DNA from: Escherichia coli O157 typing phage 15
Length of the DNA stretch: 64,000 nucleotides
Reading direction: 5' to 3' (one strand)
Sequence record: KP869113
The notes beneath the pieces were generated by a model, which did not search any database, had not been told where the DNA came from, and was given only the letters and a program-made list of their open reading frames with translations. Every line of letters begins with the position of its first letter. The first letter of the stretch is position 1. The position numbers were made by a program, and so were the translations under genes. Of this stretch, positions 1 through 64,000 are shown piece after piece.

Positions 1-299
1 TCTCTTCCTAATACATGGTAAGAGAAGTTATAAGCTTTGTTTCTCCAGAGCCATCCAACTCTCTGCATGTAGACACCAAGCTTACCAATCTTTCTAATCT
101 TAGCCCATCGTTTGATATGACCTGCATCACCATCAATTGGGTTGTCATAAGTCTCCATCCATCTGAACCCGAAAGGTAAGTGTCCTTTCTTCTCACTGTA
201 GAATGGAACTACAAAAGGTGCTAAGATAACTGCTAAGATTGCTGCAAATGGCTCTAACAAAGCTAAGAAAATCCATGAAGCATACTTTAAGTATCTCAT
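1..299 (-). CDS. Membrane protein, 3' end runs off window; same gene as 29027..29362
   Basis: ATG at 299..297; hand translation MRYLKYASWIFLALLEPFAAILAVILAPFVV... has an N-terminal hydrophobic helix; window 1-76 is identical to 29286-29362, where the frame continues into ORF 29027..29353. Confidence 0.45.
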   Translation of the reverse strand, partial: MRYLKYASWIFLALLEPFAAILAVILAPFVVPFYSEKKGHLPFGFRWMETYDNPIDGDAGHIKRWAKIRKIGKLGVYMQRVGWLWRNKAYNFSYHVLGR

Positions 300-538
300 T
301 GTCTAATCCTCGTAAGGAGGTAAATGTTATTATTCGTTTCTAAACCTTCTGGTAAAACTGTCTCAAAAATAACACTCTTCAGATGTCTACCACCAAAACA
401 ATCACGTATAAAGCTTTCTACTCTAGCGGGGTCACATAAGTATCCCACTTTTAAGAAAATGTGGTGTTCAACACCAATGACCCTGACAAACTCAATACTC
501 TCACAGTTTTCATGTTCAACTACTGTTAATGTTTGCAT
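296..538 (-). CDS. Hypothetical protein (80 aa)
   Basis: Complete ORF in supplied track, same strand as and abutting the membrane-protein gene; no recognisable motif. Confidence 0.35.
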   Translation of the reverse strand: MQTLTVVEHENCESIEFVRVIGVEHHIFLKVGYLCDPARVESFIRDCFGGRHLKSVIFETVLPEGLETNNNIYLLTRIRQ

Positions 539-555
539 AGTATCACCTTTTTATC

Positions 556-631
556 TGGCGCAGGATAAGGGATTCGAACCCCTATTAACAGCTTCGTAGA
601 CTGTTGCTCTTTCCATTTGAACTAATCCTGC
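556..631 (-). tRNA. tRNA-Arg (anticodon ACG)
   Basis: Hand-folded cloverleaf: 7-bp acceptor, T-arm GGGGTTCGAATCCC, anticodon stem ACAGT/GCTGT, loop CTACGAA, encoded CCA. Confidence 0.7.
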
Positions 632-636
632 AAAAT

Positions 637-715
637 TGGTGTTCCAAGACGGATTCGAACCGTCACTAATACAAGGTTTGAGCTTGCATCCTCTGCCAAT
701 TGGGATACTGGAACA
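637..715 (-). tRNA. tRNA-Leu (anticodon CAA), tentative; short variable arm
   Basis: Acceptor GTTCCAG/TTGGAAC, T-arm GACGGTTCGAATCCGTC, anticodon loop CTCAAAC; only 78-79 nt, no long extra arm. Confidence 0.5.
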
Positions 716-790
716 TGGTACTCACTAAAGGACTTGAACCTTTTTCTTCATCTTGTAAGGGTGATGTTTTACCATATAAACTAAGCGAGT
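716..790 (-). tRNA. tRNA-Val (anticodon UAC)
   Basis: Acceptor ACTCGCT/AGTGAGT, T-arm AAAGGTTCAAGTCCTTT, anticodon loop CTTACAA, CCA encoded; a 3'-truncated copy lies at 30083..30151. Confidence 0.6.
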
Positions 791-797
791 ATGAAAG

Positions 798-897
798 NNN
801 NNNNNNNNNNNNNNNNNNNNNNNNNNNNNNNNNNNNNNNNNNNNNNNNNNNNNNNNNNNNNNNNNNNNNNNNNNNNNNNNNNNNNNNNNNNNNNNNN
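798..897. other. Assembly gap (100 N)
   Basis: Run of N. Confidence 0.99.
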
Positions 898-1425
898 TTC
901 TAACAAGCCTTCTTAACAACCTATACAATCACCTTAACCATCTCTCTATACGCTCTTAGAAGCCTCTATACACCCCTTAATCTCTATGTCAGCTATGATA
1001 CTCTCTATAGGTGTTCACTAGGCACTACTAAGCCTCTATATAGACTGTTTTAACAAACTTAACAGGAATATCTTTACAGACCTTATCTCACAAGGTCTAA
1101 CACGGTACTAACAAGGTATCTTATAAGCCTGTTTCTACCTGTATTTTTAAAAGACTGTATAAGTAATTATTCAGAATTTTAAAATTTTTATAAAATAAGA
1201 CTGTCAAGTCATTTTTTAGGGTCTTTGAAGGAACTCAAAAATATCTGTAGAAGATGTATATCTGCTTGGTAGCCCTTAACAGCTCCCTTACAAGTACTTT
1301 GCAAAATTTTAAAATATCCTTAACAACATCTTAACAACTCTCTCAAGCTCTTAACATCTCTTCAAAGGTCTTAACAGTTTCTTAACAGAACTAACAAGGA
1401 TGTAACAGTTTCTTAACAGTTGATA

Positions 1426-1525
1426 NNNNNNNNNNNNNNNNNNNNNNNNNNNNNNNNNNNNNNNNNNNNNNNNNNNNNNNNNNNNNNNNNNNNNNNNNNN
1501 NNNNNNNNNNNNNNNNNNNNNNNNN
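1426..1525. other. Assembly gap (100 N) flanked by identical sequence
   Basis: About 78 bp TCTTAACATCTCTTCAAAGGTCTTAACAG... occurs immediately before and after the N run. Confidence 0.95.
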
Positions 1526-1907
1526 TCTTAACATCTCTTCAAAGGTCTTAACAGTTTCTTAACAGAACTAACAAGGATGTAACAGTTTCTTAACAGTTGA
1601 TACATAGACTTTACAGAATCTTAACAGATGACTAACAAGAGCTAACAAGTTAATTTTAAAGAGTTATTTTGTAGGGATTGGTAACAATACCAATTAAGAT
1701 AATTAACAAGTTCCTAACAAGTGTTTAATCTTTTTAACAAGCTATTAACATGGTCACTATCTCTTTTCTTATCGTTCCCTTTCTCTCTTAGTGATTCTCT
1801 AAACATACCTCTTAAAAGCTCTCTATAACTCTTTATAAGCTCTTTTAAGCCTCTTCCTAGTATTTACCCCTCAACTGTATGGATAGCTCTTTATAGGGCT
1901 TTACAGG

Positions 1908-2007
1908 NNNNNNNNNNNNNNNNNNNNNNNNNNNNNNNNNNNNNNNNNNNNNNNNNNNNNNNNNNNNNNNNNNNNNNNNNNNNNNNNNNNNNNNNNNNNN
2001 NNNNNNN
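1908..2007. other. Assembly gap (100 N) flanked by identical sequence
   Basis: About 80 bp CTTTATAAGCTCTTTTAAGCCTCTTCCTAG... occurs on both sides. Confidence 0.95.
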
Positions 2008-2733
2008 CTTTATAAGCTCTTTTAAGCCTCTTCCTAGTATTTACCCCTCAACTGTATGGATAGCTCTTTATAGGGCTTTACAGGAGCTTTTAAGGCTATG
2101 TCAAAGGTTCTTACAAGGCTTTTACGTGGTCTTAACAGAGATTTAACAAGGGGCTAACAAGTTGCTAACAAGTGCCTTAAAAGCATAACTATGTAGGGAT
2201 TGTTAAGAAATTGTTAAGAAAATGTTAAGGGGGCTAGCATTTACGTAACTTTTAAGCTACTTCAAAGTAACTTTATAGCCCCTATAACATACTTTTAAGA
2301 CACTAACAAGCCCTTTTTAGTAGTTCACAAGATAGCTAACGAGATGATAAAGCTCACACCCTTATAAGATTCTTTTAAGGCTCTAGAAAGCTCTATAAAG
2401 GGCTTTTTAGAGTGGGTTAATATGATTGCTTAAGTTAGGTTGATAAGGCTGTTATAGGGCTTTATAGAGCGTTTAAATGGTTGCCCTTCCCTTTCGGGTT
2501 ATGGGCTTATATTTAAGTTGATTTGATAAGGGGTTATAGAGTAAGCTATAGAGTTATTGCTTTTAAGGTACGGGATAGATTCTAGGAAGGAAAGGAAAGG
2601 GATTGTATAGAGTCTCTTTATAGACGTAAAAAAGCCCCTATGAGAAGGAGCTTTTCAGGTATCTGGGGCTATTTAGCCCCGCTGCGTCGATTAGTTGTAA
2701 CCTTGTTTGCTGTAGTACAGAGAGACAATCAAG

Positions 2734-2833
2734 NNNNNNNNNNNNNNNNNNNNNNNNNNNNNNNNNNNNNNNNNNNNNNNNNNNNNNNNNNNNNNNNNNN
2801 NNNNNNNNNNNNNNNNNNNNNNNNNNNNNNNNN
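2734..2833. other. Assembly gap (100 N) inside the thymidylate synthase gene
   Basis: Run of N; the ThyA-like frame is open from the first base after the gap. Confidence 0.95.
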
Positions 2834-3496
2834 ACTTGGGGTGAAAATGATGGGGAACGCTGGACTATCTGGTCAGATGATTTTAAACGCTGGTTAAGTT
2901 CTAATTATTCTTCTGAACAAGATTGGTTAGAAGATGCAGGTGGGAGAATCTATGGGGTTCAGTGGAGAAACTTTGAAGGTCATAATGGTTGTGTTGTAGA
3001 CCAGCTAGAGGCCTTAGTAACGAAGATGAAGGGTGATATCACAGACCGTTACATGCTTGTTAATGCTTGGAATGCAGCAGATATTGCAGCAAACTCAATG
3101 GCTTTAGCACCTTGTCATGTTCTGTTTCAGATTTATATCACTAATGAGGGTGAAGTTGACTTACAGTGGTATCAACGTTCAGTAGACACCTTTTTAGGAC
3201 TTCCGTTTAATATTGCGTCTTATGGTTTCATCTTAGAAGTTCTTTGTAAGATGACTGGATACACTCCACGGTACTTGATAGGTGTCTTTGGAGATACTCA
3301 GATTTATCAGAACCATATGAAACAGGTTTATGAACTGATGAACAATGAAGAGTTCCATGCACCTACTTTTGAGATTGGTGTACAGCTTAACACCCTGAGT
3401 GACCTGAAACATCTTACTGCAAGTGATTTTATTGGTGGTATTAACAACTACCAACATGCAGGGAAGATTGAAGCACCTCTGTCAGTAGGTAAGTAA
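2834..3496 (+). CDS. thyA: Thymidylate synthase family protein (ThyA-like), 5' end lost in gap
   Basis: Translation carries ThyA hallmarks: YGVQWR, AWN, ALAPCH (catalytic Cys), QRSVDTFLGLPFNIASY, GDTQIY-NH; frame open from 2834; about 80 N-terminal residues missing. Confidence 0.8.
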   Translation, partial: TWGENDGERWTIWSDDFKRWLSSNYSSEQDWLEDAGGRIYGVQWRNFEGHNGCVVDQLEALVTKMKGDITDRYMLVNAWNAADIAANSMALAPCHVLFQIYITNEGEVDLQWYQRSVDTFLGLPFNIASYGFILEVLCKMTGYTPRYLIGVFGDTQIYQNHMKQVYELMNNEEFHAPTFEIGVQLNTLSDLKHLTASDFIGGINNYQHAGKIEAPLSVGK

Positions 3497-3504
3497 AAAC
3501 AAAA

Positions 3505-3540
3505 AAGGCTCCTTTTTACGGGAGCCTTAAATTTTATTTT
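3505..3540. terminator. Bidirectional rho-independent terminator between convergent thyA and the late operon
   Basis: GGCTCC-loop-GGAGCC hairpin flanked by A-run upstream and T-run downstream. Confidence 0.6.
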
Positions 3541-3905
3541 TCAGTATTCTTTGTGTTCTTTTCAGTAATAGCTTGCAAGGCTGATACTGATTGAGCCAGA
3601 TTGTTCACACTGTCAGAGAATTTATCAAGGGTTTTGGTAAGTTTTGCGTTTTCACCCTTAACATTCTCTAACTGAACTTTCTGGTTCTCCATCCCTAGCT
3701 GAATCAATCTCATGTCAGACTGTAAATCACGAATAGCTGAATAGTTACTTTTGGAATAATTATCTAGCTGCTGTAACTTTGTTGTGACAGACACTTCCTG
3801 CTTACCACTTGAGACTTGCATAGTGGTATACATCCCAATAACACTAAAAATACCAACTACAATTGCACCAATATTATTTTTAAAAGCTTCCTCTAGCCAC
3901 TTCAT
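3534..3905 (-). CDS. Membrane-anchored coiled-coil protein (123 aa)
   Basis: N-terminal hydrophobic helix IGAIVVGIFSVIGMY, then Q/K/E-rich helical region; last gene of the tail operon. Confidence 0.45.
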   Translation of the reverse strand: MKWLEEAFKNNIGAIVVGIFSVIGMYTTMQVSSGKQEVSVTTKLQQLDNYSKSNYSAIRDLQSDMRLIQLGMENQKVQLENVKGENAKLTKTLDKFSDSVNNLAQSVSALQAITEKNTKNTEK

Positions 3906-4100
3906 TTATTTCTCCCCCTTAAAAGCTTTTTCTAAGTTATCTACGAACTCATCATCAATAGGTGTATCTGTTTTACTCGCAAGGTATCTTGCAAGCTTAA
4001 AGAACACTTTCTCAATCATGTATTCACTTAGAAGGGATAAAATGAGTTTCCAGAAGAAGCTACCTAGATTTTTTAGAAGAATTGCTAGGATTGTAGACAT
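3906..4100 (-). CDS. Small membrane protein (64 aa), possible holin-like
   Basis: Hydrophobic segment ILAILLKNLGSFFWKLILSLL with charged C-terminus; function not established. Confidence 0.35.
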   Translation of the reverse strand: MSTILAILLKNLGSFFWKLILSLLSEYMIEKVFFKLARYLASKTDTPIDDEFVDNLEKAFKGEK

Positions 4101-4179
4101 TTAATCACCTCATCAGCCAAGATGGTGAGAATACCCATAAAGAATATTAACACCATCTTAACAATCAGTCAACAAGGGA

Positions 4180-6795
4180 TTAAGCAGTTCTTACCCAAGC
4201 CATTAACTTATAGAACTGGTTAGTAACACTAAATGCAGAACCAGAACCAGTACCACCTGTGTTACCGCTAACTGTGTGGCTGTGAGCACCAATATCAACA
4301 GTGTGGCTGTGGTTACCTGTTGTATTCGTTACACCAGACCAGTTTCTTGATGCGTTGAAGTTGACAGGGATACCATTAGTAAAGTTGTTACCAGTATACC
4401 CTTTAGAACCTGCCTGACTACCGAGGTAGAATGCACCACTTGCTGTGTAGAAGCTACTAGCGTCACTTCTGAAGTAACCAAATGAACCAGTAATCTCCAT
4501 AGTACCTCTGTTGTGGTTGTGGTTACCAGTTGTGCTAGAAGTCTTAGTACCATAGTCAAATGATGAAGTAGTAGCAGAGAAGCTGTGCGTGTGTGAAGGT
4601 AAGTTACCAACAGACAACGTTACAGAGTCTGAACCACCAGTTGTAGCAACATCTGAACCGTTTGCTGCTGCAATTCTAATAGTTCTACCAACACCATTAT
4701 TCAGGTACGTCCAAGTTAACCCAGGAAGTGCTGTGTTTGGGTTGACATTACTGTTAAACCACGTCACAATACCTACTGGATAGATTTTATTCAGGTCTGT
4801 AGAGTCACTAATTGCTTCTGCAATCTTCTGGTCAGTCTCTGCTTTAGTGTATGCACCAATATCTGAAGGGGTTGGTTTTTGCAAACTTGTGTAGTATTTT
4901 GCAATTGTACCCTTCACAATACCTTGTGGAGCATCATCAAATGTCTGTGGGACTTCAAACAACTGTACACTTGCATTACTAGAAGACTGAACCCTTGTCG
5001 TTGTGCTGTTTTGATACGTACCAGCAAGATAGTAAATATCATAGGTGTCTCCAGAAGTATTCACATAACCAATATCCCTGACAATGGTGTTCTCTGATGT
5101 TCTCCAAGCAACAACATTTAAGCCCTTTGGATTGTTATTTGAAGTTCGCAGAACAATTTCACATTTACCTGCTTGGTTTGGTGTATTAATATTAAAACCT
5201 GACCCACCAAATACCTCAATAACAGCAGTGGATGCTGATTGTGGCATCACAACAGTGGCAATTTTAGCCCACTTATCAGTGTTTCCCACATTGAAGCTAG
5301 TGCTTCTGATTCTTAGGTATCTACTATCACTAGCACTTTGCGTAAAGTATCTAGCATCTAAGTTAGAGAAATCTGAAGGTTGAACTTGTCCAGCAATAGT
5401 CAATGTTTTGTTAATGTATGATGTTGTATTCCCGAGAACCAATTGGGTTCCAGAATAACTGTTATTTAGGGTAACATCATTCGTGTCAGCACCACCAACA
5501 CCAATCCACCATCTTGATACATTAGTAGTGTCCACACCACGAATATATAATGGTCTATTCTGAGTAGAGTTTTTAACAATCAGACCTTCATTATCCGTAA
5601 CAACTGTCTGTACACCATTAAAAGTATTCCTTGCATTAGTTCTTGCAATCGTACTTAATGTTGCTACCGGAATATATCTAGAGTCAATGTTAGCCCAATC
5701 TGAAGGTTGGACTTGTCCAGTGATTTGCACAGTTTTATTGATACCAATAGTAGTACCTAGTGAAACCTGTGAACCTGTAAGGTAGTTATAAATGTTTAGA
5801 CGTGTCTCGTCAGAATCTGTACCAACATACCATTTATTTGTTCCATCAGACTTCTTACCGAGAATGTAAAGTGCTGTATTTGCATCAGTATTCTGCAAAG
5901 TAATGGCATTAGCATTCTTCTTAGCAACAAGGTTAGTGAAAGTGTTAGCACCTGTAAAAGTATTATTGCCAGCTAACTGTGCAAATCTCTGATTAGCTGC
6001 CGTCTGAGTAAAGTATCTAGCATCTAAGTTAGAGAAATCAGAAGGCTGAACTTGACCAGTGATTGCTAAAGACTTATTAACAGAGATATTACTTGCAACA
6101 GTCAAGACTGAGTTGTATTTGCTATTGTACAGCTTTACTTCGTCAGAGCCATTACTACCAATACCAACCCACCATCTAGCCGAACCATCTAGGTTTACAC
6201 CTTCAATATATTGTGCATTATTTGCATTTTGGTTTCTAAGGCGAAGTAAGTTAGCATCACCTTGAATGTTCTGAGTCCCAGAGAATGTGTTTGTGATAGC
6301 AAGTCTTGCATATCTTGCGTCATTCTCTTCATTAGTTCTCATACCAAGCTCATTAGGACTTGGCTTATTCAGAGTATGATAAACAGTTGCTGACCTTGAA
6401 GCATCTGCAATAGTTAGTTTAAGACCACTTGCGTTAAGTTTAAAAGTCTTTAAAACATCCCCAATAGTAATCTCAGAAGAACCTGTAGGGTCAAATACTG
6501 CCTTACCACCGTAAAGTAACTTGACAATACCTAAATCCCCCGTCATAGTGCTTCCAGCAATCTGAACAAACCTTTCTAGTTTGAAGGAAGCTAAGAAGTC
6601 TTGATAGGTCATTCTACGGTCTTCGTCACCCAACATTTCAGGTCTTTTCTTAACTCTGATGTGCAATAGGTCTTCTGAACGAATTGTGTCGATTGAGTTT
6701 AACTGACTCAATTTGTAATCTGCCATTATGAATTTTCCTCTTAAAAGGGGCTTTATAGCCCCTGTAAAGAAATTAAGCTGTTCTCTGCCACACAT
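4180..6795 (-). CDS. Long tail fibre protein (871 aa) with internal repeats and HxH tip
   Basis: Three about 100-aa repeats (NKxLxITGQVQPSDFSNLDARYFTQ); C-terminal HTHS/HSHT motifs (GNHSHTVDIGAHSHTV); C-terminus shared with the 6773..7948 protein. Confidence 0.7.
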   Translation of the reverse strand: MCGREQLNFFTGAIKPLLRGKFIMADYKLSQLNSIDTIRSEDLLHIRVKKRPEMLGDEDRRMTYQDFLASFKLERFVQIAGSTMTGDLGIVKLLYGGKAVFDPTGSSEITIGDVLKTFKLNASGLKLTIADASRSATVYHTLNKPSPNELGMRTNEENDARYARLAITNTFSGTQNIQGDANLLRLRNQNANNAQYIEGVNLDGSARWWVGIGSNGSDEVKLYNSKYNSVLTVASNISVNKSLAITGQVQPSDFSNLDARYFTQTAANQRFAQLAGNNTFTGANTFTNLVAKKNANAITLQNTDANTALYILGKKSDGTNKWYVGTDSDETRLNIYNYLTGSQVSLGTTIGINKTVQITGQVQPSDWANIDSRYIPVATLSTIARTNARNTFNGVQTVVTDNEGLIVKNSTQNRPLYIRGVDTTNVSRWWIGVGGADTNDVTLNNSYSGTQLVLGNTTSYINKTLTIAGQVQPSDFSNLDARYFTQSASDSRYLRIRSTSFNVGNTDKWAKIATVVMPQSASTAVIEVFGGSGFNINTPNQAGKCEIVLRTSNNNPKGLNVVAWRTSENTIVRDIGYVNTSGDTYDIYYLAGTYQNSTTTRVQSSSNASVQLFEVPQTFDDAPQGIVKGTIAKYYTSLQKPTPSDIGAYTKAETDQKIAEAISDSTDLNKIYPVGIVTWFNSNVNPNTALPGLTWTYLNNGVGRTIRIAAANGSDVATTGGSDSVTLSVGNLPSHTHSFSATTSSFDYGTKTSSTTGNHNHNRGTMEITGSFGYFRSDASSFYTASGAFYLGSQAGSKGYTGNNFTNGIPVNFNASRNWSGVTNTTGNHSHTVDIGAHSHTVSGNTGGTGSGSAFSVTNQFYKLMAWVRTA

Positions 6796-7948
6796 ACACT
6801 ACAAAAGATGGCTGCTCAACACTGAAAGCTTGACCACCACCAACAGAACCAGATGTCCCTGAGTGTGTATGCTCAGAGCTAGAAACAGTAACAGTGCCTG
6901 TATGACTGTGCGAACCAATATTAACAGTGTGGCTGTGAGCACCAATTGCGACAGTATGGCTATGAGCACCAGATGATGCAGTTGTACCTGAGAAGCTATG
7001 GGTGTGAGCACCAGCTAAATCAGTATACATAGCATTACCAACACCAGCATCAGCAGATGCAGTAATAGCGTTTGTGCCACCCCTATCATTACCCCTCATA
7101 GGGACTCTATGGTTGTGGTTACCAGCATTACTTGTTGTGCCACTAAACGTGTGAGTGTGAGCACCAGCACTATTAGTCGTTTTTGTACCGTAATCAAAAG
7201 TTGATGTACTTTTTGAACCATAATCAAAACTAGAGATAGATACACTTGCAGAGTGTGTATGACCACCACCTGTTAGATAGATAGAGTGAGTATGTGCTGG
7301 TAAATTATTATTTGTTAATGCTACAGTCTGAGAACCAAACGTTGAACCAACAGGTCTAGAATCTGTATCATAACCAACTAGTGCTCTACCTTTAGAAACT
7401 AACTCCCAAGTACCTCCACAAAGCAAGTAAGTGGATGGGTTAGCAGAGTTAACAGATAGATGAATAGTCCCTACTGGATATGACGCTTGGATAGCTTTGT
7501 ATAAATTATTAACTGCTTTCGCGGTAGCATACTTATCAGCATCTTCATTGTACAGATTAGATGTTGTCCAGTTCTGAACATTACTTAAACCAACCTGTGC
7601 TTTCGTTGTATTGTGTGGGTTACTTTTGTCGTCAATATGTTGCTGAATTAAGTTATTCACTTCCTCTGACGACATAATTTGTAGATTTGCTCTTGCCTCA
7701 GCAACACTTACAATATCTGACAAGTTATTAGCTGCAACTAATTGAAGAGAGTTAATAACATTATCAAGACCTACTTGTGATTTAGTTACACCATGAGGGT
7801 TATTCCTCAAAGATGCGTGAGGTGCTAACAACTGCTCAAGCGTACATCTTTTATCCTCAACACCTTGCTTAAGGTGGAAGATATCACTCAAATCAACTGG
7901 TAAGGCCGCTTGTGGCAAGGCACTAATTTGAATTTCACCTACTGCCAT
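6773..7948 (-). CDS. Tail fibre protein (391 aa) with fibre repeats, collar-like domain and HxH repeats
   Basis: NPHGVTKSQVGLDNV / NPHNTTKAQVGLSNV repeats; YPVG...LLCGGT collar-like motif; many AHTHS/AHSHT repeats; C-terminus ...YVWQRTA parallels the 871-aa fibre. Confidence 0.7.
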   Translation of the reverse strand: MAVGEIQISALPQAALPVDLSDIFHLKQGVEDKRCTLEQLLAPHASLRNNPHGVTKSQVGLDNVINSLQLVAANNLSDIVSVAEARANLQIMSSEEVNNLIQQHIDDKSNPHNTTKAQVGLSNVQNWTTSNLYNEDADKYATAKAVNNLYKAIQASYPVGTIHLSVNSANPSTYLLCGGTWELVSKGRALVGYDTDSRPVGSTFGSQTVALTNNNLPAHTHSIYLTGGGHTHSASVSISSFDYGSKSTSTFDYGTKTTNSAGAHTHTFSGTTSNAGNHNHRVPMRGNDRGGTNAITASADAGVGNAMYTDLAGAHTHSFSGTTASSGAHSHTVAIGAHSHTVNIGSHSHTGTVTVSSSEHTHSGTSGSVGGGQAFSVEQPSFVVYVWQRTA

Positions 7949-7950
7949 TA

Positions 7951-8253
7951 TTAAGCTCCTACATATTCATATGTGTAAAGGTTTCTTGTACTTGTTGATG
8001 CAGTCCCTGTCTCAGACTTAATGAGATTCCAGCCATTAGCCACTAAATCTGGTTGCTCAGTTGCATATGAACGAACTTCACCAACAGTGCCATTTACTTT
8101 ATTCAGCAGGTAGTTGATAATATAGTTGAACCACTGTCTACCCATAGGCTCACCCTTTAAAAGACCTGTCTCTTGAACTTCCGGTGGTGGTAAAACTTTT
8201 AACTGATTACCATCAGTATCTACTTCGTTTGTAGACCAATTTAGAACTGCCAT
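7951..8253 (-). CDS. Tail fibre / baseplate-associated protein (100 aa)
   Basis: Position between baseplate genes and fibre; translationally coupled. Confidence 0.4.
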
Positions 8254-9107
8254 TAAGAATTTCCTTCTTGTTGTGATTTATCTTTTCTGCCTTTGACAAT
8301 TTGTGCAACCTCAGCCATGATTCCATATGCACCACCTGCAATAGCTTCTTTACCAGCAATGAAATAGCCACTATTATTAGACCTATCTACAGTCATATAA
8401 TCATCGCTCTGTGGGTTTGCTGTTCTGTCAACCTTAAAGTAACCATCAATAACACCAGCATCTGCAAGACTCCCTACTAGGTTGGACTCCAGAGAGCCAC
8501 CAGTGTTATTTGTTACCAGACCCCTGTTAGCATCAGTTACAAACCAGTTCTCTTTATCATCAACAATAGCAAGTGATGAATCAGCAACCTCTACAGGTGT
8601 CCAAGCAGTCCCATTTAAAGTAACATCTCTTAAGATAACAGCGGAACCAGTGGTTGTTGCAGAAATCTTTGACAGTGTATATGCAGCATCAAGAACGCTT
8701 TTTCTAGTATTAATACGGATAACGATACCACCAGTCTTAGGAGTAATATGCTCAAAAATCTGAGAGAAAGTTGCACCATACAATGTCATAATTGCTTTTT
8801 GCAAGAATGTTGGAGTAGTATCAGAACGTCTTAGGAAGATTTGGATATAAAGCATAGCTCTGTATGTTTCATCATCAGCACCTAAAGGTCTAGGAACTTT
8901 AATCAGTGAGCCAATATTATCAAGTTGTTGACCTACTGACGTCCTGATATTTCTCTCTGTGTGCATCTGCCAGCAAACATCCTCTAGTGTTTGTAGCTCA
9001 TCAGTGATTGCTTTCAAGATACTTGTATAGATAAATTTATCTTTAAACTGTGTTACAGTCCTTTCATCAAGTGTTTTATAATAAACACTATCAATCTTTT
9101 CAAACAT
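8253..9107 (-). CDS. Baseplate wedge protein (gpI / Mu gp48-like), by position
   Basis: 284 aa immediately downstream of the J-like baseplate gene. Confidence 0.45.
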
Positions 9108-9109
9108 TA

Positions 9110-10578
9110 TTACTCCTTAGTGATGGTATACTGGCTACTTTCCCAAACAGTATATTGGTCACCGTCAACAGTAATTCTTGCTGTAGTATATTGTCCGTCA
9201 CTAGGTGGAACTGATTGGCTGTTTGATAATGCTACTTTCACCTCATTAATCTCAATACCTTTGATTACGTCATAGATGTACCCATAAATTCTGTTAGGGA
9301 TAACATCATTACCAACCTTAAGAGTTCTTCCGTAGGCGTTAATACCTTGCACAATACTATCTCTGATATCTTCTTCAGGGATTGTCAAACTTTCTTCGTC
9401 ATATAATGAGTAAGACACCTTAACAAATGCGTATTTTGGTGTTGGTCTGCTAAAATAGATATTATGTGCCAGACCACCTAAATCATAGGCTGTACCAAAA
9501 ATTGAGCCATAAGCCCTGATACCAGCAGGTTTTGTATCCCAGATTGCTTGAGCAACATTATCATTTTGACCACCAACTACAACAATCTTAAAAGATTTTG
9601 GTGGAAGACCTTCTGAGTTTGTCTCTTCAGTATCATTTTCAACACCTGAAGCATCTGAGACACCTTGAACTCTTTTAACAGCAGCTACAATTGCATCCAA
9701 AGTCCCTACACCAGTAACTGCTAAGGATTCTAAATATCTCTGTCTAAGTTCTGTGTCAGTTTCTTCGTTTCTACCAGTCGTTAAGTCATACCTGTTATAG
9801 ATGCTGTCAAGACCATCAACAGTTGTCTCAATCTCAATAAGAGTTCCAGCTAAAGCAGGAATAGCACCAACCTCTTCAGCTACTACATCTGAGATAGTTG
9901 TAATCTTTGTAAAGGTCAGAAACGTTGTCGCAGTGACAACCATAGGATTTGTTCTTGCAATGATATCACCCTCATCTTTATAGACTCTTAATGCGGCTCC
10001 ATCATTGATAACTTCTGCTTTTGCTACAATACCACCATTAATAGCCTCTGCTAATTTAGTTAGGAGTGTGGTAATTGTGTCTGATGAGGTTGGTTTATAT
10101 GAGAAAATAACGTTATCAATAATAATAACATAATCTGCATCAGTTCGTAAAGAGTTAACTTCAAGAACAGCTTCAACACAATATGATGGGGTAAGGGTAA
10201 TATTGTTAACTGGATAAAAGATATTTCCAGCAGTACTTCTCAATCTTGTTGTTGAAGAGATGGTAGCACCAGTTGTTCCAGTGAACTCAACCTGACCCCT
10301 TGTTGCCTGAGCAACATATCTGTATACAGCATTCAAAGCTGTAATATCATCAAGGTTAAATCCTTCAGCCTTGTCAATTGTCCCGCCGTCATAGATTTCT
10401 GATAGAATCTCGTGTGTATCTGCTAAAGACCTTGCAATTGAAGCTAGGAAGAGACCTAATTGGCTATCTTCAGAGACGTCAAGGTTTGGTGAAATATCTC
10501 TAAGAAGTCTTGATTTGATATTATCAAAAATTTCCTGATATCTTAGAGTTTGTAATCCTGTTGTAGTTAATCCTGCCA

Positions 10579-10579
<1 letters not shown>
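9110..10579 (-). CDS. Baseplate J-like protein (Mu gp47 / P2 gpJ-like)
   Basis: 489 aa, synteny after gpW-like and gpV-like genes. Confidence 0.5.
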
Positions 10580-15963
<5,384 letters not shown>

Positions 15964-15964
<1 letters not shown>

Positions 15965-16203
15965 TACATTTTTCCTGCTCTTCTAAGTTCGTTGTAAGCA
16001 ATTTCCTCTTTATACGACCTCTGAATCTCAAGAAATTGTCTCAATGATAATAAATCAGAGAATGTCATAGCAAAGAGTTGGTCAAGTGTTTCTTTACACC
16101 CTTCCATACCATAAATAGCAAGCACAAATTTCATCTCGTCTGCTTCTTCATAGGTTGCCTCTACAGCAGCATCAGTTAGTGGTGTCTGTAGAGTGTTACC
16201 CAT
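15964..16203 (-). CDS. Tail assembly chaperone, downstream (frameshift-extension) part
   Basis: 79 aa in the -1 frame relative to the upstream chaperone; that frame stays open back to the slippery site. Confidence 0.55.
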
Positions 16204-16205
16204 GT

Positions 16206-16604
16206 TTACTGAGAAGTTAGGCTTTTGAAAATGCTTGCTTCGAAAAAACTTCCGAAGTTTGCCTCCAGCGCAAATGCTAAGTAATCAATAAACTCACCGT
16301 AGTTTGCTTGGAAGTACGTATCAATATTAAGTGGGAAGTCATCGACAGTTGCCCCTTGAAATAGTAATGTAGCCATTTCTTCAAGGTTAATTTCTTCAAT
16401 TCTGTCAAAACAAGCTTCAACAAGTTCTTTAAATGGAACCATTGGAGCTTCTTTCTTGTCTTTATCAGTCAGACTTGACAGCATCTGTGCAAAGGTTGGA
16501 ACAACAATTTTACCCAACTTCATAGACATCTTAATACCATCTCTCGCCCCAAGCAGAACGATATTTACTTTCTTACCATTAATTACTCTAGATTCTGTTT
16601 TCAT
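16206..16604 (-). CDS. Tail assembly chaperone (G-like)
   Basis: 132 aa between tube and tape measure; contains the slippery site near its 3' end. Confidence 0.55.
   Translation of the reverse strand: MKTESRVINGKKVNIVLLGARDGIKMSMKLGKIVVPTFAQMLSSLTDKDKKEAPMVPFKELVEACFDRIEEINLEEMATLLFQGATVDDFPLNIDTYFQANYGEFIDYLAFALEANFGSFFEASIFKSLTSQ
16242..16248 (-). other. Candidate -1 programmed ribosomal frameshift slippery heptamer (U UUU UUC)
   Basis: Minus-strand ..AGT TTT TTC GAA.. about 13 codons before the stop; the -1 frame reads FFRSKHFQKPNFSVNMGNTLQ into ORF 15964..16203 with no stop. Confidence 0.5.
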
Positions 16605-16619
16605 TGTGATTCCTTAATA

Positions 16620-16665
16620 CTTTTAAAAGAAACAAAAAAGGGGAAGACCTTTTAAAGTCTCCCCC
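16620..16665 (-). terminator. Rho-independent terminator after the tail tube gene
   Basis: Minus-strand hairpin AAGGGGGAGAC..GTCTTCCCCTT followed by TTTTTTGTTTC. Confidence 0.55.
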
Positions 16666-16677
16666 TTATAGGATTTA

Positions 16678-17124
16678 TTAAACACTTGACGCTGGAATTG
16701 TAGAAGTGTAGTCTAGCTTCTCACAACCAAAAATCCAAGTTTTAGAGTTCTGGTCACGACCAAGTTCAATCTGTGGTAATTCCTGCAACCAAGCATTAAT
16801 ACCAGTTGCCAGAACAGAGCCTGATGGGTCGTAGATTACGAAGTTAGAAGAGATATCTTCTTCAAGTTCCATATTGTCTTGTTTAGCTTGAATTGCAGAA
16901 AGCATCTGGTTAGAGAGAGAAGTCTGCATTAGCTCAATCTCAATAGTACCTGTCTTGTCTGCATTTCTTGTCAGAGCAACTTGACCACCTGCACCTACAA
17001 CTGGTGTCACAAGTGGTGATGTTCTCTGTAGACGTAAGAATGAGTCTGGGGCAAAGCCTTCAATGGCAATACCATTCCAGCTACACACAACGTCTTTAGG
17101 GGAATATTGCTGATACATAGCCAT
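16678..17124 (-). CDS. Tail tube protein
   Basis: 148 aa directly downstream of the sheath gene, followed by a terminator. Confidence 0.5.
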   Translation of the reverse strand: MAMYQQYSPKDVVCSWNGIAIEGFAPDSFLRLQRTSPLVTPVVGAGGQVALTRNADKTGTIEIELMQTSLSNQMLSAIQAKQDNMELEEDISSNFVIYDPSGSVLATGINAWLQELPQIELGRDQNSKTWIFGCEKLDYTSTIPASSV

Positions 17125-17139
17125 TCCAATTTACCTCTA

Positions 17140-18492
17140 TTATTCGTAAGCCACTGTACCTTTCAAGTCAACATCCAAGATAGCCCCTGCTAAGATACCT
17201 GAGAAGGTAACGTCTTTCAGGATACGAGCTTTCTTGTCTGCCAAAGCAACTTGAGAGGCTTTAGGAACATTAACTGTGTAAGATGACAGGAAGTTTCTGT
17301 TGACTGCTCTTTGCAGAGAGGTTTCAATGACTTGACGAATACGGGTAATACCAGTATCATCATAAGTAATCTTACCACCCTTCTGGTTAATTAGCAAGTC
17401 TCTCAGAGAAGTTTTCAGGTCTGATTCTAACCAGTCAACACCACGGATGATATCAATCCATTCCCCACCAGAAGTAATCCCTCTACGAACCACTGGAACA
17501 CCACCATCAAGGTCAATAAAGTTACAGTGACGTGCATCTAAAGCTGACTTCTGAATACTTGTCAGAGGTCTCTGATTAGATGGCTGTAGAGAAGCAGCTA
17601 CGCCAGTTAACTGTGCGTTACCCCAAGCAATTGAACCTGCATCATACGGAGCGCCATAAGCAATGTATGCCATTTCTGGATAGTCTTCTGCTGCTGTGTG
17701 ATGCCACAAGCAAACGGTACGAGTGTACTGACTCTTAGCAAGCTGTGCTGGAACATCATTTGCACTGGCTAATTCTGTACCTTGTAGGGCTGTTACATCA
17801 GAGTTAGCTGTAAAGAAAATCTTCTTACGAGCTTGAATCTCAGAAGCCATTGCTAAGACAAACTGTTGAGTTCTATCTTCTGCTGCAATGAAATACCAGT
17901 CAGTTGAATAAGCCTCAATAGCTGCCAGAGCAGTCGATGCTGTGTCAGCAGTTGTACTTGCAATTGACACTGTTTGTGCTGTAGTGGTAACCTTCACGAA
18001 GTCATTGTCACCCGCTTTGGTGATTACCATTGTTGCTGAACCACCAGCACCAGTTACATTGACGGTAACAAGGTCTTTTACAGAAGGCTCTGCTTCAATC
18101 TGAGTTTTAAGCTGCTGTAGCACCTTCTCAGCAGTATCTTCTGACTGTGAAGTGTACTGGAATGGCTGAGAAACTCCACCGCTCACAGCTACAGTTAAAG
18201 AATAGTCGGTGCTCTCAGTAACCTCATCAGGAATTGATACAGTGTACTGCATAGCACGTCTACCAATATAAAGCTGAGTTACTTTAGGAGTCTGACTCCA
18301 AAGTTGTTTAGCAGCCTTATATGCAGCAGAGTTTTCATCGAAATCTTCAGCAACTTCAGTTAAGGAAGTGTAACCACGGACTCTTTCTTCAAAGTTATCT
18401 GTTGAAGCTAAAAATAGTGGTAGCCCAAAACCTTCTCTTGTAGTTCCTGCGGTGTTCAATGTAATATCTACATTAACAATTGGATTCCACAT
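17140..18492 (-). CDS. Tail sheath protein
   Basis: 450 aa preceding the tube gene in a module that also has V/W/J-like baseplate genes. Confidence 0.5.
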   Translation of the reverse strand: MWNPIVNVDITLNTAGTTREGFGLPLFLASTDNFEERVRGYTSLTEVAEDFDENSAAYKAAKQLWSQTPKVTQLYIGRRAMQYTVSIPDEVTESTDYSLTVAVSGGVSQPFQYTSQSEDTAEKVLQQLKTQIEAEPSVKDLVTVNVTGAGGSATMVITKAGDNDFVKVTTTAQTVSIASTTADTASTALAAIEAYSTDWYFIAAEDRTQQFVLAMASEIQARKKIFFTANSDVTALQGTELASANDVPAQLAKSQYTRTVCLWHHTAAEDYPEMAYIAYGAPYDAGSIAWGNAQLTGVAASLQPSNQRPLTSIQKSALDARHCNFIDLDGGVPVVRRGITSGGEWIDIIRGVDWLESDLKTSLRDLLINQKGGKITYDDTGITRIRQVIETSLQRAVNRNFLSSYTVNVPKASQVALADKKARILKDVTFSGILAGAILDVDLKGTVAYE

Positions 18493-19092
18493 TTATTTTA
18501 CCCCTTTGGAGTCTACATCTAGATGGATAGTATATTCTGGTGGCTCTTGTCCTTCTTCGTAAACTAATTCACCATCAACAATGACACGTTCAATAATTCC
18601 CCCACGTTCATCTTTCAGGACTGAATTTTTTACAAGAGTTACAACAAGAGGCGCAGAATTTTCGAAATCTGTATTGAGATAGGTATAGTCATTCGGGATA
18701 GCTCCAGTGTCTAAAACTGTAGCTCCTGTCTCTTCAAGAATTAAATCTCTGACTGAACTCATCTCTAATCGTTGTTTAAGCTCAAGCATAATACTGTGAG
18801 CACCTTTACCATTTACCGTAATTAATACTGGAATCTGAAAAGCAATTCTGTAGCAAACTACATCATCCTCAACAAACTTATCAAGAACCCAACCATAAGG
18901 TGTTGCAGCATCTTGACAATATACGGTAATAAATGGCTGGTCAGGTTTTAAACCTTTGTCATTTGAGTTATCAGAAGGGTAAGCTCTAATTACATTTGGT
19001 CTATTATTTTTATCACGAGCTAGTCTGTGACCAATAACATCCACTAAGGTTCTAACTAGACCTTTTTCAAGTTCTGCTGTTTCTAACTGCAT
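18493..19092 (-). CDS. Neck / tail completion protein (199 aa)
   Basis: Position between head and tail modules. Confidence 0.35.
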   Translation of the reverse strand: MQLETAELEKGLVRTLVDVIGHRLARDKNNRPNVIRAYPSDNSNDKGLKPDQPFITVYCQDAATPYGWVLDKFVEDDVVCYRIAFQIPVLITVNGKGAHSIMLELKQRLEMSSVRDLILEETGATVLDTGAIPNDYTYLNTDFENSAPLVVTLVKNSVLKDERGGIIERVIVDGELVYEEGQEPPEYTIHLDVDSKGVK

Positions 19093-19468
19093 TCATTTTA
19101 TCCCTTCTAATAATGATATATTCATAATGGGACGTATGGGCTAATTGCTGTGACCAATCCATAGTCATAAATACTTCATACTCATGACCATCAATCATAA
19201 CAATGTCAGACTCATTCCACTCTACATCATCTGAAGTTCTAAGTTTATATGTAGTATACAGGATTCTTGTATCGGTAAGCCTGATACCTTCCGGTAAAGC
19301 AATCTGTGTACCGTTCTTTACAGAACCTTTGATATATGGCTGGATATTACCTTTGCAGTTAACCTCTACAATATCTTGTGAAGCTACCCAATCACCATCA
19401 TCATTGTAATAACCGTCTTCAGAGACTTTACGCTTTACTACAAAGCTGTGTCTGTTTAAGAGTCTCAT
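19067..19468 (-). CDS. Neck / head-tail joining protein (133 aa)
   Basis: Position. Confidence 0.35.
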   Translation of the reverse strand: MRLLNRHSFVVKRKVSEDGYYNDDGDWVASQDIVEVNCKGNIQPYIKGSVKNGTQIALPEGIRLTDTRILYTTYKLRTSDDVEWNESDIVMIDGHEYEVFMTMDWSQQLAHTSHYEYIIIRRDKMNAVRNSRT

Positions 19469-19947
19469 TTCTTAATACCCTTCTTAGTAGAAATTTTATA
19501 AGCAAGGTTATCTCTTAAGTCACCTGTCTCAACAAGAGGTGCGTTAAAGCCTTTTTTCTTGACTGTGGAAGGTGCGTTAGGAGGGAGGATAGCAGAATTA
19601 CCAAAACCCCTTTTAATTGCCTTCTGAGCATTCTTTGCAAATGCTTCTAAAGTATTTGAAGGGTCTGTGTTGAGACTGCTAAGTTGCTTATAGAGATTCT
19701 TCTTAGTCTGCTCTAACAAGGTCTGTCTGTTTAGCATCATAGTGATTTCAAACAACCTACGATATACTTTACCAGAAGCTGAAGGAACCCCAATAACTTC
19801 TTGTAAATACATTAAAGCAGGATAAGAAAAACCAGAGCTATGTTGACCTTGTTCTTGAAAATACCCAACTTGAGCATTAGCCGTTTGCAAGTTCTTCATA
19901 GCCCCGACTAATTTTGCTCTAGCGGGGTGAATAACCCTTTTAACCAT
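19465..19947 (-). CDS. Head-tail connector protein (160 aa)
   Basis: Position. Confidence 0.35.
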   Translation of the reverse strand: MVKRVIHPARAKLVGAMKNLQTANAQVGYFQEQGQHSSGFSYPALMYLQEVIGVPSASGKVYRRLFEITMMLNRQTLLEQTKKNLYKQLSSLNTDPSNTLEAFAKNAQKAIKRGFGNSAILPPNAPSTVKKKGFNAPLVETGDLRDNLAYKISTKKGIKK

Positions 19948-20396
19948 TATTCATCTCGCTCGATAATAAATACGCCATTAACACGGTTGCAGTAATCTCT
20001 GCCTTCGTATCTGGCAGCATCACCATATTCTGTGTATTTCTTGACAGAGCAAGGATTTTGACGACGCATATCAATGTCGCACTGATTAATACCACCTGCA
20101 TAGGGTAGTCCTGAAACAGAGCTTTTAACAAGGTCGTCATAAACAGCTTTCAGAGATTTGAATCTGGAAGAGTTACGTAAATAAACACCACCAACCTTCT
20201 CATCTCCCATCTTGGCTACTTGAAAGAGTAAATATTTAAGAGCTTTGATGGCTGCTTTCTTTTCATCCTTTCCAGATTCTAGATAGAACCACTCTAGCAC
20301 AGACTGCTCAATAAGAATTTCATCATTATTGGTGTCTGTGCAGAGGATTCTTACTCTATCAAGAGGGTTATTGGCTGGGTCGCCTGTATAGCACAT
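19947..20396 (-). CDS. Head completion protein (149 aa)
   Basis: Position just downstream of the major capsid gene. Confidence 0.35.
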   Translation of the reverse strand: MCYTGDPANNPLDRVRILCTDTNNDEILIEQSVLEWFYLESGKDEKKAAIKALKYLLFQVAKMGDEKVGGVYLRNSSRFKSLKAVYDDLVKSSVSGLPYAGGINQCDIDMRRQNPCSVKKYTEYGDAARYEGRDYCNRVNGVFIIERDE

Positions 20397-20417
20397 TCAT
20401 AACCCTCCTTAAGAATA

Positions 20418-21524
20418 TTAGTCTGGTTTAGCGTCAGAACGAACGTCTACCAGCAACTGAGGACGTGTGCAGTATGGCAGCATGTAAGAGTGAGCTTCAA
20501 AGTCAATACCTTCGTCACGGTCTTTTTCGTATTCGAATACGTACAGTTCCTGACCAAGTGTATTTGCATAACCCATCTTAGGGCATGGACCATATGCCAC
20601 TTCGAAGATGTTGTTAGCTTCACCCAGCATAGAAACGTTAGGGAAAGCATGACCTACACCAACAGTTGCTGCTACACTATCAATGCTCACCAGAGTGTGA
20701 ACCTTACCACGCTTGTCTTTGAACTTACCGTTGTACTGGACAAACTTAACACCACCGTAGTAGAAAGTGTTCATGTGAGCCTGAACGCCGTCAGTACCAC
20801 CAGTTCTCAGAGAACCAGTAATCTGTTGCCAAGCCAGCGGAGTCTGCTGTGCAAGATAAGCGTCACGAATCTTAGGGTGTTTAACCAGTTTGCTGAAGAA
20901 TAAGCGGTCAACAACTACGTGAATTTCTTCACCGTTGATTACAGTGCCAGTCTTAGCTTCGTCTTCCATGTGCATACGCAGTTCTTCAATAGCAGCGTCA
21001 ATGTCAGCATTAGGGTTGTCAAGGTCGAAGTAAACAGTCTTCTTCTCAACGTCGAACTGCTTGTACAGGTCAGCATACAGAGTACCACGAGCATCAACAA
21101 CTTTACCCTTCAGAGCTTGCATAAACAGGAACTCACGAGTAATATCGAACTTGGTACGAATCTTCATCAGCTTCTTAGCACGTACTACAGCTTCAGTAGT
21201 CAGTTCGTTTGCAGTTCCTGGCTGACGTACACCCTGAATCTCATCAGGAGTAATGCTTTCAACTTCTTTGAAGTACATCATTGGGAAGCTGATTTGACGA
21301 ACACGCTCAGGTGCGCTAGTCTCTGCTTTACGGCTATCGCGGTCTACCGCATCAAGCAAGCTAACATCCCAATCAGTCAAGTCCATAAGGAAAGTAGTTT
21401 GGGTGATTGGTGCTGAACGGAACAGACCTAAGTTGGAAATATACCCATAAGTATTTGGGATAGACTGGACTTCACCAGTAAGGTCAGCAAGGAAAAATCT
21501 GCTTTTTTCAGAATTAGTCAACAT
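20418..21524 (-). CDS. Major capsid protein (lambda gpE-like family)
   Basis: 368 aa; preceded by decoration-like and S49 protease genes in lambda-like order; C-terminal region resembles gpE-family capsids from memory. Confidence 0.65.
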   Translation of the reverse strand: MLTNSEKSRFFLADLTGEVQSIPNTYGYISNLGLFRSAPITQTTFLMDLTDWDVSLLDAVDRDSRKAETSAPERVRQISFPMMYFKEVESITPDEIQGVRQPGTANELTTEAVVRAKKLMKIRTKFDITREFLFMQALKGKVVDARGTLYADLYKQFDVEKKTVYFDLDNPNADIDAAIEELRMHMEDEAKTGTVINGEEIHVVVDRLFFSKLVKHPKIRDAYLAQQTPLAWQQITGSLRTGGTDGVQAHMNTFYYGGVKFVQYNGKFKDKRGKVHTLVSIDSVAATVGVGHAFPNVSMLGEANNIFEVAYGPCPKMGYANTLGQELYVFEYEKDRDEGIDFEAHSYMLPYCTRPQLLVDVRSDAKPD

Positions 21525-21557
21525 TGTAAAATTCTCCAGAATGTCTTATTATTGTTA

Positions 21558-21935
21558 TTACAGGCCAGTTGGTACGAAATCAATACCTTTAGCAGCCAGA
21601 GCTGTCTTGACGGCAGCAGCATCAACGCTCGCTTCAAGAGTAAGCAGGTCTTTCAGTTCTGCATCACGGTGGATACCTACCACTTTCAACTGACCATGAT
21701 AAGACAGTTGCAGGTCTGCGTAGAAATTAACGATACATACAGAGTCTGCTTGGGCTTCTTCTCCAGCTTGTACCTTAGTACCATCTGCTTTCATAACTTC
21801 ACCTACACGGTATTCTGTTGAAGCAACTGGAGTGTACTCTTTACGAGAGTGGCCTGTTGGGGTAATCTGTTCCCAAAGAATGATATCATTCAGAGGTTCT
21901 CTGTTACCTAACTTAGTAAAACCTTGATATGCCAT
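21558..21935 (-). CDS. Head decoration protein (gpD-like)
   Basis: 125 aa between protease/scaffold and major capsid. Confidence 0.5.
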   Translation of the reverse strand: MAYQGFTKLGNREPLNDIILWEQITPTGHSRKEYTPVASTEYRVGEVMKADGTKVQAGEEAQADSVCIVNFYADLQLSYHGQLKVVGIHRDAELKDLLTLEASVDAAAVKTALAAKGIDFVPTGL

Positions 21936-21946
21936 TATTGTGTTCC

Positions 21947-23293
21947 TTATTTGATAAGAGATTTTAGAGCATTCTGGAGAGCCAGTTTGCGTTGTTCAGC
22001 GGTGTCTTCGGAAGCATTCTTAGCTGGTTCTTTTTCTTCTTCAACCAAATCAGCTTCACCGTTATTACCCATTTCTTCCATAGCATTAGAATGCTCAAGA
22101 ACAGCACCAGCAGTTTCTTTCAGCTTGGTAATTTCTGATTCTTTTTCTTCCATTGCAGAAGCATGGGACGCGATAGTTTCATTAAGTTTCTGGTTAGCAC
22201 CTTCCATAGCATTCATAAACAGAACACTCAGAGGGTTATCAAGACCAGCACCTAAAATAGTCGTTGCAGCTTCTTTTGCATCAAATCCAAAAGCTTCAGC
22301 AGAAGCAGAAATCTTATTAGTCAAATCTGACAAAGCAGCTTCCTGTTCTTTGGCTTTCATTTGAGCAACCTGAAGACGCAAAGCCTCTAGTTCTTGCTTT
22401 TCTTGTTCAGTCATTTCTTCACCTGAATTGTTAACGTTTAAACTTACAGGAGCCTCTTCAGAACCTTGTAAGTAATTTAAGAAATCATCTTGAGACATGA
22501 TTGAGTTAATTAAACCAAGTTCAAGAGCTTCCTGAGCAGAATAAACATTCGCCTCAGTATTCTTTACAGCTTCTTCAGAGAGATTACGAGATTCGGCTAC
22601 AAAACCTGTAAAGGTTGCGTAGGTATCATTAATTCTCTTTTGAAGTCTTTCTTTGCTTTCTTCTGAGAGTGCTTGGAATGGTGAACCCATACCTTTAAAC
22701 TCACCAGCTTTGATGACGTTAATTGTTACGCCATTCTTTTCAAATGCCTTAGTTAATTCCTGATGAACCATGATTACACCAATAGAACCAACATCTGCAT
22801 CTGGTGATGCAATAATTTCTTCAGCAGAAGATGCAAGAGCGTATGCAGCGGAACAAGCGAACTCATCTACATAAGCAATAATTTTCTTTTGGCCTCTTGA
22901 AGCCATAATGTGACGTGCTAATTCAAAGCAACCTGAAGCTTCACCACCACCAGAATCAATATGCAGAACAATAGTCTTGATTGACTCATCTGCTAAAGCT
23001 TCGTCAAAGCCTCTACGTAAACCCTCATAAGAGCTTAATCCACCTGTACACATTGCATCAATGAACGTCATACGATGAGTTAAACCACCCATAATAGGGA
23101 TAATAGCAATGTCATCTTTTACTTTTAAAAGACTTCTTGCGTCACCTTTGGGTTTATCAAAGTTTACTGCTGCTTGGACATCACCCAGCAATCTGTTATT
23201 CACATAAGTTGCTGCTGAGTGAGCTAATGATTCAGTGGCTAGTAAAGGTTGGTTGAATAATCTATCAGCAAGTCTGAAGATATTCGAACTCAT
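21947..23293 (-). CDS. Prohead protease / scaffold (S49 ClpP/SppA-like, lambda gpC-like)
   Basis: S49-like core (GGxxSG...IIAYVDEFACSAAYALASSA...SIGV), then long acidic coiled-coil C-terminal region. Confidence 0.65.
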   Translation of the reverse strand: MSSNIFRLADRLFNQPLLATESLAHSAATYVNNRLLGDVQAAVNFDKPKGDARSLLKVKDDIAIIPIMGGLTHRMTFIDAMCTGGLSSYEGLRRGFDEALADESIKTIVLHIDSGGGEASGCFELARHIMASRGQKKIIAYVDEFACSAAYALASSAEEIIASPDADVGSIGVIMVHQELTKAFEKNGVTINVIKAGEFKGMGSPFQALSEESKERLQKRINDTYATFTGFVAESRNLSEEAVKNTEANVYSAQEALELGLINSIMSQDDFLNYLQGSEEAPVSLNVNNSGEEMTEQEKQELEALRLQVAQMKAKEQEAALSDLTNKISASAEAFGFDAKEAATTILGAGLDNPLSVLFMNAMEGANQKLNETIASHASAMEEKESEITKLKETAGAVLEHSNAMEEMGNNGEADLVEEEKEPAKNASEDTAEQRKLALQNALKSLIK

Positions 23294-23304
23294 TTTTACT
23301 CACC

Positions 23305-23637
23305 CTATTTGTTTAAATCTACAGAGACTGAAGAGATAACATAAATACCTTCTTCAGCAAAGAATTGAGGTTTGCTAAGAGCACCAGTTGCCACGCATTT
23401 ATCGTTAGCATCCCACAAGCTATAGTGTGAGACCGTTGCAGAAGCTGGAACAGTAATATTAACTGTGTCTTCTGAGGCAATTAAGCCGTTATCCGGTTCA
23501 GAAAAATAAATAGCCACTGGCTGAGTAACCTTATTTGCTGTAGGGTCTGCCGTTGGGTCTACATTGTGTAAAATAATAGTCGTTGGGGTTAGCGTGGCGA
23601 GGATTTTATTCTTACCATCAATAGTTAATGTTCCCAT
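23305..23637 (-). CDS. Hypothetical protein (110 aa) inserted in head module
   Basis: ORF between portal and protease genes. Confidence 0.35.
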   Translation of the reverse strand: MGTLTIDGKNKILATLTPTTIILHNVDPTADPTANKVTQPVAIYFSEPDNGLIASEDTVNITVPASATVSHYSLWDANDKCVATGALSKPQFFAEEGIYVISSVSVDLNK

Positions 23638-24137
23638 TAATTAAACCTTACTTTTTGTTTAAGGACTGTTGAATGGTTACCAGATTCATCTACCACATTT
23701 ACAATCATATCATATACTTTACCTTTGACAAGTACTTTGTAATCATTTTGTGAAAAAATGTATTCAAGTCTGTTTGTTTCTTTATTAACTGTCATTGGAG
23801 ATTGAAATGCAGTGTCGAGGGTAATGAAAGCGGCTTCAATGCTATTAACATTGATACGTTTATTCTCGCAGTTATATAACTTTACACCCAAAAGGCATGA
23901 ACTGTCAAATGGAATTTTAACAATTTCACTACAATTTCCTGAAATAAACGGTTTCCCACTCATTGGAGCATCAAGTAACCTGCAAATAGTGAAAACGTCA
24001 GAGGTTTCACCATCACTTACATAACCTGAAAGGCTGACCCTTGAGCCAACCTCTACAGATAATTTGTCAGTGATAATAAGAACACCTCTATACGAATGCA
24101 CTCGTGTAGCATTTGAAATAGAGATAACTTCAGCCAT
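23637..24137 (-). CDS. Hypothetical protein (166 aa) inserted in head module
   Basis: ORF between portal and protease genes, coupled to portal stop. Confidence 0.35.
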   Translation of the reverse strand: MAEVISISNATRVHSYRGVLIITDKLSVEVGSRVSLSGYVSDGETSDVFTICRLLDAPMSGKPFISGNCSEIVKIPFDSSCLLGVKLYNCENKRINVNSIEAAFITLDTAFQSPMTVNKETNRLEYIFSQNDYKVLVKGKVYDMIVNVVDESGNHSTVLKQKVRFN

Positions 24138-25612
24138 TATTTATTTGCCTTATTTGCTGTGCTTGGGTCTTTCGCTGAAGGTGTCTTTGCAGTACCTTCT
24201 CCAGCGGTCTTATAACCATCTCCTGAACGGCTTTGGCTATTTGGAGAAAGCTTTTCAGATACTGGCTGAGACTCATCAGCAGGAGGAAGACCAATATGCT
24301 CTCTAAGCTTGTTAGATAGCTCTTTGTCAACTTCCAAAGCACCTACTGCAACAGTCTTCTGAATATAAGAACCAATTGCTTCAAGGTCTGGAGTTTCGAT
24401 ATCATCATATGTGATTTGTACATGTTCTTCATCATCCCACATATTAAGAGCATAAGTCTGTGCAACTAAGTCACGGTTAATTACGTTCTTAATTTGCTTC
24501 AGCAGAATATCTACTGACATCGCTAATAAGCTTGTCTTAGAATCTGCAAGAGAGAATGAACCGTATTTTGACTGACCCATAGCAAGAACATCTGACATAA
24601 ATGCCATCATAATCTGCTTGGAGTATCTGTCAATAATAGAACCTGTATCGTATGCTTTAGCACCCTGTCTAGAAACTAATGAGAACTCGAAAATATCCTC
24701 TTTAGTATCTGGGTCGATATATCTAGGCCAGATTAAACCTGCTCTGTCATTAGCAATCATATCGTTGACAACAGTTTTGCAGTATTGTACGAAAGCTTTC
24801 TTTTCAGGTTCTGCATTTTCATCCAGATAATCTGGTGGTAAACCAATCTTTGGCATACCTACCAAGTCTCTTGAAACACCAACAGCTTCATACTCTTCAA
24901 TCTGTACTTTATACTTCCACGGTACATAAGCATTAAGTAATGGTGAACGACCTTCTGGATTTCCATATTCATCGTCATACTTGAACAGCATGAATTTAGC
25001 TCGTGGAAGTTTTCTTGTTAGTGGTCTTTCTCCGAGATTAATTGCTCCAGCAATATGTGAAACATTTCTCAGATTCTGCCTAACACCTGTAACTTTTCTA
25101 AAGTCTTCGTCAAAATACCACTTATCAAGTGTTGATTGGTTTCTGATTGGTAATTTAGCCCATCCAATTAGACCATCATCAAATTTAGACTGGTACTTTC
25201 CTTTTTTACCCTGACGCTTCTTATAAACTTTCTCGTTAACACAGAACCCATAAGTGCAGAATGACATTACAGAATTAATAAAATCTGCCCAATCATGCTC
25301 CATGTCATCCATTAAAGAATTAAAGAAGTCTGCTCTTTCAAGCATTTTAGGGTCTTGCTCTTTTCCCTTTGGAGGTACGAATCTCCAGTTGACTTTTCTG
25401 ACAAACATCTTAATAATATTTACAGATGCTGCTACAGCAGGGTCACGCATCATTAATTGGAAAGTTTTAATACTTTCAGGGAACCTTAGTGCCTGACGAG
25501 GTTCTTCATAGATTCTTCCATTCTTAACCTTCAGACCCAAAGAACCTACTTCACCCATTCTAAATGGTGGTAAGCTTTCTTGTGTTTCTGTAATATCTGC
25601 CATTCTTCTCAC
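24137..25612 (-). CDS. Portal protein
   Basis: 491 aa immediately downstream of large terminase; acidic C-terminus. Confidence 0.65.
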   Translation of the reverse strand: MRRMADITETQESLPPFRMGEVGSLGLKVKNGRIYEEPRQALRFPESIKTFQLMMRDPAVAASVNIIKMFVRKVNWRFVPPKGKEQDPKMLERADFFNSLMDDMEHDWADFINSVMSFCTYGFCVNEKVYKKRQGKKGKYQSKFDDGLIGWAKLPIRNQSTLDKWYFDEDFRKVTGVRQNLRNVSHIAGAINLGERPLTRKLPRAKFMLFKYDDEYGNPEGRSPLLNAYVPWKYKVQIEEYEAVGVSRDLVGMPKIGLPPDYLDENAEPEKKAFVQYCKTVVNDMIANDRAGLIWPRYIDPDTKEDIFEFSLVSRQGAKAYDTGSIIDRYSKQIMMAFMSDVLAMGQSKYGSFSLADSKTSLLAMSVDILLKQIKNVINRDLVAQTYALNMWDDEEHVQITYDDIETPDLEAIGSYIQKTVAVGALEVDKELSNKLREHIGLPPADESQPVSEKLSPNSQSRSGDGYKTAGEGTAKTPSAKDPSTANKANK

Positions 25613-25619
25613 CTAGCTA

Positions 25620-27236
25620 TCAACGTCTAAGCCCCTCATATGGGTTTCCTCTCACTAAATCTGTGTGAGCACCCATTGATGGTGGCTTGAATAATTTAAC
25701 TTCGTTAAGACTGTTGAAAGCATCACTGGTAGCATCCACTTGGTCATCTTTAGTTTTACCATCACCACAAAAGCCTTCAAGCTCTTGAAAGTAAGCTTCA
25801 TTCCAACTACCTCTCAAGACTTTTACAAGTCCAGCTTCAGAAGCAGCAGAAAATCCCGCAAAGCGGGTAACTTTATCTTTATTTGTTGGTTTGGCTCTTG
25901 CACGATAACCTTTCTCGGCAAGTTTCCTGATGAGGGATGTTGCGTAGGATTTACCAGCAGCGCCTGGGTCTTGAGGGATAAAAATACCAGTTCGCTTACC
26001 GTCACTTTCAGCAGTCAAATTAATTTGTGTTTCGACTCCAGAGGGTCTATCTCTAAATCTTACTACATCAATGATATAATAGCAACCGTCTTTTTTAGAT
26101 TTACCCATCTTAACACCTGCTGTCCAGTCTGGATTAGGGTTAATCTCAGATGGTAAAGTTGCTGCTAAGTCCCATGCTCTAACATCAAATACATCTTCTG
26201 GTAGTGAATCAACAATTTCACACCATTGTCTTTGCCAATAGTTTGAACCTTCTGCACGAGCCTTCCAGTTACCGAAACGAAGTCTTGCAACGTTTACAGG
26301 GGTGTTGTTTTCCAACTTACCACGGTACTTAGGCTCTAAGAAGTCAAGGATTGGGTTATCATCAATCGTACCAGAGATAAAGGTGTATGTTTGAGGAATC
26401 TCAAGAGGGAACATTTCAAGAATCTTGTCTCTCTCCCAATCAGAAACCATCACACCATCGTTCATTACATACCAACGAATACGACCACACTTTTCAGGGT
26501 CTGGATAACCTTCTTCATCTAAGAATGGCTCTACCCAATCGTAAATAAAGTGGTCTCTGTCTGGGTTCATAGAAATCTTCATGTATGAATCACCTTCAGC
26601 ACCAGAACGTAGACGGGTTTGTAGGTATGAAATCTGTGAAGCAGAGAAGTGTGTACCTTCGTCAAAGTAAATAGCTGAGTATTCAATACCCTGATGACCT
26701 TCAGCGTGCTTTTCAAGTTCTAGGTAGGTAAACTTGATAGTTGCCCCAGAAGGGAATGTGATAGTCATTTTCTGCTCGTGAGGAATCCCACCAAACTTAC
26801 CAAATAGTTTCTTTGCAGCAGGCCATAAACCACCTTGTAGCTGTGTTGTATTTCGACGGAAATATACAGCATTATAGTTAGGGTCTTCAATAAATCTTAA
26901 AGAGTCCATTAACAATGCAGCAGTTTTACCAGCACCAGCAGCACCACCATAAAGAACCAAGTCAGCATTAGTGTTTAAAAAGACCTCTTGAGAACCCGGC
27001 TGAGGGGCTACATAATTCTTATCAGTCATCAATTTAAAGATAAGGCGAACTTGGTCTGGTGTGTATCTTAATAAAGTCAGAATTTGAGTTGGAAGGAATT
27101 TAGAGGGGTCTTTACCGAATGATTTGATAATTTCTTTTACTTCATCAGAAAGCCCCAACTCTCCAGCTAGGACTTTCCTAACATCTTCCACTCGCTTCTG
27201 CTTAACAGCATTTAAGTCCATTAAGCACCTCCGCAA
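25620..27236 (-). CDS. Terminase large subunit
   Basis: Walker A VLYGGAAGAGKT near N-terminus; 538 aa; first large gene of late operon. Confidence 0.8.
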   Translation of the reverse strand: MRRCLMDLNAVKQKRVEDVRKVLAGELGLSDEVKEIIKSFGKDPSKFLPTQILTLLRYTPDQVRLIFKLMTDKNYVAPQPGSQEVFLNTNADLVLYGGAAGAGKTAALLMDSLRFIEDPNYNAVYFRRNTTQLQGGLWPAAKKLFGKFGGIPHEQKMTITFPSGATIKFTYLELEKHAEGHQGIEYSAIYFDEGTHFSASQISYLQTRLRSGAEGDSYMKISMNPDRDHFIYDWVEPFLDEEGYPDPEKCGRIRWYVMNDGVMVSDWERDKILEMFPLEIPQTYTFISGTIDDNPILDFLEPKYRGKLENNTPVNVARLRFGNWKARAEGSNYWQRQWCEIVDSLPEDVFDVRAWDLAATLPSEINPNPDWTAGVKMGKSKKDGCYYIIDVVRFRDRPSGVETQINLTAESDGKRTGIFIPQDPGAAGKSYATSLIRKLAEKGYRARAKPTNKDKVTRFAGFSAASEAGLVKVLRGSWNEAYFQELEGFCGDGKTKDDQVDATSDAFNSLNEVKLFKPPSMGAHTDLVRGNPYEGLRR

Positions 27237-27242
27237 ATAGAA

Positions 27243-27443
27243 TTATTCAGAGTCTGTAGCAGTCTCTTCTTTCTTAACTTCGAACTTTGCATCAACAGCA
27301 TCAAGAAGTGCATCCATAGATGCTTCTTTAATATCAATACCTGTTGCTACAGACAATCTGTCTGCAATTGCCATGATAGTATTCTGCATAAATTCTAGCT
27401 TTTTATTAGCTTCATAAAGTTCTTTATAAACGGTCTCGCTCAT
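27243..27443 (-). CDS. Small protein upstream of terminase (66 aa), possible small terminase subunit or head protein
   Basis: ORF with GGAGA RBS; helical, acidic C-terminus. Confidence 0.35.
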   Translation of the reverse strand: MSETVYKELYEANKKLEFMQNTIMAIADRLSVATGIDIKEASMDALLDAVDAKFEVKKEETATDSE

Positions 27444-27479
27444 TATGTTTTCTCCAAATAGTTAACCATGTTTCCCCTT

Positions 27480-27503
27480 AAAAAAGACGGCACAGAGACC
27501 GTC
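27480..27503 (-). terminator. Rho-independent terminator between tRNA array and late operon
   Basis: Minus-strand GACGGTCTCTGTGCCGTC followed by TTTTTT. Confidence 0.55.
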
Positions 27504-27562
27504 AAGGAGAAACCACAATGTACGTCAGAGACATACTGTATAAGTCTTCCTATAAAGTATAA

Positions 27563-27625
27563 CTCTGTAAAAAAGCCCTGTCTAAAAATACTCTTCGGTA
27601 GCGAAAGGAAGAATACTTATAGCAG
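27563..27625 (-). terminator. Long hairpin terminator at the 3' end of the tRNA array
   Basis: Minus-strand GCCCTGCTATAAGTATTCTTCC...GAAGAGTATTTTTAGACAGGGC followed by TTTTTT. Confidence 0.5.
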
Positions 27626-27665
27626 GGCATTATTATTATTTTAATTGAGAGAGAGTAAAATAACT

Positions 27666-27741
27666 TGGAGAATCCGAAGGGACTCGAACCCTTATAAACC
27701 TGTTTTGCAGACAGGCACATAGCCGTTTCTGTCACGGATTC
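27666..27741 (-). tRNA. tRNA-Cys (anticodon GCA)
   Basis: Acceptor GAATCCG/CGGATTC, T-arm GGGTTCGAGTCCC, anticodon stem CCTGT/ACAGG loop CTGCAAA, CCA encoded. Confidence 0.7.
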
Positions 27742-27745
27742 AAAT

Positions 27746-27838
27746 TGGAGGAAGATACCAGACTTGAACTGGTACACCGATTTCTCAGCTACTGGCAGTT
27801 TAGCAAACTGCTCCCTTACCTTTTAGGGTTAATCTTCC
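27746..27838 (-). tRNA. tRNA-Ser (anticodon GCU), long variable arm
   Basis: 93 nt; acceptor GGAAGAT/ATCTTCC, anticodon stem GCAGT/ACTGC loop TTGCTAA, T-arm CCAGTTCAAGTCTGG. Confidence 0.7.
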
Positions 27839-27840
27839 AT

Positions 27841-28575
27841 TTATTTCTGTAATGCGTTCTTCATTTCTGGTGTTGCAATAGTGTCAATTACACCAGTTTT
27901 ACAAGCATCATCAAACCAGTCTGGTAAGATACCTGCTAAGAACCCATTGATATTCGTTTTAAGGTACTCTGCAATAAGAGCAGCTTCTTCTTCAATCATC
28001 TGCACAACTTCATCTGCATAAGCTGTAATTTTTGAAATACCTTCATTAATCTTACTAACAGCTTGCTCAGCTAAATCAGAAATAGTATCAAGACCTTTGT
28101 CAATAGCATCTTGTAAGTCACTTAACACACCATTAACACTATCTAGTGCACTGTTAATCGTATCAATAGCTTTTTGACCATACTCTGTAGCAACACCCAT
28201 AATACCACTAAATGGTGTACAGCCAACTTGTTCACCTGCTGCACCCATAACATTAGAGTAACCTTTTGCTACCTGCATACGTGATGAAAACTCATCAATG
28301 GACTTTTGACCGTAATCTGTTAGTGTTTTGGTAGTTGATGTAGTGCTTGTCAGACTCGTGGTAAAGCTGTTAAGCAGAACTGTTGTAAGTCCAGCAGCAA
28401 CAATCTTATCCTTTACTGTAGGGTCTGATACAGAACTAATAGAGCTTACAAGTGATGTAGAGGCAGCTACGGTTCCACCGAGAACTGCTGCACCAGTAAT
28501 AAGGGGGTTAGAAAACCCTTTACCGGTTTTTAAGAGATTGAAAATCTCCTTACCTTGTTCTGTCATCTCTTTCAT
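27841..28575 (-). CDS. Hypothetical protein embedded in the tRNA array (about 244 aa)
   Basis: Track ORF 27841..28638 overlaps tRNA-Phe at its 5' end, so start moved to an internal ATG (28575 or 28566); Ser/Thr-rich, no recognised motif. Confidence 0.4.
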   Translation of the reverse strand: MKEMTEQGKEIFNLLKTGKGFSNPLITGAAVLGGTVAASTSLVSSISSVSDPTVKDKIVAAGLTTVLLNSFTTSLTSTTSTTKTLTDYGQKSIDEFSSRMQVAKGYSNVMGAAGEQVGCTPFSGIMGVATEYGQKAIDTINSALDSVNGVLSDLQDAIDKGLDTISDLAEQAVSKINEGISKITAYADEVVQMIEEEAALIAEYLKTNINGFLAGILPDWFDDACKTGVIDTIATPEMKNALQK

Positions 28576-28591
28576 TAAGCACCTTTGAAAT

Positions 28592-28667
28592 TGGTAGTCC
28601 AGTGGGATTTGAACCCTCTTCTCATGTTTTTCAGACACGCGCTTTAACCATATAAGCTACTTGGACT
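28592..28667 (-). tRNA. tRNA-Phe (anticodon GAA)
   Basis: T-arm GGGTTCAAATCCC, anticodon stem CGTGT/ACATG loop CTGAAAA. Confidence 0.6.
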
Positions 28668-28673
28668 ATAAAT

Positions 28674-28749
28674 TGGGGTGACCTACGGGATTTGAACCCG
28701 TATAGACCATGTTCACAGCATGGGTCATTACCATTTATGATAAGGCCAC
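28674..28749 (-). tRNA. tRNA-His (anticodon GUG)
   Basis: Acceptor GTGGCCT/AGGTCAC, T-arm ACGGGTTCAAATCCCGT, anticodon stem CCATG/CATGG loop CTGTGAA, CCA encoded. Confidence 0.65.
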
Positions 28750-28780
28750 ATTTAAGGACTCTCGTAAGAATCCTTAGAAG

Positions 28781-28856
28781 TGGCAGCGGCATAAGGATTT
28801 GAACCTTAATAGGACAGCTTCAGAGACTGCTGCATTGCCAGTTATGCTATACCGCT
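28781..28856 (-). tRNA. tRNA-Gln (anticodon CUG)
   Basis: Acceptor AGCGGTA/TGCCGCT, D-stem GCAT/ATGC, anticodon loop CTCTGAA, T-arm TAAGGTTCAAATCCTTA, CCA. Confidence 0.65.
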
Positions 28857-28861
28857 AAATT

Positions 28862-28940
28862 TGGTACTCCATATCGGATTCGAACCGATACATAACACAG
28901 ATTTTAAGTCTGGCCTCTCTGCCAATTGGAGTAATGGAGC
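28862..28940 (-). tRNA. tRNA-Leu (anticodon UAA), tentative; short variable arm
   Basis: Acceptor GCTCCAT/ATGGAGT, T-arm ATCGGTTCGAATCCGAT, anticodon loop CTTAAAA; D-arm CCAATTGGCAGAG as in the other Leu-type tRNAs. Confidence 0.5.
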
Positions 28941-28942
28941 AT

Positions 28943-29018
28943 TGGCGGGGGATGTTGGAATTGAACCAACTTCTTCGATTTCAAAGACCGAGGTTTTAAC
29001 CTTGTAAACTAATCCCCT
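28943..29018 (-). tRNA. tRNA-Gln (anticodon UUG)
   Basis: T-arm GTTGGTTCAATTCCAAC, anticodon stem TCGGT/ATCGA loop CTTTGAA, CCA encoded; possible 1-72 mismatch. Confidence 0.6.
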
Positions 29019-29026
29019 TTAAATCT

Positions 29027-29362
29027 TTACTTTCTTAGTGGATGAATAAAGAATGCCAACATAACTCTTTCCCTTGAAAATGCTCTTTCTTCTGGGACAA
29101 CACTTTTAAGTTTCCACCCAACATAAATTCTCCAGTAAAATTGTTTACCAAAGATTTTGATTGACGGCACAAAAGCGAATAATCCCCAAGCATTACTGTT
29201 CCACATTAGGAGATAACCAGTCTGATTATCTTCAGGGTTAGAACTTACGTTGATATTACCTTTCCACTTAGTAACATCTTTTACATCTCTTCCTAATACA
29301 TGGTAAGAGAAGTTATAAGCTTTGTTTCTCCAGAGCCATCCAACTCTCTGCATGTAGACACC
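29027..29362 (-). CDS. Membrane protein, 5' part lost in N gap (same gene as window 1..299)
   Basis: ORF 29027..29353 is the C-terminal part; 29286-29362 is identical to window 1-77. Confidence 0.45.
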   Translation of the reverse strand, partial: GVYMQRVGWLWRNKAYNFSYHVLGRDVKDVTKWKGNINVSSNPEDNQTGYLLMWNSNAWGLFAFVPSIKIFGKQFYWRIYVGWKLKSVVPEERAFSRERVMLAFFIHPLRK

Positions 29363-30082
29363 NNNNNNNNNNNNNNNNNNNNNNNNNNNNNNNNNNNNNN
29401 NNNNNNNNNNNNNNNNNNNNNNNNNNNNNNNNNNNNNNNNNNNNNNNNNNNNNNNNNNNNNNNNNNNNNNNNNNNNNNNNNNNNNNNNNNNNNNNNNNNN
29501 NNNNNNNNNNNNNNNNNNNNNNNNNNNNNNNNNNNNNNNNNNNNNNNNNNNNNNNNNNNNNNNNNNNNNNNNNNNNNNNNNNNNNNNNNNNNNNNNNNNN
29601 NNNNNNNNNNNNNNNNNNNNNNNNNNNNNNNNNNNNNNNNNNNNNNNNNNNNNNNNNNNNNNNNNNNNNNNNNNNNNNNNNNNNNNNNNNNNNNNNNNNN
29701 NNNNNNNNNNNNNNNNNNNNNNNNNNNNNNNNNNNNNNNNNNNNNNNNNNNNNNNNNNNNNNNNNNNNNNNNNNNNNNNNNNNNNNNNNNNNNNNNNNNN
29801 NNNNNNNNNNNNNNNNNNNNNNNNNNNNNNNNNNNNNNNNNNNNNNNNNNNNNNNNNNNNNNNNNNNNNNNNNNNNNNNNNNNNNNNNNNNNNNNNNNNN
29901 NNNNNNNNNNNNNNNNNNNNNNNNNNNNNNNNNNNNNNNNNNNNNNNNNNNNNNNNNNNNNNNNNNNNNNNNNNNNNNNNNNNNNNNNNNNNNNNNNNNN
30001 NNNNNNNNNNNNNNNNNNNNNNNNNNNNNNNNNNNNNNNNNNNNNNNNNNNNNNNNNNNNNNNNNNNNNNNNNNNNNNNNNN
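29363..30082. other. Assembly gap (720 N); true content is probably represented by window 77-721
   Basis: N run; flanks 29286-29362 and 30083-30160 match window 1-77 and 722-797. Confidence 0.9.
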
Positions 30083-30151
30083 CTCACTAAAGGACTTGAA
30101 CCTTTTTCTTCATCTTGTAAGGGTGATGTTTTACCATATAAACTAAGCGAG
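30083..30151 (-). tRNA. tRNA-Val (UAC), 3'-truncated duplicate of 716..790
   Basis: Identical to window 722-790; 3' end lies in the gap. Confidence 0.5.
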
Positions 30152-30248
30152 TATGAAAGAGGTCTGAAGTTGTGCCGCTAACTCAACTTCGTGGAATTTG
30201 TTACGGTCTTCAGTTGACTCAAAGCGGTCTTTCACTTGACCTCTGAAT

Positions 30249-30324
30249 TGGTGCTCCCACAAGGACTCGAACCCTGATAAGTTGCTTACAAGGCAACCGT
30301 AATAACCAATTATACGATAGGAGC
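30249..30324 (-). tRNA. tRNA-Thr (anticodon UGU)
   Basis: Acceptor GCTCCTA/TGGGAGC, T-arm CAGGGTTCGAGTCCTTG, anticodon stem GTTGC/GCAAC loop CTTGTAA, CCA. Confidence 0.7.
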
Positions 30325-30331
30325 ATTAATT

Positions 30332-30406
30332 TGGAGCATCCAGAGGGAATCGAACCCTCAACCTCAGTTTGGAAGACTGTAATTTTCCCGTTTAAACTAT
30401 GGATGC
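30332..30406 (-). tRNA. tRNA-Gly (anticodon UCC)
   Basis: 75 nt; acceptor GCATCCA/TGGATGC, T-arm GAGGGTTCGATTCCCTC, anticodon loop CTTCCAA. Confidence 0.65.
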
Positions 30407-30412
30407 ACTAAT

Positions 30413-30488
30413 TGGTGGAGTCACTGAGAATTGAACTCAGTTCCCAAGTTTGCAAAACTCGAATTTTAACCATATAAACTATGACCCC
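30413..30488 (-). tRNA. tRNA-Ala (anticodon UGC)
   Basis: Acceptor GGGGTCA/TGACTCC with G3-U70 wobble (Ala identity element), anticodon stem CGAGT/ACTTG loop TTTGCAA, T-arm CTGAGTTCAATTCTCAG, CCA. Confidence 0.7.
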
Positions 30489-30494
30489 ATTGTT

Positions 30495-30570
30495 TGGTAC
30501 AGGTGGAGGGAATTGAACCCATCGTCTTACTGATTAAGAGTCAGCCGCATAACCATTTTGCTACACCTGC
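30495..30570 (-). tRNA. tRNA-Lys (anticodon CUU); atypical T-stem
   Basis: Acceptor GCAGGTG/CACCTGT, anticodon stem GCTGA/TCAGT loop CTCTTAA; T-arm ATGGGTTCAATTCCCTC pairs only 3 bp canonically. Confidence 0.5.
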
Positions 30571-30577
30571 ATTAATT

Positions 30578-30654
30578 TGGTACACCTAGAGAGATTCGAA
30601 CTCACACTGAGCAGATTCTAAGTCTGCTGCCTCTACCAGTTGGGCTATAGGTGC
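30578..30654 (-). tRNA. tRNA-Leu (anticodon UAG), tentative; short variable arm
   Basis: 77 nt; acceptor GCACCTA/TAGGTGT, anticodon stem GCAGA/TCTGC loop CTTAGAA, T-loop TTCGAAT, CCA; D-arm CCCAACTGGTAGAGG. Confidence 0.5.
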
Positions 30655-30912
30655 ATTAAATCTTTTTAGAGAACTTCTAAGAACCTGAGCAACAAGGTTC
30701 CACAACAAGCGACTAATAACCTTAGAAGCCCTCTAAAAAGACCTAAATAGGTCTTTGCATAGTCTTGTTTAATCCGGTGACTAGAACCTTTGGAGAGCTT
30801 GATATTATCTCTTCTCCGTGACACCTACTAGGTGTTTTATCAGTGTGTACAACAATACACGCGGTATACCAAAGCAACATCCGAATGAAGCTTGGCTTTA
30901 AATCTTATTAGG
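30655..30912 (-). ncRNA. Structured spacer in tRNA array (candidate stable small RNA)
   Basis: 258 nt with no tRNA and no ORF of 60 aa or more; four local hairpins (GAACC..GGTTC, GACCT-AAAT-AGGTC, CACCT-ACT-AGGTG, GTGTA..TACAC). Confidence 0.3.
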
Positions 30913-31000
30913 CGGTAAGTAAAGGAGTCGAACCCTCACCGTATCTCTACAGTGGCAACTGTTTTCAAGACAGTTTGGCTACCATTAGCCGCTACCTACC
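30913..31000 (-). tRNA. tRNA-Ser (anticodon UGA), long variable arm; CCA not encoded
   Basis: 88 nt; acceptor GGTAGGT/ACTTACC, anticodon stem ACTGT/ACAGT loop CTTGAAA, T-loop TTCGACT. Confidence 0.6.
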
Positions 31001-31013
31001 CCTAATAAGACTG

Positions 31014-31418
31014 CTAAATACTTAACAGTCCTGCATGAACTTTCCTATGACAGTTTGAGCAAAGCACAACACACTTACGAACTTCACGCTTAATAGTTCC
31101 CCTAGAGTAAGTCTTAAGATTGCTTGGAGCAAAATCTTTCTCTTTAGGGTCTAAGTGATGAAAATCTAAAGCTACTGGCTCGGATTCACCACATATTCTG
31201 CATTTGCAAAACTTTTTATATCTACTAAGGAACTCTCTGTTTCTCTTTTTGTCATATTTTGCTCTAACTTTCCTTTTTGCTTTATAAGTAGGGTCTTCTT
31301 TGTATCTCTTTGCTGAGTACTTAGCTTTACAATCTTTGCAAGCAGACTGATAGCCATTCCCTCTTTTATGAAAGCAACTTAAAGGCTTCTCTTGAGAACA
31401 TTTTCTACAAAGTTTCAT
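31014..31418 (-). CDS. HNH homing endonuclease inserted in the tRNA array
   Basis: N-terminal CxxC...CxxC zinc ribbon; C-terminal HNH motif DFHHLDP...LCSNCHRKVH; lies between tRNA-Ser and tRNA-Trp. Confidence 0.75.
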   Translation of the reverse strand: MKLCRKCSQEKPLSCFHKRGNGYQSACKDCKAKYSAKRYKEDPTYKAKRKVRAKYDKKRNREFLSRYKKFCKCRICGESEPVALDFHHLDPKEKDFAPSNLKTYSRGTIKREVRKCVVLCSNCHRKVHAGLLSI

Positions 31419-31432
31419 ACAAGCACCTTTTC

Positions 31433-31503
31433 TGGCAGGGGTGTAGAGATTCGAACTCTAATCAAGAATTTTGGAGACTCTATTGCTGCCATAGCTCACC
31501 CCT
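31433..31503 (-). tRNA. tRNA-Trp (anticodon CCA), compact (71 nt)
   Basis: Acceptor AGGGGTG/CACCCCT, T-arm TAGAGTTCGAATCTCTA, anticodon stem AGAGT/ATTCT loop CTCCAAA, CCA encoded; short D-arm. Confidence 0.55.
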
Positions 31504-31651
31504 ATTAAAACTATAATTCGAAGCTTACCGTATTATCTCAACACTGTAAAGCCCCTTCTCAGATTATTTACATGTTCTGGAAAACATGAGATACAGACCA
31601 CCTCCCTACAGGAAGACCCGCTTAGGTCGTCTAAGTAATCTGCTAACTAAT
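31504..31651 (-). ncRNA. Structured spacer without canonical tRNA (candidate small RNA or degenerate tRNA)
   Basis: 148 nt; hairpin CTTAG-GTCGT-CTAAG; contains ATTCGAAG but no pairable T-stem or acceptor. Confidence 0.25.
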
Positions 31652-31728
31652 TGGCACACCCTACAGGATTCGAACCTGTAACTAACGATTTAGAAGACCG
31701 TTGCTCTATCCAATTGAACTAAGGGTGC
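31652..31728 (-). tRNA. tRNA-Arg (anticodon UCU)
   Basis: Acceptor GCACCCT/AGGGTGT, D-stem GTTC/GAGC, anticodon stem ACGGT/ATCGT loop CTTCTAA, T-arm ACAGGTTCGAATCCTGT, CCA. Confidence 0.7.
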
Positions 31729-32003
31729 ATTAACATTTTAAAGGGTACTCATTGCATTTAAGCCAAGCCCCATAAGGGATACCCTTTAGAATGTTGCCCA
31801 CCTTATTAATCATACCGTGGGCTAGTACGCCAAATTCTTTGATGAGGGATTGGAAGACCTCACTGGTGTTTAGCCTATCAAGCTACTGCCAGAAAAACAT
31901 TGTCGTTTGCATTTATTTTAAATTTGCAAAATAGACGCTACGCAACGAAAACTAAGGTTACTATAAAGTAGTCACATCTCAATGTCAACAACTTTATTGA
32001 AAT
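31729..32003 (-). ncRNA. Structured 275-nt spacer in tRNA array (candidate small RNA and/or internal promoter)
   Basis: No tRNA, no long ORF; hairpins AAGGGTA..TACCCTT and TTTGCA..TGCAAA. Confidence 0.25.
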
Positions 32004-32079
32004 TGGTACTGGTAGGTGGAATCGAACCACCGATGTTCCCTTATCAGGGGAGTGTTATAACCTTCTTAACTATACCAGC
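32004..32079 (-). tRNA. tRNA-Ile (anticodon GAU)
   Basis: Acceptor GCTGGTA/TACCAGT, T-arm GGTGGTTCGATTCCACC, anticodon loop CTGATAA, CCA. Confidence 0.65.
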
Positions 32080-32080
32080 T

Positions 32081-32157
32081 TGGAGGTTCAGATGGGAATC
32101 GAACCCACATTCATAGGGCTTATGAGACCCTTGCATTACCTTATCTGCGACTGAACC
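32081..32157 (-). tRNA. tRNA with anticodon CAU (Met, or Ile2 if lysidinylated)
   Basis: Acceptor GGTTCAG/CTGAACC, T-arm GTGGGTTCGATTCCCAT, anticodon stem AGGGT/GCCCT loop CTCATAA, CCA. Confidence 0.6.
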
Positions 32158-32235
32158 AGAATAAGTACCCTAGTTAGAGAAACTGTTGAGTGGGTGTTTC
32201 CAGCCGCGCAGGTGTTTCTTAGTTAAGGGTGAATT

Positions 32236-32311
32236 TGGTAGAAGTGGAGGGATTCGAACCCATCGCCTGTCAGATTAAAAGTCTGCCGCATCACCATTCT
32301 GCTACACTTCC
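32236..32311 (-). tRNA. tRNA-Lys (anticodon UUU); atypical T-stem, paralog of 30495..30570
   Basis: Acceptor GGAAGTG/CACTTCT, anticodon loop CTTTTAA, T-arm ATGGGTTCGAATCCCTC with only 3 canonical pairs. Confidence 0.5.
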
Positions 32312-32317
32312 ATTAAA

Positions 32318-32457
32318 TTATCTTTGTAGATAAGCTACCCAGACTTGCTTAAGGTCTGTAGCGATGTGCCTTTTTGGGTTTAAATCTAGAATTTACCCTT
32401 TCACCCTTTGTGGTCGCATACTCACAGGTAAGCTTAATAACTTATCTACAAAGATAA
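32318..32457. repeat. 17-bp perfect inverted repeat (TTATCTTTGTAGATAAG / CTTATCTACAAAGATAA) enclosing a 106-nt core
   Basis: Arms at 32318-32334 and 32441-32457; core has no tRNA and no ORF. Confidence 0.6.
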
Positions 32458-32511
32458 TTACCAGACCGTTGTTTATCATCTTAAGTGCTACCATTACACC
32501 AACTCGACATC

Positions 32512-32536
32512 TGCCGAGTGAAGGAATCGAACCTTC
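32512..32536 (-). pseudogene. tRNA-like 3' fragment (T-arm plus acceptor 3' strand) with no identifiable 5' half
   Basis: Canonical T-arm GAAGGTTCGATTCCTTC followed by ACTCGGC, but no complementary acceptor strand, D-arm or anticodon arm upstream. Confidence 0.3.
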
Positions 32537-32740
32537 GCCTTTTCTTTACCGGAGAAATAGATTGTTTAAGTTTTGCTGTAAACGGTCTTCTGTAAATTTG
32601 TTGAGCCAGACCAAGTTTTAAATTTTTCAAAATTAAATTGGCTTGAAATTTTAAATAACTTGCTGTATTTGGTCTTCTGCTCCTTTAAAGAATACTCGTA
32701 AGAACCCTTTAAGGGAGGGGCTAAATAGCCCTCTCAAAAT

Positions 32741-32818
32741 TGGCGGTTACGAAGGGATTTGAACCCTCATCATCTCCCGTGACAGGGGAGTATTTTAACC
32801 AAATTAAACTACATAACC
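32741..32818 (-). tRNA. tRNA-Asp (anticodon GUC)
   Basis: Acceptor GGTTATG/CGTAACC, anticodon stem CTCCC/GGGAG loop CTGTCAC, T-arm GAGGGTTCAAATCCCTT, CCA. Confidence 0.7.
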
Positions 32819-32823
32819 TTTAT

Positions 32824-32911
32824 TGGTGTGCCGTGTAGGAGTCGAACCTACCGAGTCTCAATGACAAGGGATTTACAGTCCCCACCGCTACCATCTACGG
32901 GATAACGACAC
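32824..32911 (-). tRNA. tRNA-Tyr (anticodon GUA), long variable arm
   Basis: 88 nt; acceptor GTGTCGT/ACGGCAC, anticodon stem GGGGA/TCCCT loop CTGTAAA, T-arm GTAGGTTCGACTCCTAC, CCA. Confidence 0.7.
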
Positions 32912-32980
32912 ATTTAATTTCTATTCAGGCTAAGGACTTGTACCTTACAAATCGGTGAGCAATCGCTTCTCTCCTAAATT

Positions 32981-33057
32981 TGGCGGTTAGTCAGGGATTC
33001 GAACCCTGTGCCATTCGCTTAACAGGCGACCGCACATACCTTATGTGCTTCCTAACC
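32981..33057 (-). tRNA. tRNA-Asn (anticodon GUU)
   Basis: D-stem GCAC/GTGC, anticodon loop CTGTTAA, T-arm CAGGGTTCGAATCCCTG, CCA. Confidence 0.65.
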
Positions 33058-33141
33058 ATGTTTAGTATTACCAGACCGTATATTTCAATTTTTTCCGCTA
33101 AAAATTTAATAAATATTGCTGTAAACGGTCTTCTGTAAATT
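33058..33141 (-). repeat. Inter-tRNA spacer hairpin element (ACCAGACCGT ... ACGGTCTTCTG family)
   Basis: Stem arms AGACCGT/ACGGTCT around an AT-rich loop; minus strand also reads TTTACAGAAGACC (-35-like). Confidence 0.5.
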
Positions 33142-33218
33142 TGGAGGCGGGTGCAGGAGTCGAACCTGCCGATACCATGCTAATGAGACATGTGAGACGC
33201 CCTTTCTCTATACCCGCA
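33142..33218 (-). tRNA. tRNA with anticodon CAU (Met / initiator / Ile2 candidate), non-canonical features
   Basis: T-arm GCAGGTTCGACTCCTGC, anticodon stem CATGT/GCATG loop CTCATTA, CCA encoded; position 1-72 apparently unpaired. Confidence 0.5.
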
Positions 33219-33308
33219 ATTCTTAATGACCAGACCAAATATCTTCTTTGTCCGATTAACTTTCAGATGAGTAGATTAAGTTTGCTGTAATTGGTCTTCT
33301 GTCAAAAC
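33219..33308 (-). repeat. Inter-tRNA spacer hairpin element, second copy with compensatory changes
   Basis: Arms AGACCAA/TTGGTCT replace AGACCGT/ACGGTCT of the first copy, preserving pairing; minus strand reads TTGACAGAAGACC. Confidence 0.5.
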
Positions 33309-33386
33309 TGGCGTTCCAGAAGGGATTTGAACCCTCAAATATCCACTTTGAAAGAGTGGTGACTTTACCATTTTGTCTACTGGAAC
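33309..33386 (-). tRNA. tRNA-Glu (anticodon UUC)
   Basis: Acceptor GTTCCAG/CTGGAAC, anticodon stem CCACT/AGTGG loop CTTTCAA, T-arm GAGGGTTCAAATCCCTT, CCA. Confidence 0.7.
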
Positions 33387-33393
33387 ATTAATT

Positions 33394-33473
33394 TGGTCTC
33401 CGTTGAAGGATTTGAACCCTCGACCCCTTGCTCCCAAAGCAAGTGCTGCTAAACCAGACTGAGCTAAACGGAG
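33394..33473 (-). tRNA. tRNA-Pro (anticodon UGG)
   Basis: Acceptor CTCCGTT/AACGGAG, anticodon stem CTTGC/GCAAG loop TTTGGGA, T-arm GAGGGTTCAAATCCTTC, CCA. Confidence 0.7.
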
Positions 33474-33489
33474 ATAAACTTTTCAAACT

Positions 33490-33560
33490 TTATGTAACCA
33501 CTTTAACATTATTTTTTAGTGGTTGTCAAGAACTTTTTTAAAATATTTTTCAGCATCTTA
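33490..33560 (-). promoter_or_regulatory. Putative sigma70-like promoter for the tRNA array
   Basis: Minus strand reads TTGACA-17 nt-TTAAAG just upstream of the first tRNA; the -10 is weak. Confidence 0.3.
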
Positions 33561-33597
33561 GAAAAGCTCTCATTTCGTTTCTATGTAGAACATATTA

Positions 33598-33635
33598 AAG
33601 GGTATTAAACACATTGTCAATACCCTTTTTAAAAC
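33598..33635. terminator. Hairpin terminator downstream of the vWA gene
   Basis: AAGGGTATT-12 nt-AATACCCTT followed by T-rich tract. Confidence 0.5.
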
Positions 33636-33638
33636 TTT

Positions 33639-35054
33639 TTACCAGATATAACGGTCAATCATTACTGCTTTGAGCATTACACTGATTGGGTCAAACTTCT
33701 CACCACCAAGCAGAGCTTTTAAAGTGGCTGGAGAGAACCCTGATACCATTGCTACACCGTTATCCTTAACAGATACTTCGCAAGTACCATTACGGTTTGC
33801 TAAGTACCAGAATACCAGTTGTGGCATCTCATATCCAGCTTTTTTGTACTTACTCTGAATTGCTTCAAAGTTTGTACGACCGTTAGCTCCATCAACCTGA
33901 TTAAACTCCATATCGGAGAAGATGATAAGCTTACTTGGCATATCTTTCTGAGTCAAGTTGTTTCTTTTACCTGTTTCAAGAATGCGGTCAAAAGCTGCTT
34001 GTAAGTTAGTTGAGCCATATTCAACGTGTCGCATCACCTGACGATGACGGTTTCGTAAATCACCACTCAGTTCGATGAAGTGAGGGTTTGTTGAATAAAC
34101 CATCAACTCATTCTTAAAGCAACCTGTATTGCGTTCTGCTACATACAAGGCAAGTGATACACCAATATCCAGAGCAGTAATGGAGCCAAAATTCACCCAA
34201 GACATTGAACTTGATACATCAGACATACACAAGATGTTTTCACCTTCTGCCATCCAGTTTGGTAGTGCTTTCCACTGCTCATTAGCAACATCTGCATTAC
34301 CATACTTGACAGATTTAATCACATCGTATGGGTAAACAGCACCAGCGTTAATCTTAGTCTCACCTTTTGATAAGGACTCGATGTAAGCTTTGTAACGCTC
34401 TCCATCTTTACGGTTAAACAGTTTTTGGTAACGTGCAGCAGCAAGTGAAGGAATCTTACTGTAGTCAATCTTACCAAACTCATTAGCAGAGATTTTTTGC
34501 TCAACTGTATCAGATAGTGCAGACAACAGTGTGCGGTACTCTTTCTCACTCAAGTTGGCAAACTTGCAGAAACGTTTTACAAACTGCTTATGACGTGGTT
34601 TGACTCGTGGTAACCACTTAGCCGCCAAACCTGCTGTTGCAGGGTCTAGTAATGCTGCTTCTAAATGTTTGAAGGCATCTGTCTCGAAACGAGTACCTAC
34701 GAAGATTTTGAAGTCATCAAAACGACCAAGTTCTGCAATCTTATCCATAATGCGAAGAACCTGCGTAGACTCTAAAACTTTGTCTTCAATCGCTTGAAGT
34801 AAAACAGCTCTGAAGGCTTTACGCTCACCCATACCTTCTCGTACATCTCGCATATGCAGTAAAATACGAACTGCAACATCAACATCCTCACGCAAAGCTT
34901 TGTAGAACAGGTCTGGTAAGATTTCTACATTGCTACGGCTTGAACCAGCAGCTTTGTAAAAGTCTACAAGAGCAGACATTGATGAAGTATGGTTTACAGC
35001 ACCATTTTCAGTTCGACCTGCATGAAGGTGCGCATGTTTAAATAACTCGCTCAT
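33639..35054 (-). CDS. vWA-domain protein with MIDAS motif and about 270-aa helical N-terminal domain (possibly Ro60/TROVE-like)
   Basis: C-terminal half has DxSxS MIDAS motif (MSDVSSSM) followed by hydrophobic strand typical of vWA fold; N-terminal half is helix-rich; immediately upstream of the tRNA array on the same strand. Confidence 0.55.
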   Translation of the reverse strand: MSELFKHAHLHAGRTENGAVNHTSSMSALVDFYKAAGSSRSNVEILPDLFYKALREDVDVAVRILLHMRDVREGMGERKAFRAVLLQAIEDKVLESTQVLRIMDKIAELGRFDDFKIFVGTRFETDAFKHLEAALLDPATAGLAAKWLPRVKPRHKQFVKRFCKFANLSEKEYRTLLSALSDTVEQKISANEFGKIDYSKIPSLAAARYQKLFNRKDGERYKAYIESLSKGETKINAGAVYPYDVIKSVKYGNADVANEQWKALPNWMAEGENILCMSDVSSSMSWVNFGSITALDIGVSLALYVAERNTGCFKNELMVYSTNPHFIELSGDLRNRHRQVMRHVEYGSTNLQAAFDRILETGKRNNLTQKDMPSKLIIFSDMEFNQVDGANGRTNFEAIQSKYKKAGYEMPQLVFWYLANRNGTCEVSVKDNGVAMVSGFSPATLKALLGGEKFDPISVMLKAVMIDRYIW

Positions 35055-35135
35055 ATTTTACTCTCTTCTCTCATTTGTTGTTTGATGTGACAGACTTTAG
35101 AGCAACTTTATAGAGTCTGTCAACATCTTTTAAAA

Positions 35136-35507
35136 TTATTTTTTAAGGGTTGCAACAGCAGAGAACGTTGGTTTGTTATCTGTCTGAGACTGACCACCGT
35201 TATCAGGAGTCTTCTTAGTGTCTGCTGCAATTGCTTTCATCTCACCTGCTGAGTGGGTCATGATAGTTTTACCGACTTCAATCATGCTCTTGATGGTTAC
35301 ATCGTCTGTGTTTAACCCGAACTCTGCAAGCTTAGCAGCGTCCCTTGTAACAATCGCCTCAAACAACTTTGCAGCAAACTCAGCAGAATTATCAATGGTC
35401 AGTTGAGCTTTTACAAGTGAGCTTTTGTTACGAGAGCCTTTTGGTCTTCCAGATGGGTTTCCAGACTGGCCTTTTTTAAACTGGCCTTTGTTTGTTCTGT
35501 TTTTCAT
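35136..35507 (-). CDS. Hypothetical basic protein (123 aa)
   Basis: ORF with KGQSGNPSGRPKG motif common in small phage proteins. Confidence 0.4.
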   Translation of the reverse strand: MKNRTNKGQFKKGQSGNPSGRPKGSRNKSSLVKAQLTIDNSAEFAAKLFEAIVTRDAAKLAEFGLNTDDVTIKSMIEVGKTIMTHSAGEMKAIAADTKKTPDNGGQSQTDNKPTFSAVATLKK

Positions 35508-35756
35508 TGGTATGCCTCTTATAAGACCTCTTAAAAGGCTTTTAAGATAAAAGATAGATATCCAGAAAGATATCTGTTTAAATAGCCTTTTTAGAGGAAC
35601 CTTTTAAGTTATCTTCTAAGTATTTATAAGCCTACACCTTGTCAAGTACTTTGTCAACAACTTTTTTAACTTGCAATAGTTCTTGACTTGTTGTATGGAT
35701 TACTGTACCATCTTACTTAAAGCTGTAGGTCTGCCTTGTTCTACAAAGGAGACTTA
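35508..35756. promoter_or_regulatory. Divergent intergenic control region
   Basis: Several TTGACA/TTGACT-like hexamers and palindrome AGATATC..GATATCT between divergently oriented gene blocks. Confidence 0.35.
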
Positions 35757-35918
35757 ATGAGAAAATCAAATAAACCGAAGAAAGGTAAGAATACCAATCA
35801 CTGTAAGGAATCCAAAAGGGTAGAGTTAATCTACTATTCATCCTCTGAAATTGGTCTGTACCTGTTCTTTCAAAATTACAGAAGACAAGAGGATTATCTA
35901 TGTGTAGTTCCCAATTAG
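35757..35918 (+). CDS. Small hypothetical protein (about 53 aa)
   Basis: ATG at 35757 preceded by AAGGAGA; track ORF 35736..35918 trimmed to the RBS-supported start. Confidence 0.35.
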   Translation: MRKSNKPKKGKNTNHCKESKRVELIYYSSSEIGLYLFFQNYRRQEDYLCVVPN

Positions 35919-36133
35919 AAATCGCAGATATTATAGATTTATATCAAACTGCAAAGAGTCATGGCTATATAACCTCAATTGGAAAGAATAGTCACTATGA
36001 TGCTTTGACTGGAATGTATTTCAGGGCAATGGCTCAATCTAGTGAACAACACTTAATGGTTTCTTCCAGTGAGTTTACTTCGTTTCTCTATTGCAGCAAA
36101 ATTATAAATCGCAGGAGAACTGAAAAATGCTAA
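35900..36133 (+). CDS. Hypothetical protein (77 aa)
   Basis: Track ORF in co-directional gene array. Confidence 0.35.
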   Translation: MCSSQLEIADIIDLYQTAKSHGYITSIGKNSHYDALTGMYFRAMAQSSEQHLMVSSSEFTSFLYCSKIINRRRTEKC

Positions 36134-36717
36134 CAGTAAGTTTTAATTACAATAGTGATGGCTCTGTATCAATTAATTCACCATATGCAAATGACCTACT
36201 TAAAGAGCTAGTCAATCAGTGTGATAGAGGTCTTCACTATGTTCAAAATTCTTTTAAACAGAAGACTATTGCTAATAACTTGATGCGTGTAACAGTAACG
36301 GCATCGAATCCAAATTATGACTTTGATAGTGAAAGTCCGTACTCATTAGTTGCGCTTGGAGAGAGCAGCCAATTCAAACTTGTTTGCCACGACTCAGAAA
36401 CATTCCTTAAGGTCTTTTCCAACCTTATCCATAATAATAAGTACAGCTACGTTGATGGTAGTGTAAATTTCTATCCAGCAAACTATACATGTTTGTTGGT
36501 TGATAATATGAGAAAAAGTAAGCAAGAGCCTACGGAAATTTCATTTGATGTGAACTCTAGTCCAGACGCAGAAACAAGTAAGAACTTTGATATGAGTTAC
36601 GCATTGTCACTTAGTAAGAAATCCGAGTTCATTGATTATGTCAATGGATTTGGTTTTAAGTTTGATGAGAGTATGAATCTTAAAAAACTTAAGAACCTAC
36701 TTAAGACCAAAGCTTAA
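36127..36717 (+). CDS. Hypothetical protein (196 aa)
   Basis: Track ORF, no recognised motif. Confidence 0.4.
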   Translation: MLTVSFNYNSDGSVSINSPYANDLLKELVNQCDRGLHYVQNSFKQKTIANNLMRVTVTASNPNYDFDSESPYSLVALGESSQFKLVCHDSETFLKVFSNLIHNNKYSYVDGSVNFYPANYTCLLVDNMRKSKQEPTEISFDVNSSPDAETSKNFDMSYALSLSKKSEFIDYVNGFGFKFDESMNLKKLKNLLKTKA

Positions 36718-36764
36718 GTGTGAATAGGGGCTGATGCCCCTTTAACTATTTATAAGGATATTTA

Positions 36765-37136
36765 ATGAAAGCTAAGAGTGCAAAAGACTTTTATTGCTTC
36801 CTACAATCCTATATCAATTCCGTGCAAAATGGTGAAAGGTACAACCTTAATGATGTTATCCCAACACCTTTGACATGGAGACTCAGTAAATGGCCTGAAG
36901 AAGATATTACACCAACAATCGAACAATGCACCTACAAACCCGAAATCAATATTCCAGACTCTGAGAATCTATTATATCCAATGTTCCATATTGTTGGTCT
37001 TGGAAGATTCCTTATGGATATCCAGTATATAATTGGTAAAGGTTATAAGGTTAAAGGTATTGTTGTTGGTGATGTATCTCCGAATCACAAAGGTTATTTT
37101 AGGCTAAACGCACATTTAGAGGCTGAAAAGAAATGA
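36765..37136 (+). CDS. Hypothetical protein (123 aa), paralog of N-terminal domain of next gene
   Basis: Shares the pattern W-PEEDI / YKPE / LLY / FxMDxQY with the first about 125 residues of the 37133..38014 protein. Confidence 0.5.
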   Translation: MKAKSAKDFYCFLQSYINSVQNGERYNLNDVIPTPLTWRLSKWPEEDITPTIEQCTYKPEINIPDSENLLYPMFHIVGLGRFLMDIQYIIGKGYKVKGIVVGDVSPNHKGYFRLNAHLEAEKK

Positions 37137-38014
37137 TTAAAGCAAAGACTTACCCAGACTTCAAAGAGTTTGTGAAGGGCTTCATTGCAAACGTAAAGGC
37201 TGGTAAGAGGTATGATTTTAGAACATATCAAGAGGCTATTTTACCACTTACCTATAGCTCGTATTGGCCTGAAGCTGATATTGCAGAAGTTGAGAAGTTT
37301 GACTATAAACCAGACTATAAAGTCCCATTTAGTGATGAGTTGCTTTACAGTGTTGGTGCTCAAATGAGAACTTCTGACTTCTTCATGGACTTACAATATG
37401 CAATTATCAATGGTAAAGACGTTGATACAGTTTATTGTGAATGGCTGGCAAGAGTTAAACCATTCTCAATGTTGAATGCTAAGTTGAAGGACGCTATCAA
37501 GCCACCATCAATCACTCAGCAACCAACCAATCAAACAGTAAATGAAGGTGGTACACTTACCCTAAGCGTTATTGCAACTAATGCCACTGGATATCAATGG
37601 AAAAAGGATGGTGAGGATATCACTAGCGCCACATCTGCAACCTACACAAAACAGTCTGTAGAACCTTCTGATGCAGGTTCATACACTTGCGTTGTAACAG
37701 GTGCAGGTGGTTCTGTCACTTCTAGCCCTGCAACGGTTACTGTTAACGCACTTCCGGTAATCACTCAACAGCCAACCAATCAAGAAATCAATGAAGGTGA
37801 GACCTTAACGCTGAATGTTGTGGCAACAGGTGCGACAGGTTACCAGTGGAAGAAAGGTGAGGAAGACATCCTTGATGCAACTACTGCAACTTACACCAAA
37901 GAAGGTGCGACCGCTGCTGATGCAGGAAGCTACACCTGTGTAGTTACTGGTGCAGGTGGCTCTGTAACATCCAATGCAGCAACAGTTACAGTTAACCCAG
38001 CAGGGGAGGCGTAA
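37133..38014 (+). CDS. Protein with paralogous N-domain plus two tandem Ig-like repeats
   Basis: Two about 80-aa repeats ITQQPTNQ..NEG.TLTL.V.ATGATGYQWKK.....ATYTK....DAGSYTCVVTGAGGSVTS..ATVTVN; stop overlaps endolysin start. Confidence 0.55.
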   Translation: MIKAKTYPDFKEFVKGFIANVKAGKRYDFRTYQEAILPLTYSSYWPEADIAEVEKFDYKPDYKVPFSDELLYSVGAQMRTSDFFMDLQYAIINGKDVDTVYCEWLARVKPFSMLNAKLKDAIKPPSITQQPTNQTVNEGGTLTLSVIATNATGYQWKKDGEDITSATSATYTKQSVEPSDAGSYTCVVTGAGGSVTSSPATVTVNALPVITQQPTNQEINEGETLTLNVVATGATGYQWKKGEEDILDATTATYTKEGATAADAGSYTCVVTGAGGSVTSNAATVTVNPAGEA

Positions 38015-38478
38015 TGCAACTCTCAAGAAAAGGTTTAGATGCTATTAAGTTCTTCGAAGGTCTGGAGTTAGAGGCTTACGAAGATTCTGCCGGAATCCCA
38101 ACAATCGGGTATGGGACAATCCGTATTGACGGAAAACCTGTTAAGATGGGTATGAAAATTACTGCTGAACAAGCTGAACAGTATCTTCTCGCGGATGTTG
38201 AGAAGTTTGTTGCAGCAGTGAACAAAGCTATCAAGGTTCCAACTACTCAGAATGAGTTCGATGCACTTGTAAGTGAAACATACAACATCGGTATCACAGC
38301 TATGCAGGATTCCACATTTATCAAGCGCCACAATGCTGGTAATAAGGTAGGTTGTGCAGAAGCTATGCAGTGGTGGAACAAGGTTACAGTCAAAGGTAAG
38401 AAGGTCACTTCAAACGGTCTGAAAAACAGACGTAGAATGGAAGCTGACATTTATCTTGACAGTGTATACCCAAAGTAA
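38014..38478 (+). CDS. Endolysin, GH24 phage lysozyme family
   Basis: N-terminal catalytic motif FEGLELEAYEDSAGIPTIGYGT characteristic of T4/lambda-type lysozymes; 154 aa; followed by terminator. Confidence 0.8.
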   Translation: MQLSRKGLDAIKFFEGLELEAYEDSAGIPTIGYGTIRIDGKPVKMGMKITAEQAEQYLLADVEKFVAAVNKAIKVPTTQNEFDALVSETYNIGITAMQDSTFIKRHNAGNKVGCAEAMQWWNKVTVKGKKVTSNGLKNRRRMEADIYLDSVYPK

Positions 38479-38487
38479 TATCTTCAT

Positions 38488-38515
38488 AGGCTCCTTCGGG
38501 AGCCTTTTTTATTTT
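38488..38515 (+). terminator. Rho-independent terminator after endolysin
   Basis: AGGCTCC-TTCG-GGAGCCT followed by TTTTTTATTTT. Confidence 0.7.
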
Positions 38516-38529
38516 CTAAGGAGAAAGCT

Positions 38530-38928
38530 ATGAAACTTTGGGCTAGTGACTTTGGAACTTTTAAGTACACTCGTAATGGCTCGCTTGTACGCATTGTCGG
38601 GAACAATGTGGTTTCAAGAGGTGACAAGGTATATACACGGTTTACTGTAGAGCTTGTTGAGCTGTCACCTATTGAGTCTGTGAACAATGGCCTGTTCAAG
38701 TTTGAGACTTACAATGTCAACGAACATGGACAATTCAACCCTCTTGGTGAAAGTGGACTTGATATTATTTCAGAGCACCCATTGACAAAAGAGCAACTCG
38801 CAAGTTATTATAAAACTGTTCTGGAAAGGCAGTTAGCAACACATGAACAAGAAGCTAACTATCATTTACAACATTGCGAAGCTTTAAGAGCAAAAATAGA
38901 ACAAGCAGAGAGAGGTTTTTATGAATAA
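38530..38928 (+). CDS. Hypothetical protein (132 aa)
   Basis: ATG preceded by AAGGAGAAAG. Confidence 0.45.
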   Translation: MKLWASDFGTFKYTRNGSLVRIVGNNVVSRGDKVYTRFTVELVELSPIESVNNGLFKFETYNVNEHGQFNPLGESGLDIISEHPLTKEQLASYYKTVLERQLATHEQEANYHLQHCEALRAKIEQAERGFYE

Positions 38929-39310
38929 AGAGATTCAAGTAAAAGTTGACACCTTTGGCCATGATGGTCGAGAAGATGCTGGACTTGCTGACGCAGTGAT
39001 TTTTGAGTGTAATGGAAATATTAGTCTTCGCTTTACAGGCTCAGGTAGCACCCTTCGCAGAATGCGAGATGATGCAGATGGTTGCCCTGTATTTGGCTGG
39101 TATGACATGGAGTTTCCTCTTTACGCCATCCATTATCCAGATGGTGGAGAAGACTGGACAACTCAATCAATCCGCGATGAGCTTAATGGCATTCCAGTTG
39201 AGCAAGAAGAGCAAGAGCCTGTTGAACTCACATTCACTTTTATCAAAGAAGAGAAAGTTGGTGATTTGTCTGTAACTGAAGCAATTCAAGTCTCACAGGT
39301 TATTCGTTAA
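38921..39310 (+). CDS. Hypothetical protein (129 aa)
   Basis: Track ORF, coupled. Confidence 0.4.
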   Translation: MNKEIQVKVDTFGHDGREDAGLADAVIFECNGNISLRFTGSGSTLRRMRDDADGCPVFGWYDMEFPLYAIHYPDGGEDWTTQSIRDELNGIPVEQEEQEPVELTFTFIKEEKVGDLSVTEAIQVSQVIR

Positions 39311-39603
39311 TGAGTAAAGTACAGGTTGTTTTCCCTATTTGTGACTTCTCACTAGAGCGTGAACTTGACCTGTACGAAGAAATTACTGACGAAATTATCT
39401 GGTCTGTTGTAGAAGAGGCTATCAAGAAGCTGTATGGTGGCCTCTTAAATCCATCAAGTAAGAAGTTAAGCACTAAGCAAGTAGCTGACCCATATGTTTC
39501 ATACGATGCCTACAACAAGCCTTTTGAAAATACCTGCTTTGACCTTATGGTAGGTAATAACAAAGTCAACTATTTCTTCGTCAGAGAGTTTAACGATGAG
39601 TAA
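39310..39603 (+). CDS. Hypothetical protein (97 aa)
   Basis: Track ORF, coupled. Confidence 0.4.
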   Translation: MSKVQVVFPICDFSLERELDLYEEITDEIIWSVVEEAIKKLYGGLLNPSSKKLSTKQVADPYVSYDAYNKPFENTCFDLMVGNNKVNYFFVREFNDE

Positions 39604-39940
39604 GCTCCATGTCACAGTTTACAAAAACTTCTCAGATATCAAAGAGTCTTTAACAAATAAGCTTGACTTACAACGTAAAAGACTCTTTTTAATGTATGAC
39701 ATAGACAACTACAACCATCCTAAAGAGTTTAACTACAAAGATGGTACAAAGGTTGTTGAGTTTGAAGATTCTGTGACGGTGTATGTCAAGCATGACTTAC
39801 CAGCAAAGTATATAGGGATGTTAGAGTACTACATATTCAAACATACTGGTATGCGTGGTGAATCTGTTAAGATATCTTCTATAGAAGTTTTTGAGAAACC
39901 TAACACACAACTTAAAAAGTATTTAATGAGGAAACTGTAA
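39596..39940 (+). CDS. Hypothetical protein (114 aa)
   Basis: Track ORF, coupled. Confidence 0.4.
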   Translation: MSKLHVTVYKNFSDIKESLTNKLDLQRKRLFLMYDIDNYNHPKEFNYKDGTKVVEFEDSVTVYVKHDLPAKYIGMLEYYIFKHTGMRGESVKISSIEVFEKPNTQLKKYLMRKL

Positions 39941-40521
39941 TGTCAGAAGAACATGAGCATATCCAACCAGAAGTTACATTAGTAAAACATTTCGGAAATG
40001 TAGAAGGCTGTGTAGCACTTTTTCAGACTAACATCAATTCTCCAGTCAAACTGTGCAAATTGACGATAAACACTAACAACATCAGTGTATGCGTGAATGA
40101 AGAAGTACAATACTTCAAATTCAATGATAAAGAGGTTGATGCTGCACTACTGAAATACAGAGCAAATCTTGAAAAAGATATTGACCATAAAGAGGTTGTG
40201 AGTCTCTTTGCAGACCTACATAAGCTTCTTGATAAGGTTGAAAAAAGAACATACTACATGAATAATGGCTCTATCATTACCACTATGATTTCACCATGTA
40301 TCTCTGAGCCAATCTTCACAGATGATGGTGCTTATTATATTGTAGCTTCGGCAGTGTCTGATTGGTGGTTAAAAAATAACGCCCTGAAAACAGTGATTGA
40401 TGCTATCAGAGAACACATCCCTACATTTAGTCCGTGGAAGGGTAAAGGTGATGAATTTATCGCACTGTTGAGTGAAGAGAGTAACAAGCGCAGTGCATTA
40501 CTGCCTAAAAAATACTCTTGA
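39940..40521 (+). CDS. Hypothetical protein (193 aa)
   Basis: Track ORF. Confidence 0.4.
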   Translation: MSEEHEHIQPEVTLVKHFGNVEGCVALFQTNINSPVKLCKLTINTNNISVCVNEEVQYFKFNDKEVDAALLKYRANLEKDIDHKEVVSLFADLHKLLDKVEKRTYYMNNGSIITTMISPCISEPIFTDDGAYYIVASAVSDWWLKNNALKTVIDAIREHIPTFSPWKGKGDEFIALLSEESNKRSALLPKKYS

Positions 40522-40593
40522 CCGAGTATACAATATTGATTATGATGGGAGCTATCGAGAGGTAGTTCCCTTTTTAGTTTCTGGAGAATAGAT

Positions 40594-41139
40594 ATGGCTA
40601 AAGTGAAAGAACACGATAAAATTATTTTGTATGTTAAACAGAATCCTTCAAAGAGTGTTGAGGCTGTTGTAACACACATCTCACACAATGGAACAGTTTA
40701 TTTTCAACCACTGAAGAACTTAGACTTTGACACAACACCAAACCACACATTTAGTACTTCTGCAAGACTGTGTGCTGGAACTGTATACTCGACTGCTGAG
40801 ATTGAGTCCTTATCTTTCACAGGTGCTTACAAAAACTTTATAGGGATTGCTTTAAAGGACTCTGAGGAATCTTTTAAATTCTTCATGGAGACCAATAAAG
40901 GCTGTTATGCACATGTTATGCCAGTCTATAAGAAAGTTGACACAGAACTTACAAGCAAGTGCGAAGAGATTAGCAGCGACCTGAAGGAGCGTAAAACAGC
41001 TATTCAGAATGCTATTTACATCATTGAGAGGGACCACTTAGAAGTTCTTTTCAGAGATATGCTAAAAGCAGGGTTTACCCCAAACGAAATTACAAGAGAA
41101 ACACAACGCCAGTTCAGAAACGCTATGGTGAAAGAATGA
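40594..41139 (+). CDS. Hypothetical protein (181 aa)
   Basis: Track ORF. Confidence 0.4.
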   Translation: MAKVKEHDKIILYVKQNPSKSVEAVVTHISHNGTVYFQPLKNLDFDTTPNHTFSTSARLCAGTVYSTAEIESLSFTGAYKNFIGIALKDSEESFKFFMETNKGCYAHVMPVYKKVDTELTSKCEEISSDLKERKTAIQNAIYIIERDHLEVLFRDMLKAGFTPNEITRETQRQFRNAMVKE

Positions 41140-41354
41140 AAAAACTAACTACAGTTGAAGATTACTACAAACTGTCCTTGTTAGAACAGTATCGCAGAAG
41201 CCAGAATATCAGAAAATGCTATGGTAAACACGCTGAAGGTGACTTTTACCATTGTTACGATGCAGATTTAAAAGGTGTAACACCTAGAGGAAAAGTTCTG
41301 CAAAGATTTGTTGACCTTGAATGGAACAAGAGATTGAGAGGGGTTGGAAAATGA
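41136..41354 (+). CDS. Hypothetical protein (72 aa)
   Basis: Track ORF, coupled. Confidence 0.35.
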   Translation: MKKLTTVEDYYKLSLLEQYRRSQNIRKCYGKHAEGDFYHCYDADLKGVTPRGKVLQRFVDLEWNKRLRGVGK

Positions 41355-41854
41355 TTTACGAAGAAAGATATAAGATAGATTACCAGAAGACTGGTCATCA
41401 TGTCTCTTTAAGAGTAACCAAACCAAATGGAGATACCGGTATCATAGCACATTTTGGTGGTGATTATTGGTATGGTACAGGTTGCTTTGAAGGCTACACT
41501 CAAGAATACTTGAAAGCTTTCTACAGAGACTTTACAAACGACTACAACAGGGTTGTTGACGAAAAGAATAAGTGCATTAAGCATGAATACCATGCCAGAG
41601 GTTGTCTGAATATTGTTATGATACTGGCTTTCTTCTTAGCAATGTTACTGGCAGTATCAGCAATTAGCTGCATAGCTCAAGATTTGACAATTACACAGAT
41701 TACTGCAAAGCTACATGATATCTGGTACTTGTATACTGTTCCTTTAGCTGGTATTATCATCTCACTAATAAGATTCAGAGTTCATAAGAAACGACTTAAG
41801 GATTCCGAGGTTAAACTTGAAGAGGTAAGTAAAGAATGCAACCTACAATTATAG
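41321..41854 (+). CDS. Membrane protein (177 aa) with two C-terminal transmembrane helices
   Basis: Hydrophobic segments LNIVMILAFFLAMLLAVSAISCI and YLYTVPLAGIIISLI. Confidence 0.4.
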   Translation: MEQEIERGWKMIYEERYKIDYQKTGHHVSLRVTKPNGDTGIIAHFGGDYWYGTGCFEGYTQEYLKAFYRDFTNDYNRVVDEKNKCIKHEYHARGCLNIVMILAFFLAMLLAVSAISCIAQDLTITQITAKLHDIWYLYTVPLAGIIISLIRFRVHKKRLKDSEVKLEEVSKECNLQL

Positions 41855-41930
41855 CTGTATGTGTTCGTTTTGCAATCGCTGAAATGATTAACAAGGCAAT
41901 CTTAAAAGATGCCTATGGAGAGACTAAGTA

Positions 41931-42155
41931 ATGATTAAGACGCCTGTACCAATTTTTGGATTTCCTTCTATAGAAGAGTTCAAAGTTTACCTTGACAAAA
42001 ACTTCTACAACGAGCAACCTGTTACTTTGCTGAAGAGTGACTTATCAGAGCTTCTTGATATGGTTATCAAGGCAACTTCTGAGAAGGAACCTGAACAGAA
42101 AGCTGAGAAGAAGACTAGTAAGAAATCCGATAAGAAGACTGAAAAGTCTGAGTAG
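41931..42155 (+). CDS. Small protein with K/E-rich tail (74 aa)
   Basis: Track ORF. Confidence 0.35.
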   Translation: MIKTPVPIFGFPSIEEFKVYLDKNFYNEQPVTLLKSDLSELLDMVIKATSEKEPEQKAEKKTSKKSDKKTEKSE

Positions 42156-42207
42156 TAGCTTGAGGGGTTACTTGATAGCCCCTTTGTAGAACTTAGAAGG
42201 TAGCGAA

Positions 42208-42630
42208 ATGAAAGAGCTTATTGGTAAAAGATTGACAGTTTACTGCTCTAAAACAAAGAAACCACTTACTTCTGTGAAGGTCTTTGATGTTGACACCACT
42301 GGTGTAGAGTACCCAATCCAATGCACAATAATTACTCCATTCCATGCAGATGATATGGATTTTAAAGAGTGTGAAGTGATATCTTTTAATGCTGATGGGT
42401 ATTGGAGAGGTAAGTTAAACAAGCAATCAGAAGATTTTGATATGCAAATCATTATCAATGAAGGCTATATCGGTGTAAAAGATATCCTCGTAGAAGCCTA
42501 TGAAGAAGGTATAATTGATATTGTGCATGATGTTGAAAAAGCTTTAAAGCTTGTTATGCCGCATTTAGAATCTGGAAAGCTGACTTTAGAGATGCTTAAT
42601 AGGATTATTCGGAGAGCTTATGAAAATTAA
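42208..42630 (+). CDS. Hypothetical protein (140 aa)
   Basis: Track ORF. Confidence 0.4.
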   Translation: MKELIGKRLTVYCSKTKKPLTSVKVFDVDTTGVEYPIQCTIITPFHADDMDFKECEVISFNADGYWRGKLNKQSEDFDMQIIINEGYIGVKDILVEAYEEGIIDIVHDVEKALKLVMPHLESGKLTLEMLNRIIRRAYEN

Positions 42631-43084
42631 AGAAGTAGTGCAAAGAGCAATGCTTGATAATTCTACTAAAGATGAGATGTACACAGAAATTTGTGATAAG
42701 TTGAACTGCTCAAGACATGCTGCTAAGGTTCTTGTACATTGTTTTATTTGGGAATGCTCAGAAGCCTATATGAAACACGTAGCTTTTGAGAGTTCTCATT
42801 TACTCGGTGATGTAAAAATAGGTGTAGCACTAAAAGAGCCTGAGATGAAAACAGTACCTAAGGTCGGTAATGTGTATAAACTAAAAAATTTTATTACAGG
42901 CGAGATTGTTGCAGAAGGTGAAGTGCAACAGGTTTATCATGATGGTAAATATCTGTTTAAGATATTCGAGTATGATAGTCGTTACAGACACTTATGTGGT
43001 ATTACATTTTTAGTTTCAGAGGATGACCTCATCAAGAACAATAGTAATAAATTCGCAGTACCAGAATATCAAGTTTTACGATAA
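42620..43084 (+). CDS. Hypothetical protein (154 aa)
   Basis: Track ORF. Confidence 0.4.
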   Translation: MKIKEVVQRAMLDNSTKDEMYTEICDKLNCSRHAAKVLVHCFIWECSEAYMKHVAFESSHLLGDVKIGVALKEPEMKTVPKVGNVYKLKNFITGEIVAEGEVQQVYHDGKYLFKIFEYDSRYRHLCGITFLVSEDDLIKNNSNKFAVPEYQVLR

Positions 43085-43097
43085 TGGTGTGATAGAT

Positions 43098-43646
43098 ATG
43101 GAAAAAGATAACTTAAAAGATGTTGAAGGTAACTATCTAGTCCTTGACTGGAAGGATGTTCGGGAAGCACTCTCCGAAGAAAATCTTGACTGGTTCGAAC
43201 AAATTATCTTTGCAGTACGGCATAACCGAGAAGTTGAAAATGGTAAAGAGCCACTTGAAGGAATCTTTGTAGATAGGTCTTATCCATTCTATGAAGACAC
43301 TTTGCAGAAAGTTAAGATGTACTTTAGACAGAAGAACCGTAAAGTGGTCACTATGGTATCTCTTGGTGGACAGAATATGTCTGTGATGGAAGATATTAAT
43401 CCTAAGAGACCGAGTAAAGGTATCTGTATAAAAATCACAGGACATGAAGAGTATATCTCAGTGGATGACTTTAGTGCATTCTGTAATGGCTCTTGTGTCT
43501 TTAATGGTTTTCACTATGATATCCGAGTGTACCCAATCAAGGGAGATGATATCATGATGCAGGTATTCGATAATAACAACGGCTTTACTCATTTTTATCA
43601 GACAACCAAGTCATCACTAAAAACAGTTCTGGAAACACTGATTTAA
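43098..43646 (+). CDS. Hypothetical protein (about 182 aa)
   Basis: Track ORF 43023..43646 trimmed to the ATG at 43098 to remove overlap with the upstream gene. Confidence 0.4.
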   Translation: MEKDNLKDVEGNYLVLDWKDVREALSEENLDWFEQIIFAVRHNREVENGKEPLEGIFVDRSYPFYEDTLQKVKMYFRQKNRKVVTMVSLGGQNMSVMEDINPKRPSKGICIKITGHEEYISVDDFSAFCNGSCVFNGFHYDIRVYPIKGDDIMMQVFDNNNGFTHFYQTTKSSLKTVLETLI

Positions 43647-43656
43647 AATATCTTAA

Positions 43657-43690
43657 GAGCCTCCTTAATTGGGGGCTTTTTTTAATTTTT
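43657..43690. terminator. Bidirectional terminator at convergence of plus and minus gene blocks
   Basis: AGCCTCC-TTAATT-GGGGGCT followed by TTTTTTT. Confidence 0.6.
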
Positions 43691-43699
43691 ATAAAAATT

Positions 43700-43965
43700 T
43701 TATCGGTTGTTCCAACCTCTGGGTCACCATCATATGTGAATAAAATATCTATCCTTCTTAACAACCTTCTTAATCTTACTCTCTATATATAGTTATATAG
43801 TACTATATAGTGTCTTAGTAACTATCTAGTGGTCTTAATAGCCCCTCTGTATAACCCTTCTAAATAGCCCTCTAAACACTCTTCTAACAAGCCTTCTTAA
43901 CAACCTATACAATCACCTTAACCATCTCTCTATACGCTCTTAGAAGCCTCTATACACCTCACCCC
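43700..43965. repeat. Pyrimidine-rich CTTAACAA-type repeat region; 43881-43957 identical to 898-974
   Basis: Same word family as 898-2733; 77-bp exact match. Confidence 0.6.
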
Positions 43966-44164
43966 AATAATGGTAGTGAGATTCCTCGTTTATGGCTTCT
44001 TTTACGGCATCTTTCCAGAAGTCATCAGTAGGGTTATAATCTGGTATCACCTGCTGAATCAGCATTTTGATAAGGTCAAAGGTATTATCTGTTCCACCGA
44101 TATCGAATTTTGCATCAAGTTGGTGGCAGCCATAAGCATTAACAGTTACGCGGATAGTTGACAT
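43940..44164 (-). CDS. Small early protein (74 aa)
   Basis: ORF immediately downstream of a promoter/hairpin/RBS cassette. Confidence 0.45.
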   Translation of the reverse strand: MSTIRVTVNAYGCHQLDAKFDIGGTDNTFDLIKMLIQQVIPDYNPTDDFWKDAVKEAINEESHYHYWGEVYRGF

Positions 44165-44230
44165 AATTTAGAATCTCCAGTTTAGGACTTTATTTAGTGG
44201 GGAAGGTCATTCCCTCCCCGTTGTTTAGTA
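44165..44230 (-). promoter_or_regulatory. Early-gene leader cassette, family 1
   Basis: Coding-strand consensus CAACGGGGAGGGAATGACCTTCCCCACTAA(G/A)TAAAGTCCTTAAACT(A/G)GAGATTC then ATG. Confidence 0.55.
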
Positions 44231-44232
44231 AT

Positions 44233-44496
44233 TTACTGCATATTGGCGTAGGTTGCAAGCCTTTTTTCGTTGTATTTTGTCAGAATTTCACAAGATAGAA
44301 CATCGTACATTGTAACCGCTTTGCTTTTGTCGAGGTCAAAAAAGCCAAATGCTTTACCATCTTTGAATCCGACAACTTCGTAAGATTCTTTAATGATTTC
44401 ACCATTGAACAAATCACTTTCGATACGGTGAAACAACGCTACGTCTTCTTTGTCAGTTGCAATCTGCAATAGTGTGGTTAATTCTACGTGTTCCAT
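44233..44496 (-). CDS. Small early protein (about 87 aa)
   Basis: Track ORF 44233..44601 trimmed to the ATG at 44496 that directly follows the cassette RBS. Confidence 0.45.
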   Translation of the reverse strand: MEHVELTTLLQIATDKEDVALFHRIESDLFNGEIIKESYEVVGFKDGKAFGFFDLDKSKAVTMYDVLSCEILTKYNEKRLATYANMQ

Positions 44497-44570
44497 TTTT
44501 GAATCTCCTAGTTTAAGGACTTTACTTAGTGGGAAGGTTAATCCCTCCCCGTTGATTGACAATTTACAGA
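44497..44570 (-). promoter_or_regulatory. Early-gene leader cassette, family 1
   Basis: Same consensus; upstream minus strand reads TTGACG-17 nt-TAAATT. Confidence 0.55.
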
Positions 44571-45094
44571 CTTTTGATTGTCTCGTCAATATCTTTTTCA
44601 ATATCTTTTAAAGTTTTTTCTAAGTTCTTGATATTGAAGGATAAGCCTTCACCGAGAGTCTTAGAATAACTGCTAGGACGTAAATCATAAAGGCCAATTT
44701 GTTCTACATTGGAGAGGTTGACCATTTCACCGCTTACATCATAAGCTATTGATACGGTGTTTTCAGGGGCTTTATAGAACTTGTTAAGATTCTTGATAGA
44801 ACGTTCATAAGCCATTTTATAACCATTTAAAAGGTCTTTAACGTGGTTGCGAACGTTTTTACACTCATCTAAGTAAATACCTAAGAATAGCGGTAACAGT
44901 TCTGCTACAGCTTGCATAAAGTGAGATACTACAACAGTAGAAACATTACGACGATGTATATAATAAGCCCCGTTTTCTGATTTAGTGATAGTTGCAAAGT
45001 GTACACCGTTGCAACGAAATTCGAAGGTATCTTTAACGGGTTTAGTCATAACGTTAGATGAGCGAATGTAGTTGATAGCTTGAAACTTGTTCAT
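44564..45094 (-). CDS. Hypothetical early protein (176 aa)
   Basis: ORF following cassette. Confidence 0.45.
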   Translation of the reverse strand: MNKFQAINYIRSSNVMTKPVKDTFEFRCNGVHFATITKSENGAYYIHRRNVSTVVVSHFMQAVAELLPLFLGIYLDECKNVRNHVKDLLNGYKMAYERSIKNLNKFYKAPENTVSIAYDVSGEMVNLSNVEQIGLYDLRPSSYSKTLGEGLSFNIKNLEKTLKDIEKDIDETIKSL

Positions 45095-45165
45095 TTTGAA
45101 TCTCCTAGTTTAAGGACTTTACTTAGTGGGGAAGGTCATTCCCTCCCCGTTGATTAGTACTATAC
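45095..45165 (-). promoter_or_regulatory. Early-gene leader cassette, family 1
   Basis: Same consensus; minus strand reads TTGCAA..TATAGT upstream of hairpin. Confidence 0.55.
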
Positions 45166-45315
45166 TTGTTTTGATTTGCCTTTGCAAGCAATTTTTTAAG
45201 TTTATCTATAAAGAATCTATTAAGTGAATCCCTTTTAGATAACCCCCTCGAACAAAGTTACCAATGTCAATGGGTATTGTCAACACTTTTTTAAAAGTTT
45301 TTTGTAAGTTATTGA

Positions 45316-45657
45316 TTAACTTATGAAGATTTTTTCAGGCTTTACATAGCTGATACGCTGACTTTTTAGCAGGTCATCCCAGATTAAAGCGGCAATATGT
45401 GCATAACCGGATTCACGTAAAAGCTTCATTGTTTTACTTCTCGTTTCAAAACGGCTTGCGTAGTATTCACTGTTCAAGGTCGTTTTATTCCCTTCGTTAT
45501 CTGTATGGATGATTTGCATCACTTGAAAGGGGCTTACACCCTCGCCTTTGTTCCACTGTTCAAAGTATTTTAGGCACTGCATAGGTGACATCTTATCACT
45601 TACTTGAGTTGACCAAGATGAGCCAGCTTTATCGGTAATTACGGTTACATAAGCCAT
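45316..45657 (-). CDS. Hypothetical early protein (113 aa)
   Basis: ORF following family-2 cassette. Confidence 0.45.
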   Translation of the reverse strand: MAYVTVITDKAGSSWSTQVSDKMSPMQCLKYFEQWNKGEGVSPFQVMQIIHTDNEGNKTTLNSEYYASRFETRSKTMKLLRESGYAHIAALIWDDLLKSQRISYVKPEKIFIS

Positions 45658-45742
45658 TTTAGAATCTCCAGTTTAGGATTGAGTGGTAAAGCTCTTTATC
45701 TGGGGCTTACTATACAGACTAATAAGCCCCATGTAAAGTACT
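45658..45742 (-). promoter_or_regulatory. Early-gene leader cassette, family 2
   Basis: Coding-strand palindrome GGGGCTTA-N13-TAAGCCCC, then AGATAAAGAGCTTTACCACTCAATCCTAAACTGGAGATTC and ATG. Confidence 0.55.
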
Positions 45743-45991
45743 TTAAGCGTCTTTATATTCTATCTCTGTGCACTCACCTTTTACTAGCTCAAAGGTCCAA
45801 ATAATTCGTTTATACTCAATCACTACTACAGTAACAAGGTCAGTCCTCTTCTCATTGGTTTTAAAGTCTATTGTGTGGGTATACTCATAACTAGTCTTAT
45901 CCTTAATTTCCCCGTAGCGTCTACACTCTTTATAGACTTCATCCATTAAGCCATTGCTAACCATGTTTTTTAGTTGAGTTTTAGTATACAT
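45743..45991 (-). CDS. Small early protein (82 aa)
   Basis: ORF following cassette. Confidence 0.45.
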   Translation of the reverse strand: MYTKTQLKNMVSNGLMDEVYKECRRYGEIKDKTSYEYTHTIDFKTNEKRTDLVTVVVIEYKRIIWTFELVKGECTEIEYKDA

Positions 45992-46084
45992 TTTTTGGAA
46001 TCTCCTAGTTTAAGGACTTTACTTAGTGGGGAAGGTCATTCCCTCCCCGTTGATTGATAATTTACAGACTTTTATCAGGCTTGT
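45992..46084 (-). promoter_or_regulatory. Early-gene leader cassette, family 1
   Basis: Consensus plus upstream TAGACA..TAAATT promoter-like hexamers. Confidence 0.55.
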
Positions 46085-46318
46085 CTAGTCTTTTTCAATG
46101 ATAATTTCATATTGACCATCGACACTGTCGAAATAGATTCCTTCGTCATCTTCTGTCTTAAAGTAACATTGTATATCATCACTGGCGGGGTAGTCTTGTC
46201 TTGCTATCTGGCAAACTTGAATAGCATTTTCTTTACTTCCTGTAAACTCTTCAAGCCCTTTAAAGTCACATGAATGGCCGTTACAAATGGAAAGGATGAG
46301 ATAAATGGTTGTAAGCAT
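46085..46318 (-). CDS. Small secreted protein (77 aa)
   Basis: N-terminal signal-like hydrophobic segment MLTTIYLILSICNG; several Cys. Confidence 0.4.
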   Translation of the reverse strand: MLTTIYLILSICNGHSCDFKGLEEFTGSKENAIQVCQIARQDYPASDDIQCYFKTEDDEGIYFDSVDGQYEIIIEKD

Positions 46319-46324
46319 GATTTA

Positions 46325-46370
46325 AGCCCTCTAAAAGCCCCTGTAAGGGGTTAATCAGTGTTTATAAGGT
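46325..46370 (-). terminator. Hairpin terminator after gene 46385..46927
   Basis: Minus-strand CCCCTTACAGGGG followed by CTTTTAG. Confidence 0.4.
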
Positions 46371-46384
46371 GAATGTATAGGTTT

Positions 46385-46927
46385 TTAGAAAAAGACCTTT
46401 AAATCACTCTCTACAATGTTTTCTGTCAGTGTATCCATGATGTCACAAAAAACCTGAATACTGTCGGATTGTTGGATACTTTTAGCAAGTAGCTCCAATG
46501 TTTCATCAAGATAATTTAAATTTGGGTTATCCAGTGAAGGGAGACAAAAAGGTGAATACATAGCGTTGAACTCTGTTGTATAGACCTTTTTAATCCAATT
46601 TACATCAAAGTACTCTGTAAAGCTTGCTATATTTGACATGTTATCACAAGAATAATCATCATTTAGCTCATCCTCTGGAATGTCAAGTTCTAAGATAACA
46701 ATATTTTGAGTTTTCATCTGAAAAGCTGCCGTGATAGTGGCATTTCCTAGAGCTTGCTGGATACCTTCCGATGCTATCTCTTCCTCATCATCACCATAGA
46801 GTTTATTTTCTGGGTACACGTAAAAATTGCCGTCCATATCCGAACAATTCCATACACCTGATGGTTTATCACCGTTATTAATCAGGTTGATAAAGTTTTC
46901 TTGAGTAGTACCGTGAAAGCATTTCAT
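46385..46927 (-). CDS. Hypothetical protein (180 aa) with N-terminal HGT motif (speculative ADP-ribosyltransferase or 2'-phosphotransferase-like)
   Basis: MKCFHGTT at N-terminus, aromatic-rich segment NFYVYPENKLYG, acidic central region; motif-level resemblance only. Confidence 0.4.
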   Translation of the reverse strand: MKCFHGTTQENFINLINNGDKPSGVWNCSDMDGNFYVYPENKLYGDDEEEIASEGIQQALGNATITAAFQMKTQNIVILELDIPEDELNDDYSCDNMSNIASFTEYFDVNWIKKVYTTEFNAMYSPFCLPSLDNPNLNYLDETLELLAKSIQQSDSIQVFCDIMDTLTENIVESDLKVFF

Positions 46928-47020
46928 TTTGAATCTCCTAGTTTAAGGATTTAGTGGTAAAGCTCTTTATCTGGGGCTTACTTTATCGAACTATAAGCCC
47001 CTTGTAAAGTACTTTATCAG
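46928..47020 (-). promoter_or_regulatory. Early-gene leader cassette, family 2
   Basis: GGGGCTTA..TAAGCCCC palindrome plus conserved RBS segment. Confidence 0.55.
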
Positions 47021-47218
47021 TTAATTTTTGACAACTTTTAAAACTGCAAGATAACCTAAGCAATAAGAATCACCGAAGAGAGTTCTACCCATGAAAGAAT
47101 CATCTTTGATATCCTTTGCAGTGACTGTTTTTTCTACGCCGTGGGAAAGAACTACATCACCAACTTTAATGTCTTTGATGTGCGTGGTTTCAATGGTTAA
47201 ACCGTTGATAATAGCCAT
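47021..47218 (-). CDS. Small early protein (65 aa)
   Basis: ORF following cassette. Confidence 0.4.
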   Translation of the reverse strand: MAIINGLTIETTHIKDIKVGDVVLSHGVEKTVTAKDIKDDSFMGRTLFGDSYCLGYLAVLKVVKN

Positions 47219-47319
47219 TTTGAATCTCCTAGTTTAAGGACTTTACTTAGTGGGGAAGGTCATTCCCTCCCCGTTGATGTGTAATTTAATCTATCTAAAA
47301 ATCAGTGTCAATAAAATTT
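47219..47319 (-). promoter_or_regulatory. Early-gene leader cassette, family 1
   Basis: Consensus hairpin plus RBS. Confidence 0.55.
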
Positions 47320-47724
47320 TTAGAGTTCTGCATAAATTGCGTCGCAGATGTCACGAAAGTCATGATTTGCCAAATTACGTTGTAACCAAGTGGCAAAGAA
47401 ATCAGCGATTGCAAAATTAGCATCATACTCAACAGATAGCCACACTTTCACGGCAAATCTAAACATTTTCAAGTCTAACTCTTTATTCATTACCTTAGAT
47501 TTGCCTAACATGTCGACCATTTCATATTGTGCACCGTCTAGCGTGATACCTGCTGCAACGTCAGCCAATGAGTTTTTTACGTTTTCAACGTCTAAGATAA
47601 CGCTTTGAATCTTTCCGATAATGTTGTGCAATGTTTCATCCGGTGCTGATGATGTAATAACATTGATTCGATTAACGGTTAAACGTGCTTTTAAGATTGA
47701 CAACTCACGATTATTAATAGCCAT
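47320..47724 (-). CDS. Hypothetical early protein (134 aa)
   Basis: ORF following cassette. Confidence 0.45.
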   Translation of the reverse strand: MAINNRELSILKARLTVNRINVITSSAPDETLHNIIGKIQSVILDVENVKNSLADVAAGITLDGAQYEMVDMLGKSKVMNKELDLKMFRFAVKVWLSVEYDANFAIADFFATWLQRNLANHDFRDICDAIYAEL

Positions 47725-47809
47725 TTTAGAATCTCCAATTTAGGATTGAGTGGTAAAGCTCTTTATCTGGGGCTTACTGTACAGACTAATAAGCCCCCTG
47801 TAAAGTACT
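47725..47809 (-). promoter_or_regulatory. Early-gene leader cassette, family 2
   Basis: Palindrome GGGGCTTA..TAAGCCCC; TTTACA-17 nt-TACAGT overlaps the palindrome. Confidence 0.55.
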
Positions 47810-48082
47810 TTATACTAAATGCAGTTTTTTACCTTTTACTATGATGTAACTTGATGTGCTATTGCTACATACATCCTGATAAATTCTGCGCAAACGTCCT
47901 TCATAGTATACTTTCCAGCTAGTTGGAATCTTTTTGCCGTATCCGGTAGCAGTTTTTTGGAGTCCTGCGACTTGCCAATCTAAGATATGTTGCTCAGCCT
48001 GTAAATCCTCAAAGTGCATCACACCGTCTACATAGTGACGTAGAGTGACATTTAAAGTGCGACCGTTGTTAGTAGTATACAT
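47810..48082 (-). CDS. Small early protein (90 aa)
   Basis: ORF following cassette. Confidence 0.45.
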   Translation of the reverse strand: MYTTNNGRTLNVTLRHYVDGVMHFEDLQAEQHILDWQVAGLQKTATGYGKKIPTSWKVYYEGRLRRIYQDVCSNSTSSYIIVKGKKLHLV

Positions 48083-48171
48083 TTTAGAATCTCCTAGTTT
48101 AAGGACTTTATTTAGTGGGGTGTTTATTGCCTCCCCGTTGATGTGTAATTTAATCTATCTAAAAATCAGTG
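48083..48171 (-). promoter_or_regulatory. Early-gene leader cassette, family 1 variant
   Basis: Variant hairpin GGGGAGGCAATAAACACCCC with conserved RBS segment. Confidence 0.5.
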
Positions 48172-48504
48172 TCAACAGTTTTGTTTTCGTTTGCTCAACT
48201 CTTGAACAATTACAGTATGATAGTCTTTTAAGTCACTAATATTTAAAGCATTTATCAGAGAATTATAATCATCGACTAATTGAAAATCATCTTTGAAAAT
48301 GTCGCTGATTTGATAAGTTCTCGCCCTGAATCTGAAGCTCATTTCTAACCGCTTTAATTGTTCATCGCTCAACCGCTCTAGAAAGCTCATTACAAGGCTA
48401 TTGCTAACCTGTTGTGTGATTGCCTTATTTGCTAGATTATAGGCTTTATATGCCTTATAGAGCGCGAAAATGGCAATGATTGCAGTGATACCAGTCATTA
48501 ACAT
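48172..48504 (-). CDS. Small membrane-anchored protein (110 aa)
   Basis: N-terminal hydrophobic helix MLMTGITAIIAIFALYKAY. Confidence 0.4.
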   Translation of the reverse strand: MLMTGITAIIAIFALYKAYKAYNLANKAITQQVSNSLVMSFLERLSDEQLKRLEMSFRFRARTYQISDIFKDDFQLVDDYNSLINALNISDLKDYHTVIVQELSKRKQNC

Positions 48505-48794
48505 GGTGCTTCCTCTTTACGTGATACTTTGCCATTTACAGTTATCTCATAAGAATCTAGTAAATCGCTTTTAGATTTGACAGGACTTTTAAGAGTATCA
48601 TCATAGATATTAACTTGCAATACAGGTTTTTTATACTCCCTGCAACTATTCCATAAGCAAATCACTACACGACGACCTTTTATTTTGCCGTGTAACCATT
48701 CCATAACATCATGGCTATTTCTTGATGTTTCAATGAAATCAATTTTGTTGAGTAATTTGCTTAGATTTTCACGAACTTTATTTGATAATTTCAT
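48498..48794 (-). CDS. Hypothetical early protein (98 aa)
   Basis: ORF following cassette. Confidence 0.45.
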   Translation of the reverse strand: MKLSNKVRENLSKLLNKIDFIETSRNSHDVMEWLHGKIKGRRVVICLWNSCREYKKPVLQVNIYDDTLKSPVKSKSDLLDSYEITVNGKVSRKEEAPC

Positions 48795-48882
48795 TTTTGA
48801 ATCTCCAGTTTAGGATTGAGTGGTAAAGCTCTTTATCTGGGGCTTAAGATACCAACTTTTAAGCCCCTTGTAAAGTACTTTA
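48795..48882 (-). promoter_or_regulatory. Early-gene leader cassette, family 2
   Basis: Palindrome plus RBS segment. Confidence 0.55.
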
Positions 48883-49173
48883 TCAGTTAATTTTCAGCTT
48901 TGCATAACCTCTCATTGTACGAATTGGAGATGTTAAGGCTACGCGTCTAATATATGCCTTTTTCGTGTATACATTTGTCTTTCCGATAGTGTTTACACAT
49001 GTAAAAAGATTTATTGGTGAATTTTTTAACTTCAACTGTTTATCAGCCTTCACACCCCATCTTACAGCAGATTGTTTTCCGTTGTCAACCACTTTCCCGC
49101 CTAACTTTTTCGCCATGATGCGAGCGTCATCACGAGTTTTTACAGGAATTACAACGTTTTTGATAGTAGCCAT
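48883..49173 (-). CDS. Small basic protein (96 aa)
   Basis: ORF following cassette. Confidence 0.45.
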   Translation of the reverse strand: MATIKNVVIPVKTRDDARIMAKKLGGKVVDNGKQSAVRWGVKADKQLKLKNSPINLFTCVNTIGKTNVYTKKAYIRRVALTSPIRTMRGYAKLKIN

Positions 49174-49261
49174 TTTTGAATCTCCAATTTAGGATTTAGT
49201 GGTAAAGCTCTTTATCTGGGGCTTACTTTATCGAACTATAAGCCCCTTGTAAAGTACTTTA
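49174..49261 (-). promoter_or_regulatory. Early-gene leader cassette, family 2
   Basis: Palindrome plus RBS segment. Confidence 0.55.
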
Positions 49262-49642
49262 TCAGTTAATTTTGAAGATTGTTACATAACCATCACTACC
49301 GATTATTTGAGACACTCCAGCTTTTTCTACTTGATAGCCCATATTTTCAAGATGATAAACAGCATCATCGTAACCATATGCGCCACCCTGATAACGTCTC
49401 TTATCGCATCTTATCAGGTTTTTACCACGTCCAGCAAGTGCATGTAAAATGGCTTTTTCACTTGAAAGAGTACCATCTAGCATTGTCGCCGTGTAATGGT
49501 TAATTTTATTCCCATTGATATCATACTTAAAATTAAACGAGTGAACAACAATAACGTTACCTTTAAAATTCTCATCAAGTGACTTCTCCAGTGCGTTGCG
49601 AAAGTTGTCTTTGTTGATGAATTTAGGTGCACGATATGCCAT
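49262..49642 (-). CDS. Hypothetical early protein (126 aa)
   Basis: ORF following cassette. Confidence 0.45.
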   Translation of the reverse strand: MAYRAPKFINKDNFRNALEKSLDENFKGNVIVVHSFNFKYDINGNKINHYTATMLDGTLSSEKAILHALAGRGKNLIRCDKRRYQGGAYGYDDAVYHLENMGYQVEKAGVSQIIGSDGYVTIFKIN

Positions 49643-49733
49643 TTTTGAATCTCCTAGTTTAAGGGTTGATTTGGTAAAGCTCTTTATCTGGGGCTTAAGA
49701 TATCAGCTTTTAAGCCCCTTGTAAAGTACTTTA
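49643..49733 (-). promoter_or_regulatory. Early-gene leader cassette, family 2
   Basis: Palindrome plus RBS segment. Confidence 0.55.
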
Positions 49734-49940
49734 TTAGGCATCGTAGTAATAAACTGCTGTCTGTCTTATGTACTTTCTTGTATTTCTTGTAAGGTAGCAA
49801 TTAGAGTTTATAGCTGTTTCTACATAGTTGCAATAGTCAGCCTCTGATATTCTAGACCATGCGCCACATACTTGCATGTAAAAACGTTTTACCTTTGTGT
49901 TAACGTTAGTTGTAACCATCAATTCACGACTATAAAGCAT
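49734..49940 (-). CDS. Small early protein (68 aa)
   Basis: First ORF of the small-gene array, preceded by a cassette-like RBS segment. Confidence 0.4.
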   Translation of the reverse strand: MLYSRELMVTTNVNTKVKRFYMQVCGAWSRISEADYCNYVETAINSNCYLTRNTRKYIRQTAVYYYDA

Positions 49941-50138
49941 TTTCGATTCTCCAGTTTAGGAAGTGGGCTTGCTTGCCCGTCTGATGCAAATAGTACGTAA
50001 ACTTGTTTGGCGTGTCAACGGTTTTTATTAAATATTTTTTGTAAGGTTGGGAAATGAACGGGCGCGCACGACTACCACAAAACAGAACACAAATCAAGAA
50101 TTATTTTTCAACCCGCTACAAATTTTTCTCTTGACTTT

Positions 50139-50175
50139 TGGGGAGAGGTGGAGTAAGAGGGGGAGAGGGGTTGGT
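50139..50175. other. Purine (G)-rich tract GGGGAGAGGTGGAGTAAGAGGGGGAGAGGGGTTGG
   Basis: Conspicuous G-run cluster in an otherwise AT-rich non-coding region. Confidence 0.6.
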
Positions 50176-50194
50176 CTGGCTCTCTATAAAAACC

Positions 50195-50385
50195 TACCTG
50201 CACGATTCTAAAATGATTTTTCTTGCCCGACCTGAGCGGGGTCTGCACGTTTTGAAAATGAAAAAGCTCTTTGGAGATTACCTGCACAGTTTGAAAATGA
50301 ATTTTCTCTTTGGAGTTCAAAATTCTCTCTACAGATTTCTCTACAGAACTCTACCTGCACAATCCTGAAATGAAAAAGCCCTCCT
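50195..50385. repeat. Four direct iteron-like repeats (C)CTGCAC-N2-(T/C)-N3-TGAAA(A)TGA(A/T)
   Basis: Copies at about 50195, 50243, 50280 and 50354 inside a 500-bp non-coding region. Confidence 0.55.
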
Positions 50386-50446
50386 TACCTGAAAAATTTA
50401 CCAGATAAAGAAGGCTTAGTCTATTGTGAATATTATACAGAGTTTC

Positions 50447-51232
50447 TTAGTTCTTTGCGTCTAAGAAGGTAACTTCTGGTGAAGAGAAGACCGTCTCGAT
50501 ATCCTCATCAGTTCTTGCATAAATATATGTATCTGCATCACTGCCAAATGTTACGGCTATCCTGTGATTGCTCTTCGACAGGTGGGTAACTAGAGCGTTA
50601 CTTAGAGACATCTTCTCAACCGGAGGGTTACTTTGATGTATCTTACCTTTTCTTCGTCTGAAGAGGGTAACTGTATCATCTTTGAACGTTACTACACCTG
50701 CAAAGTATTCTGGTTCACAGTAGTTATTCCAACCTGAGCGTAACTTGTGGTACATCTCTCCTTCGTAGACATACAGATAAACATCTACACTCTTCATCAC
50801 CTGATTAATGATAACTGTGACGGCTTGAGGGTCAAGTCCACCGATACCTGCACCAATCATAGGTAAACCAACCTTCTTCAACTGATTAACTTCACAGTAT
50901 CTGTTAAGCTGTTTCAAAGATGACTCTAAAGCACTGTATCGGGCATCTTTACCAGTCTTAAGCTGAGTGTAAAGGTTAGCTATACGACCTTGTTTTAAAC
51001 GTGCTACAGAGAAATTACCCAGTAAATTTTCACAGGGTTTGTGTCCTATACCACCTGCATACAGATAAACTTCTGTATCGGTCTCATATGCTTTTGGGTA
51101 AAGTTTAGAAATCTTGTCAGCGATACCTGCACCCATTAAATTCATACAGTTGCAACCGTGACCGATGATGTCAAACTTACCTTTATCAAATGCGGCAAAG
51201 ATATCACCATTAATTATTTTTACAATACCCAT
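50447..51232 (-). CDS. Macro-domain protein (TARG1/OARD1-like ADP-ribose-processing family), 261 aa
   Basis: N-terminal NGDIF...IIGHGCNCMNLMGAGIA and internal GLPMIGAGIGGL resemble the GDLF...HCIS.D..MGAGIA and P.IGCGLD motifs of TARG1-type macrodomains (from memory). Confidence 0.55.
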   Translation of the reverse strand: MGIVKIINGDIFAAFDKGKFDIIGHGCNCMNLMGAGIADKISKLYPKAYETDTEVYLYAGGIGHKPCENLLGNFSVARLKQGRIANLYTQLKTGKDARYSALESSLKQLNRYCEVNQLKKVGLPMIGAGIGGLDPQAVTVIINQVMKSVDVYLYVYEGEMYHKLRSGWNNYCEPEYFAGVVTFKDDTVTLFRRRKGKIHQSNPPVEKMSLSNALVTHLSKSNHRIAVTFGSDADTYIYARTDEDIETVFSSPEVTFLDAKN

Positions 51233-51433
51233 TTAACATCTCTCCCAAGATTCTTTGTCTTCTGAAGGTTTTACACGTTGTCCTTCGTGGTCTACCCAGA
51301 TGCACCCACAACCTTCACAGATTACTGGCATTGCATAACCAGCTTTAAAGTCATCTTCAGTGATAAGACCTTTTAAGTCACCTGTATCACGTCCGAACAT
51401 TTCGATAGAACAGTCTTTGCAGAAGTCAGCCAT
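51233..51433 (-). CDS. Small zinc-ribbon protein (about 66 aa)
   Basis: CxxC...CxGC motifs (CKDC, CEGCGC); track ORF trimmed to an internal ATG to avoid overlap. Confidence 0.4.
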   Translation of the reverse strand: MADFCKDCSIEMFGRDTGDLKGLITEDDFKAGYAMPVICEGCGCIWVDHEGQRVKPSEDKESWERC

Positions 51434-51653
51434 TGATAATTGCCTCTTGAATGATGATACCTTTACCACAACGGCTTTTAAAATCTTCCAACGGTTGGGA
51501 GATGAAGCCACGCAAGCAATCACTAAACACTAAGTTTTTCCTGTAGGCTATCACATCGTTTGCTGTAAACGGGATGACTTCATTTCTTCCAATGAATACT
51601 GCTGACCGGATGAGTTTCCGTGTCTTTTTATCTCTGGCTAGAATTACTCTCAT
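51426..51653 (-). CDS. Hypothetical protein (75 aa)
   Basis: Track ORF. Confidence 0.35.
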   Translation of the reverse strand: MRVILARDKKTRKLIRSAVFIGRNEVIPFTANDVIAYRKNLVFSDCLRGFISQPLEDFKSRCGKGIIIQEAIING

Positions 51654-51993
51654 AGTTTACCTTCTCAGTTAGCTCATATAAATCAACATGCTCAATACTA
51701 TCAATGTTGATATCAATCTTTTTGAAGCGTTCTATCACTTCGTTGTCAGTCATCCATATCAGACACCAATGATTCTGAATGGATTCTTCAAGAAGGTCAA
51801 CACAATCTTTAAAAGTTTTTGTATCACTTCTCGTTCCAACTACTGCGATTGTTCCATATAGCCACCCACCATTGCCATAAGATACTTGCGCTACGCCAAC
51901 TTCTTTACCTTTCTCGTAGTAAACGGCTACAAAGTCTCTTCCATTAATCTGCATTTGTAAGTTCCTCTGTTGGTAATTCACCATTTTCAGCAA
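51628..51993 (-). CDS. Hypothetical protein (121 aa)
   Basis: Track ORF; start uncertain. Confidence 0.35.
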   Translation of the reverse strand: MLKMVNYQQRNLQMQINGRDFVAVYYEKGKEVGVAQVSYGNGGWLYGTIAVVGTRSDTKTFKDCVDLLEESIQNHWCLIWMTDNEVIERFKKIDINIDSIEHVDLYELTEKVNYESNSSQR

Positions 51994-52258
51994 AGTATTG
52001 AAGGTACGGCAACAACTCTTTTACCTGTTCTTGATTGAGCTTCATTCTTTGATTACCTATAAAATCTTTACCAACTAATGCTGGGATATCAAGTGTTTTC
52101 CAGCCATTATCTAGGTACTGAACAGAGACCTCTTTAGCACCTAACCAGATACATGGTTCGTATGATGAACTCTCTTGTAAAGTACAAATTTCCCCTTTAG
52201 CATCTTTAAATTCTGCATAAGAAAATCCACGATTTGTTGGCTGGAATTGCATAATCAT
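51944..52258 (-). CDS. Hypothetical protein (104 aa)
   Basis: Track ORF; start uncertain. Confidence 0.35.
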   Translation of the reverse strand: MIMQFQPTNRGFSYAEFKDAKGEICTLQESSSYEPCIWLGAKEVSVQYLDNGWKTLDIPALVGKDFIGNQRMKLNQEQVKELLPYLQYFAENGELPTEELTNAD

Positions 52259-52527
52259 TTCCTCGTTTTAAGAACTGCTAAGATTTCTTTAGAGTCTGGT
52301 AGGAACCATGTGTAGTGATTCTCTTTGATTTCTGGATGAGTGTCAACCTTTATTTTGCACTCTTTACCAACATGCTTAAGCTGTGCTGTGATACCTTGCA
52401 TAAAGATGTGACACATTACATTATCCATAATCGTAGGTAAGAAATCAATCCTCATGTAAGTATCTTTCGGTCTCGGTAGAAGTAAGTAACCTTCTGTGTA
52501 GAAAGTTTCATCATTACTTTGTGTCAT
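52255..52527 (-). CDS. Hypothetical protein (90 aa)
   Basis: Track ORF, coupled. Confidence 0.4.
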   Translation of the reverse strand: MTQSNDETFYTEGYLLLPRPKDTYMRIDFLPTIMDNVMCHIFMQGITAQLKHVGKECKIKVDTHPEIKENHYTWFLPDSKEILAVLKTRK

Positions 52528-52793
52528 TACTGCTTATTCCCTAATAAAATCATATCAATCAAGTTGTTAGCTTTCATAGTACACTGATAGTACCCGTCAC
52601 GATAAAACTCAAGGGCTTCTGATAAGTCTGCACCAGTGTTACCTTTGACAGCATATCTTACATCTTCCTGAGTGTACTTATCACTTTCACTTACTTGGGA
52701 GTTTTTGAATGTATTGCTCACTTTGTTCGTTGAACACCCTGACATAGTTATCAGTAACACAAACATTATAAAACTCTGGCTTAGTCTTTTCAT
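52527..52793 (-). CDS. Outer-membrane lipoprotein spanin (o-spanin, Rz1-like), overlapped
   Basis: Signal peptide with lipobox LLITMSGC; 88 aa; gene starts inside the 3' part of the i-spanin gene in another frame. Confidence 0.6.
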   Translation of the reverse strand: MKRLSQSFIMFVLLITMSGCSTNKVSNTFKNSQVSESDKYTQEDVRYAVKGNTGADLSEALEFYRDGYYQCTMKANNLIDMILLGNKQ

Positions 52794-53034
52794 ATGTCAG
52801 TACCTCTTTTGTGTGCTTATTCTTAGCAAGCACGTCTTTCAAATCATTTTTGTAATTGGTGCTCAGTGTAGCTAATCCTTCCTGATAAGCATCTTTAGCA
52901 ACACTTATTAGCTTCTGGTTGTTTAGCTCAGTTTCAGCAACTTGGTAGTCTCTGTAAGAGTATCCTCCCCAGACACCTGCCCCAACTAAGAAAACAATTA
53001 TGAAAGTAGCTTGACAGAACTCTTTAAATGTCAT
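52687..53034 (-). CDS. Inner-membrane spanin (i-spanin, Rz-like)
   Basis: N-terminal transmembrane anchor FIIVFLVGAGVWGGYSY then charged helical periplasmic domain; classic overlapped Rz/Rz1 layout. Confidence 0.6.
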   Translation of the reverse strand: MTFKEFCQATFIIVFLVGAGVWGGYSYRDYQVAETELNNQKLISVAKDAYQEGLATLSTNYKNDLKDVLAKNKHTKEVLTYEKTKPEFYNVCVTDNYVRVFNEQSEQYIQKLPSK

Positions 53035-53086
53035 TTAACAATCTCCTGAAATGAAAAAGGCTCCCGAAGGAGCCTGTATCTTAACC

Positions 53087-53566
53087 TTAACCGAGGACTT
53101 TAGCAAGGATATTTGCAGCCATCGAAGAAGCTTTTGCAGCAGCAACTACGCCAGCTTTGACAGTGCTATCCTTAATAGCAGATACCGTTGCAGCATCAGT
53201 AAAGAGATAAGTGATTGTTTTGGAACCACTTGTAAAGGAAAGCATAAGGGTAGTTTCCAGATTGAAAGAGCGATACGGAGCACCTTCTTTAACGATACCT
53301 TCAGCACCTAACTCTGAAGCCTTACCCATATCATAGATAGTCATCAGGTTTTCTTTGTGTGCAGTCGTTGAACCAACACCTTTTACGTGCTTCTTAACGT
53401 TCAACAATGCACGATATTCACGAATGCTACCATCAGCTTTTACATTAACAGCACGGAAAATTTTACCTTCAAAGTTACCTTGAATCATTTTACGAACTAC
53501 TTCAGATTTGTTTGCCGTATCGTCCAGTGCTACCGTAATGATATTGTTCATAAGTTCTTCTCTCAA
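53087..53566 (-). CDS. Hypothetical protein (159 aa)
   Basis: Track ORF with RBS. Confidence 0.4.
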   Translation of the reverse strand: MREELMNNIITVALDDTANKSEVVRKMIQGNFEGKIFRAVNVKADGSIREYRALLNVKKHVKGVGSTTAHKENLMTIYDMGKASELGAEGIVKEGAPYRSFNLETTLMLSFTSGSKTITYLFTDAATVSAIKDSTVKAGVVAAAKASSMAANILAKVLG

Positions 53567-54258
53567 TGTTTAACTAACATGGTTTTAATGTGTGGAAGGA
53601 TTCTGTTTACCTTCTGAACATTCTTCTCTGTATCTTCTATAAAGCATACTATATTAAAGTAAGGAAGAATGCAAGACTGAATCATCCTCACTTTCAAACT
53701 TTCTGCACTTATAGAGTTAGTTCCAAAACCACGCATAAAAAGCAAGTAATCATGCTCTATATTGTGCCTTAAAAACATCTCAGTAGGTATTCTCTGAGAT
53801 TCACCTCTTGCTGTCAAGAGTCCAACTGCTGCATGATTTGCAATTGCATCAATAATGTTGAAAACATATGTTGGTTTTGCTCTTACAGAATCAAGAAGAT
53901 TAGTGTACTGTGAGAATGACCCATCAGTCAATTCCGTTGAGCAATCTTCGTGATTAAAATTTGTAAGAACACCATCAATATCTGCTAAGATGAGGTTACC
54001 TTTTTCTACAAGGTCTTTATTGACTATCACTAAACTATCACGCCTTACACCTATAGTTTGTCCAGTCTCTTTGTCCACAACGTTCACAATGGGTTCTGAT
54101 GTGTGGAACTCTTCAAGTGAACATACAACCTCTCTTGCAGTGTCTTCAAAATCTCTGCACTGTTCTGGAGTCCATACACAGGAATCAAGACCTAACTCAT
54201 GAGGATGCAAGTCATAAGCGTGGCACAGGACTTCATCAGACTTTCTTAATTTTTTCAT
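53563..54258 (-). CDS. HAD-superfamily phosphatase-like protein (231 aa)
   Basis: HAD motif I DxDGV (LILADIDGVLTNF), downstream GLLTARGE (motif II-like) and C-terminal acidic motif. Confidence 0.5.
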   Translation of the reverse strand: MKKLRKSDEVLCHAYDLHPHELGLDSCVWTPEQCRDFEDTAREVVCSLEEFHTSEPIVNVVDKETGQTIGVRRDSLVIVNKDLVEKGNLILADIDGVLTNFNHEDCSTELTDGSFSQYTNLLDSVRAKPTYVFNIIDAIANHAAVGLLTARGESQRIPTEMFLRHNIEHDYLLFMRGFGTNSISAESLKVRMIQSCILPYFNIVCFIEDTEKNVQKVNRILPHIKTMLVKH

Positions 54259-54784
54259 GATTTACCTTAGAAATGTTTGTTGCAAATTCACATTGAGCGA
54301 TAACTTTCATATTGTTATAGACATCTTGAGAGTATTTCTTAGCTTTAGGGATTCTGTACGAATACCCAGCATTATATGATGCTAAAACTTTTTGTAAAGT
54401 CTTCTTTGACTTTGGGTGACCATGCACCTTCGTCCAAAACTCAAGCTCTTTATGTGTTTCTTTTGCGGCATAGTCAAAATCTTTTAAGAGTTTCTTTTTA
54501 GCAACATTAGGACTAATTTTGTTACGCTTTACAACAGTCTTCAAGTGATTCTGGAAGATACCATAGTCATGGGTCTTTTTATTTTCTACCTTCAGACCTA
54601 ACTCTGACTCTTGTAAGGCTATAGCTGCTAGAGTGATACCCCAACCTTTACCCATGTTATTCTCACCATACTGGTAAGCTTTTAACATGTTCACTTTTTG
54701 GCTAATTGATAGCTCTGGGCAGTCAACTGCATAAGATAAGTGTGCTGTAAACATTAAGCACAAACCTAGAATCAATTTCTTCAT
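54236..54784 (-). CDS. Secreted lytic-transglycosylase-domain (SLT-like) protein
   Basis: Signal peptide MKKLILGLCLMFTAHLSYA; catalytic-type ALQESELG motif and ASYNAGYSY motif typical of SLT domains. Confidence 0.5.
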   Translation of the reverse strand: MKKLILGLCLMFTAHLSYAVDCPELSISQKVNMLKAYQYGENNMGKGWGITLAAIALQESELGLKVENKKTHDYGIFQNHLKTVVKRNKISPNVAKKKLLKDFDYAAKETHKELEFWTKVHGHPKSKKTLQKVLASYNAGYSYRIPKAKKYSQDVYNNMKVIAQCEFATNISKVNHEKIKKV

Positions 54785-54884
54785 TGGTTCTCCTGTTTAG
54801 TTTATCGTGACAACAATTATACAGCACTCTGCACAAAATACAAATAAAAAAGGCCGCCGAAGCAGCCTTTTAAGAAATTACTTA

Positions 54885-55994
54885 TTAGATTTCACGTTTA
54901 CGTTGAGAGATGAGTTCACCAGCAGTGCCAACGATGACATGCAAAGCTTCAGTCTTACCATCCCATGCTTCCAGCACTTTACGTTGATTATCAACGATTG
55001 CTGCAACTTCATAACGAGAGGAACGCATCTTCATATCGTTGTAATCAGTTGGAACAGATACAACATCTCGTGGATGTACGCGAACCTTCAGGATTGTATC
55101 ACCTGAGAAGCAACGAACATAATCCCAAGCACCAACATGAAGACCTTGAGAGCAAGTTACGTTACGGTTATTATCAACCATCCAACGTGGCATTTCTACA
55201 ATGTTACCCAAATCATTAGGCACTTTGTAGGTGTGAGAGTCAACCAGCTTGCCTTCACGAGTAGAGACTTTCTTCCAACCAATGATGTAGCCTTCTTCAT
55301 CAATTTCAACATCAAGGTGAGATACAAATCCCCAAAGTTGTTCTACAGAATCTTTAGATGGGTTTTCCATCAGTTTTTCGAAGAACATTACAAGTCGTTC
55401 AAAACCTTTATCGCCAGTTTTCATCATGTGAAGAATACGGTCAACCAGAGTAGAACGCATCTCAACAGCACCGTAGAATAGCTTGTCACCTTTGATTGTG
55501 ATAGCACCCTGAGTGAAGTTTTCGATAGACTTACGAATGTTCATCAGTTCAAATGCTTTCTTGAACTCACCTTTCACAACATGAACTACAATCTCTTGAT
55601 AGTTCGGATGAGTAGACTCAACAATTTCAGATTCTGAACCATAAGTCATAATTACAGAATCACCAGTAATCATGTACTCAATCTTGTCATCTTTCTGCAT
55701 AGCTTCGTGCAGTTTATTTACTGGAGCTTTCTGTACAGTGTCTTTAACGACCTTTTCAACTGGTTTGCCAGCTTTCTTTTTAAAAGTCTTAGCAAATTGT
55801 TTCAAAGTCTTCGTAGCTGGTGTAGAAGTTGCCTTCTTCTTGCCTTTTAAGGTTGCTTCATGACGCTCTACAGCACGACCAACTGAACGGGTTGAAGTAT
55901 TGAACTTCTGTGCAATAGCTGTTTTAGTCAGCTTACCTTCTTTAACCAGTTTGTAAATTTCTGCGTCAATCTGTGCTTTAGTTTTAGTAGTCAT
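54885..55994 (-). CDS. rIIB: rIIB-like protein (369 aa)
   Basis: Immediately downstream of the rIIA-like gene on the same strand, in the T4-type rIIA-rIIB arrangement; basic N-terminus. Confidence 0.5.
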   Translation of the reverse strand: MTTKTKAQIDAEIYKLVKEGKLTKTAIAQKFNTSTRSVGRAVERHEATLKGKKKATSTPATKTLKQFAKTFKKKAGKPVEKVVKDTVQKAPVNKLHEAMQKDDKIEYMITGDSVIMTYGSESEIVESTHPNYQEIVVHVVKGEFKKAFELMNIRKSIENFTQGAITIKGDKLFYGAVEMRSTLVDRILHMMKTGDKGFERLVMFFEKLMENPSKDSVEQLWGFVSHLDVEIDEEGYIIGWKKVSTREGKLVDSHTYKVPNDLGNIVEMPRWMVDNNRNVTCSQGLHVGAWDYVRCFSGDTILKVRVHPRDVVSVPTDYNDMKMRSSRYEVAAIVDNQRKVLEAWDGKTEALHVIVGTAGELISQRKREI

Positions 55995-56073
55995 CTTATT
56001 ACTCTCTCTTGTTAGTTAATCAATCAATTTGTGAGGCTATTCTAAGGGGCTTCAAAGCCCCTTGTCAAACACT

Positions 56074-58440
56074 TTAATCGTAAATTGTTGTACCTTCTGG
56101 AACACATTTCACATTAAAGCCTAAAAACTTACTCACTTCGATAGGTGATACTTTATTCCAATCTAAGTGTGAAAGCAAGAAGTTTTCTTGTTTTCTTTTT
56201 GAAAGATAGTTTGTCAGCTTGATAACCATGCGGTCACCTGCTTTCTTAATCTTTTTGTACAGTTTTGTGTCATTATCAAGGCATGTCTTCAAATCCTGAA
56301 GAACACTGATAGTGTAAGTGTATGCAAACGGTGCAGCCACATACTGAATCTTACCAAACATTGCCTCAACAGCATCTTCATTCCCTTCTAAGAAGATTGT
56401 CTTAATAGTATCCCTTGAATAACAATACCCGCGAGAAATCTTCCTGTTATTGAACGTAAAGTTTCTGGCAATAATCCAACTGCTTGTAAGGTCGAGGACA
56501 CCATCCATGTAGATGCGTGTCATATACCTGTTATGGTTAATCCAATGAACATCAGTTAAGCTGTCGTTCAAGAGCTTCTCATCTACTTCAATCCAGTCTT
56601 CTGGTATCTTTTTCCAATTTGCTTTTCGGAAAACATAGACTGTCTTGCCTGTAACATTAGCAACTGACTTAGCTACATCCTCTGGAGATGAGCAAAAACA
56701 TCTACCATCAACTGTGTCACCTACTGCCTTAATATAAAGCTGAGGCTCTTCAATTGTGTCTAAGTCTTCTGACACCTCTTTGTATGAAGCTTTAGTTTCT
56801 GCTGGAACAGCTTTCCAGAGTTTTACAACACCCCTTACAGCTTCTTTACGCTGATAGTGGTGTTCCTTATCAGACATCTTCACAATCTTTAACAAGCTTT
56901 TATCAAGTTTGTGTAGATTGATTAAATCATCTAACTCTTTTTCAGTCGAGAATACAAAGACAATACCATTGTATCTGTGAAACAGATTTGACTCACTGGC
57001 GTAGTCTCGACATGCACCACGCAAAATTTGATTGCGTCCTACAGTCTTCTCAGTACCGTTTTTATTGCGACGGTCATTAATCACGAACAAAAACTGTTCA
57101 ATTTGGCTTTTACGCATTGCACCAAAGATATTGAACATACTTGCCTCTTGAGTGTAGGAAAGTGCTGTTGCACGAATCTTACTCTCTAAAGAGTTGAACT
57201 TGACATAAGCAACTGGGTCATAAAGATAATCTACTTTAGGGATATTGTTCCCGTTCCTATCAACCTTAATATTGCCTTTACCGTCACGTTCATAAATGAC
57301 TGAGCCGTCTTCTGCGTAGATAATTCCACGACGAATGTTTAACAATTCTTCTTCCAGAGAATCAAGCTTAATGCCTCCCCACTCTAGCTTTGGACACACA
57401 GCATTAAACATCTCTCGTGAGTTCAAACGTAGCTCTGCATAAGCCTGTGCAGCATCCATGAGTGTAGGTTGGCTATTAACTTTCTTGATAACATCCTTTG
57501 TAATTGCTTCAGTTATCTTTTTGGTAGCCTCGATGATAACATTTTTTGTCGTATCATTCATCTGCAATGCTTCACGAGAAGCTGCTATAGCAACTGAACC
57601 AATAGGCATGTAGATGTTTACAAGGTCTACGCTCCTACGGAAAAACTCTGGCAAGACTTTGAAGAAATCATCACCAAGTAATGCTTCCATGTTCACTGGA
57701 TAGGCAATATTACCCATCACCACATTAAACTCTGTCCTGTTACCACTAGAACGCCAGCTTTGCTTATGAATCATGGCATCATAAACACCTTCTTCACGGG
57801 CAATGACGTTCATATCTGCTAATACATCGTCGTACTCAATATTACTTTCTGGTTTTACAGTGAAGTATGAGTACACATTTCCAGCTTCTTCAAAGAACTT
57901 TGAGATACGGTGGTCAGCAACTGCCACACGTACAGCTAAACCATTAGGTTCTTTTGTTGGGTTAGTGGTCAGCTTAGTTACTTGAGGGATACCATTCTCA
58001 AGATAAACAGAGTACTTATTAACAACACCATCAACATAGCTAGATACTGTGAATGACTGAGCAATTGCAAATGGGGATTTTGAGCCGATACCCATTGCAC
58101 CAATGTAGTCATTAGAGTCATTCTTCGTAGAAGCCCCGTAGTTTAGGTACAAACTCATAACTTTATCATGAGTCAATCCAGTTCCAAAATCACGAACTTC
58201 AAAGTAAGGCTCAAAACGAGTAGGTAAATGCACATGGAACGGGATGTTCTCTTTTCCAGCTTCTTTCTGAGCATCTACTGCGTTACATGACAGTTCACGA
58301 ATCACTGCCCTTTCTTTAAAGGTATATACACCAGAACTCAAAAGGCTGAACATCTCAGGTGTCATTGTAATCTGTGCTTGAGACGTCTCTAAAGAAGTTG
58401 AACTCTTAATCACTTCTGCGTGGTCATTTACCATGCGCAT
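56074..58440 (-). CDS. rIIA: rIIA-like protein with N-terminal GHKL (Bergerat) ATPase fold (788 aa)
   Basis: N-terminal motifs RELSCNAVDAQ (N-box), RDFGTGL (G1), GAMGIGSKS (G2) as in rIIA-family HATPase domains; size matches. Confidence 0.65.
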   Translation of the reverse strand: MRMVNDHAEVIKSSTSLETSQAQITMTPEMFSLLSSGVYTFKERAVIRELSCNAVDAQKEAGKENIPFHVHLPTRFEPYFEVRDFGTGLTHDKVMSLYLNYGASTKNDSNDYIGAMGIGSKSPFAIAQSFTVSSYVDGVVNKYSVYLENGIPQVTKLTTNPTKEPNGLAVRVAVADHRISKFFEEAGNVYSYFTVKPESNIEYDDVLADMNVIAREEGVYDAMIHKQSWRSSGNRTEFNVVMGNIAYPVNMEALLGDDFFKVLPEFFRRSVDLVNIYMPIGSVAIAASREALQMNDTTKNVIIEATKKITEAITKDVIKKVNSQPTLMDAAQAYAELRLNSREMFNAVCPKLEWGGIKLDSLEEELLNIRRGIIYAEDGSVIYERDGKGNIKVDRNGNNIPKVDYLYDPVAYVKFNSLESKIRATALSYTQEASMFNIFGAMRKSQIEQFLFVINDRRNKNGTEKTVGRNQILRGACRDYASESNLFHRYNGIVFVFSTEKELDDLINLHKLDKSLLKIVKMSDKEHHYQRKEAVRGVVKLWKAVPAETKASYKEVSEDLDTIEEPQLYIKAVGDTVDGRCFCSSPEDVAKSVANVTGKTVYVFRKANWKKIPEDWIEVDEKLLNDSLTDVHWINHNRYMTRIYMDGVLDLTSSWIIARNFTFNNRKISRGYCYSRDTIKTIFLEGNEDAVEAMFGKIQYVAAPFAYTYTISVLQDLKTCLDNDTKLYKKIKKAGDRMVIKLTNYLSKRKQENFLLSHLDWNKVSPIEVSKFLGFNVKCVPEGTTIYD

Positions 58441-58468
58441 AATACTTTCCTCTTAGTTTACTGTTAAA

Positions 58469-58645
58469 TTACTTATTAAACATTTTACCAGAACCACCAC
58501 ACATAGGGCAACAACCTGCTCTTGTATACCCTTCTCCGTTACAGTAGTCACACTTCTTGTGTTCTGCAAAGTACTTACAAAGAAGATAAACAAGGACTGC
58601 TACACTACCAAGTGACAGTAAAATTTCTACCCAATATGCTTGCAT
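58469..58645 (-). CDS. Small membrane protein with DnaJ-type CxxCxGxG zinc finger (58 aa)
   Basis: Hand-translated MQAYWVEILLSLGSVAVLVYLLCKYFAEHKKCDYCNGEGYTRAGCCPMCGGSGKMFNK; below the 60-aa track cutoff. Confidence 0.35.
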   Translation of the reverse strand: MQAYWVEILLSLGSVAVLVYLLCKYFAEHKKCDYCNGEGYTRAGCCPMCGGSGKMFNK

Positions 58646-58974
58646 GACTCACCCCTCATGTTTTTGTAAAGGATAAAGCTTCTGTCATGGACGATACTTG
58701 TAGATACTGCAAAGTTACTTTCAAGCATCTGTTTGTTTGGATTGTAGAAGCTTTTTTTAAACTCGTCAAGTGCAAATTGGTGATGGTCTGGAAGACCTTT
58801 TACACAAACTTTTATTGTGATTGCTGCTGCAATCTTGCCAGTCAGTTCTTCTTTAGCTGCTACTAAAATTTTGTTAAGGAACTTTTTACCATCTTCAGGT
58901 TTCTTAATGTTCTCCCAACGTTCTTCTAAGATAATGTTGATGTTCATCTCTTTGATTTTCATAGTTTTCACCAA
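58627..58974 (-). CDS. Hypothetical protein (115 aa)
   Basis: Track ORF. Confidence 0.4.
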   Translation of the reverse strand: MVKTMKIKEMNINIILEERWENIKKPEDGKKFLNKILVAAKEELTGKIAAAITIKVCVKGLPDHHQFALDEFKKSFYNPNKQMLESNFAVSTSIVHDRSFILYKNMRGESCKHIG

Positions 58975-59312
58975 GTCCAGTTAATGAGTATGCCATCGAA
59001 ACCTTTTGCTAAAGGTACACCCTCATGTTCATAAAATTCAGGATTAACTTCGAATCCACGATTTTCAATATACTCTATCATGTATTTCATTACAAAGCTA
59101 ATCTCTTCGTAGTCATCTGGGTCTCTGCCAAAGAACTGTTCTATGACAAACATACCTTCTTTTGTAGCAAATTGGCAGTGGTGATTGTAGATACCTTCAC
59201 AAAACTTTTCAAACTTTTCTTTACCGAGAACTTTAAGGATGTCTGTATAGGCAACTTGTAAGTATTTCGGTTGTACAGGTTTATTGTTAAACCATATGGA
59301 AAGGTTGTCCAT
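58968..59312 (-). CDS. Hypothetical protein (114 aa)
   Basis: Track ORF. Confidence 0.4.
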   Translation of the reverse strand: MDNLSIWFNNKPVQPKYLQVAYTDILKVLGKEKFEKFCEGIYNHHCQFATKEGMFVIEQFFGRDPDDYEEISFVMKYMIEYIENRGFEVNPEFYEHEGVPLAKGFDGILINWTW

Positions 59313-59365
59313 AGCATTCTCCAGAAATTAAAAAGGCTCCCGTAGGAGCCTCTTATCATATACTT

Positions 59366-61147
59366 TTAAAGCTGCTTGTCAATATTATTTCGAATATCAC
59401 CAAGAGTTGTGTAACCGTACTGCTCAGAGTCGCTAAAGACTAAACGTAAAGCACAAGCTGGATGTTCAAGTGCATCTGCAAAGCTCTGGAATCCATAGCC
59501 ATCTACAGCTTTCAAATTCTCACCATCCCACATAGGTGCTACACCACCAAAGGCAGATTTCTTAACACCACTATCTGTTTTAGGGTCTTTTGCAAGCATA
59601 ATCTCTTTGCCACCAATGCTTGCAAGAGTTGCTTTGACAGCAAATGCAAAGGTGTCACGAGTCATGTACTGGTAAGTGTAAGAGCCTACACCAAACACCA
59701 CGTTAGAGCTTGCAAACCCCATTTCATACAGACGCTTCAGGATTTCGTTTGCACGTTCCAACGTGATAGAGTCGCCATAGATAAGTCCAATGTGCTCATC
59801 CAGTACCTTAAAACCTTTAGAGTTGATAGTTCCTCCAAAGATGTTATACAAGGTCTTAATAGCTCCATCAATCTCTGCTACAGGGCGTGTTACAACGTTT
59901 GCAGAACCAACCATATAAGCGTTCTTCAACATCACTGTATCAGCAACTTCAAAGTCTTCTCTGTCAACAACCATTTCGTAGCCTTCTGACAGTAGCCATC
60001 CAGCAATACCATAGTTGATGTTTTCAAGCTTCATGTTAAGAACAGCATTCAACATTGTGTCACTGACTTCCAGCTTGCTTAGGTGCTCGTAATAAGCCTT
60101 CTTAGCACATTCTAAGTGGATTGCTTTATAACCTGTGACAATATGTACAGGGTCTCCAGAGTCAGGGCGAATTACCAGTTTGCCATCACGTTCCATAATT
60201 TCTTTACGAAGTGCTGGTAAGATTTCTGACACAGTTCTCCAGAAGTTATAAGTATCTGAAACAATACTTGCAATACCTGTTGGGTAAGTTTCTGTTAAGA
60301 AACGACGGAAGGTTTGTAACTCACCTTTAAAGCGTCTTTCTTCTTCAATCAACTCATTACCACCTTCCCAAGCAATGTTTGCACACATTACAGAGTGCTC
60401 AGTGGCTGGTACAGAGCTACCAATATCAGAGATTGGGTAGGACTGTCCATAGATTCGTTTAGCCGTGTATACAGCAGGGAAGCTATCAGTCCCTTTAAAG
60501 CTGGTTAAGTGACCTACAGCGTTAAATGCGTCATCAGTAAAGCCGGACATACCACGCATAGCAAAATCATGGCACTGATAAGGTAAATGTAAGTCATTGT
60601 CACAAGTAAGGTCAGCCCACTTCTTACAGATGCGTTTGTAATGCAATGCAATAGTTGCAATGGTGCAAGCCTTCCAAATTTCAGCAGAGAAAGCATCTTC
60701 CAGATAACCTGCTACCCAATGAAAACCTGAAACAGTGTTCTGAAAGACAATCATCGGGACACGCATTGGAACAACTGTGCCTTCTTCTACAGCGTATACT
60801 TCAACTGGTAGATAACCTAAGTCGTGAAGTGCTTCCCAATGCTCTCGACCGATAGCATCTTTACCCAGAACACCATTCATGACTTCTAAGATTTCATCAA
60901 TGGCTTCTTTTTTATCACGTTCAAAGAAAGTGGCATTCCAGTGGTCTATCAAGTAATCTTTAACAAAACGTTGAATACCAAAAGCCACTACACCGTCAAT
61001 TGCTAAAGGGCTGTTAAACCATTTATCACTACGTGGTGTCAGGTTGAACATCAAGTATTCTGTTGCACTAGGATACTGGTAAACATGACCAGATTTGTAA
61101 GCATCTGCATTTAAACCTGCTGGTACTGCATAAAGTGATTTAGTCAT
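59366..61147 (-). CDS. Nicotinamide phosphoribosyltransferase family protein (Nampt/NadV-like; candidate Namat)
   Basis: Conserved Nampt motifs DAYKSGH, HDFAMRG, SFKGTDS, VPATEHSV, VSDTYN, IRPDSGDP; 593 aa with C-terminal extension relative to about 490-aa NadV. Confidence 0.85.
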   Translation of the reverse strand: MTKSLYAVPAGLNADAYKSGHVYQYPSATEYLMFNLTPRSDKWFNSPLAIDGVVAFGIQRFVKDYLIDHWNATFFERDKKEAIDEILEVMNGVLGKDAIGREHWEALHDLGYLPVEVYAVEEGTVVPMRVPMIVFQNTVSGFHWVAGYLEDAFSAEIWKACTIATIALHYKRICKKWADLTCDNDLHLPYQCHDFAMRGMSGFTDDAFNAVGHLTSFKGTDSFPAVYTAKRIYGQSYPISDIGSSVPATEHSVMCANIAWEGGNELIEEERRFKGELQTFRRFLTETYPTGIASIVSDTYNFWRTVSEILPALRKEIMERDGKLVIRPDSGDPVHIVTGYKAIHLECAKKAYYEHLSKLEVSDTMLNAVLNMKLENINYGIAGWLLSEGYEMVVDREDFEVADTVMLKNAYMVGSANVVTRPVAEIDGAIKTLYNIFGGTINSKGFKVLDEHIGLIYGDSITLERANEILKRLYEMGFASSNVVFGVGSYTYQYMTRDTFAFAVKATLASIGGKEIMLAKDPKTDSGVKKSAFGGVAPMWDGENLKAVDGYGFQSFADALEHPACALRLVFSDSEQYGYTTLGDIRNNIDKQL

Positions 61148-61192
61148 CTTTTAATCTCTCTCAAAATGGGGCTTTTAAGCCCCTATAAAGTT

Positions 61193-62089
61193 TCAATCAA
61201 GGTTTGCTACAGTAACTTGACCATAATGTGTTAAGCCACGGTCTTTAGCTTCCCCTAAAGAGTTTGTAGTGTAGATATGGTCAATACCATTGTCAAGAAG
61301 GTTTTCAACATCTTTAGAGAAGATACCATGTGTTACATAGAGTTCCACACGTTTTGTACCTGCTTCACGGAGATGCTTAGCTGCTTCTATGAAGGTTCGA
61401 CCACCATCACAGATATCATCCAGAATCATGACGGTTTTATCTGTCAAATCAACATCATCAAGGATTCGCATACCAGTAATTTCACCAGTCTTAAGGTTAC
61501 GCACCTTAGACATTGTGATATATGGTTTATCCACCTCTTTAGCGGTCTCTGCAACCTTCTTAGCAGCACCTGCATCTGGGGCTACTAAGTAATCAACCAG
61601 TGGGTCATTTGCATAGTGGACTGCAATCTCCTTTTGAGGAATACTCTGGAAGCAGTTAAACAGGTTATCTGGTACATAGCTGTGAGGGTCAACTGCACAG
61701 ACTGCGCCAAATCCCATTGCATTAATCTGTTTAGCAAAAACCTTTAAAGCTGCTGCGTCACCTTTAAACATGTGACGGTCATATCGTGCATTTGGTAAGT
61801 AGTAAAAGATGACAGTCTTTAAAGCATAATCATGAGGAATTAAATCATCAATTGCTTCTTTAGCAAGTGCCACAGCAAACAATGTGTCCTTGTCATAACC
61901 TTTTACAATCATAATCACATTGTTGATGGATGATGCTGCATAAGCAGTAAAATCAACAAACTCTGGCGAAAAGTGTCCACCAATCTCACCAGAAGGGAAT
62001 TGGACGATGTTAAACTCTTCTTCATGAGTCCCTTTAGTTGGTGAATGAACTGTAACACGGATAGATGTTTTCATAGTTTTCTCTCTCAA
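61193..62089 (-). CDS. Ribose-phosphate pyrophosphokinase family protein (Prs-like; candidate ADP-ribose pyrophosphokinase Adps)
   Basis: PRPP-binding loop VMILDDICDGGRT and overall about 300-aa Prs-like architecture; stop overlaps upstream gene start. Confidence 0.7.
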   Translation of the reverse strand: MREKTMKTSIRVTVHSPTKGTHEEEFNIVQFPSGEIGGHFSPEFVDFTAYAASSINNVIMIVKGYDKDTLFAVALAKEAIDDLIPHDYALKTVIFYYLPNARYDRHMFKGDAAALKVFAKQINAMGFGAVCAVDPHSYVPDNLFNCFQSIPQKEIAVHYANDPLVDYLVAPDAGAAKKVAETAKEVDKPYITMSKVRNLKTGEITGMRILDDVDLTDKTVMILDDICDGGRTFIEAAKHLREAGTKRVELYVTHGIFSKDVENLLDNGIDHIYTTNSLGEAKDRGLTHYGQVTVANLD

Positions 62090-62364
62090 TCAAAAGTTAC
62101 GTTTGTTACTGCCATTGCAGATTTGCATTTTGCAGGGTCTACAACGTGATAAAGTACACTACAGTTACCTGTGCTGTCTGGTACAGGTTTAACCCATTGT
62201 TGCTTGACAGTTGGTTCGCCTAAGTCTTTGTAAGAACCATCTGTAAAGTTGTTTACCATCTCAAGTGCAATTGGCTCTGGAACATGACCACGTATCATGT
62301 ACATTTCACAACCATTACCTCCTTCACTGACTAATGGTAAAATCTCCCACTTTTCTTTAGTCAT
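62086..62364 (-). CDS. Hypothetical protein (92 aa) co-transcribed with the Prs-like/Nampt-like pair
   Basis: ORF coupled at both ends (overlapping start/stop codons). Confidence 0.4.
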   Translation of the reverse strand: MTKEKWEILPLVSEGGNGCEMYMIRGHVPEPIALEMVNNFTDGSYKDLGEPTVKQQWVKPVPDSTGNCSVLYHVVDPAKCKSAMAVTNVTFD

Positions 62365-62872
62365 TATAAGTTGCCCTATAAACTGTCTCGAACTTCAACA
62401 GGAGAGATATTGCCAAATCTGTATAGTTGTTGTCAAGCACATCTGGCATATTATTTTTGATATATTTCTCTTGCTCTTCATAGGTCATCTTAGGGATACT
62501 TAGGAGGCTATCTCCTTGCTTCTGGTTATCAGCTTTAGTTTGGATAAACCAGTTTGCACAGTGATGTTCACCACCTTTTGTAACAGGTTTGTGATGACCT
62601 AATGTAAATATTTGCTTACCCGTATACCTGCAAAGATTGTTCAGTGTTGCAATGGTGTTCTTCACAACACACCATTCATACAGGTTATCTATTGTGTAGT
62701 GTGGGTAATAACGGACAAGTGCTCTTTCACGTAAGTTACCACGATTCCAAAGAACCATGTGATTAGAATTTGAAGGGTCATATTTGTGGGAGTCTATAAA
62801 CTCTTGACGCTCATCAAAGCTGAGTCTTAGAACTGACATTGCAACCGAACGTTTCAGGTTTGACAGATACAT
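62357..62872 (-). CDS. HNH endonuclease (171 aa)
   Basis: HNH motif GHHKPVTKGGEHHCANWFIQTKADNQKQGD. Confidence 0.65.
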   Translation of the reverse strand: MYLSNLKRSVAMSVLRLSFDERQEFIDSHKYDPSNSNHMVLWNRGNLRERALVRYYPHYTIDNLYEWCVVKNTIATLNNLCRYTGKQIFTLGHHKPVTKGGEHHCANWFIQTKADNQKQGDSLLSIPKMTYEEQEKYIKNNMPDVLDNNYTDLAISLLLKFETVYRATYND

Positions 62873-62923
62873 TTTACCTCCAAAATAAAAAGGGAACCTT
62901 TACAGTCCCCTTATAGTATCTGT

Positions 62924-63244
62924 TTACTGAGCTACTTTCAAGATTCTTGTGAATGGAATTTCACTTTCTTCCATTAACTCTTTAGTTTCTTTGGTAACTT
63001 TCACAAAGTTATCTAGGCAGATAATCTTCTTATCTTTCTTACTATAGGTTAATTTAACCTTTTCAATATCTTTCTCAGAGCTTTTCTCTTCATTGAAGAG
63101 TTTTACAGCCTCTTTGAATGGGAGATATGAGCCATCATTATCACTAATGAATCCTGTACCACAATAGTAGGAGTTATGTTCTCTAGCCATAAACTGGCAC
63201 AGTAAGAAAATCTGTAATTTACGAGTGTTATAAACTTTGCTCAT
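62924..63244 (-). CDS. Hypothetical protein (106 aa)
   Basis: Track ORF. Confidence 0.4.
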   Translation of the reverse strand: MSKVYNTRKLQIFLLCQFMAREHNSYYCGTGFISDNDGSYLPFKEAVKLFNEEKSSEKDIEKVKLTYSKKDKKIICLDNFVKVTKETKELMEESEIPFTRILKVAQ

Positions 63245-63246
63245 GA

Positions 63247-63510
63247 TTATTTAGCCTTCTTATTACGTTTACGGTTACGGTTACGAGCTTTCTTAGCTGC
63301 GCGTTTAATTGCTGCTGCACCAGTCGGACGATGGGCTTGCTTCTTACCACCTTTGCCACGGCCTACATAGATGCTTTTCATAATCTCATTAGCCAGTTTC
63401 TCATCCATCTTGAAGTTCTGCATAAGATGAGTCACATCAACACCAGTGAGCATACCTAATGAAGCTAGTGCTGCTTTCACTTTTGATTTAAAACTATTCC
63501 AGAGTCCCAT
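63247..63510 (-). CDS. Small protein with highly basic C-terminus (87 aa)
   Basis: C-terminal KRAAKKARNRNRKRNKKAK tail, nucleic-acid-binding character. Confidence 0.4.
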   Translation of the reverse strand: MGLWNSFKSKVKAALASLGMLTGVDVTHLMQNFKMDEKLANEIMKSIYVGRGKGGKKQAHRPTGAAAIKRAAKKARNRNRKRNKKAK

Positions 63511-63634
63511 TTCATATCTCTCTCAATCTTTTCACAAAATGTTTTAAGTTCTTCTTCAGTGATACCAACGGTTAAGTTTGTTCTGTAGAACATTGTAAAG
63601 TGGCTTTTACCGATAACCTACTTTATAACGAGAT

Positions 63635-64000
63635 TTACTCTGCTCTCCACTGACAATCACCTTGCCATCCGTACTCTTTTCTCCAGAGGTTTTGGTTATC
63701 TGAACCACGATACGGTTTAACTGTTGGTTTAGATGAATCATACTTACCATCAATCACCACGTCAACATATTTCATCACATCAAGGTGAATTTTTTCATGT
63801 AACTGAAAACCTGTCCAGAGCCAGATAGATTTTTCTGGGTAAACGGTTTTAATACGTTTGCATATGTTGGTAACCTCTTGAATATTTCTATCATCTAGAG
63901 GTTCTCCACCAAGTATTGACAGCCCACTGATGGCATTATCATCCATTAACTTAATGATGCCATAAAGGTTTGCATAAGTGAACTCTTTACCAGCATTAAA
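63635..64000 (-). CDS. nrdG: Anaerobic ribonucleotide reductase activating protein NrdG, C-terminal part (5' end beyond window)
   Basis: Matches NrdG C-terminal motifs LSILGGEPL, IWLWTGF, VVIDGKY, YRGSDNQ; N-terminal radical-SAM Cys cluster would lie past position 64000. Confidence 0.7.
   Translation of the reverse strand, partial: FNAGKEFTYANLYGIIKLMDDNAISGLSILGGEPLDDRNIQEVTNICKRIKTVYPEKSIWLWTGFQLHEKIHLDVMKYVDVVIDGKYDSSKPTVKPYRGSDNQNLWRKEYGWQGDCQWRAE

Follow-up and report, generated by a model that had tools for sequence, protein, structure and literature searches.

The word-rich non-coding region of Escherichia coli O157 typing phage 15 is probably a Felix O1-type genome-terminus locus, broken up and misplaced by draft assembly

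The word-rich region found at positions 898-2733 of the draft sequence of Escherichia coli O157 typing phage 15 (KP869113) is most probably the genome-terminus (packaging) locus of a Felix O1-type myovirus, which was broken into three contigs and misplaced by the draft assembly (we put the probability of this reading at about 0.85). The window, by which we mean the whole 64,000-nucleotide stretch of DNA that was analysed, is a draft scaffold of a Felixounavirus: the first contig of the region matched 252 phage records, all from Felix O1-type phages (Felixounavirus and relatives), with E. coli O157 typing phage 1 (ETP1, KP869100) as the best match at 99%, and the whole window is 97-100% identical to ETP1. 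By alignment, the central 613 nt of the locus is homologous to the short exact direct terminal repeat found in Felix O1-type phages. Since this terminal repeat is already established, the locus is a known feature that was mis-scaffolded. A preliminary description of the region, made from the letters alone, was thus partly confirmed in what it observed and partly supported in how it interpreted the observations.

One locus split by a k=77 assembly

A scan of the whole window for N runs detected four runs of 100 N (Table 1) and one run of 720 N at 29363-30082, showing that the window is made of six contigs: contig 1 (1-797), contig 2 (898-1425), contig 3 (1526-1907), contig 4 (2008-2733), contig 5 (2834-29362) and contig 6 (30083-64000). 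Exactly 77 nt are identical at the contig ends joining 2 to 3, 3 to 4, 5 to 1 and 1 to 6, and this 77-nt identity at every contig join is what a de Bruijn assembly with k=77 leaves behind. The region 898-2733 corresponds to contigs 2, 3 and 4 with two 100-N spacers, with bases 1349-1425 duplicated at 1526-1602 and bases 1831-1907 duplicated at 2008-2084 as contig overlaps; its size had been given as about 1.8 kb, but once these two spacers and 2 x 77 nt of overlap are removed, its unique sequence amounts to 1,482 nt.

The first 77 nt of contig 2 (898-974) are also identical to 43882-43958 within contig 6. The 77-bp exact copy that had been reported, one base off, at 43881-43957 does exist as an identical stretch, but it is an assembler overlap and not a second copy, since its length equals that of every other join and since the segment occurs only once in the near-identical complete genome of ETP1. 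That the 77-bp identity and the second word block might instead be a true dispersed repeat, with two separate copies in the genome, is hardly credible: two identical 77-nt stretches are indeed present in the window as given, but 77 nt is the overlap length at all four other contig joins, contig 2 starts precisely at the shared segment, and the contiguous genome of ETP1, a phage of the same type, has a single copy with both "blocks" contiguous.

Four contigs shorter than 1 kb precede the main scaffold, ordered by ETP1 coordinates, and the location of the region 898-2733 between tRNA genes and thyA is an artefact of this scaffold order. The word-rich stretch thus owes its wrong placement to the fragmentation of the draft assembly. 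Other features of the scaffold can be read in the same way. Contig 1 carries tRNA-Arg, tRNA-Leu and tRNA-Val genes and shares 77-nt overlaps with the end of contig 5 and the start of contig 6, so that it belongs in the 720-N gap; the tRNA-Val genes at 716-790 and 30080-30153 are then one gene seen twice, and a count of 28 tRNA genes is one too high. Similarly, the large contig starting at 2834 begins inside the thymidylate synthase gene (ETP1 position 73604; thyA2 at 73367-74266), which is cut by the scaffold break and therefore not truly truncated.

Comparison with ETP1 located the true position of the locus. On the ETP1 map, contig 5 corresponds to 73604-88531 plus 1-11894, contig 1 to 11818-12614, and contig 6 to 12538-25825 and then directly to 27198-47239. 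In ETP1-segment coordinates, window positions 43000-43958 correspond to 3119-4077 and 43959-45000 to 5450-6491, while contigs 2, 3 and 4 correspond to 4001-4521, 4452-4811 and 4737-5449, together covering 4001-5449. Merged, the small contigs supply 1,405 nt that are absent at the 43958/43959 junction of the main contig, and the restored locus aligns with ETP1 as a single 3,409-nt block with 98.3% identity, all differences in the restored 3.4 kb being inside the terminal repeat. On this alignment, the two "blocks" are a single non-coding locus split by assembly, with its true position at 43958/43959. The second block had been placed where two gene blocks converge; this convergent site is real, but it belongs to the same single locus.

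The 82-aa gene that borders the locus on the right points to the same order. Contig 4 must abut position 43959, because the gene ends at 2691-2733 and its remainder lies at 43959-44164: in the main contig the protein ends with HYHYWG-EVYRGF before the stop codon, against HYHYWG-DLIVSLYYSKQGYN in the merged order. This gene, which is conserved in the family, is intact in the merged order only, whereas contig 6 as given adds a foreign C-terminus. Contig 4 ends flush at 43959, without the 77-nt overlap that would be expected of a graph bubble. The simplest explanation for the direct join may be a circular closure: the main scaffold would first have begun with the last 77 nt of contig 4 and ended with the first 77 nt of contig 2, both of its ends abutting the unresolved locus, and it would then have been circularised after trimming a presumed 77-nt overlap and re-opened elsewhere. 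Such a closure would explain why contig 4 lies flush against 43959, and the break of the assembly inside the repeat would be explained if the sequenced stock was heterogeneous there.

We also considered that the 43958/43959 junction may be real and correspond to a 1,405-bp deletion genome coexisting with full-length phage, the small contigs then coming from a full-length minority. The main contig passes through the join without N, and the fact that contigs break inside the repeat suggests that the sample may contain more than one haplotype. We nevertheless regard this as improbable, since such DNA, lacking both cut sites and all of the terminal repeat, could not be packaged, since it would carry a truncated version of the conserved 82-aa gene, and since none of 218 related phage records contained the junction, nor did any viral, genome or metagenome contig of three public contig collections, the chimeric ORF that spans it being equally absent from the record. 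In addition, the junction shows no microhomology, and a true bubble would leave 77 nt common to the end of contig 4 and to the sequence from 43959 onward, which is not the case. A microhomology-mediated deletion was rejected as a candidate: CACCCC is found near both breakpoints, but the junction, TATACACC^TCACCCC, differs from the expected recombination product.

The tRNA region at 30083-32920 displays 93-97% identity to ETP1, with gaps, compared to 99.5-100% for the rest of the genome, and is a mosaic or variable segment. Taken with the variable terminal repeat, this segment suggests that the sequenced stock may contain a second haplotype.

The k=77 draft assembly accounts for both the 77-bp "second copy" and the unusual position of the region, and a false lead is removed. 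Users of this sequence should restore the locus, as the false join removes the ends of the genome and cuts a gene short.

Table 1. Features of the restored locus and of the scaffold around it (window coordinates)
Feature	Position	Strand	Content or basis
Left end of locus, true position	43647-43958	+	Terminator at ~43655-43680; first CTCTATA and TAACAA words
Assembler overlap, 77 nt	898-974	+	Identical to 43882-43958; sequence single in ETP1
Left flank of terminal repeat	975-1267	+	CTCTATA and TAACAR words; ends with conserved GTATATCTGCTT before the left cut
Predicted terminal repeat, part 1	1268-1425	+	Starts GGTAGCCCTTAACA; CTTAACA words at 11-nt spacing, 1321-1414
Predicted terminal repeat, part 2 (most variable)	1603-1907	+	TAACAR at 1622-1735; 22-nt insertion at 1672-1693
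Predicted terminal repeat, part 3	2085-2234	+	Four TAACAR at 11-nt spacing, 2133-2166; ends ...TGTTAAGGGGGC
Right flank of terminal repeat	2235-2690	+	Starts with conserved TAGCATTTACGTAAC; CTTTTAAG/CTTTATAG words in both orientations
82-aa gene, 3' part (ETP1_00063 homologue)	2691-2733	-	Last 13 codons and stop; ETP1 comparison
82-aa gene, 5' part	43959-44164	-	ETP1 comparison
Scaffold spacers, 100 N each	798-897, 1426-1525, 1908-2007, 2734-2833	.	N-run scan
Large terminase subunit (TerL)	25620-27236	-	Terminase_6N E=2e-43, Terminase_6C E=4e-33

A gene-free locus with a conserved terminal repeat

The restored locus is a stretch of 1,674 nt without genes, from the stop of the last plus-strand gene (43646) to the stop of the last minus-strand gene (2691). 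Both flanking gene blocks converge on it and each ends in a rho-independent terminator, at ~43655-43680 on the plus strand for the left one (3774-3799 in ETP1-segment coordinates) and at ~2625-2665 on the minus strand for the right one. The absence of credible ORFs that had been noted holds: the ORF listing of the ETP1 equivalent contains no ORF of at least 60 aa inside the locus, and an Rfam scan of the same sequence detected no family there, its two sub-threshold hits both falling on the left terminator. The near-absence of G that had also been described was overstated: on the plus strand, G accounts for 11.7-12.6% of bases at 898-1907 and 8.9% at 43700-43958, compared to 18.3% elsewhere, and is thus depleted in the left two thirds of the locus (8.9-12.6%), but it reaches 22% at 2008-2733. 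A block of ~100 nt with 80% A+T is found at ~1116-1215, 50-150 nt to the left of the left boundary of the predicted repeat. To the right of the locus, between small minus-strand genes at 44163-49745, at least 11 copies of a ~100-nt cassette are present, in which a hairpin (GGGGAGGGAATGACCTTCCCC) precedes an AGGAG ribosome-binding site on the minus strand; this cassette is probably the counterpart of the 39- and 57-bp direct repeats listed between Felix O1 genes 15-21 (PMC3185647).

The predicted terminal repeat is obtained by joining 1268-1425, 1603-1907 and 2085-2234, which gives 613 nt (merged positions 1253-1865). Exact repeats are found at both record ends of ECP2307 (592 bp), SPJ41 (613 bp), Pr103Blw (581 bp), CRP22 (579 bp) and the Mooglevirus HP1 (570 bp), and these five reference repeats align end to end with merged positions 1253-1865. 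Both boundaries (cuts are marked ^) are identical in the window and in the five references: the left one, GTATATCTGCTT^GGTAGCCCTTAACA at 1267/1268, which also reads CTGCTT^GGTAGCCCTTAACA, and the right one, ATGTTAAGGGGGC^TAGCATTTACG at 2234/2235, which also reads ATGTTAAGGGGGC^TAGCATTTACGTAAC or TGTTAAGGGGGC^TAGC. Each boundary motif occurs once in ETP1, allfine, Felix O1 and Sf19, and in the window the motifs are found at these two places only. A search with the 613 nt returned 273 phage records, 247 of which cover at least 80% of it; the record starts within 15 nt of a boundary for 6 of 60 sampled among them. Over the whole repeat, identity to Felixounavirus and Mooglevirus repeats is 75-93%.

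Among the references, the repeat of Pr103Blw is annotated in its record as a 'short direct terminal repeat' and the method behind it, PhageTerm, is known, while for the other four the boundaries were taken as deposited, so that the set does not consist entirely of independent wet-lab results. For UAB_Phi87, the GenBank sequence does not start at the termini and gave no direct placement of the experimentally determined ends; the five records with the repeat at both ends were used instead. In the literature, a 608-bp direct terminal repeat (DTR) was determined for UAB_Phi87 by Bal31 digestion and run-off sequencing (PMC4837284), DTRs of 581 bp and 613 bp were determined with PhageTerm for Pr103Blw (PMC8303462) and Ro111lw (PMC6454146), and short terminal repeats were inferred for Felix O1 from its genome size (PMC3185647). 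The boundaries given here for typing phage 15 are predictions transferred by homology from these relatives. A terminal-repeat or packaging region was one of the functions proposed in the preliminary description, and this proposal was right: the centre of the locus is homologous to the Felix O1-type repeat, with both boundaries conserved to the base.

The copy in typing phage 15 reaches 613 nt because it has a 22-nt palindromic insertion and three TGTTAAG units at its right end instead of two in ETP1. The insertion (TAGGGATTGGTAACAATACCAA, at 1672-1693) is a palindrome with 7-bp arms inside the terminal repeat. It is also present in wV8 and in typing phages 8, 11 and 12, and absent from ETP1 and eight other repeats; the idea that it was private to this phage was therefore dropped. 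A different 22-nt insertion is found ~100 nt further on in SPJ41 and Sf19. An inverted repeat of 35 nt, imperfect (77% complementary), spans the right cut (~2139-2173 / 2249-2283; ETP1-segment 4876-4910 / 4965-4999) and could possibly form a hairpin or cruciform at the concatemer junction.

Phased words and their possible functions

The iterated words that had been noticed are real, and the motif enrichment that had been suggested as a check was run. Across the 1,674-nt locus, TAACAR is found 26 times on the plus strand and 3 times on the minus strand, when ~1.5 would be expected from the rest of the window. Three words are enriched 35- to 130-fold in the merged locus: CTTAACA (12 versus 0.32 expected), CTAACAAG (9 versus 0.07) and CTCTATA (7 versus 0.11); part 2 of the repeat also contains a block of CTCTATA/CTTTATA/CTTTTAAG words at 1811-1889. 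Nowhere else in the 64-kb window are there more than 3 TAACAR words per 300 nt. The words are also phased: 12 of the 25 gaps between consecutive plus-strand TAACAR words measure 9-11 nt, which was reached in none of 20,000 random placements, and TRF found short arrays with a period of 10-11. This word structure is real and strongly non-random.

Inside the 613-nt repeat, 19 direct and 3 inverted TAACAR words are found, the inverted copies (TGTTAAG) being at 2201-2207, 2212-2218 and 2223-2229 near the right boundary. Across ten phages, the words are more conserved than the spacers (0.895 versus 0.846), these phages being close relatives whose shared ancestry inflates such statistics, and indels between phages come as 11- and 22-nt units. 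The phased arrays and the mirror-image motifs described below are conserved across Felixounavirus and Mooglevirus, and a TAACAR cluster is also found in Kolesnikvirus. In Erwinia phage Omen and Salmonella phage PMBT37, this plus-strand cluster is found at the syntenic position, where gene blocks converge after the lysis genes (segment positions 2400-3000); the Felixounavirus boundary motifs are absent from both of these distantly related Ounavirinae of Kolesnikvirus type. Considering the 11-nt phasing, the strand polarity and the conservation of words above spacers, a binding-site array, another of the functions proposed in the preliminary description, is plausible.

Read inward on opposite strands, the two boundaries look alike: both display TGCTW^G(N3-5)CCCTTAACA, followed by further copies of CTTAACA. 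At the right end, three CTTAACA copies follow each other inward at 11-nt spacing (2201-2229, inverted on the plus strand). The mirror symmetry is only approximate, as the distance from the cut to CCCTTAACA is not the same at both boundaries (2 nt difference). The words are tied to packaging by the fact that the word is part of both cut-site motifs and that the arrays lie between the cuts. The literature that we searched contained no description specific to the word arrays or to the 1.6-kb non-coding region, and none of mirror-image cut motifs combined with 11-nt-phased words.

In T7-type packaging, concatemers are cut and the terminal repeat is copied to both ends, and our proposal for typing phage 15 is based on this scheme. 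TerL (Table 1) would cut replicated concatemers at a fixed left site (CTGCTT^GGTAGCCC) and a fixed right site (GGGGGC^TAGCAT), and the 613 nt between the cuts would be duplicated, so that every virion DNA would have the repeat at both ends, as in T7. Because both boundaries share TGCTW^G...CCCTTAACA when read inward, the same recognition event probably takes place in mirror orientation at each of them, as staggered nicking and strand-displacement copying of the repeat would require. The phased TAACAR words (19 direct and 3 inverted, at 11 nt or one helical turn) would form a one-face binding array, most likely for a packaging or recognition protein. A small terminase was not recognised, and Pfam gave no match for the 66-aa ORF located upstream of TerL. 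Put together, the arrays and the mirror-image motifs may be the cis-acting recognition elements for a T4-type (Terminase_6) terminase that makes T7-style exact repeats, with variations in unit number, in 11- or 22-nt steps, tuning the system; we offer this model tentatively, as a possibility that falls somewhat short of an even chance.

Alternatively, the word arrays may be the iterons of a phage replication origin, where an initiator would bind TAACAR and melt the A+T-rich block, a function that could coexist with the terminal-repeat role. The words are indeed direct, helically phased and strand-polar, the A+T-rich block lies beside them, and the terminators on both sides shield the locus from transcription; phased direct repeats next to an A+T-rich block are thus present as in an iteron-type origin, although such features are not origin-specific. 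On the other hand, the neighbours of the locus are small hypothetical genes and no initiator gene adjoins it, no DnaA box (with at most 1 mismatch) is found at the locus except for one weak match outside the arrays, and the arrays lie within a segment bounded by packaging cuts. GC skew follows gene orientation in the window and shows no switch at the locus, and was uninformative as an origin marker. An origin, which had also been proposed in the preliminary description, is an unlikely function for these arrays.

Another alternative is a role in transcription, the words acting for example as phage-specific promoters or as sites for a regulator, or else small RNAs encoded by the locus. CTCTATA and CTTTATAG loosely resemble A+T-rich promoter elements, and the locus contains annotated small hypothetical genes in some GenBank records. 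However, the gene blocks on both sides are oriented towards the locus and their terminators lie at its edges, sigma-70-like sites in the locus do not exceed the shuffled expectation (9 found versus 7.1 +/- 2.9), the locus gave no Rfam match or ORF of at least 60 aa, as mentioned above, and the words are not clustered upstream of genes elsewhere in the window. A role of this type thus has little chance of being correct.

Comparison with known systems

With the locus read as a packaging locus, the invariant mirror-image cut motifs and the helically phased words of its internal anatomy are a modest addition to what was known, rather than a new kind of element. They nevertheless provide concrete targets for studying how these widely used typing and therapy phages recognise and duplicate their genome ends.

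Like the iteron-type origins of plasmids and phages, the locus has direct, helically phased short words beside an A+T-rich block, but here without an adjacent initiator gene or DnaA box, and the word belongs to packaging cut sites. The likeness to T7 concerns the short, exact and non-permuted terminal repeat that is cut from concatemers, and also the 7-nt word that recurs many times, in a single orientation, within and beside the repeat, in non-coding DNA: the CCTAAAG word of T7 occurs 11 times in the first 400 nt of its genome and 5 times at its right end. The T7 terminal repeat is 160 bp, so that the repeat described here is ~4x longer; it also shares no sequence homology with that of T7, its words are phased at 11 nt with an inverted triplet at the right cut, its terminase is of the T4-type Terminase_6 family, and the virion is that of a myovirus. 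The closest systems are the Felixounavirus and Mooglevirus repeats (UAB_Phi87, Pr103Blw, Ro111lw and HP1), which are like this one in sequence, boundaries, convergent position and terminase type; nothing essential differs, and the copy in the window is collapsed to one and split over three contigs.

Follow-up and report, generated by a model that had tools for sequence, protein, structure and literature searches.

Two adjacent baseplate fibre genes with T4 gp37-type tips and signs of cassette exchange in an Escherichia coli O157 typing phage

Positions 4180-7948 of the window (the whole stretch analysed, 64,000 nucleotides of Escherichia coli O157 typing phage 15, record KP869113) very probably hold both baseplate fibre genes of the phage, which would encode homotrimeric fibres with T4 gp37-type tips and would exchange cassettes by recombination at conserved junctions. 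This region is 99.9% identical in DNA to wV8 and to O157 typing phages 1, 8, 11 and 12, and by its sequence the source phage is a Felixounavirus, essentially phage wV8 or O157 typing phage 1. The same genes are annotated in wV8 as tail fibres 82 and 83, and neither in wV8 nor in the four typing phages do they differ in substance from those described here. The fibre genes, the gp37-like HxH tips of their products and the architecture with two fibres are already known, having been published for the Felix O1 group in 2009, 2010, 2015 and 2025; the evidence for cassette shuffling is the sole, modest addition to published knowledge.

Both fibre genes are on the minus strand and adjacent, in ORFs at 6773-7948 (391 aa) and 4180-6795 (871 aa, the maximal ORF). 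The features are listed below from high to low coordinates; STF and LTF denote the short and the long tail fibre.

7951..8253, minus strand: LTF platform protein, 100 aa, to which the LTF attaches on the baseplate
6773..7948, minus strand: STF gene, 391 aa, identified as wV8 gp82, orthologue of Bas63 gp26
7520..7948, minus strand: STF aa 1-143, putative N-terminal baseplate-binding part, then a helical region
7304..7519, minus strand: collar domain of the STF, about aa 144-215, T4 gp10 C-terminal / gp37 collar type
6776..7303, minus strand: STF needle-head-needle tip, aa 216-391, ending ...AFSVEQPSFVVYVWQRTA
6743..6762, minus strand: intergenic hairpin GGGGCT-ATAA-AGCCCC, then TTTT, read directly from the sequence
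6724..6742, minus strand: Shine-Dalgarno AAGAGG and LTF ATG start (6726-6724)
4180..6726, minus strand: LTF gene, 848 aa, identified as wV8 gp83, orthologue of Bas63 gp27
6328..6726, minus strand: LTF aa 1-133, conserved N-terminal part, putatively baseplate (LTF-platform) binding, and first shaft domain
5998..6327, minus strand: repeat unit 1, aa 134-243, gp37_trimer / beta-helix type
6008..6039: exact 32-nt repeat, end of unit 1
5659..5997, minus strand: repeat unit 2, aa 244-356
5332..5658, minus strand: repeat unit 3, aa 357-465
5342..5373: exact 32-nt repeat, end of unit 3; encodes DFSNLDARYFT
4903..5316, minus strand: LTF mid module, aa 471-608, beta-sandwich domain, exchangeable cassette
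4612..4902, minus strand: LTF collar region, aa 609-705, with gp37_C fragments and a Gp10_C match below the Pfam cutoff
4183..4611, minus strand: LTF needle-head-needle tip, aa 706-848, ending ...AFSVTNQFYKLMAWVRTA

The STF matched the tail fibre family phrog_2097 (E 1e-138) and is 75% identical to Bas63 gp26 over 391 aa. The LTF matched phrog_4277 (E 0) and is 61% (aa 1-471) and 70% (aa 609-848) identical to Bas63 gp27, so that similarity to the Bas63 pair includes the N-terminal baseplate-binding parts; an NCBIfam search returned no match for either protein. The fibre genes directly follow those for wedge 2, wedge 1 and the LTF platform, the order found in Bas63 (JohannRWettstein). The 100-aa ORF matched PDB 9NDY chain S, 'LTF platform protein (gp025)' (E 9.9e-59), and the neighbouring 284-aa ORF matched wedge protein 1 (9NDY chain J, Bas63 gp24; E 5e-157). 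Both fibre ORFs are intact, their conservation extends over more than 1000 database proteins, and neither is a pseudogene, a circumstance that the initial annotation had named as counting against its reading.

In the 2025 cryo-EM study of Bas63, the STF and LTF are separate trimers, the former attached to wedge 2A and the latter to the LTF platform, and each has a collar, needle and head resembling those of gp37, the needle bearing HxH motifs; the fibre densities were too weak for side-chain modelling and support this architecture at the domain level (PMC12609058). The earlier proposal of two receptor-binding tips per virion was thus correct, as both are separate virion fibres in this close relative. 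wV8 Gp83 was found in virions by SDS-PAGE and MS, as the largest virion band with 44% MS coverage (PMC2674420), and VpaE1 gp74 and gp75 are listed among MS-identified structural proteins (PMC4690856). MS of Felix O1 detected gp77 and, weakly and with 9% coverage, gp76 (PMC3185647); it is these gp76 data that hint at the presence of the STF in virions.

The 871-aa protein of the initial annotation has a true length of 848 aa, the ORF being 23 codons longer than the annotated gene. The start at 6726 matches the wV8 CDS boundary and has AAGAGG and the hairpin upstream, and the phrog_4277 match begins at residue 24 of the 871-aa ORF. With this ATG, the STF and LTF genes do not overlap. The hairpin between them, annotated in wV8 as a Rho-independent terminator, was recognised by eye and was not picked up by a simple terminator scan; judged from its sequence, it is possibly a weak terminator or attenuator.

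The initial annotation had described two tail-fibre genes with HxH arrays, and this was borne out: there are nine HxH motifs in the STF and four in the LTF, all in the C-terminal parts. At 2% histidine, 0.16 and 0.34 motifs would be expected (Poisson P ~1e-13 and ~4e-4, respectively); the STF contains 24 histidines (6.1%). The proposed pattern (A/G)H(S/T)H(S/T) fits six of the nine STF motifs and one of the four LTF motifs, the general form being xH[S/T/N]Hx. Similarly, the C-terminal elements AFSV...W.RTA occur in both proteins, and the full AFSV.QP.F..Y.W.RTA said to be common to them is found in the 391-aa protein only. The C-terminal regions of STF and LTF are 31% identical over 270 aa (E 5e-27) and the longest DNA run shared by the tips is 20 nt, values that rule out a recent duplication of the tips.

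Tips were assigned to the gp37 type by sequence homology to gp37 residues 785-1026. In phmmer searches against the PDB, STF residues 145-362 matched the gp37 tip 2XGF with E 1.8e-26 and LTF residues 706-827 with E 4.1e-6. Homology to T4 gp37 extends across collar, needle and returning strand, with FDYGTK and IGAHSHT blocks in common; all seven gp37 HxH motifs pair with STF motifs and three pair with LTF motifs. In both proteins the motifs lie on the outgoing and returning strands that flank the head: four before and five after the short STF head domain (aa 281-314, window 7007-7108), and two before (H712, H736) and two after (H806, H815) the LTF head domain (aa 739-805, window 4312-4512). In their HxH layers both fibres depart from T4 gp37, which has seven, and from Bas63, with seven in the STF and six in the LTF. 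T4 also differs in having a single gp37-type tip, on a four-protein long fibre, whereas here both fibres consist of a single protein and both carry such a tip. The short fibre of T4 is a different protein, gp12, no chain of which was among the STF PDB matches at E <= 0.01; these were to gp37 and gp10 only.

By analogy with gp37, each chain would run down a six-stranded needle, form a small receptor-touching head domain and return up the needle. Each HxH motif, contributed by three chains, would place six histidines around one metal ion, giving about nine predicted metal sites in the STF and about four in the LTF. The T4 gp37 needle coordinates iron (PMC12609058). Thus, the initial reading of the HxH arrays as a metal-coordinating tip type holds in that both tips are T4 gp37-type needles, which presumably bind metal as well.

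STF residues 1-143 are near-identical to Bas63 gp26, with helices predicted at 37-46, 66-106 and 143-156, and probably bind the baseplate, as in the Bas63 cryo-EM structure (PMC12609058). Residues 154-276 matched Pfam Gp10_C (PF21939, E 2.8e-18), and PDB matches to the collar were 2FKK and 5HX2 (gp10) and 2XGF. The whole STF, modelled as a monomer by AF2 from an alignment of 56 sequences, had a pLDDT of 66.7 and a pTM of 0.30, and residues 150-180 reached a pLDDT of ~90; a Foldseek search of this model against the PDB gave nothing at E <= 0.001. Such a poor monomer model is expected for an intertwined trimer. In the STF it is the head region that has diverged from Bas63, with 33-43% DNA identity at 7168-6989.

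In the LTF, aa 1-133 share at least 93% identity across all 118 homologues in the alignment and, from the Bas63 study (PMC12609058), would bind the LTF platform. The three shaft repeats that follow correspond to the three ~100-aa repeats of the initial annotation and are units of ~110 aa. Pfam gp37_trimer (PF20744) matched three stretches (E 2.1e-75; 249 bits vs a cutoff of 21.7), and we defined the units by means of GQVQPSD anchors together with an HMM; a BLASTP self-comparison of the LTF gave the identity match only. The units are mutually 35-45% identical in protein and 52-58% in DNA. Near-identical DNA segments had been proposed as well, and a 32-nt exact run does recur 666 nt apart, at 5342-5373 and 6008-6039; similarity is limited to the 3' boundary blocks of the units (5339-5414, 5666-5741 and 6005-6080), which are 71-83% identical.

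The mid module was modelled by AF2 with a pLDDT of 78.8 and a pTM of 0.78. Its best Foldseek match was 6TGF (WceF; E 1.5e-6, TMq 0.66), and the tailspike 6E1R was also matched. Prophage tail fibres of Salmonella and E. coli contain modules 40-50% identical to it, and it is replaced in LTFs of 785-790 aa, including that of Bas63, whose module is shorter and unrelated to the 138-aa beta-sandwich found here. The collar is at least 90% identical in all homologues. The head is a variable cassette (8-100% identity) between conserved needle strands; the head domains of Bas63 are unrelated in sequence to those here.

Conserved and variable blocks in the long fibre were noted for wV8 (PMC2674420), and in Felix O1, DNA repeats are common to both fibre genes (gp76 and gp77), whose C-termini are both gp37 homologues (PMC3185647). 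Among the 118 homologues, identity is at least 84-93% in the N-terminus, collar and returning needle strand, and is bimodal in the unit cores, mid module and head. The units fall into 23 types, which in the 121 proteins combine into 41 three-unit architectures, and all four combinations of common type pairs occur. DNA identity falls from ~95% to ~45% exactly at unit boundaries; in phage H12 the core of unit 2 is replaced, with 48-67% DNA identity inside flanks of 93-95% identity. In O157 phage HY02 the STF and LTF tips are 98-100% identical to those in the window (100% for the LTF head) and the unit cores only 23-46%. Unit 1 of Bas63 is the closest relative of unit 3 here, with 64% core identity, as compared to 29% for Bas63 unit 3. 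These patterns support a role of the conserved unit boundaries as recombination junctions, at which unit cores appear to have been exchanged, duplicated or, rarely, deleted. Homologous recombination at the GQVQPSDxxNxDxRY unit boundaries, the collar and the HxH needle strands would then generate the variation from phage to phage, swapping five cassettes independently (units 1 to 3, mid module and head) and almost never altering repeat number. For exchange of the head cassette there is a precedent in T-even phages, where recombination at 'His boxes' reportedly swaps adhesin domains, in work attributed to Tetart et al. from 1996 and 1998.

How the two fibres work together can be read in several ways. 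The LTF head may make a first, reversible contact with LPS, after which the STF, folded along the sheath, would bind and make attachment irreversible. In Bas63, the STF is folded along the sheath at full occupancy and LTF occupancy varies, which the authors read as T4-like sequential use; they draw the analogy to gp12 as a second, shorter fibre that remains stowed up to the baseplate change, and find that gp12 differs in attachment site and fold (PMC12609058). By analogy with T4, such sequential use would be at least as likely as the dual receptor specificity first suggested, in which the tips bind different receptors independently, either can start infection and host range is the union of the two. 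Parallel specificity of this kind is consistent with tips that are old paralogues, given their low identity and short shared DNA run, with head sizes of 34 (STF) and 67 aa (LTF), and with variation of both heads between phages with different hosts. It fits less well with the stowed STF of Bas63, and the O157 phages HY02 and wV8 have both tips in common, as would suit joint rather than alternative use; we consider it rather unlikely. The other suggestion, one fibre plus a tip-assembly partner, would make the 391-aa protein a partner or adhesin of the 848-aa fibre, comparable to gp38 in T4 or T2. Its gene does adjoin the long fibre gene and tip motifs are shared, but it lies upstream, not downstream, and its product has its own conserved baseplate-binding N-terminus and an orthologue, Bas63 gp26, seen as a separate 430-Å trimer on wedge 2A (PMC12609058). 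Searches of Pfam, PHROGs and NCBIfam placed the protein in tail fibre families only, with no chaperone-family or gp38-type adhesin similarity, and no gp38-like gene was found after the fibre genes, where two small ORFs (3534-4100) had no informative family match. A partner role is therefore extremely improbable.

A second question is what the LTF repeats are for. The initial annotation saw in them a substrate for recombinational length variation, and a main role in altering fibre length through unequal recombination is compatible with the 32-nt exact repeat and the similar boundary blocks. It is also compatible with P0055 (740 aa), which lacks exactly one unit, in register, and rests on one metagenomic contig, and with P0066 and P0063, in which a unit is duplicated within the gene at a second position. 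Assembly collapse is an unlikely source of the two-unit P0055, as its unit 2 is of the ordinary unit-2 type and unit-core DNA is <60% identical. Of the top 120 homologue clusters, each with at least 68% identity, 119 have three units and one has two, and full-length homologues fall into narrow length classes that are set by the mid and head cassettes. Repeat number was likewise invariant among 18 species, and docking of the folded fibre on the sheath probably constrains its length (both from PMC12609058, the latter as our reading of it). Length change as the main function is thus very improbable, and the claim of length variation finds weak support; what stands is that the unit boundaries act as recombination junctions. 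We tentatively propose, as a possibility that is less likely than not, that unit, mid and head junctions are kept as recombination linkers, the LTF being a five-slot cassette system whose shaft units and tip are shuffled under selection.

The 'unexpected' variability of the shaft was left open in the Bas63 study, with three other hypotheses (PMC12609058), and the linker reading, if true, would explain it. The cassette pattern offers a recombination-based answer to the strong variation of shaft repeats between species. If the reading holds, selection on the shaft could act through surface-glycan contact, by the units or the beta-sandwich module, or through targeting by host defences. For phage engineering, the sharp conserved junctions may serve as natural splice points for head-domain swaps, and the mid and shaft modules could be exchanged likewise, for retargeting Felix O1-type phages.

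Over the 3.8 kb that carry the two tail fibre genes, DNA identity to Escherichia phage wV8 and to O157 typing phages 1, 8, 11 and 12 is 99.9%, and a total of 235 phage records match, nearly all from Felixounavirus. In wV8, tail fibre gene 82 corresponds to the short tail fibre (STF) and gene 83 to the long tail fibre (LTF). Gene order around the fibre genes is shared with phage Bas63. Two upstream ORFs match solved chains of the Bas63 baseplate, that of 100 aa 'LTF platform protein gp025' (9NDY_S, E 1e-58) and that of 284 aa 'wedge protein 1 gp024' (E 5e-157). STF is 75% identical to Bas63 gp26, and identity between LTF and Bas63 gp27 is 61% over aa 1-471 and 70% over aa 609-848. The features of the gene pair are:

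6773-7948, minus strand: STF ORF, 391 aa
6775-6773, minus strand: STF stop codon TAA, read from the sequence
6762-6743, minus strand: GC-rich intergenic hairpin, GGGGCT-ATAA-AGCCCC followed by TTTT, a terminator in the wV8 annotation
4180-6795, minus strand: maximal LTF ORF, 871 aa, too long at its 5' end
LTF aa 134-243, 244-356 and 357-465: three repeat units of 109-113 aa each
4903-5316, minus strand: LTF mid module, aa 471-608, an exchangeable beta-sandwich

The initial annotation had located and described the genes essentially correctly, but its 871-aa LTF was overextended. The sequence AAGAGG lies between the hairpin and an ATG at 6726, the same start is used in the wV8 record, and the match to PHROG 4277 begins at residue 24 of the 871-aa ORF. 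Thus, LTF is 848 aa long and its gene does not overlap that of STF. The intergenic hairpin could set the relative amounts of STF and LTF transcript.

Directly after the LTF gene lie two small conserved minus-strand ORFs, at 3534-3905 (phrog_4038; its 123 aa include a hydrophobic N-terminal segment and a coiled coil) and 3906-4100 (64 aa; phrog_402), in the same synteny as in Bas63, HY02 and H12; fibre assembly or lysis is a possible role for them. A two-way terminator-like hairpin at 3505-3528, the counterpart of a terminator annotated in wV8, separates the 123-aa ORF from a convergent thymidylate synthase gene. The readable ORF of the latter (3026-3496) accounts for no more of the Pfam profile than positions 120-266; the N-terminal part of the gene would be expected where a run of N occupies 2734-2833. 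Three further 100-base runs of N are found at 798-897, 1426-1525 and 1908-2007, and one of 720 bases (29363-30082) lies inside the tRNA cluster. The window holds 28 tRNA genes, at 556-790 and 27666-33473 (minus strand), most of them in that cluster. Such a set is typical of Felix O1-like phages, with 22-23 tRNAs reported for Felix O1 and wV8.

Both fibres carry HxH arrays and related C-termini, as had been noticed from the sequence. STF contains nine HxH motifs (6.1% histidine) and LTF four, at residues 712, 736, 806 and 815, as compared to 0.16 and 0.34 expected at 2% histidine (P about 1e-13 and 4e-4, respectively). Their C-terminal regions are 31% identical over 270 residues (E 5e-27) and have AFSV...W.RTA in common. 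STF matched the T4 gp37 receptor-binding tip (2XGF) with an E value of 1.8e-26, all seven gp37 HxH motifs aligning with STF motifs, and LTF matched it at 4.1e-6. Pfam searches identified three gp37_trimer repeats in LTF (E 2e-75); both proteins also matched the Gp10_C collar domain, STF alone above the curated cutoff. The motifs are divided between the outgoing and returning strands as 4+5 in STF and 2+2 in LTF, as compared to 3+4 in T4, and their number among homologues is 6-11 (mostly nine) for STF and 2, 4 or 6 for LTF. Motifs would be added or lost pairwise on the two strands, so that needle length varies. If, in each HxH layer, the trimer contributes six histidines that together hold one metal, nine sites are predicted in STF and four in LTF.

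Published work on wV8 and related phages points to fibres of both kinds in virions. In the cryo-EM study of Bas63, gp26 is a 430-Å short tail fibre on wedge 2A and gp27 a 630-Å long tail fibre on a gp9-like platform, the latter with beta-helix repeat domains as well; both end in a collar, an HxH-bearing needle and a head like those of gp37 (PMC12609058). At the level of sequence, the matches of STF and LTF to 2XGF and to the Pfam families agree with this description. Gp83 was the largest virion band of wV8, with 44% MS coverage (PMC2674420), gp77 was abundant and gp76 detected at 9% coverage in Felix O1 virions (PMC3185647), and VpaE1 gp74 and gp75 were among the MS-identified proteins in a 2015 report that pointed out gp37 homology (PMC4690856).

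The initial annotation had offered two readings of the pair, dual receptor specificity or one fibre with its tip-assembly partner. The second, in which STF would assist assembly of the LTF tip, is contradicted by the position and domain content of STF and by the Bas63 structure. Our results or those in print show that each baseplate position has two distinct fibres, both with a gp37-type tip. Receptor contact would be made by the head domains (STF aa 281-314, LTF aa 739-805). By analogy with T4 and with Bas63 occupancy data, LTF probably binds first and STF, stowed on the sheath, second; alternatively, the two tips may act in parallel as dual specificities. The observation is real and was correctly interpreted in its main point, but these are published genes of a published phage, with their architecture solved in a close relative.

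The three LTF repeats of about 100 aa and their matching DNA segments were also found. Pairwise, the units are 35-45% identical in protein and 52-58% in DNA, and DNA similarity is confined to boundary blocks at 5339-5414, 5666-5741 and 6005-6080 (71-83% identity), including a 32-nt exact run at 5342-5373 and 6008-6039. DNA repeats common to both fibre genes had been described in the Felix O1 paper (PMC3185647). The repeats had been proposed as a source of length variation. However, when an HMM of the units was run over the best 120 LTF homologue clusters, exactly three units were found in 119, and homologue lengths form classes governed by other modules, so such variation is rare, in line with the findings of the Bas63 authors (PMC12609058). 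The exception is P0055 (740 aa), from a single metagenomic contig, in which unit 3 has been lost in register and two units remain.

Units are clearly exchanged all the same. Clustering of unit cores at 70% identity in 121 proteins gave 23 unit types in 41 three-unit architectures. All four combinations of common unit-type pairs occur, and some types are found at two positions; unit 3 of the window LTF is most similar to Bas63 unit 1. P0066 has the same core in units 2 and 3, and in P0063 the cores of units 1 and 3 match at 92% identity. These two homologues and P0055 are rare natural variants that, taken together, directly point to recombination within the gene. Across all 118 aligned LTF homologues, identity does not fall below 84-93% in the N-terminus, collar and returning needle strand, whereas it is bimodal in the three unit cores, mid module and head. 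DNA identity to phage H12 is 93-100% throughout, except in the unit 2 core (48-67%). Against HY02, it falls to 33-47% in unit cores but reaches 90-92% at the boundaries, and both the tip and the entire STF gene are 98-100% identical.

The AF2 model of the mid module is a beta-sandwich (pLDDT 78.8, pTM 0.78) resembling a domain of the tailspike-like Pantoea WceF (6TGF, E 1.5e-6, TMq 0.66) and, as a second likeness, an Acinetobacter phage tailspike (6E1R). Prophage fibres of Salmonella and E. coli contain related modules that are 40-50% identical to it; Bas63-type fibres have an unrelated, shorter module at this position. When a Felixounavirus was evolved on S. Infantis, its long fibre acquired variants at residues 497 and 534 (PMC6669636), which would lie within the mid module if the numbering corresponds. 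The module may be a second glycan-binding site.

The pattern of exchange among the LTF sequences bears the hallmark of homologous recombination at conserved junctions. The same principle applies in T-even phages, where, according to Tetart et al., adhesins are reportedly swapped at His boxes. The Bas63 study gives three other explanations for shaft variability, and recombination is absent from that paper (PMC12609058). The recombination-cassette pattern of the long fibre is the one, modest addition made here to what is known of these phages.

Follow-up and report, generated by a model that had tools for sequence, protein, structure and literature searches.

The minus strand of the window, i.e. 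the whole stretch of 64,000 nucleotides analysed here (Escherichia coli O157 typing phage 15, KP869113), very probably carries the conserved tRNA gene island of Felixounavirus (Felix O1/wV8-type myophages of E. coli and Salmonella), by which the decoder pool for phage codons would be enlarged. The island consists of 27 co-oriented tRNA genes, with a Ro60-like gene on one side and the DUF7217 and terminase genes on the other, and it is interrupted by a mobile HNH endonuclease gene and three small ORFs (Table 1). The phage origin proposed in the initial annotation agrees with the 411 phage records matching the region, the best of which are Felixounavirus at 94–98.5% identity.

ARAGORN lists 28 minus-strand tRNA genes in the whole window, 25 at positions 27666–33473 and three at 556–790. 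These are 27 distinct genes, Val-UAC being counted twice. About 27 distinct minus-strand tRNAs had been annotated initially, and each ARAGORN anticodon agrees with the list given there. Independent support comes from RF00005, the Rfam tRNA model (gathering score 29 bits), for 24 distinct genes at 33–65 bits; with tRNA-Trp, added at 33.2 bits by a sensitive Rfam scan, 25 of the 27 pass. The 3′ CCA is encoded in 26 genes, the exception being tRNA-Ser(UGA), which ends in GCC followed by t and hence lacks the last A. Identity elements found include G3:U70 in tRNA-Ala and A1:U72 with G73 in tRNA-Trp. The endonuclease gene noticed earlier within the array is borne out by its phrog_2255 match, while its Pfam HNH_2 score lies under the cut-off.

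Table 1. Features of the tRNA array and its surroundings, in order of transcription (positions of the window)
Feature	Position	Strand	Evidence or remark
Ro60-like protein gene, 471 aa, DUF2828 + DUF7788, heads array	33639-35054	-	Pfam; phrog_850
tRNA-Pro(UGG), first tRNA gene transcribed	33394-33473	-	ARAGORN; Rfam 54.1 bits
tRNA-Glu(UUC)	33309-33386	-	ARAGORN; Rfam 60.6 bits
M3, candidate Y-RNA-like module, Glu to CAU-A spacer	33226-33305	-	motif, fold; model R1 33.8 bits
CAU-A, aberrant, apparently initiator-derived tRNA, anticodon CAU	33142-33218	-	ARAGORN only
M4, candidate Y-RNA-like module, CAU-A to Asn spacer	33062-33140	-	motif, fold; R1 44.7 bits
tRNA-Asn(GUU)	32981-33057	-	ARAGORN; Rfam 48 bits
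tRNA-Tyr(GUA), long variable arm	32824-32911	-	ARAGORN; tRNA-Sec model 29.6 bits
tRNA-Asp(GUC)	32741-32818	-	ARAGORN; Rfam 65.2 bits
M1, candidate Y-RNA-like module	32602-32683	-	motif, fold z-score -2.7
M2, candidate YrlA-like module	32453-32596	-	motif, YrlA-like element order
144-nt hairpin, 24-bp stem, immediately upstream of tRNA-Lys(UUU)	32316-32459	-	compensatory pairs
tRNA-Lys(UUU)	32236-32311	-	ARAGORN; Rfam 54.4 bits
CAU-B, anticodon CAU, canonical loop	32081-32157	-	ARAGORN; Rfam 55.6 bits
tRNA-Ile(GAU)	32004-32079	-	ARAGORN; Rfam 62.3 bits
tRNA-Arg(UCU), variable gene	31652-31728	-	ARAGORN; Rfam 62.8 bits
tRNA-Trp(CCA), 71 nt, shortened D arm	31433-31503	-	ARAGORN; Rfam 33.2 bits
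HNH homing-endonuclease ORF, 134 aa	31014-31418	-	phrog_2255 E=1.5e-45
tRNA-Ser(UGA)	30911-31000	-	ARAGORN; Rfam 33.2 bits
Five-tRNA tight block: Leu(UAG) 30578-30654, Lys(CUU) 30495-30570, Ala(UGC) 30413-30488, Gly(UCC) 30332-30406, Thr(UGU) 30249-30324	30249-30654	-	ARAGORN; Rfam 57-60 bits; spacers 6-7 nt
N run, scaffold gap	29363-30082		720 N; true content = window 78-720
Val(UAC) 716-790, Leu(CAA) 637-714, Arg(ACG) 556-631	556-790	-	ARAGORN, Rfam; belong in gap
80-aa ORF inside array	296-538	-	with DUF7338 ORF, wV8 gp53 and its neighbour
DUF7338 ORF, 185 aa, inside array	299 down to 1, then 29285-29027	-	PF24027 E=1e-61; phrog_14202
Second five-tRNA block: Gln(UUG) 28943-29018, Leu(UAA) 28862-28940, Gln(CUG) 28781-28856, His(GUG) 28674-28749, Phe(GAA) 28592-28667	28592-29018	-	ARAGORN; Rfam 45-57 bits
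DUF7217 ORF, 244 aa, inside array	27841-28575	-	PF23854 E=2e-88; phrog_2114
tRNA-Ser(GCU) 27746-27838, tRNA-Cys(GCA) 27666-27741; last genes, immediately upstream of terL	27666-27838	-	ARAGORN, Rfam

The preference for A/U-ending codons claimed earlier is reflected in 12 tRNAs with U34, which hence read A-ending codons. GC3 is 0.32 in the phage versus 0.50–0.55 in E. coli, and several codons are far more frequent per 1000 in the phage: AGA (18.4 versus 1.0–1.6), CUA (8.8 versus 0.4–3.6), ACA (26.7 versus 3.0–8.2) and UCA (19.4 versus 1.4–8.6). The mean log2 RSCU ratio of phage to E. coli is +0.45 for Watson-Crick codons of the tRNAs versus -0.39 for the others (Mann-Whitney p=0.025); this test is modest, its host reference being a single 49-kb E. 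coli region, and it modestly fits the supplementing of host decoding suggested by the initial annotation. With E. coli wobble rules applied, these tRNAs can read 51 of the 61 codons, amounting to 91% of phage codon usage. The most used phage codons (GGU, GAU, AUU, GCU and GUU) are not Watson-Crick cognates of phage tRNAs, and GGU, 4.4% of phage codons, is wholly unread by the set. Both the tRNAs and the codon bias have been described for Felix O1 (PMC3185647), and in Sf14 it is the late genes that fit the pool of phage tRNAs best (PMC12482277).

Based on this dataset, we hypothesize that the tRNA genes would be transcribed from host-type promoters into polycistronic precursors, trimmed by host RNase P and 3′ exonucleases to the mostly pre-encoded CCA, and charged by host synthetases. 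Promoter-like sites are not above chance (17 found, 16.1 expected). With one U34 tRNA per four-codon box and extra tRNAs for AGA, UUA, CUA, CAA and AAG, the phage tRNAs would enlarge the decoder pool for its A/U-rich codons, and translation, notably of late proteins, may become less dependent on rare or depleted host tRNAs.

A possible but less probable reading, compatible with codon supplementation, is that the array serves mainly as insurance or counter-defence rather than for matching codon usage. The phage tRNAs would then stand in for host tRNAs that disappear as the host chromosome is broken down, or that are cut by tRNA-targeting defences such as anticodon nucleases, VapC, PARIS or retron effectors. 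With 20 amino acids and 51 codons the set is close to complete, exceeding what codon bias alone would need, and it includes tRNAs for codons not over-used by the phage (CGU, AUC, GAC, UUC). The phage tRNAs are distant from their host counterparts (54–61% identity for the CAU tRNAs), and for the near-identical set of Sf14 a table lists how the anticodon loops differ from those of the host; the Sf14 authors favour an "all-destructive infection" model (PMC12482277). Initiator tRNA is cleaved by enteric VapC, and CAU-A seems to be initiator-derived with an altered anticodon stem-loop. However, nuclease escape was tested and rejected for the Sf14 set by the same authors, and no result of our analysis links a tRNA-targeting system to these phages. 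The tRNA genes of Bas63 are mostly non-essential on four laboratory strains (PMC11482910), which counts against codon supplementation as well; as for replacement, it speaks against an obligatory role but leaves a conditional one unaffected.

Several members of the array are unusual. CAU-A appears to be an initiator-derived oddity: it has a U1.C72 mismatch followed by the pairs G2:C71, C3:G70 and G4:C69, three nucleotides connecting acceptor and D stems, U37 and U73. A sensitive scan gave no Rfam match for it at E<=5, and a Cove score of 28.9 was originally published for the homologue in Felix O1 (PMC3185647). It is 100% identical across 8 Felixounaviruses, and its homologue in an Erwinia phage has 73% identity to E. 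coli metY. CAU-B, at equal distance from E. coli metT and ileX, could be an elongator Met or an Ile2 tRNA and is annotated Ile(CAU) in phage KhF1. The tRNA-His gene has t at position -1, G-1 not being encoded. All 20 amino acids, as claimed initially, are covered by one array, though only nominally for Met and His, because one CAU tRNA is aberrant, the other carries the Ile(CAU) annotation in KhF1, and G-1 of tRNA-His is not encoded. The three tRNA-Leu genes are short, without long variable arms, and tRNA-Tyr is matched in Rfam solely as a tRNA with a long arm, scoring best with the tRNA-Sec model; its homologues in relatives are annotated Tyr or pseudo. A viral homologue of tRNA-Ser(UGA) enables growth of Felixounavirus REP phages on Syn61-delta3. 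CAU-A, tRNA-His and the short tRNA-Leu genes are non-canonical members, which speaks against the supplementation reading.

The ORF heading the array, which is Bas63 gp130, is predicted to have a Ro60 fold: it matches phrog_850 ("RNA-binding protein"), and the top 12 Foldseek PDB matches of its AF2 model (pLDDT 88.5) are all Ro60. In the array spacers, four modules (M1–M4) contain a conserved stem and a UACAGCAA motif. M2 carries a YrlA-like tRNA mimic, with basal stem, UACAGCAA motif, V hairpin, T arm, closed 7-bp acceptor-like hairpin and D arm. The modules have no Rfam family matches, and we found no published description of the four. Similar modules flank Ro-like genes in distant phages, and M1–M4 look like candidate Y RNAs, small structured RNA partners of the adjoining protein. 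The 144-nt hairpin shows compensatory pairs in pEC-M719, Sf14 and Mordin.

It appears unlikely that some called tRNAs, with CAU-A and tRNA-His as candidates, do not decode and work instead as tRNA mimics with the Ro60-like protein, a guess made for Bas63 by the PhageMaP authors (PMC11482910). Both genes are 100% conserved among the Felixounaviruses compared; CAU-A, which does not pass the Rfam tRNA model, combines U37 with an additional connector nucleotide and is flanked by M3 and M4, and tRNA-His, without G-1, is a tRNAscan pseudogene in wV8, Felix O1 and Ro111lw. However, both keep a free acceptor end, an encoded CCA and an anticodon loop that is intact and contains U33, they have homologues in Erwinia phage Tian as well, a phage lacking the Ro-like gene and the modules, and the spacer modules make better candidates for Y RNAs than either gene does.

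The initial annotation had placed three of the tRNAs in a duplicated segment at the window start. This segment is an assembly artefact rather than a biological duplication, the window evidently being a draft scaffold of a Felixounavirus. Positions 1–77 are identical to 29286–29362 and positions 721–797 to 30083–30159, and contig 1–797 is colinear with wV8 at 99.6%, occupying the place of the 720-N run. As the missing filler of this gap it puts Arg-ACG, Leu-CAA and Val-UAC inside a single continuous array, Val-UAC at 30080–30153 being the same gene as that at 716–790. The rebuilt locus holds 27 genes in about 5.7 kb and is colinear with wV8 at 98.7%. A true second copy, giving the phage more than 27 tRNA genes, would account for the two Val-UAC calls and the exact repeats but is hardly credible, since the repeats measure exactly 77 nt and sit at the ends of contigs beside N runs, the repeat covers only 74 bases of Val-UAC before running into Ns, further 77-nt exact overlaps flank 100-N joins (1349–1425/1526–1602 and 1831–1907/2008–2084), and wV8, TP8, TH10 and other relatives have the three genes once each, at the gap position. 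The pattern resembles fixed-overlap contig ends left by an assembler.

The conserved tRNA island is already well known and ordinary for Felix O1-like phages of E. coli and Salmonella; the published genomes of TH10 and GE_vB_7A contain these 27 genes in identical order. Among the Felixounavirus genomes compared (Felix O1 NC_005282, wV8 NC_012749, TH10 MT446388, GE_vB_7A MG969404, KhF1, Ro111lw and Bas63), position, strand, gene order and anticodons are the same at 94–99% nucleotide identity, and only variable modules differ in presence or absence. tRNA-Arg(UCU) is present in Ro111lw, KhF1 and TH10 but missing in wV8 and Felix O1; tRNA-Trp, found only beside the HNH gene in the genomes compared, is missing together with it in KhF1 and Ro111lw. 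HNH insertions vary at at least three sites among relatives, with extra HNH genes between Gly and Thr in other Felixounavirus genomes. Published tRNA counts are lower (17–23) because tRNAscan misses some genes or calls pseudogenes.

Other Ounavirinae, namely Mooglevirus (Sf14, Mordin) and Kolesnikvirus (Erwinia phage Tian), likewise have about 26 co-oriented tRNAs upstream of terminase. The genomic position is identical in Felix O1, wV8, Sf14 and Mordin, and the latter two share gene order, Ro-like gene and spacer modules with the present array. In Tian, by contrast, the gene order is rearranged; this phage has three CAU tRNAs, Leu(AAG), a normal Trp and G-1 for His, but neither the Ro-like gene nor UACAGCAA modules.

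As in the Ro60-Y RNA RNPs of bacterial Rsr with YrlA/YrlB (Chen et al., 2014, PMC4201824) and of Thermus phage phiLo Ro60 with Yrl1/Yrl2 (PMC12135203), a predicted Ro60-fold protein is accompanied here by several small stem-bulge-stem RNAs, which lie in tandem on its strand and within 4 kb; one of them is ordered as in YrlA (5′ stem strand, V, T arm, closed acceptor-like stem, D arm, 3′ stem strand). Unlike Rsr and phiLo Ro60, the protein is DUF2828/DUF7788 without a Pfam TROVE match; a conserved (U/C)ACAGCAA motif follows the 5′ stem strand, in place of GNCGAA(N)G or CGAA; and the RNAs, candidate partners only, are embedded in a tRNA array.

T4 has only 8 tRNAs. T4-like and T5-like phages belong to different phage families, and no synteny was seen with either; like the present array, their clusters contain small ORFs and homing endonucleases among the phage tRNA genes, and tRNA-Pro is about 79% identical to that of T4 and tRNA-Glu about 77% to that of T5-like phages.

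A run of ARAGORN over the whole window predicts 28 tRNA genes, all on the minus strand, with 25 of them in the array and three near the window start, and recovers both the limits of the array and every anticodon listed in the initial annotation. The latter had counted about 27 distinct tRNAs and had placed three of them in a duplicated segment at the start of the window. The count agrees with the rebuilt locus, which holds 27 genes, not 28 or more, in about 5.7 kb, whereas the duplication proved to be an artefact of assembly. The window is a draft scaffold with five runs of N (one of 720 N, the others of 100 N each), and exact repeats of 77 nt occur at its contig ends (see table). At the position of the 720-N gap, the first contig aligns with phage wV8 without a break (99.6%). 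Hence, this contig fills the gap, its three tRNA genes (Arg-ACG, Leu-CAA and Val-UAC) are part of the array, and the two calls of Val-UAC represent the same gene seen twice. A biological duplication was rejected on the evidence of the exact overlaps of the contig ends together with the colinearity with wV8. The first 2.8 kb of the window are made up of small contigs of low GC content (30%) with many CTTAACA-type repeats, and their placement is only provisional.

Coordinates of the features discussed in the text (positions in the window)
Feature	Coordinates	Strand	Remark
First contig	1-797		fills the 720-N gap
tRNA genes near the window start	556-790	minus	three genes
100-N joins	798-897, 1426-1525, 1908-2007, 2734-2833		
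720-N run	29363-30082		
Exact 77-nt repeats at contig ends	1-77 = 29286-29362; 721-797 = 30083-30159; 898-974 = 43882-43958		
tRNA array	27666-33473	minus	
tRNA-His	28674-28750	minus	
tRNA-Leu (three genes)	28862-28940, 30578-30654, 637-714	minus	77-79 nt including CCA
Val-UAC, second call	30080-30153	minus	
tRNA-Ser(UGA)	30911-31000	minus	
HNH endonuclease ORF	31014-31418		
tRNA-Trp(CCA)	31433-31503	minus	71 nt
Arg-UCU	31652-31728	minus	
CAU-B (tRNA with anticodon CAU)	32081-32157	minus	
Long hairpin	32316-32459	minus	144 nt, 24-bp stem
M2 (spacer module)	32453-32596	minus	
M1 (spacer module)	32602-32683	minus	
M4 (spacer module)	33062-33140	minus	
CAU-A (tRNA with anticodon CAU)	33142-33218	minus	
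M3 (spacer module)	33226-33305	minus	
Ro60-like ORF	33639-35054	minus	471 aa
Block of direct repeats	44163-49745		70-100 nt, 5-6 copies per family

The covariance model RF00005 (gathering score 29) finds 24 distinct genes at 33-65 bits and, in a more permissive scan, tRNA-Trp(CCA) at 33.2 bits, so that 25 of the 27 genes reach the gathering score. tRNA-Tyr is missing from these matches, and its best score (29.6 bits) is with the long-arm model of tRNA-Sec. CAU-A, which has no match in Rfam at E≤5, is called by ARAGORN alone; a Cove score of 28.9 has been published for its homologue in Felix O1 (PMC3185647). A 3′ CCA is encoded in 26 of the 27 genes, the exception being tRNA-Ser(UGA), whose 3′ end reads GCC followed by t. 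Among the RF00005 matches at the gathering threshold, the same tRNA scores lowest (33.2 bits). Within blocks, the genes are separated by A/U-rich spacers of 1-8 nt. Twelve genes have U at the wobble position, 8 have G, 6 have C and one has A, and each four-codon box is served by one U34 tRNA. The HNH endonuclease gene reported inside the array is confirmed by a match of its ORF to phrog_2255 (E=1.5e-45) and to several further HNH PHROGs; Pfam HNH_2 scores 16.9 bits, under the cut-off of 21 bits, and a CxxC...HH...N...CxxCH pattern is seen in the translation.

Matches to the region come from 411 phage records, with Felixounavirus genomes at the top (94-98.5% identity), and the rebuilt locus shows 98.7% identity to wV8. 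The array is syntenic with Felix O1, wV8 and typing phage 8 (TP8); it lies on the strand of terL, flanked on one side by the Ro-like and DUF5681 genes and on the other by DUF7217, small ORFs and the terminase large-subunit gene. Counted with the same predictor, Felix O1 carries 25 tRNA genes, wV8, KhF1 and Ro111lw 26 each, Erwinia phage Tian 26, pEC-M719 24, and TH10 and GE_vB_7A 27, the latter two with the same genes in the same order as the window. Published counts are lower (17-23) because they were based on tRNAscan. As the same array is present in published relatives, it was already known: Felix O1-type phages with about 22-27 tRNAs have been known since 2010, and the tRNA array adds nothing new. 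The finding of the initial annotation is thus real and rightly interpreted, yet it concerns a known feature of a well-studied phage genus. Genomes differ from each other in a module-like fashion. Arg-UCU and two spacers (69 nt from Asn to Tyr, 78 nt from Lys to CAU-B) are each present in some genomes and absent from others, HNH genes are found at three or more alternative sites, and the short tRNA-Trp with its reduced D arm is found only in genomes with the adjacent HNH gene. The window itself is a mosaic, being wV8-like over most of the array, Ro111lw-like (99%) near Arg-UCU and KhF1-like (99.8%) from Asn to Pro.

All 20 amino acids are nominally covered, as had been claimed from the anticodons, but for Met and His this coverage is no more than nominal. 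CAU-A was compared with the features of initiator tRNAs, namely the lack of a Watson-Crick pair at 1:72, the acceptor and D-stem pairs, three G:C pairs in the anticodon stem, a purine at position 37 and A73. In the ARAGORN fold it is initiator-like in U1.C72, G2:C71, C3:G70, G4:C69 and A11:U24, but its anticodon stem CAUGU/GCAUG has one G:C pair (30:40) among 29:41, 30:40 and 31:39, and positions 37 and 73 are both U. It also has a connector of 3 nt, with one extra nucleotide. The gene is 100% conserved in eight Felixounaviruses, and its positional homologue in Erwinia phage Tian shows 73% identity to E. coli metY; an anticodon loop CUCAUUA or UUCAUUA is found also in Sf14 and in Tian. CAU-B is canonical, with U4:A69 and C5:G68. 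The TilS determinants in E. coli tRNA-Ile2 are C4:G69 and C5:G68, with lysidine at position 34. Identity to metT (57%), ileX (58%) and metY is uninformative for an assignment to Met or Ile2, as all three lie at 54-58%; the annotation of KhF1 lists this gene as Ile. G-1 is a major identity element for HisRS in E. coli. The phage gene for tRNA-His provides C73 but no G-1, position -1 being t in all Felixounaviruses compared and g in Tian. tRNAscan-based annotations label the gene a pseudogene. The three tRNA-Leu genes lack the long variable arm (the E. coli tRNA-Leu(UAG), leuW, measures 85 nt) and retain A73 and the 3-bp D stem of the Leu type.

Codon usage was counted over 16,312 codons in 73 long ORFs from the window and compared with that of the annotated genes of one 49-kb region of K-12. 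GC3 is 0.32 in the phage and 0.50-0.55 in E. coli. Codons that are Watson-Crick-paired with phage tRNAs are enriched relative to the host (mean log2 RSCU ratio +0.45 vs -0.39, p=0.025), most strongly AGA, CUA, UUA, ACA, UCA, CCA and GGA. Watson-Crick pairing alone gives the set access to 26 codons (51% of phage usage), and the wobble rules of E. coli extend this to 51 of 61 codons (91%). Codons outside its reach are GGU (4.4%), GGC, the C-ending codons of four-codon boxes and CGG, as well as AUA unless one of the CAU tRNAs is Ile2. The proposal that the set supplements host decoding is therefore supported by this test, but it is not exclusive: a near-complete set also fits the replacement of a collapsing or attacked host tRNA pool, as in models discussed for Sf14 and T5. 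A scan for promoters and terminators gave counts at chance level and hence no firm transcription map. Felixounaviruses make up eight of the REP phages infecting Syn61-delta3, and the function of a Felixounavirus tRNA-Ser(UGA) has been shown experimentally in phages that break the genetic firewall of this strain. This homologue of the tRNA-Ser(UGA) of the window is the sole Felixounavirus tRNA with published functional evidence. The tRNA genes of Bas63 were mostly dispensable on four laboratory strains (PMC11482910).

The ORF heading the array encodes a protein of 471 amino acids with the Pfam domains DUF2828 and DUF7788, which PHROG lists as 'RNA-binding protein'. An AlphaFold (AF2) model computed from 50 homologues (pLDDT 88.5, pTM 0.87) was compared with the PDB by Foldseek, and the top 12 matches are all Ro60 structures (E 1.5e-8 to 3e-6, TM up to 0.66 over the full length), originating from Thermus phage phiLo, Xenopus and Deinococcus. 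The protein is thus predicted to adopt the Ro60 fold, a ring of HEAT-like repeats together with a vWA domain. Identity to Ro60 in the structural alignments amounts to 12-15%. The ORF has no TROVE match in Pfam, and phmmer against PDB sequences returned nothing; as sequence searches provide no link to Ro60, the relationship is visible in the fold search only. The ORF equals gp130 of Bas63. A 2024 preprint, the only literature found to link a Felixounavirus to Ro60 or Y RNA, describes gp130 as Ro60-like and as countering the Ppl defence, and its authors only guess that 'some tRNA genes' are the Y RNAs (PMC11482910).

Spacers of the array may offer better candidates for such RNAs. The conserved spacer from Asp to Lys (429 nt) folds much better than its shuffles (z=-5.0). 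The window holds four copies of a 20-nt motif, CAGAAGACC-NNN-UACAGCAA, where 0.24 would be expected, and all of them are on the minus strand and inside the array. Each copy opens a module, and all four modules (M1-M4) fold alike: an outer stem of 4 bp, in which the sequence varies between copies and the pairing is kept, is separated by an AGA bulge from the inner stem AGACCNN/NNGGUCU, and UACAGCAA is single-stranded. The modules lie 0.35-1.2 kb downstream of position 33639 on the same strand, and so within about 4 kb of the Ro-like gene. M2 additionally encloses a V hairpin, followed by T and D arms (GAAGG-UUCGAUU-CCUUC and GUGU-AAUGGUA-GCAC, respectively) with a closed 7-bp hairpin between them. 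The 7-bp hairpin exists in three different, fully paired sequences (in Felix-type phages, in pEC-M719 and Sf14, and in Mordin). The T stem of M2 also carries a GGCGAAGG that pEC-M719, Felix O1 and FADO do not share.

Rfam holds no family that matches the modules, and the stretches are unannotated in the phage records inspected. Non-tRNA families in the array and its spacers reach sub-threshold scores only (tmRNA_permuted at 29.2 over tRNA-Ile, with a gathering score of 47; Plastid-ycf2 antisense to tRNAs; miRNA families) and were taken as chance or as echoes of tRNAs. M2 as a 'dimeric tRNA', combining the T arm of one tRNA with the D arm of the next, was rejected, because the two arms are separated by complementary strands that covary, and neither a flanking acceptor strand nor a second T arm is present. 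Just upstream of tRNA-Lys(UUU) lies a long hairpin with a divergent interior, whose stem has kept its pairing in pEC-M719, Sf14 and Mordin by 4-5 compensatory changes. Elsewhere in the window, several families of direct repeats occupy intergenic positions in a block of small minus-strand ORFs and include a GGGGAAGGTCATTCCCTCCCC hairpin and the motif GAATCTCCTAGTTTAAGGACTTTA; these are probably recurring regulatory signals of an early-gene region.

A covariance model (R1) was built from six module copies of Ounavirinae. It yields full-length matches beside the Ro-like gene, within about 4 kb and on the same strand, in Klebsiella phage KP13-26 (58 bits, E 9e-11), Bacillus phage FADO (60 bits, E 1e-11) and Mycobacterium phage Kingsolomon (57% GC; 40 bits, E 1e-6), all three of which share the motif ACAGCAA. 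In the alignment of 18 matches, pairing is found in 93% of pair cells, compared with 38-46% for slid partners, and 26 of 29 pairs show compensatory change, both counts being biased upward because the alignment was fitted to the model. A simpler descriptor (stem-CAGCAA-stem) was applied to nine loci carrying a Ro-like gene, two from Ounavirinae and seven from distant phages. It finds 2-8 modules on the Ro strand in eight of them, namely both Ounavirinae and six of the distant phages, compared with 0.2-0.4 per locus in shuffles; save for a few scattered ones, these modules form tandem clusters adjoining the Ro-like gene. Tandem modules of this kind border DUF2828 Ro-like genes in phages of Klebsiella, Aeromonas, Mycobacterium, Campylobacter, Listeria and Bacillus. 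In Vibrio phage TCU-VP04-AIR2, neither R1 nor the descriptor finds anything beside the Ro-like gene, and in Erwinia phage Tian, which has no such gene, the descriptor gives noise only. DUF2828 Ro-like genes of unrelated phages usually adjoin phage tRNA genes (loci L016, L018, L020, L021 and L022). In KP13-26, a large tRNA array surrounds the gene, and tRNA genes are found 0.3-3.5 kb upstream of it in Listeria A511, Campylobacter F358, Vibrio TCU-VP04 and Mycobacterium Kingsolomon. SPFH/Band-7 genes adjoin it in Aeromonas LAh_9 and lie about 1.3 kb upstream in Kingsolomon.

Based on this dataset, we slightly favor a reading of the island as the locus of a Ro60-like ribonucleoprotein set among tRNA genes, with M1-M4 as members of an undescribed class of phage Y RNA that partners the DUF2828-type Ro60-like protein and is conserved beside such genes. 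This class would span phages of Enterobacteria, Klebsiella, Aeromonas, Campylobacter, Listeria, Bacillus and Mycobacterium, usually beside tRNA genes. Likely roles of such a particle would be surveillance of tRNA or other RNA, capture of a host exoribonuclease, or counter-defence. As a by-product, the analysis provides a concrete and testable set of candidate Y RNAs for a Ro60-like protein that counters Ppl; if confirmed, it would define a widespread phage RNP and tie it to phage tRNA biology.

The shared architecture, the matches in distant phages and the lack of an Rfam family lead us to regard M1-M4 as candidate Y RNAs of a variant class, which may overlap with the 22 phage YrlA RNAs of Chen et al. 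(2014). In the order of its elements, M2 agrees with the description of YrlA (PMC4201824), in which the basal stem surrounds a T arm, then a closed acceptor-like stem and a D arm, with a V arm as an option. The two differ in the 5′ strand, where the proposed Ro60 contact of YrlA, GNCGAA(N0-1)G, is missing from the modules and (U/C)ACAGCAA is conserved instead.

Follow-up and report, generated by a model that had tools for sequence, protein, structure and literature searches.

The long extra arm is regarded by textbooks and the recent literature as a constant feature of bacterial tRNA-Leu. Three tRNA genes with leucine anticodons in Escherichia coli O157 typing phage 15 are only 77-79 nt long, and the question raised by the original prediction was whether these are unusual Leu tRNAs or tRNAs whose identity had been wrongly assigned. 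This was addressed in a 64,000-nt stretch of the phage DNA (record KP869113), termed the window below. The analysis upholds the first possibility through a leucine signature in the D arm and a Leu isotype model that ranks first, and does not sustain the second. The three genes very probably encode genuine, functional phage tRNA-Leu isoacceptors of a type I-like design, in which the extra arm is reduced to a loop of 5-7 nt.

Results

Three leucine-anticodon tRNAs have short variable regions

The minus strand of the window carries all 28 tRNA genes called by ARAGORN. The three Leu genes, the main array and the long-armed tRNAs that provide the contrast are as follows.

637-714, minus strand: tRNA-Leu(CAA), 78 nt including the encoded CCA (75 + CCA); ARAGORN, Rfam 44.0 bits
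28862-28940, minus strand: tRNA-Leu(UAA), 79 nt including the encoded CCA (76 + CCA); ARAGORN, Rfam 47.5 bits
30578-30654, minus strand: tRNA-Leu(UAG), 77 nt including the encoded CCA (74 + CCA); ARAGORN, Rfam 57.3 bits
27666..33473, minus strand: main phage tRNA array, 25 ARAGORN calls with a few ORFs interspersed; includes Leu(UAA) and Leu(UAG)
27746..27838, minus strand: tRNA-Ser(GCU), 93 nt, 21-nt extra arm; ARAGORN
30911..31000, minus strand: tRNA-Ser(UGA), 90 nt, 19-nt extra arm; ARAGORN
32824..32911, minus strand: tRNA-Tyr(GUA), 88 nt, 15-nt extra arm; ARAGORN

The predicted lengths of 77-79 nt were reproduced by ARAGORN and Rfam (78, 79 and 77 nt including CCA for CAA, UAA and UAG), and the predicted variable regions of 5-7 nt by the ARAGORN cloverleafs and an arm-by-arm parse (6, 7 and 5 nt). 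The Ser and Tyr tRNAs of the same array have the long arms ascribed to them (15-21 nt). The positions first given for the UAA and UAG genes were correct, and the CAA gene ends at 714, not 715. All three Leu tRNAs matched the Rfam tRNA model RF00005 over positions 1-71 of 71 and scored above its gathering threshold of 29 bits.

In each of the three, the acceptor stem is 7 bp long and is followed by U8 and A9, the D arm consists of a 3-bp stem and an 11-nt loop, the anticodon arm is normal, the T loop reads UUCGAAU and the discriminator is A73. The D loop is CAAUUGGCAGA in CAA and UAA and CAACUGGUAGA in UAG. The variable regions are AUUAGU in CAA, GUUAUGU in UAA and UCAGU in UAG, lengths that assume a standard 5-bp anticodon stem, and the last of these fits the consensus NCAGU of the short-armed class described below. 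Leu(CAA) has a G1-C72 pair and the D stem UCC/GGA. Leu(UAA) has the acceptor sequence GCUCCAU with G1.U72, the D stem CUC/GAG, a C27.U43 mismatch in the anticodon stem, the anticodon loop CUUAAAA and the T arm AUCGG-UUCGAAU-CCGAU. Leu(UAG) also has G1.U72, together with the D stem GCC/GGC and a U50.U64 mismatch in the T stem.

Type II tRNAs are defined by a stem-loop variable arm of more than 10 nt, and none of the three Leu tRNAs has one. An alternative fold with a long variable arm had been raised as the observation that would overturn the prediction; neither the ARAGORN cloverleafs nor RNAfold gave such a fold for any of the three. The 74-76 nt that precede CCA leave no room for a long arm. 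Because the variable region is 5-7 nt and no long-arm fold exists, the three Leu tRNAs are not type II. The RNAfold minimum-free-energy structure of Leu(UAA) was not a cloverleaf and the z-scores were low (-0.3 to -2.2), figures that come from folding single sequences and so are weak evidence. The Leu(UAA) gene was 100% identical in >200 Felixounavirus records that annotate it as tRNA-Leu, and its identity reached ≥99% in 215 of the 254 phage records that matched it, the genomes themselves differing by 2-15%.

The genes belong to a Felix O1-like tRNA array

The tRNA region is 94-98% identical to those of Felix O1-like phages (wV8, TH10, GE_vB_7A and the O157 typing phages), and by this similarity the source phage is Felix O1-like, a Felixounavirus. 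The gene order of the main array is the same as in phage Sf14. Three ARAGORN calls on the minus strand fell below the Rfam threshold: Trp(CCA) at 31433-31503 (71 nt), Tyr(GUA) at 32824-32911 and Met(CAU) at 33142-33218. Two genes, the Tyr tRNA among them, are labelled 'pseudo' in the publication on the Felix O1 genome, which lists the tRNAs with no comment on their shape (PMC3185647). A 265-aa DUF7217 ORF (27841-28638, minus strand) lies inside the array between Ser(GCU) and Phe, and its Sf14 counterpart is annotated as a putative membrane protein. Directly adjoining the array is a 471-aa ORF (33639-35054, minus strand) with DUF7788 and DUF2828 domains, the Sf14 orthologue of which is annotated 'RNA-binding protein'. 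The protein might act on the tRNAs.

Leu(CAA) stands 27 kb from the array in the window, and the sequence around it contains repeats that bear on this position. Five repeat pairs were found in the window, each exactly 77 nt long and 100% identical.

1-77 and 29286-29362: 77-nt repeat pair
721-797 and 30083-30159: 77-nt repeat pair
898-974 and 43882-43958: 77-nt repeat pair
1349-1425 and 1526-1602: 77-nt repeat pair
1831-1907 and 2008-2084: 77-nt repeat pair

Arg(ACG), Leu(CAA) and Val(UAC) lie in segment 1-797, which is bounded by the same 77-mers as positions 29286-30159 of the main array. The path through the main array has a second Val(UAC), followed by 720 nt (29363-30082) that hold neither Leu(CAA) nor Arg(ACG). 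Sf14 has a Val-Leu(CAA)-Arg trio at exactly that place. Segments 1-797 and 29286-30159 look like alternative paths of a k=77 assembly graph that were written consecutively, so the distance of 27 kb between Leu(CAA) and the array is probably not biological. Transposition of the tRNA trio was considered as a biological account of the Leu(CAA) location and rejected, since the 77-mer repeats favor an assembly-graph artefact. The first ~2.1 kb of the window may be non-collinear with the real genome. Two ORFs span the 720-nt stretch (29293-30087, minus strand; 29300-30181, plus strand), and the 264-aa minus-strand ORF gave no Pfam match. The stretch could be a mobile insertion, for example a homing-endonuclease-like gene, that displaces two tRNA genes in one phage variant. 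Elsewhere in the window, positions 44100-49750 hold a direct-repeat family of ~60-120 nt with many copies at 84-100% identity.

The leucine identity set is intact

Leucine identity in E. coli resides in A73, A14 (as U8-A14), A15-U48, G18G19 with A20a, and U54-A58, with A73 as the major determinant for LeuRS (PMC9976931, PMC6614811). The anticodon and the long arm are outside the identity set, and arm-truncated tRNALeu is still active (PMC9976931, PMC6614811). SerRS requires the long arm (PMC9976931). U8, A14, A15, G18G19, A20a and a variable region ending in U are present in all three phage Leu tRNAs. The bases of the A15-U48 Levitt pair, of U8-A14 and of U54-A58 are in place and would be expected to form these tertiary pairs.

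The E. coli K-12 tRNA-Leu genes (leuVPQ, leuT, leuW, leuU, leuX and leuZ) were used for comparison. In all of them the D stem is 3 bp long, the 11-nt D loop has the form RAAYYGGUAGA, A73 is present and the 12-15 nt arm ends in U48; all tRNA-Leu of the E. coli host are type II. The phage tRNAs have the D loop CAAYTGGYAGA, A73 and U48, which matches the E. coli D-arm architecture. The D arm had been described as unusual, a description that does not hold, since all five tRNA-Leu species of E. coli have this D arm. The D-arm string quoted with that description is exact for CAA and UAG and wrong for UAA, which reads CUCCAAUUGGCAGAGAG, so the core common to all three is CCAAYTGGYAGAG. The three tRNAs descend from, or mimic, the Leu family.

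Whole-sequence identity, computed without the anticodon and variable region, failed to separate isotypes because everything was ~0.7 identical, and it was superseded by a D-arm signature test. The closest non-Leu tRNA had an identity of ≤0.73 to the three Leu tRNAs, and no tRNA of the window or host set was >75% identical to them. A blastn search with Leu(UAA) against all complete E. coli genomes returned nothing, even at E=10. The signature scored was a 3-bp D stem, an N-AA-N(1-2)-GG-N-A-N-A loop and A73, and the sample was 1,066 tRNAs from 106 viral tRNA-array loci. The signature was present in 60 of 88 Leu tRNAs (31/44 long-armed and 29/44 short-armed) versus 0 of 978 others.

Scores from the tRNAscan-SE 2.0 isotype models are published for 26 tRNAs of Sf14, a Mooglevirus (PMC12482277). 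Sf14 Leu(CAA) is identical to that of the window, and one-base differences are found in Leu(UAA) (C32U) and Leu(UAG) (U20A). The Leu model scored 49.1 versus 36.1 for Lys with Leu(CAA), 60.2 versus 54.2 for Lys with Leu(UAA) and 67.4 versus 65.7 for Ile2 with Leu(UAG), the last a thin margin (PMC12482277). Assignment of the tRNAs to another amino acid, envisaged as a way in which the prediction might fail, did not occur: Leu ranked first for all three near-identical orthologues in these published scores. The top isotype model was at odds with the anticodon in 14 of the 26 Sf14 tRNAs (PMC12482277). The Sf14 paper lists the Leu tRNAs as 'consistent' and never mentions the arm (PMC12482277).

The G3.U70 pair that is the determinant for AlaRS is absent from the three Leu tRNAs. 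The remaining E. coli synthetases are known to read anticodons, and the anticodons they read are absent from these tRNAs. Given the lack of G3.U70 and of a long arm, and the reliance of the other synthetases on anticodons, no other synthetase is a plausible charger.

The codons involved behave as leucine codons

The coding meaning of TTA, TTG and CTA was assessed in seven orthologous proteins of the window and Sf14 (2,174 residues, 88% identity). Among 88 TTA/TTG/CTA positions, Sf14 has the same codon at 30, another Leu codon at 50 and an I, M, V or Q codon at 8. More than half of the Leu-to-Leu switches (26/50) go to CTT, CTC or CTG. The substitution pattern is the same as that of CTN codons. 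The codons read by the three tRNAs behave as Leu codons.

Short-armed tRNA-Leu is a widespread class

To see how general the short-armed type is, two samples were taken from IMG/VR, bacterial genomes were scanned and cultured phages were searched. Sample 1 was drawn with a pattern of Leu D loop plus T loop that is open to either arm length. It yielded 132 Leu tRNAs, 17 of them short-armed, on contigs of 32-68% GC. Sample 2 was chosen independently of leucine and required two adjacent canonical T loops. It yielded 88 Leu tRNAs, 44 short-armed and 44 long-armed, along with 81 Ser and 45 Tyr tRNAs that included no short-armed member. The raw prevalence of 50% was dropped because the sample 2 pattern favors the short class, and a range of 20-37% was used instead. 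This range is the short-armed fraction after removal of the Leu tRNAs able to trigger the match (37% or 25/67 in sample 2, 20% or 11/55 in sample 1). Of the 215 distinct viral Leu sequences in total, 59 have the short arm, and short- and long-armed Leu tRNAs occur together in 19 loci.

A blastn search of cultured phages with Leu(UAG) returned relatives 75-85% identical and 75-78 nt long, all annotated tRNA-Leu. The hosts of these phages are Mycobacterium (Bxz1-like phages), Streptomyces, Gordonia, Klebsiella, Cronobacter, Pseudomonas, Bacillus and Enterococcus. The scan of bacterial genomes, with one genome per species, found the short-armed Leu pattern in at least 120 loci. Among the matches listed, all 122 of the 122 pattern-matching bacterial tRNAs have a Leu anticodon and a short arm; 34 are alone in their 8-kb locus and the others are in arrays of up to 34 tRNAs. 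The lone genes among these listed matches are mostly from Actinomycetota, where they lie in chromosomes of genera such as Pseudonocardia, Nocardia, Corynebacterium and Mycolicibacterium (loci L242-L244, L253, L257, L260-L262, L270, L278, L280 and L281). The lone actinomycete genes may be related to the type I tRNALeu of Streptomyces coelicolor, in which case the latter would be anything but a unique example. Viral and bacterial arrays with short-armed Leu tRNAs (L055, L056, L268 and others) also hold tRNAs with stop-codon anticodons, called SeC(tca) or Pyl(cta) by ARAGORN, that are possible suppressor tRNAs.

The short-armed tRNAs share features beyond the missing arm. In three sets, C13 was found in 27/34, 9/16 and 158/182 short-armed Leu tRNAs, compared with 0/33, 0/104 and 1/18 of those with a long arm. 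At position 9 the short-armed class often has A and the long-armed tRNAs have G. The class is defined here by C13 (often with A9), a Leu D loop, a variable region of 4-7 nt ending in U48, and A73. All three Leu tRNAs of the window have A9 and C13 and fit this class. In 64 distinct viral short-armed Leu tRNAs, 94-99% of stem pairs were canonical, compared with 50-66% when the partners were shuffled, and 3-6 pair types were seen at the majority of stem positions. ARAGORN selects for pairing, and the diversity of pair types is therefore the informative part of this covariation. As judged from these surveys, the three genes are members of a large class of short-armed tRNA-Leu that has spread horizontally and occurs both in phages and in bacterial tRNA arrays. 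The short-armed type is widespread and not confined to this genome.

E. coli LeuRS and short-armed tRNA-Leu

Published data bear on both sides of the question of whether E. coli LeuRS can use these tRNAs. A single bacterial type I tRNALeu, the CAA species of S. coelicolor, has been assayed with E. coli LeuRS; it was not charged, and the authors of that study state that the enzyme 'only charges type II' (PMC6614811). Crystal structures have the C-terminal domain of E. coli LeuRS touching arm nucleotides 47f-47i (PMC6614811), and its leucine-specific domain favors large arm loops (PMC3643597). Together, the failure to charge the S. coelicolor tRNA, the contact at 47f-47i and the preference for large loops mean that charging of the phage tRNAs may be less efficient.

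A short-armed tRNA-Leu from another coliphage appears to be used in vivo. In code-swapped E. coli strains, a 'bacteriophage-derived (GenBank ID MF402939.1) tRNALeu(CGA)' 'decodes TCG codons as leucine' (PMC13596443). Accession MF402939.1 is the T5-like phage OSYSP, and an ARAGORN analysis of its whole genome found exactly two tRNAs with Leu anticodons, both short-armed. Each is 77 nt long and has GUUUU as its variable region, A73, and a D arm made up of a 3-bp stem and the loop GAAUUGGCAUA. Since OSYSP has only short-armed Leu tRNAs, the engineered tRNALeu(CGA) must be short-armed, its arm length being deduced from the phage genome. The OSYSP tRNAs form a sub-type distinct from that of the window, with G13, GAAUUGGCAUA and GUUUU.

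The T5 and T4 Leu tRNAs are classical and measure 85 and 87 nt. T5 and OSYSP share an array slot (Ser ... Leu(UAG)-Ala) that is occupied by a long-armed 85-nt Leu(UAG) in T5 (locus L128, 9625-9709) versus an unrelated short-armed 77-nt Leu(UAG) in OSYSP (locus L236, 3693-3769). This arrangement suggests that one tRNA gene was replaced by another and that the arm was not deleted in place. A further OSYSP sequence on the minus strand near 108102 (reverse-complement coordinate) has a Leu-type D arm (GCCGGAATTGGTAGACGGGA...) and received no ARAGORN call. It is possibly a tRNA-like stable RNA of the kind annotated in T5.

Discussion

The findings fit a scheme in which the three Leu tRNAs would be transcribed together with the phage tRNA array. 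The CCA end is encoded in the genes themselves, and the sequences form a cloverleaf whose D arm is leucine-specific (3-bp stem, 11-nt loop). By analogy with the published identity set, LeuRS of the Salmonella or E. coli host would charge them with leucine, and the tRNAs would depend on this enzyme. [quoted passage not shown] The in vivo activity of the short-armed OSYSP tRNA-Leu lends support to such charging. Leu(UAA) would decode UUA and UUG, Leu(CAA) UUG, and Leu(UAG) CUA and CUG, possibly all CUN, and this decoding capacity would be supplied to an AT-rich phage. Over-use of TTA and CTA relative to the host is described in the publications on Sf14 and Felix O1 (PMC12482277, PMC3185647). The arm would be dispensable because bacterial LeuRS does not use it. 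Bacterial TyrRS binds and needs the long arm. Since SerRS needs it as well, only the Leu family would be expected to lose the arm.

Two explanations would deny these genes a role as leucine tRNAs. Their identity could be wrong, or a synthetase other than LeuRS could charge them and make the decoding of Leu codons ambiguous. The arm that annotation models expect is absent, the Ile2 and Lys models come close to Leu for Leu(UAG) (PMC12482277), and identity to other tRNAs of the window (up to 0.73) is no lower than identity to Leu tRNAs. A misassignment is nevertheless extremely improbable. The Leu model ranks first for all three Sf14 orthologues, and in a human case of anticodon shift the donor model won by 98.4 to 2.6 bits (PMC8450103). 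The D-arm signature with A73 does not occur in any of the 978 non-Leu viral tRNAs, and neither the window nor the host set contains a tRNA that exceeds 75% identity. TTA, TTG and CTA behave as Leu codons, and the tRNAs have no G3.U70 and no Ser-type arm. The genes could instead be decaying or serve outside translation, as relics, processing signals or decoys for host tRNA-targeting enzymes. Weak tRNAs do occur in Felix O1-group arrays (Tyr, Trp and one Met below the Rfam threshold, and two called 'pseudo' (PMC3185647)), and stem mismatches in UAA and UAG go with poor folding z-scores. Decay or a role outside translation is very unlikely, however, for genes that are nearly invariant in >250 genomes differing by 2-15% elsewhere and that retain CCA, A73 and all tertiary-interaction bases. 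The short-armed class shows strong compensatory covariation, phages that infect Actinobacteria, Firmicutes and Proteobacteria all retain this design, and the OSYSP member, its short arm deduced from the genome, works in E. coli translation (PMC13596443).

The other alternative accepts the tRNAs as functional and treats the short arm as an adaptation instead of a tolerated loss, one that hides them from enzymes of the host, of rival phages or of the phage itself that recognize type II tRNAs, or prevents mis-serylation by SerRS, for which the arm is the chief determinant. In favor of this view, the class is old, has a coherent C13/A9 signature and accounts for 20-37% of phage Leu tRNAs, and its members often sit beside long-armed Leu tRNAs in one array (19 loci). 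The exchange of long- and short-armed Leu(UAG) in the same array slot of T5 and OSYSP points the same way, and phage tRNAs have been proposed to evade tRNA nucleases (PMC10264068, PMC13596443). On the other side, no bacterial nuclease specific for the long arm was identified in this analysis, and a neutral account is sufficient because LeuRS does not need the arm. Adaptation is accordingly considered unlikely. A broader proposal, to which a similarly small chance is given, is that short-armed tRNA-Leu is a distinct, ancient and mobile lineage (C13/A9) that crosses phyla and persists because armlessness protects it from long-arm-recognizing enzymes of defence systems or competitors, or from mischarging by SerRS. 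If this were true, the independence of LeuRS from the arm would be exploited in nature on a large scale, with Leu as the only long-armed family free to take this route, and the claim that E. coli LeuRS charges type II tRNALeu alone would need revision.

The preferred reading, that the three genes are functional tRNA-Leu isoacceptors with the arm reduced to a short loop, has several consequences. A classic group of enterobacterial phages (Felix O1, wV8, Sf14 and >250 sequenced relatives) carries three armless Leu tRNAs from which no E. coli LeuRS determinant is missing. The surveys suggest that this design is also common in bacterial tRNA arrays and in phages whose hosts span many phyla. The class offers natural arm-deletion experiments on LeuRS recognition. 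It matters for annotation, as isotype models trained on long-armed Leu tRNAs give thin margins here. It also matters for engineering, where viral Leu tRNAs already rewrite the E. coli code and armlessness should be considered in design. The question it raises is whether loss of the arm is neutral or a counter-defence.

Comparison with known systems

Type I tRNALeu is already known from animal mitochondria and from S. coelicolor, and the phage genes are annotated in hundreds of records. The S. coelicolor exception was reported as a first (PMC6614811). In the literature searched, no published description was found of armless Leu tRNAs in the Felix O1 group, in phages or in tRNA arrays. The short-armed phage type thus seems not yet described, and the breadth of short-armed tRNA-Leu is possibly under-appreciated.

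The type II tRNA-Leu of E. coli, T4 and T5 are the same as those of the window in D-arm architecture (NAAYYGGYAGA), A73, U48, T loop and anticodons. They differ in length (85-87 nt), in their stem-loop arm of 12-15 nt, and in having G9 and G or A at position 13. Animal mitochondrial tRNA-Leu resembles the phage tRNAs in its short variable loop and in the use of A73 and A14 as determinants (PMC9976931), but it is organellar, has a dedicated LeuRS and has a degenerate tRNA core. The OSYSP tRNA-Leu is closer, being a 77-nt coliphage tRNA with a 5-nt loop, a 3-bp D stem, A73 and an encoded CCA. It differs from the tRNAs of the window in G13, GAAUUGGCAUA, GUUUU and unrelated stems, and its short arm goes unmentioned in the publications consulted.

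The S. coelicolor type I tRNALeu(CAA) has a Leu anticodon and a short variable loop like the phage tRNAs (5-nt ACAGC compared with NCAGU in the class); it coexists with long-armed tRNALeu and a single LeuRS, and U8-A14 matters for its recognition (PMC6614811). The phage tRNAs are type I in the same sense, with a short loop alongside the type II tRNALeu of the host. The S. coelicolor tRNA differs in that it is chromosomal and actinomycete, is served by a LeuRS with a specialized leucine-specific domain, and does not use A73 as a determinant (PMC6614811). The phage tRNAs, in contrast, have enterobacterial hosts and retain the whole of the E. coli identity set, with A73 and U48 among its elements.
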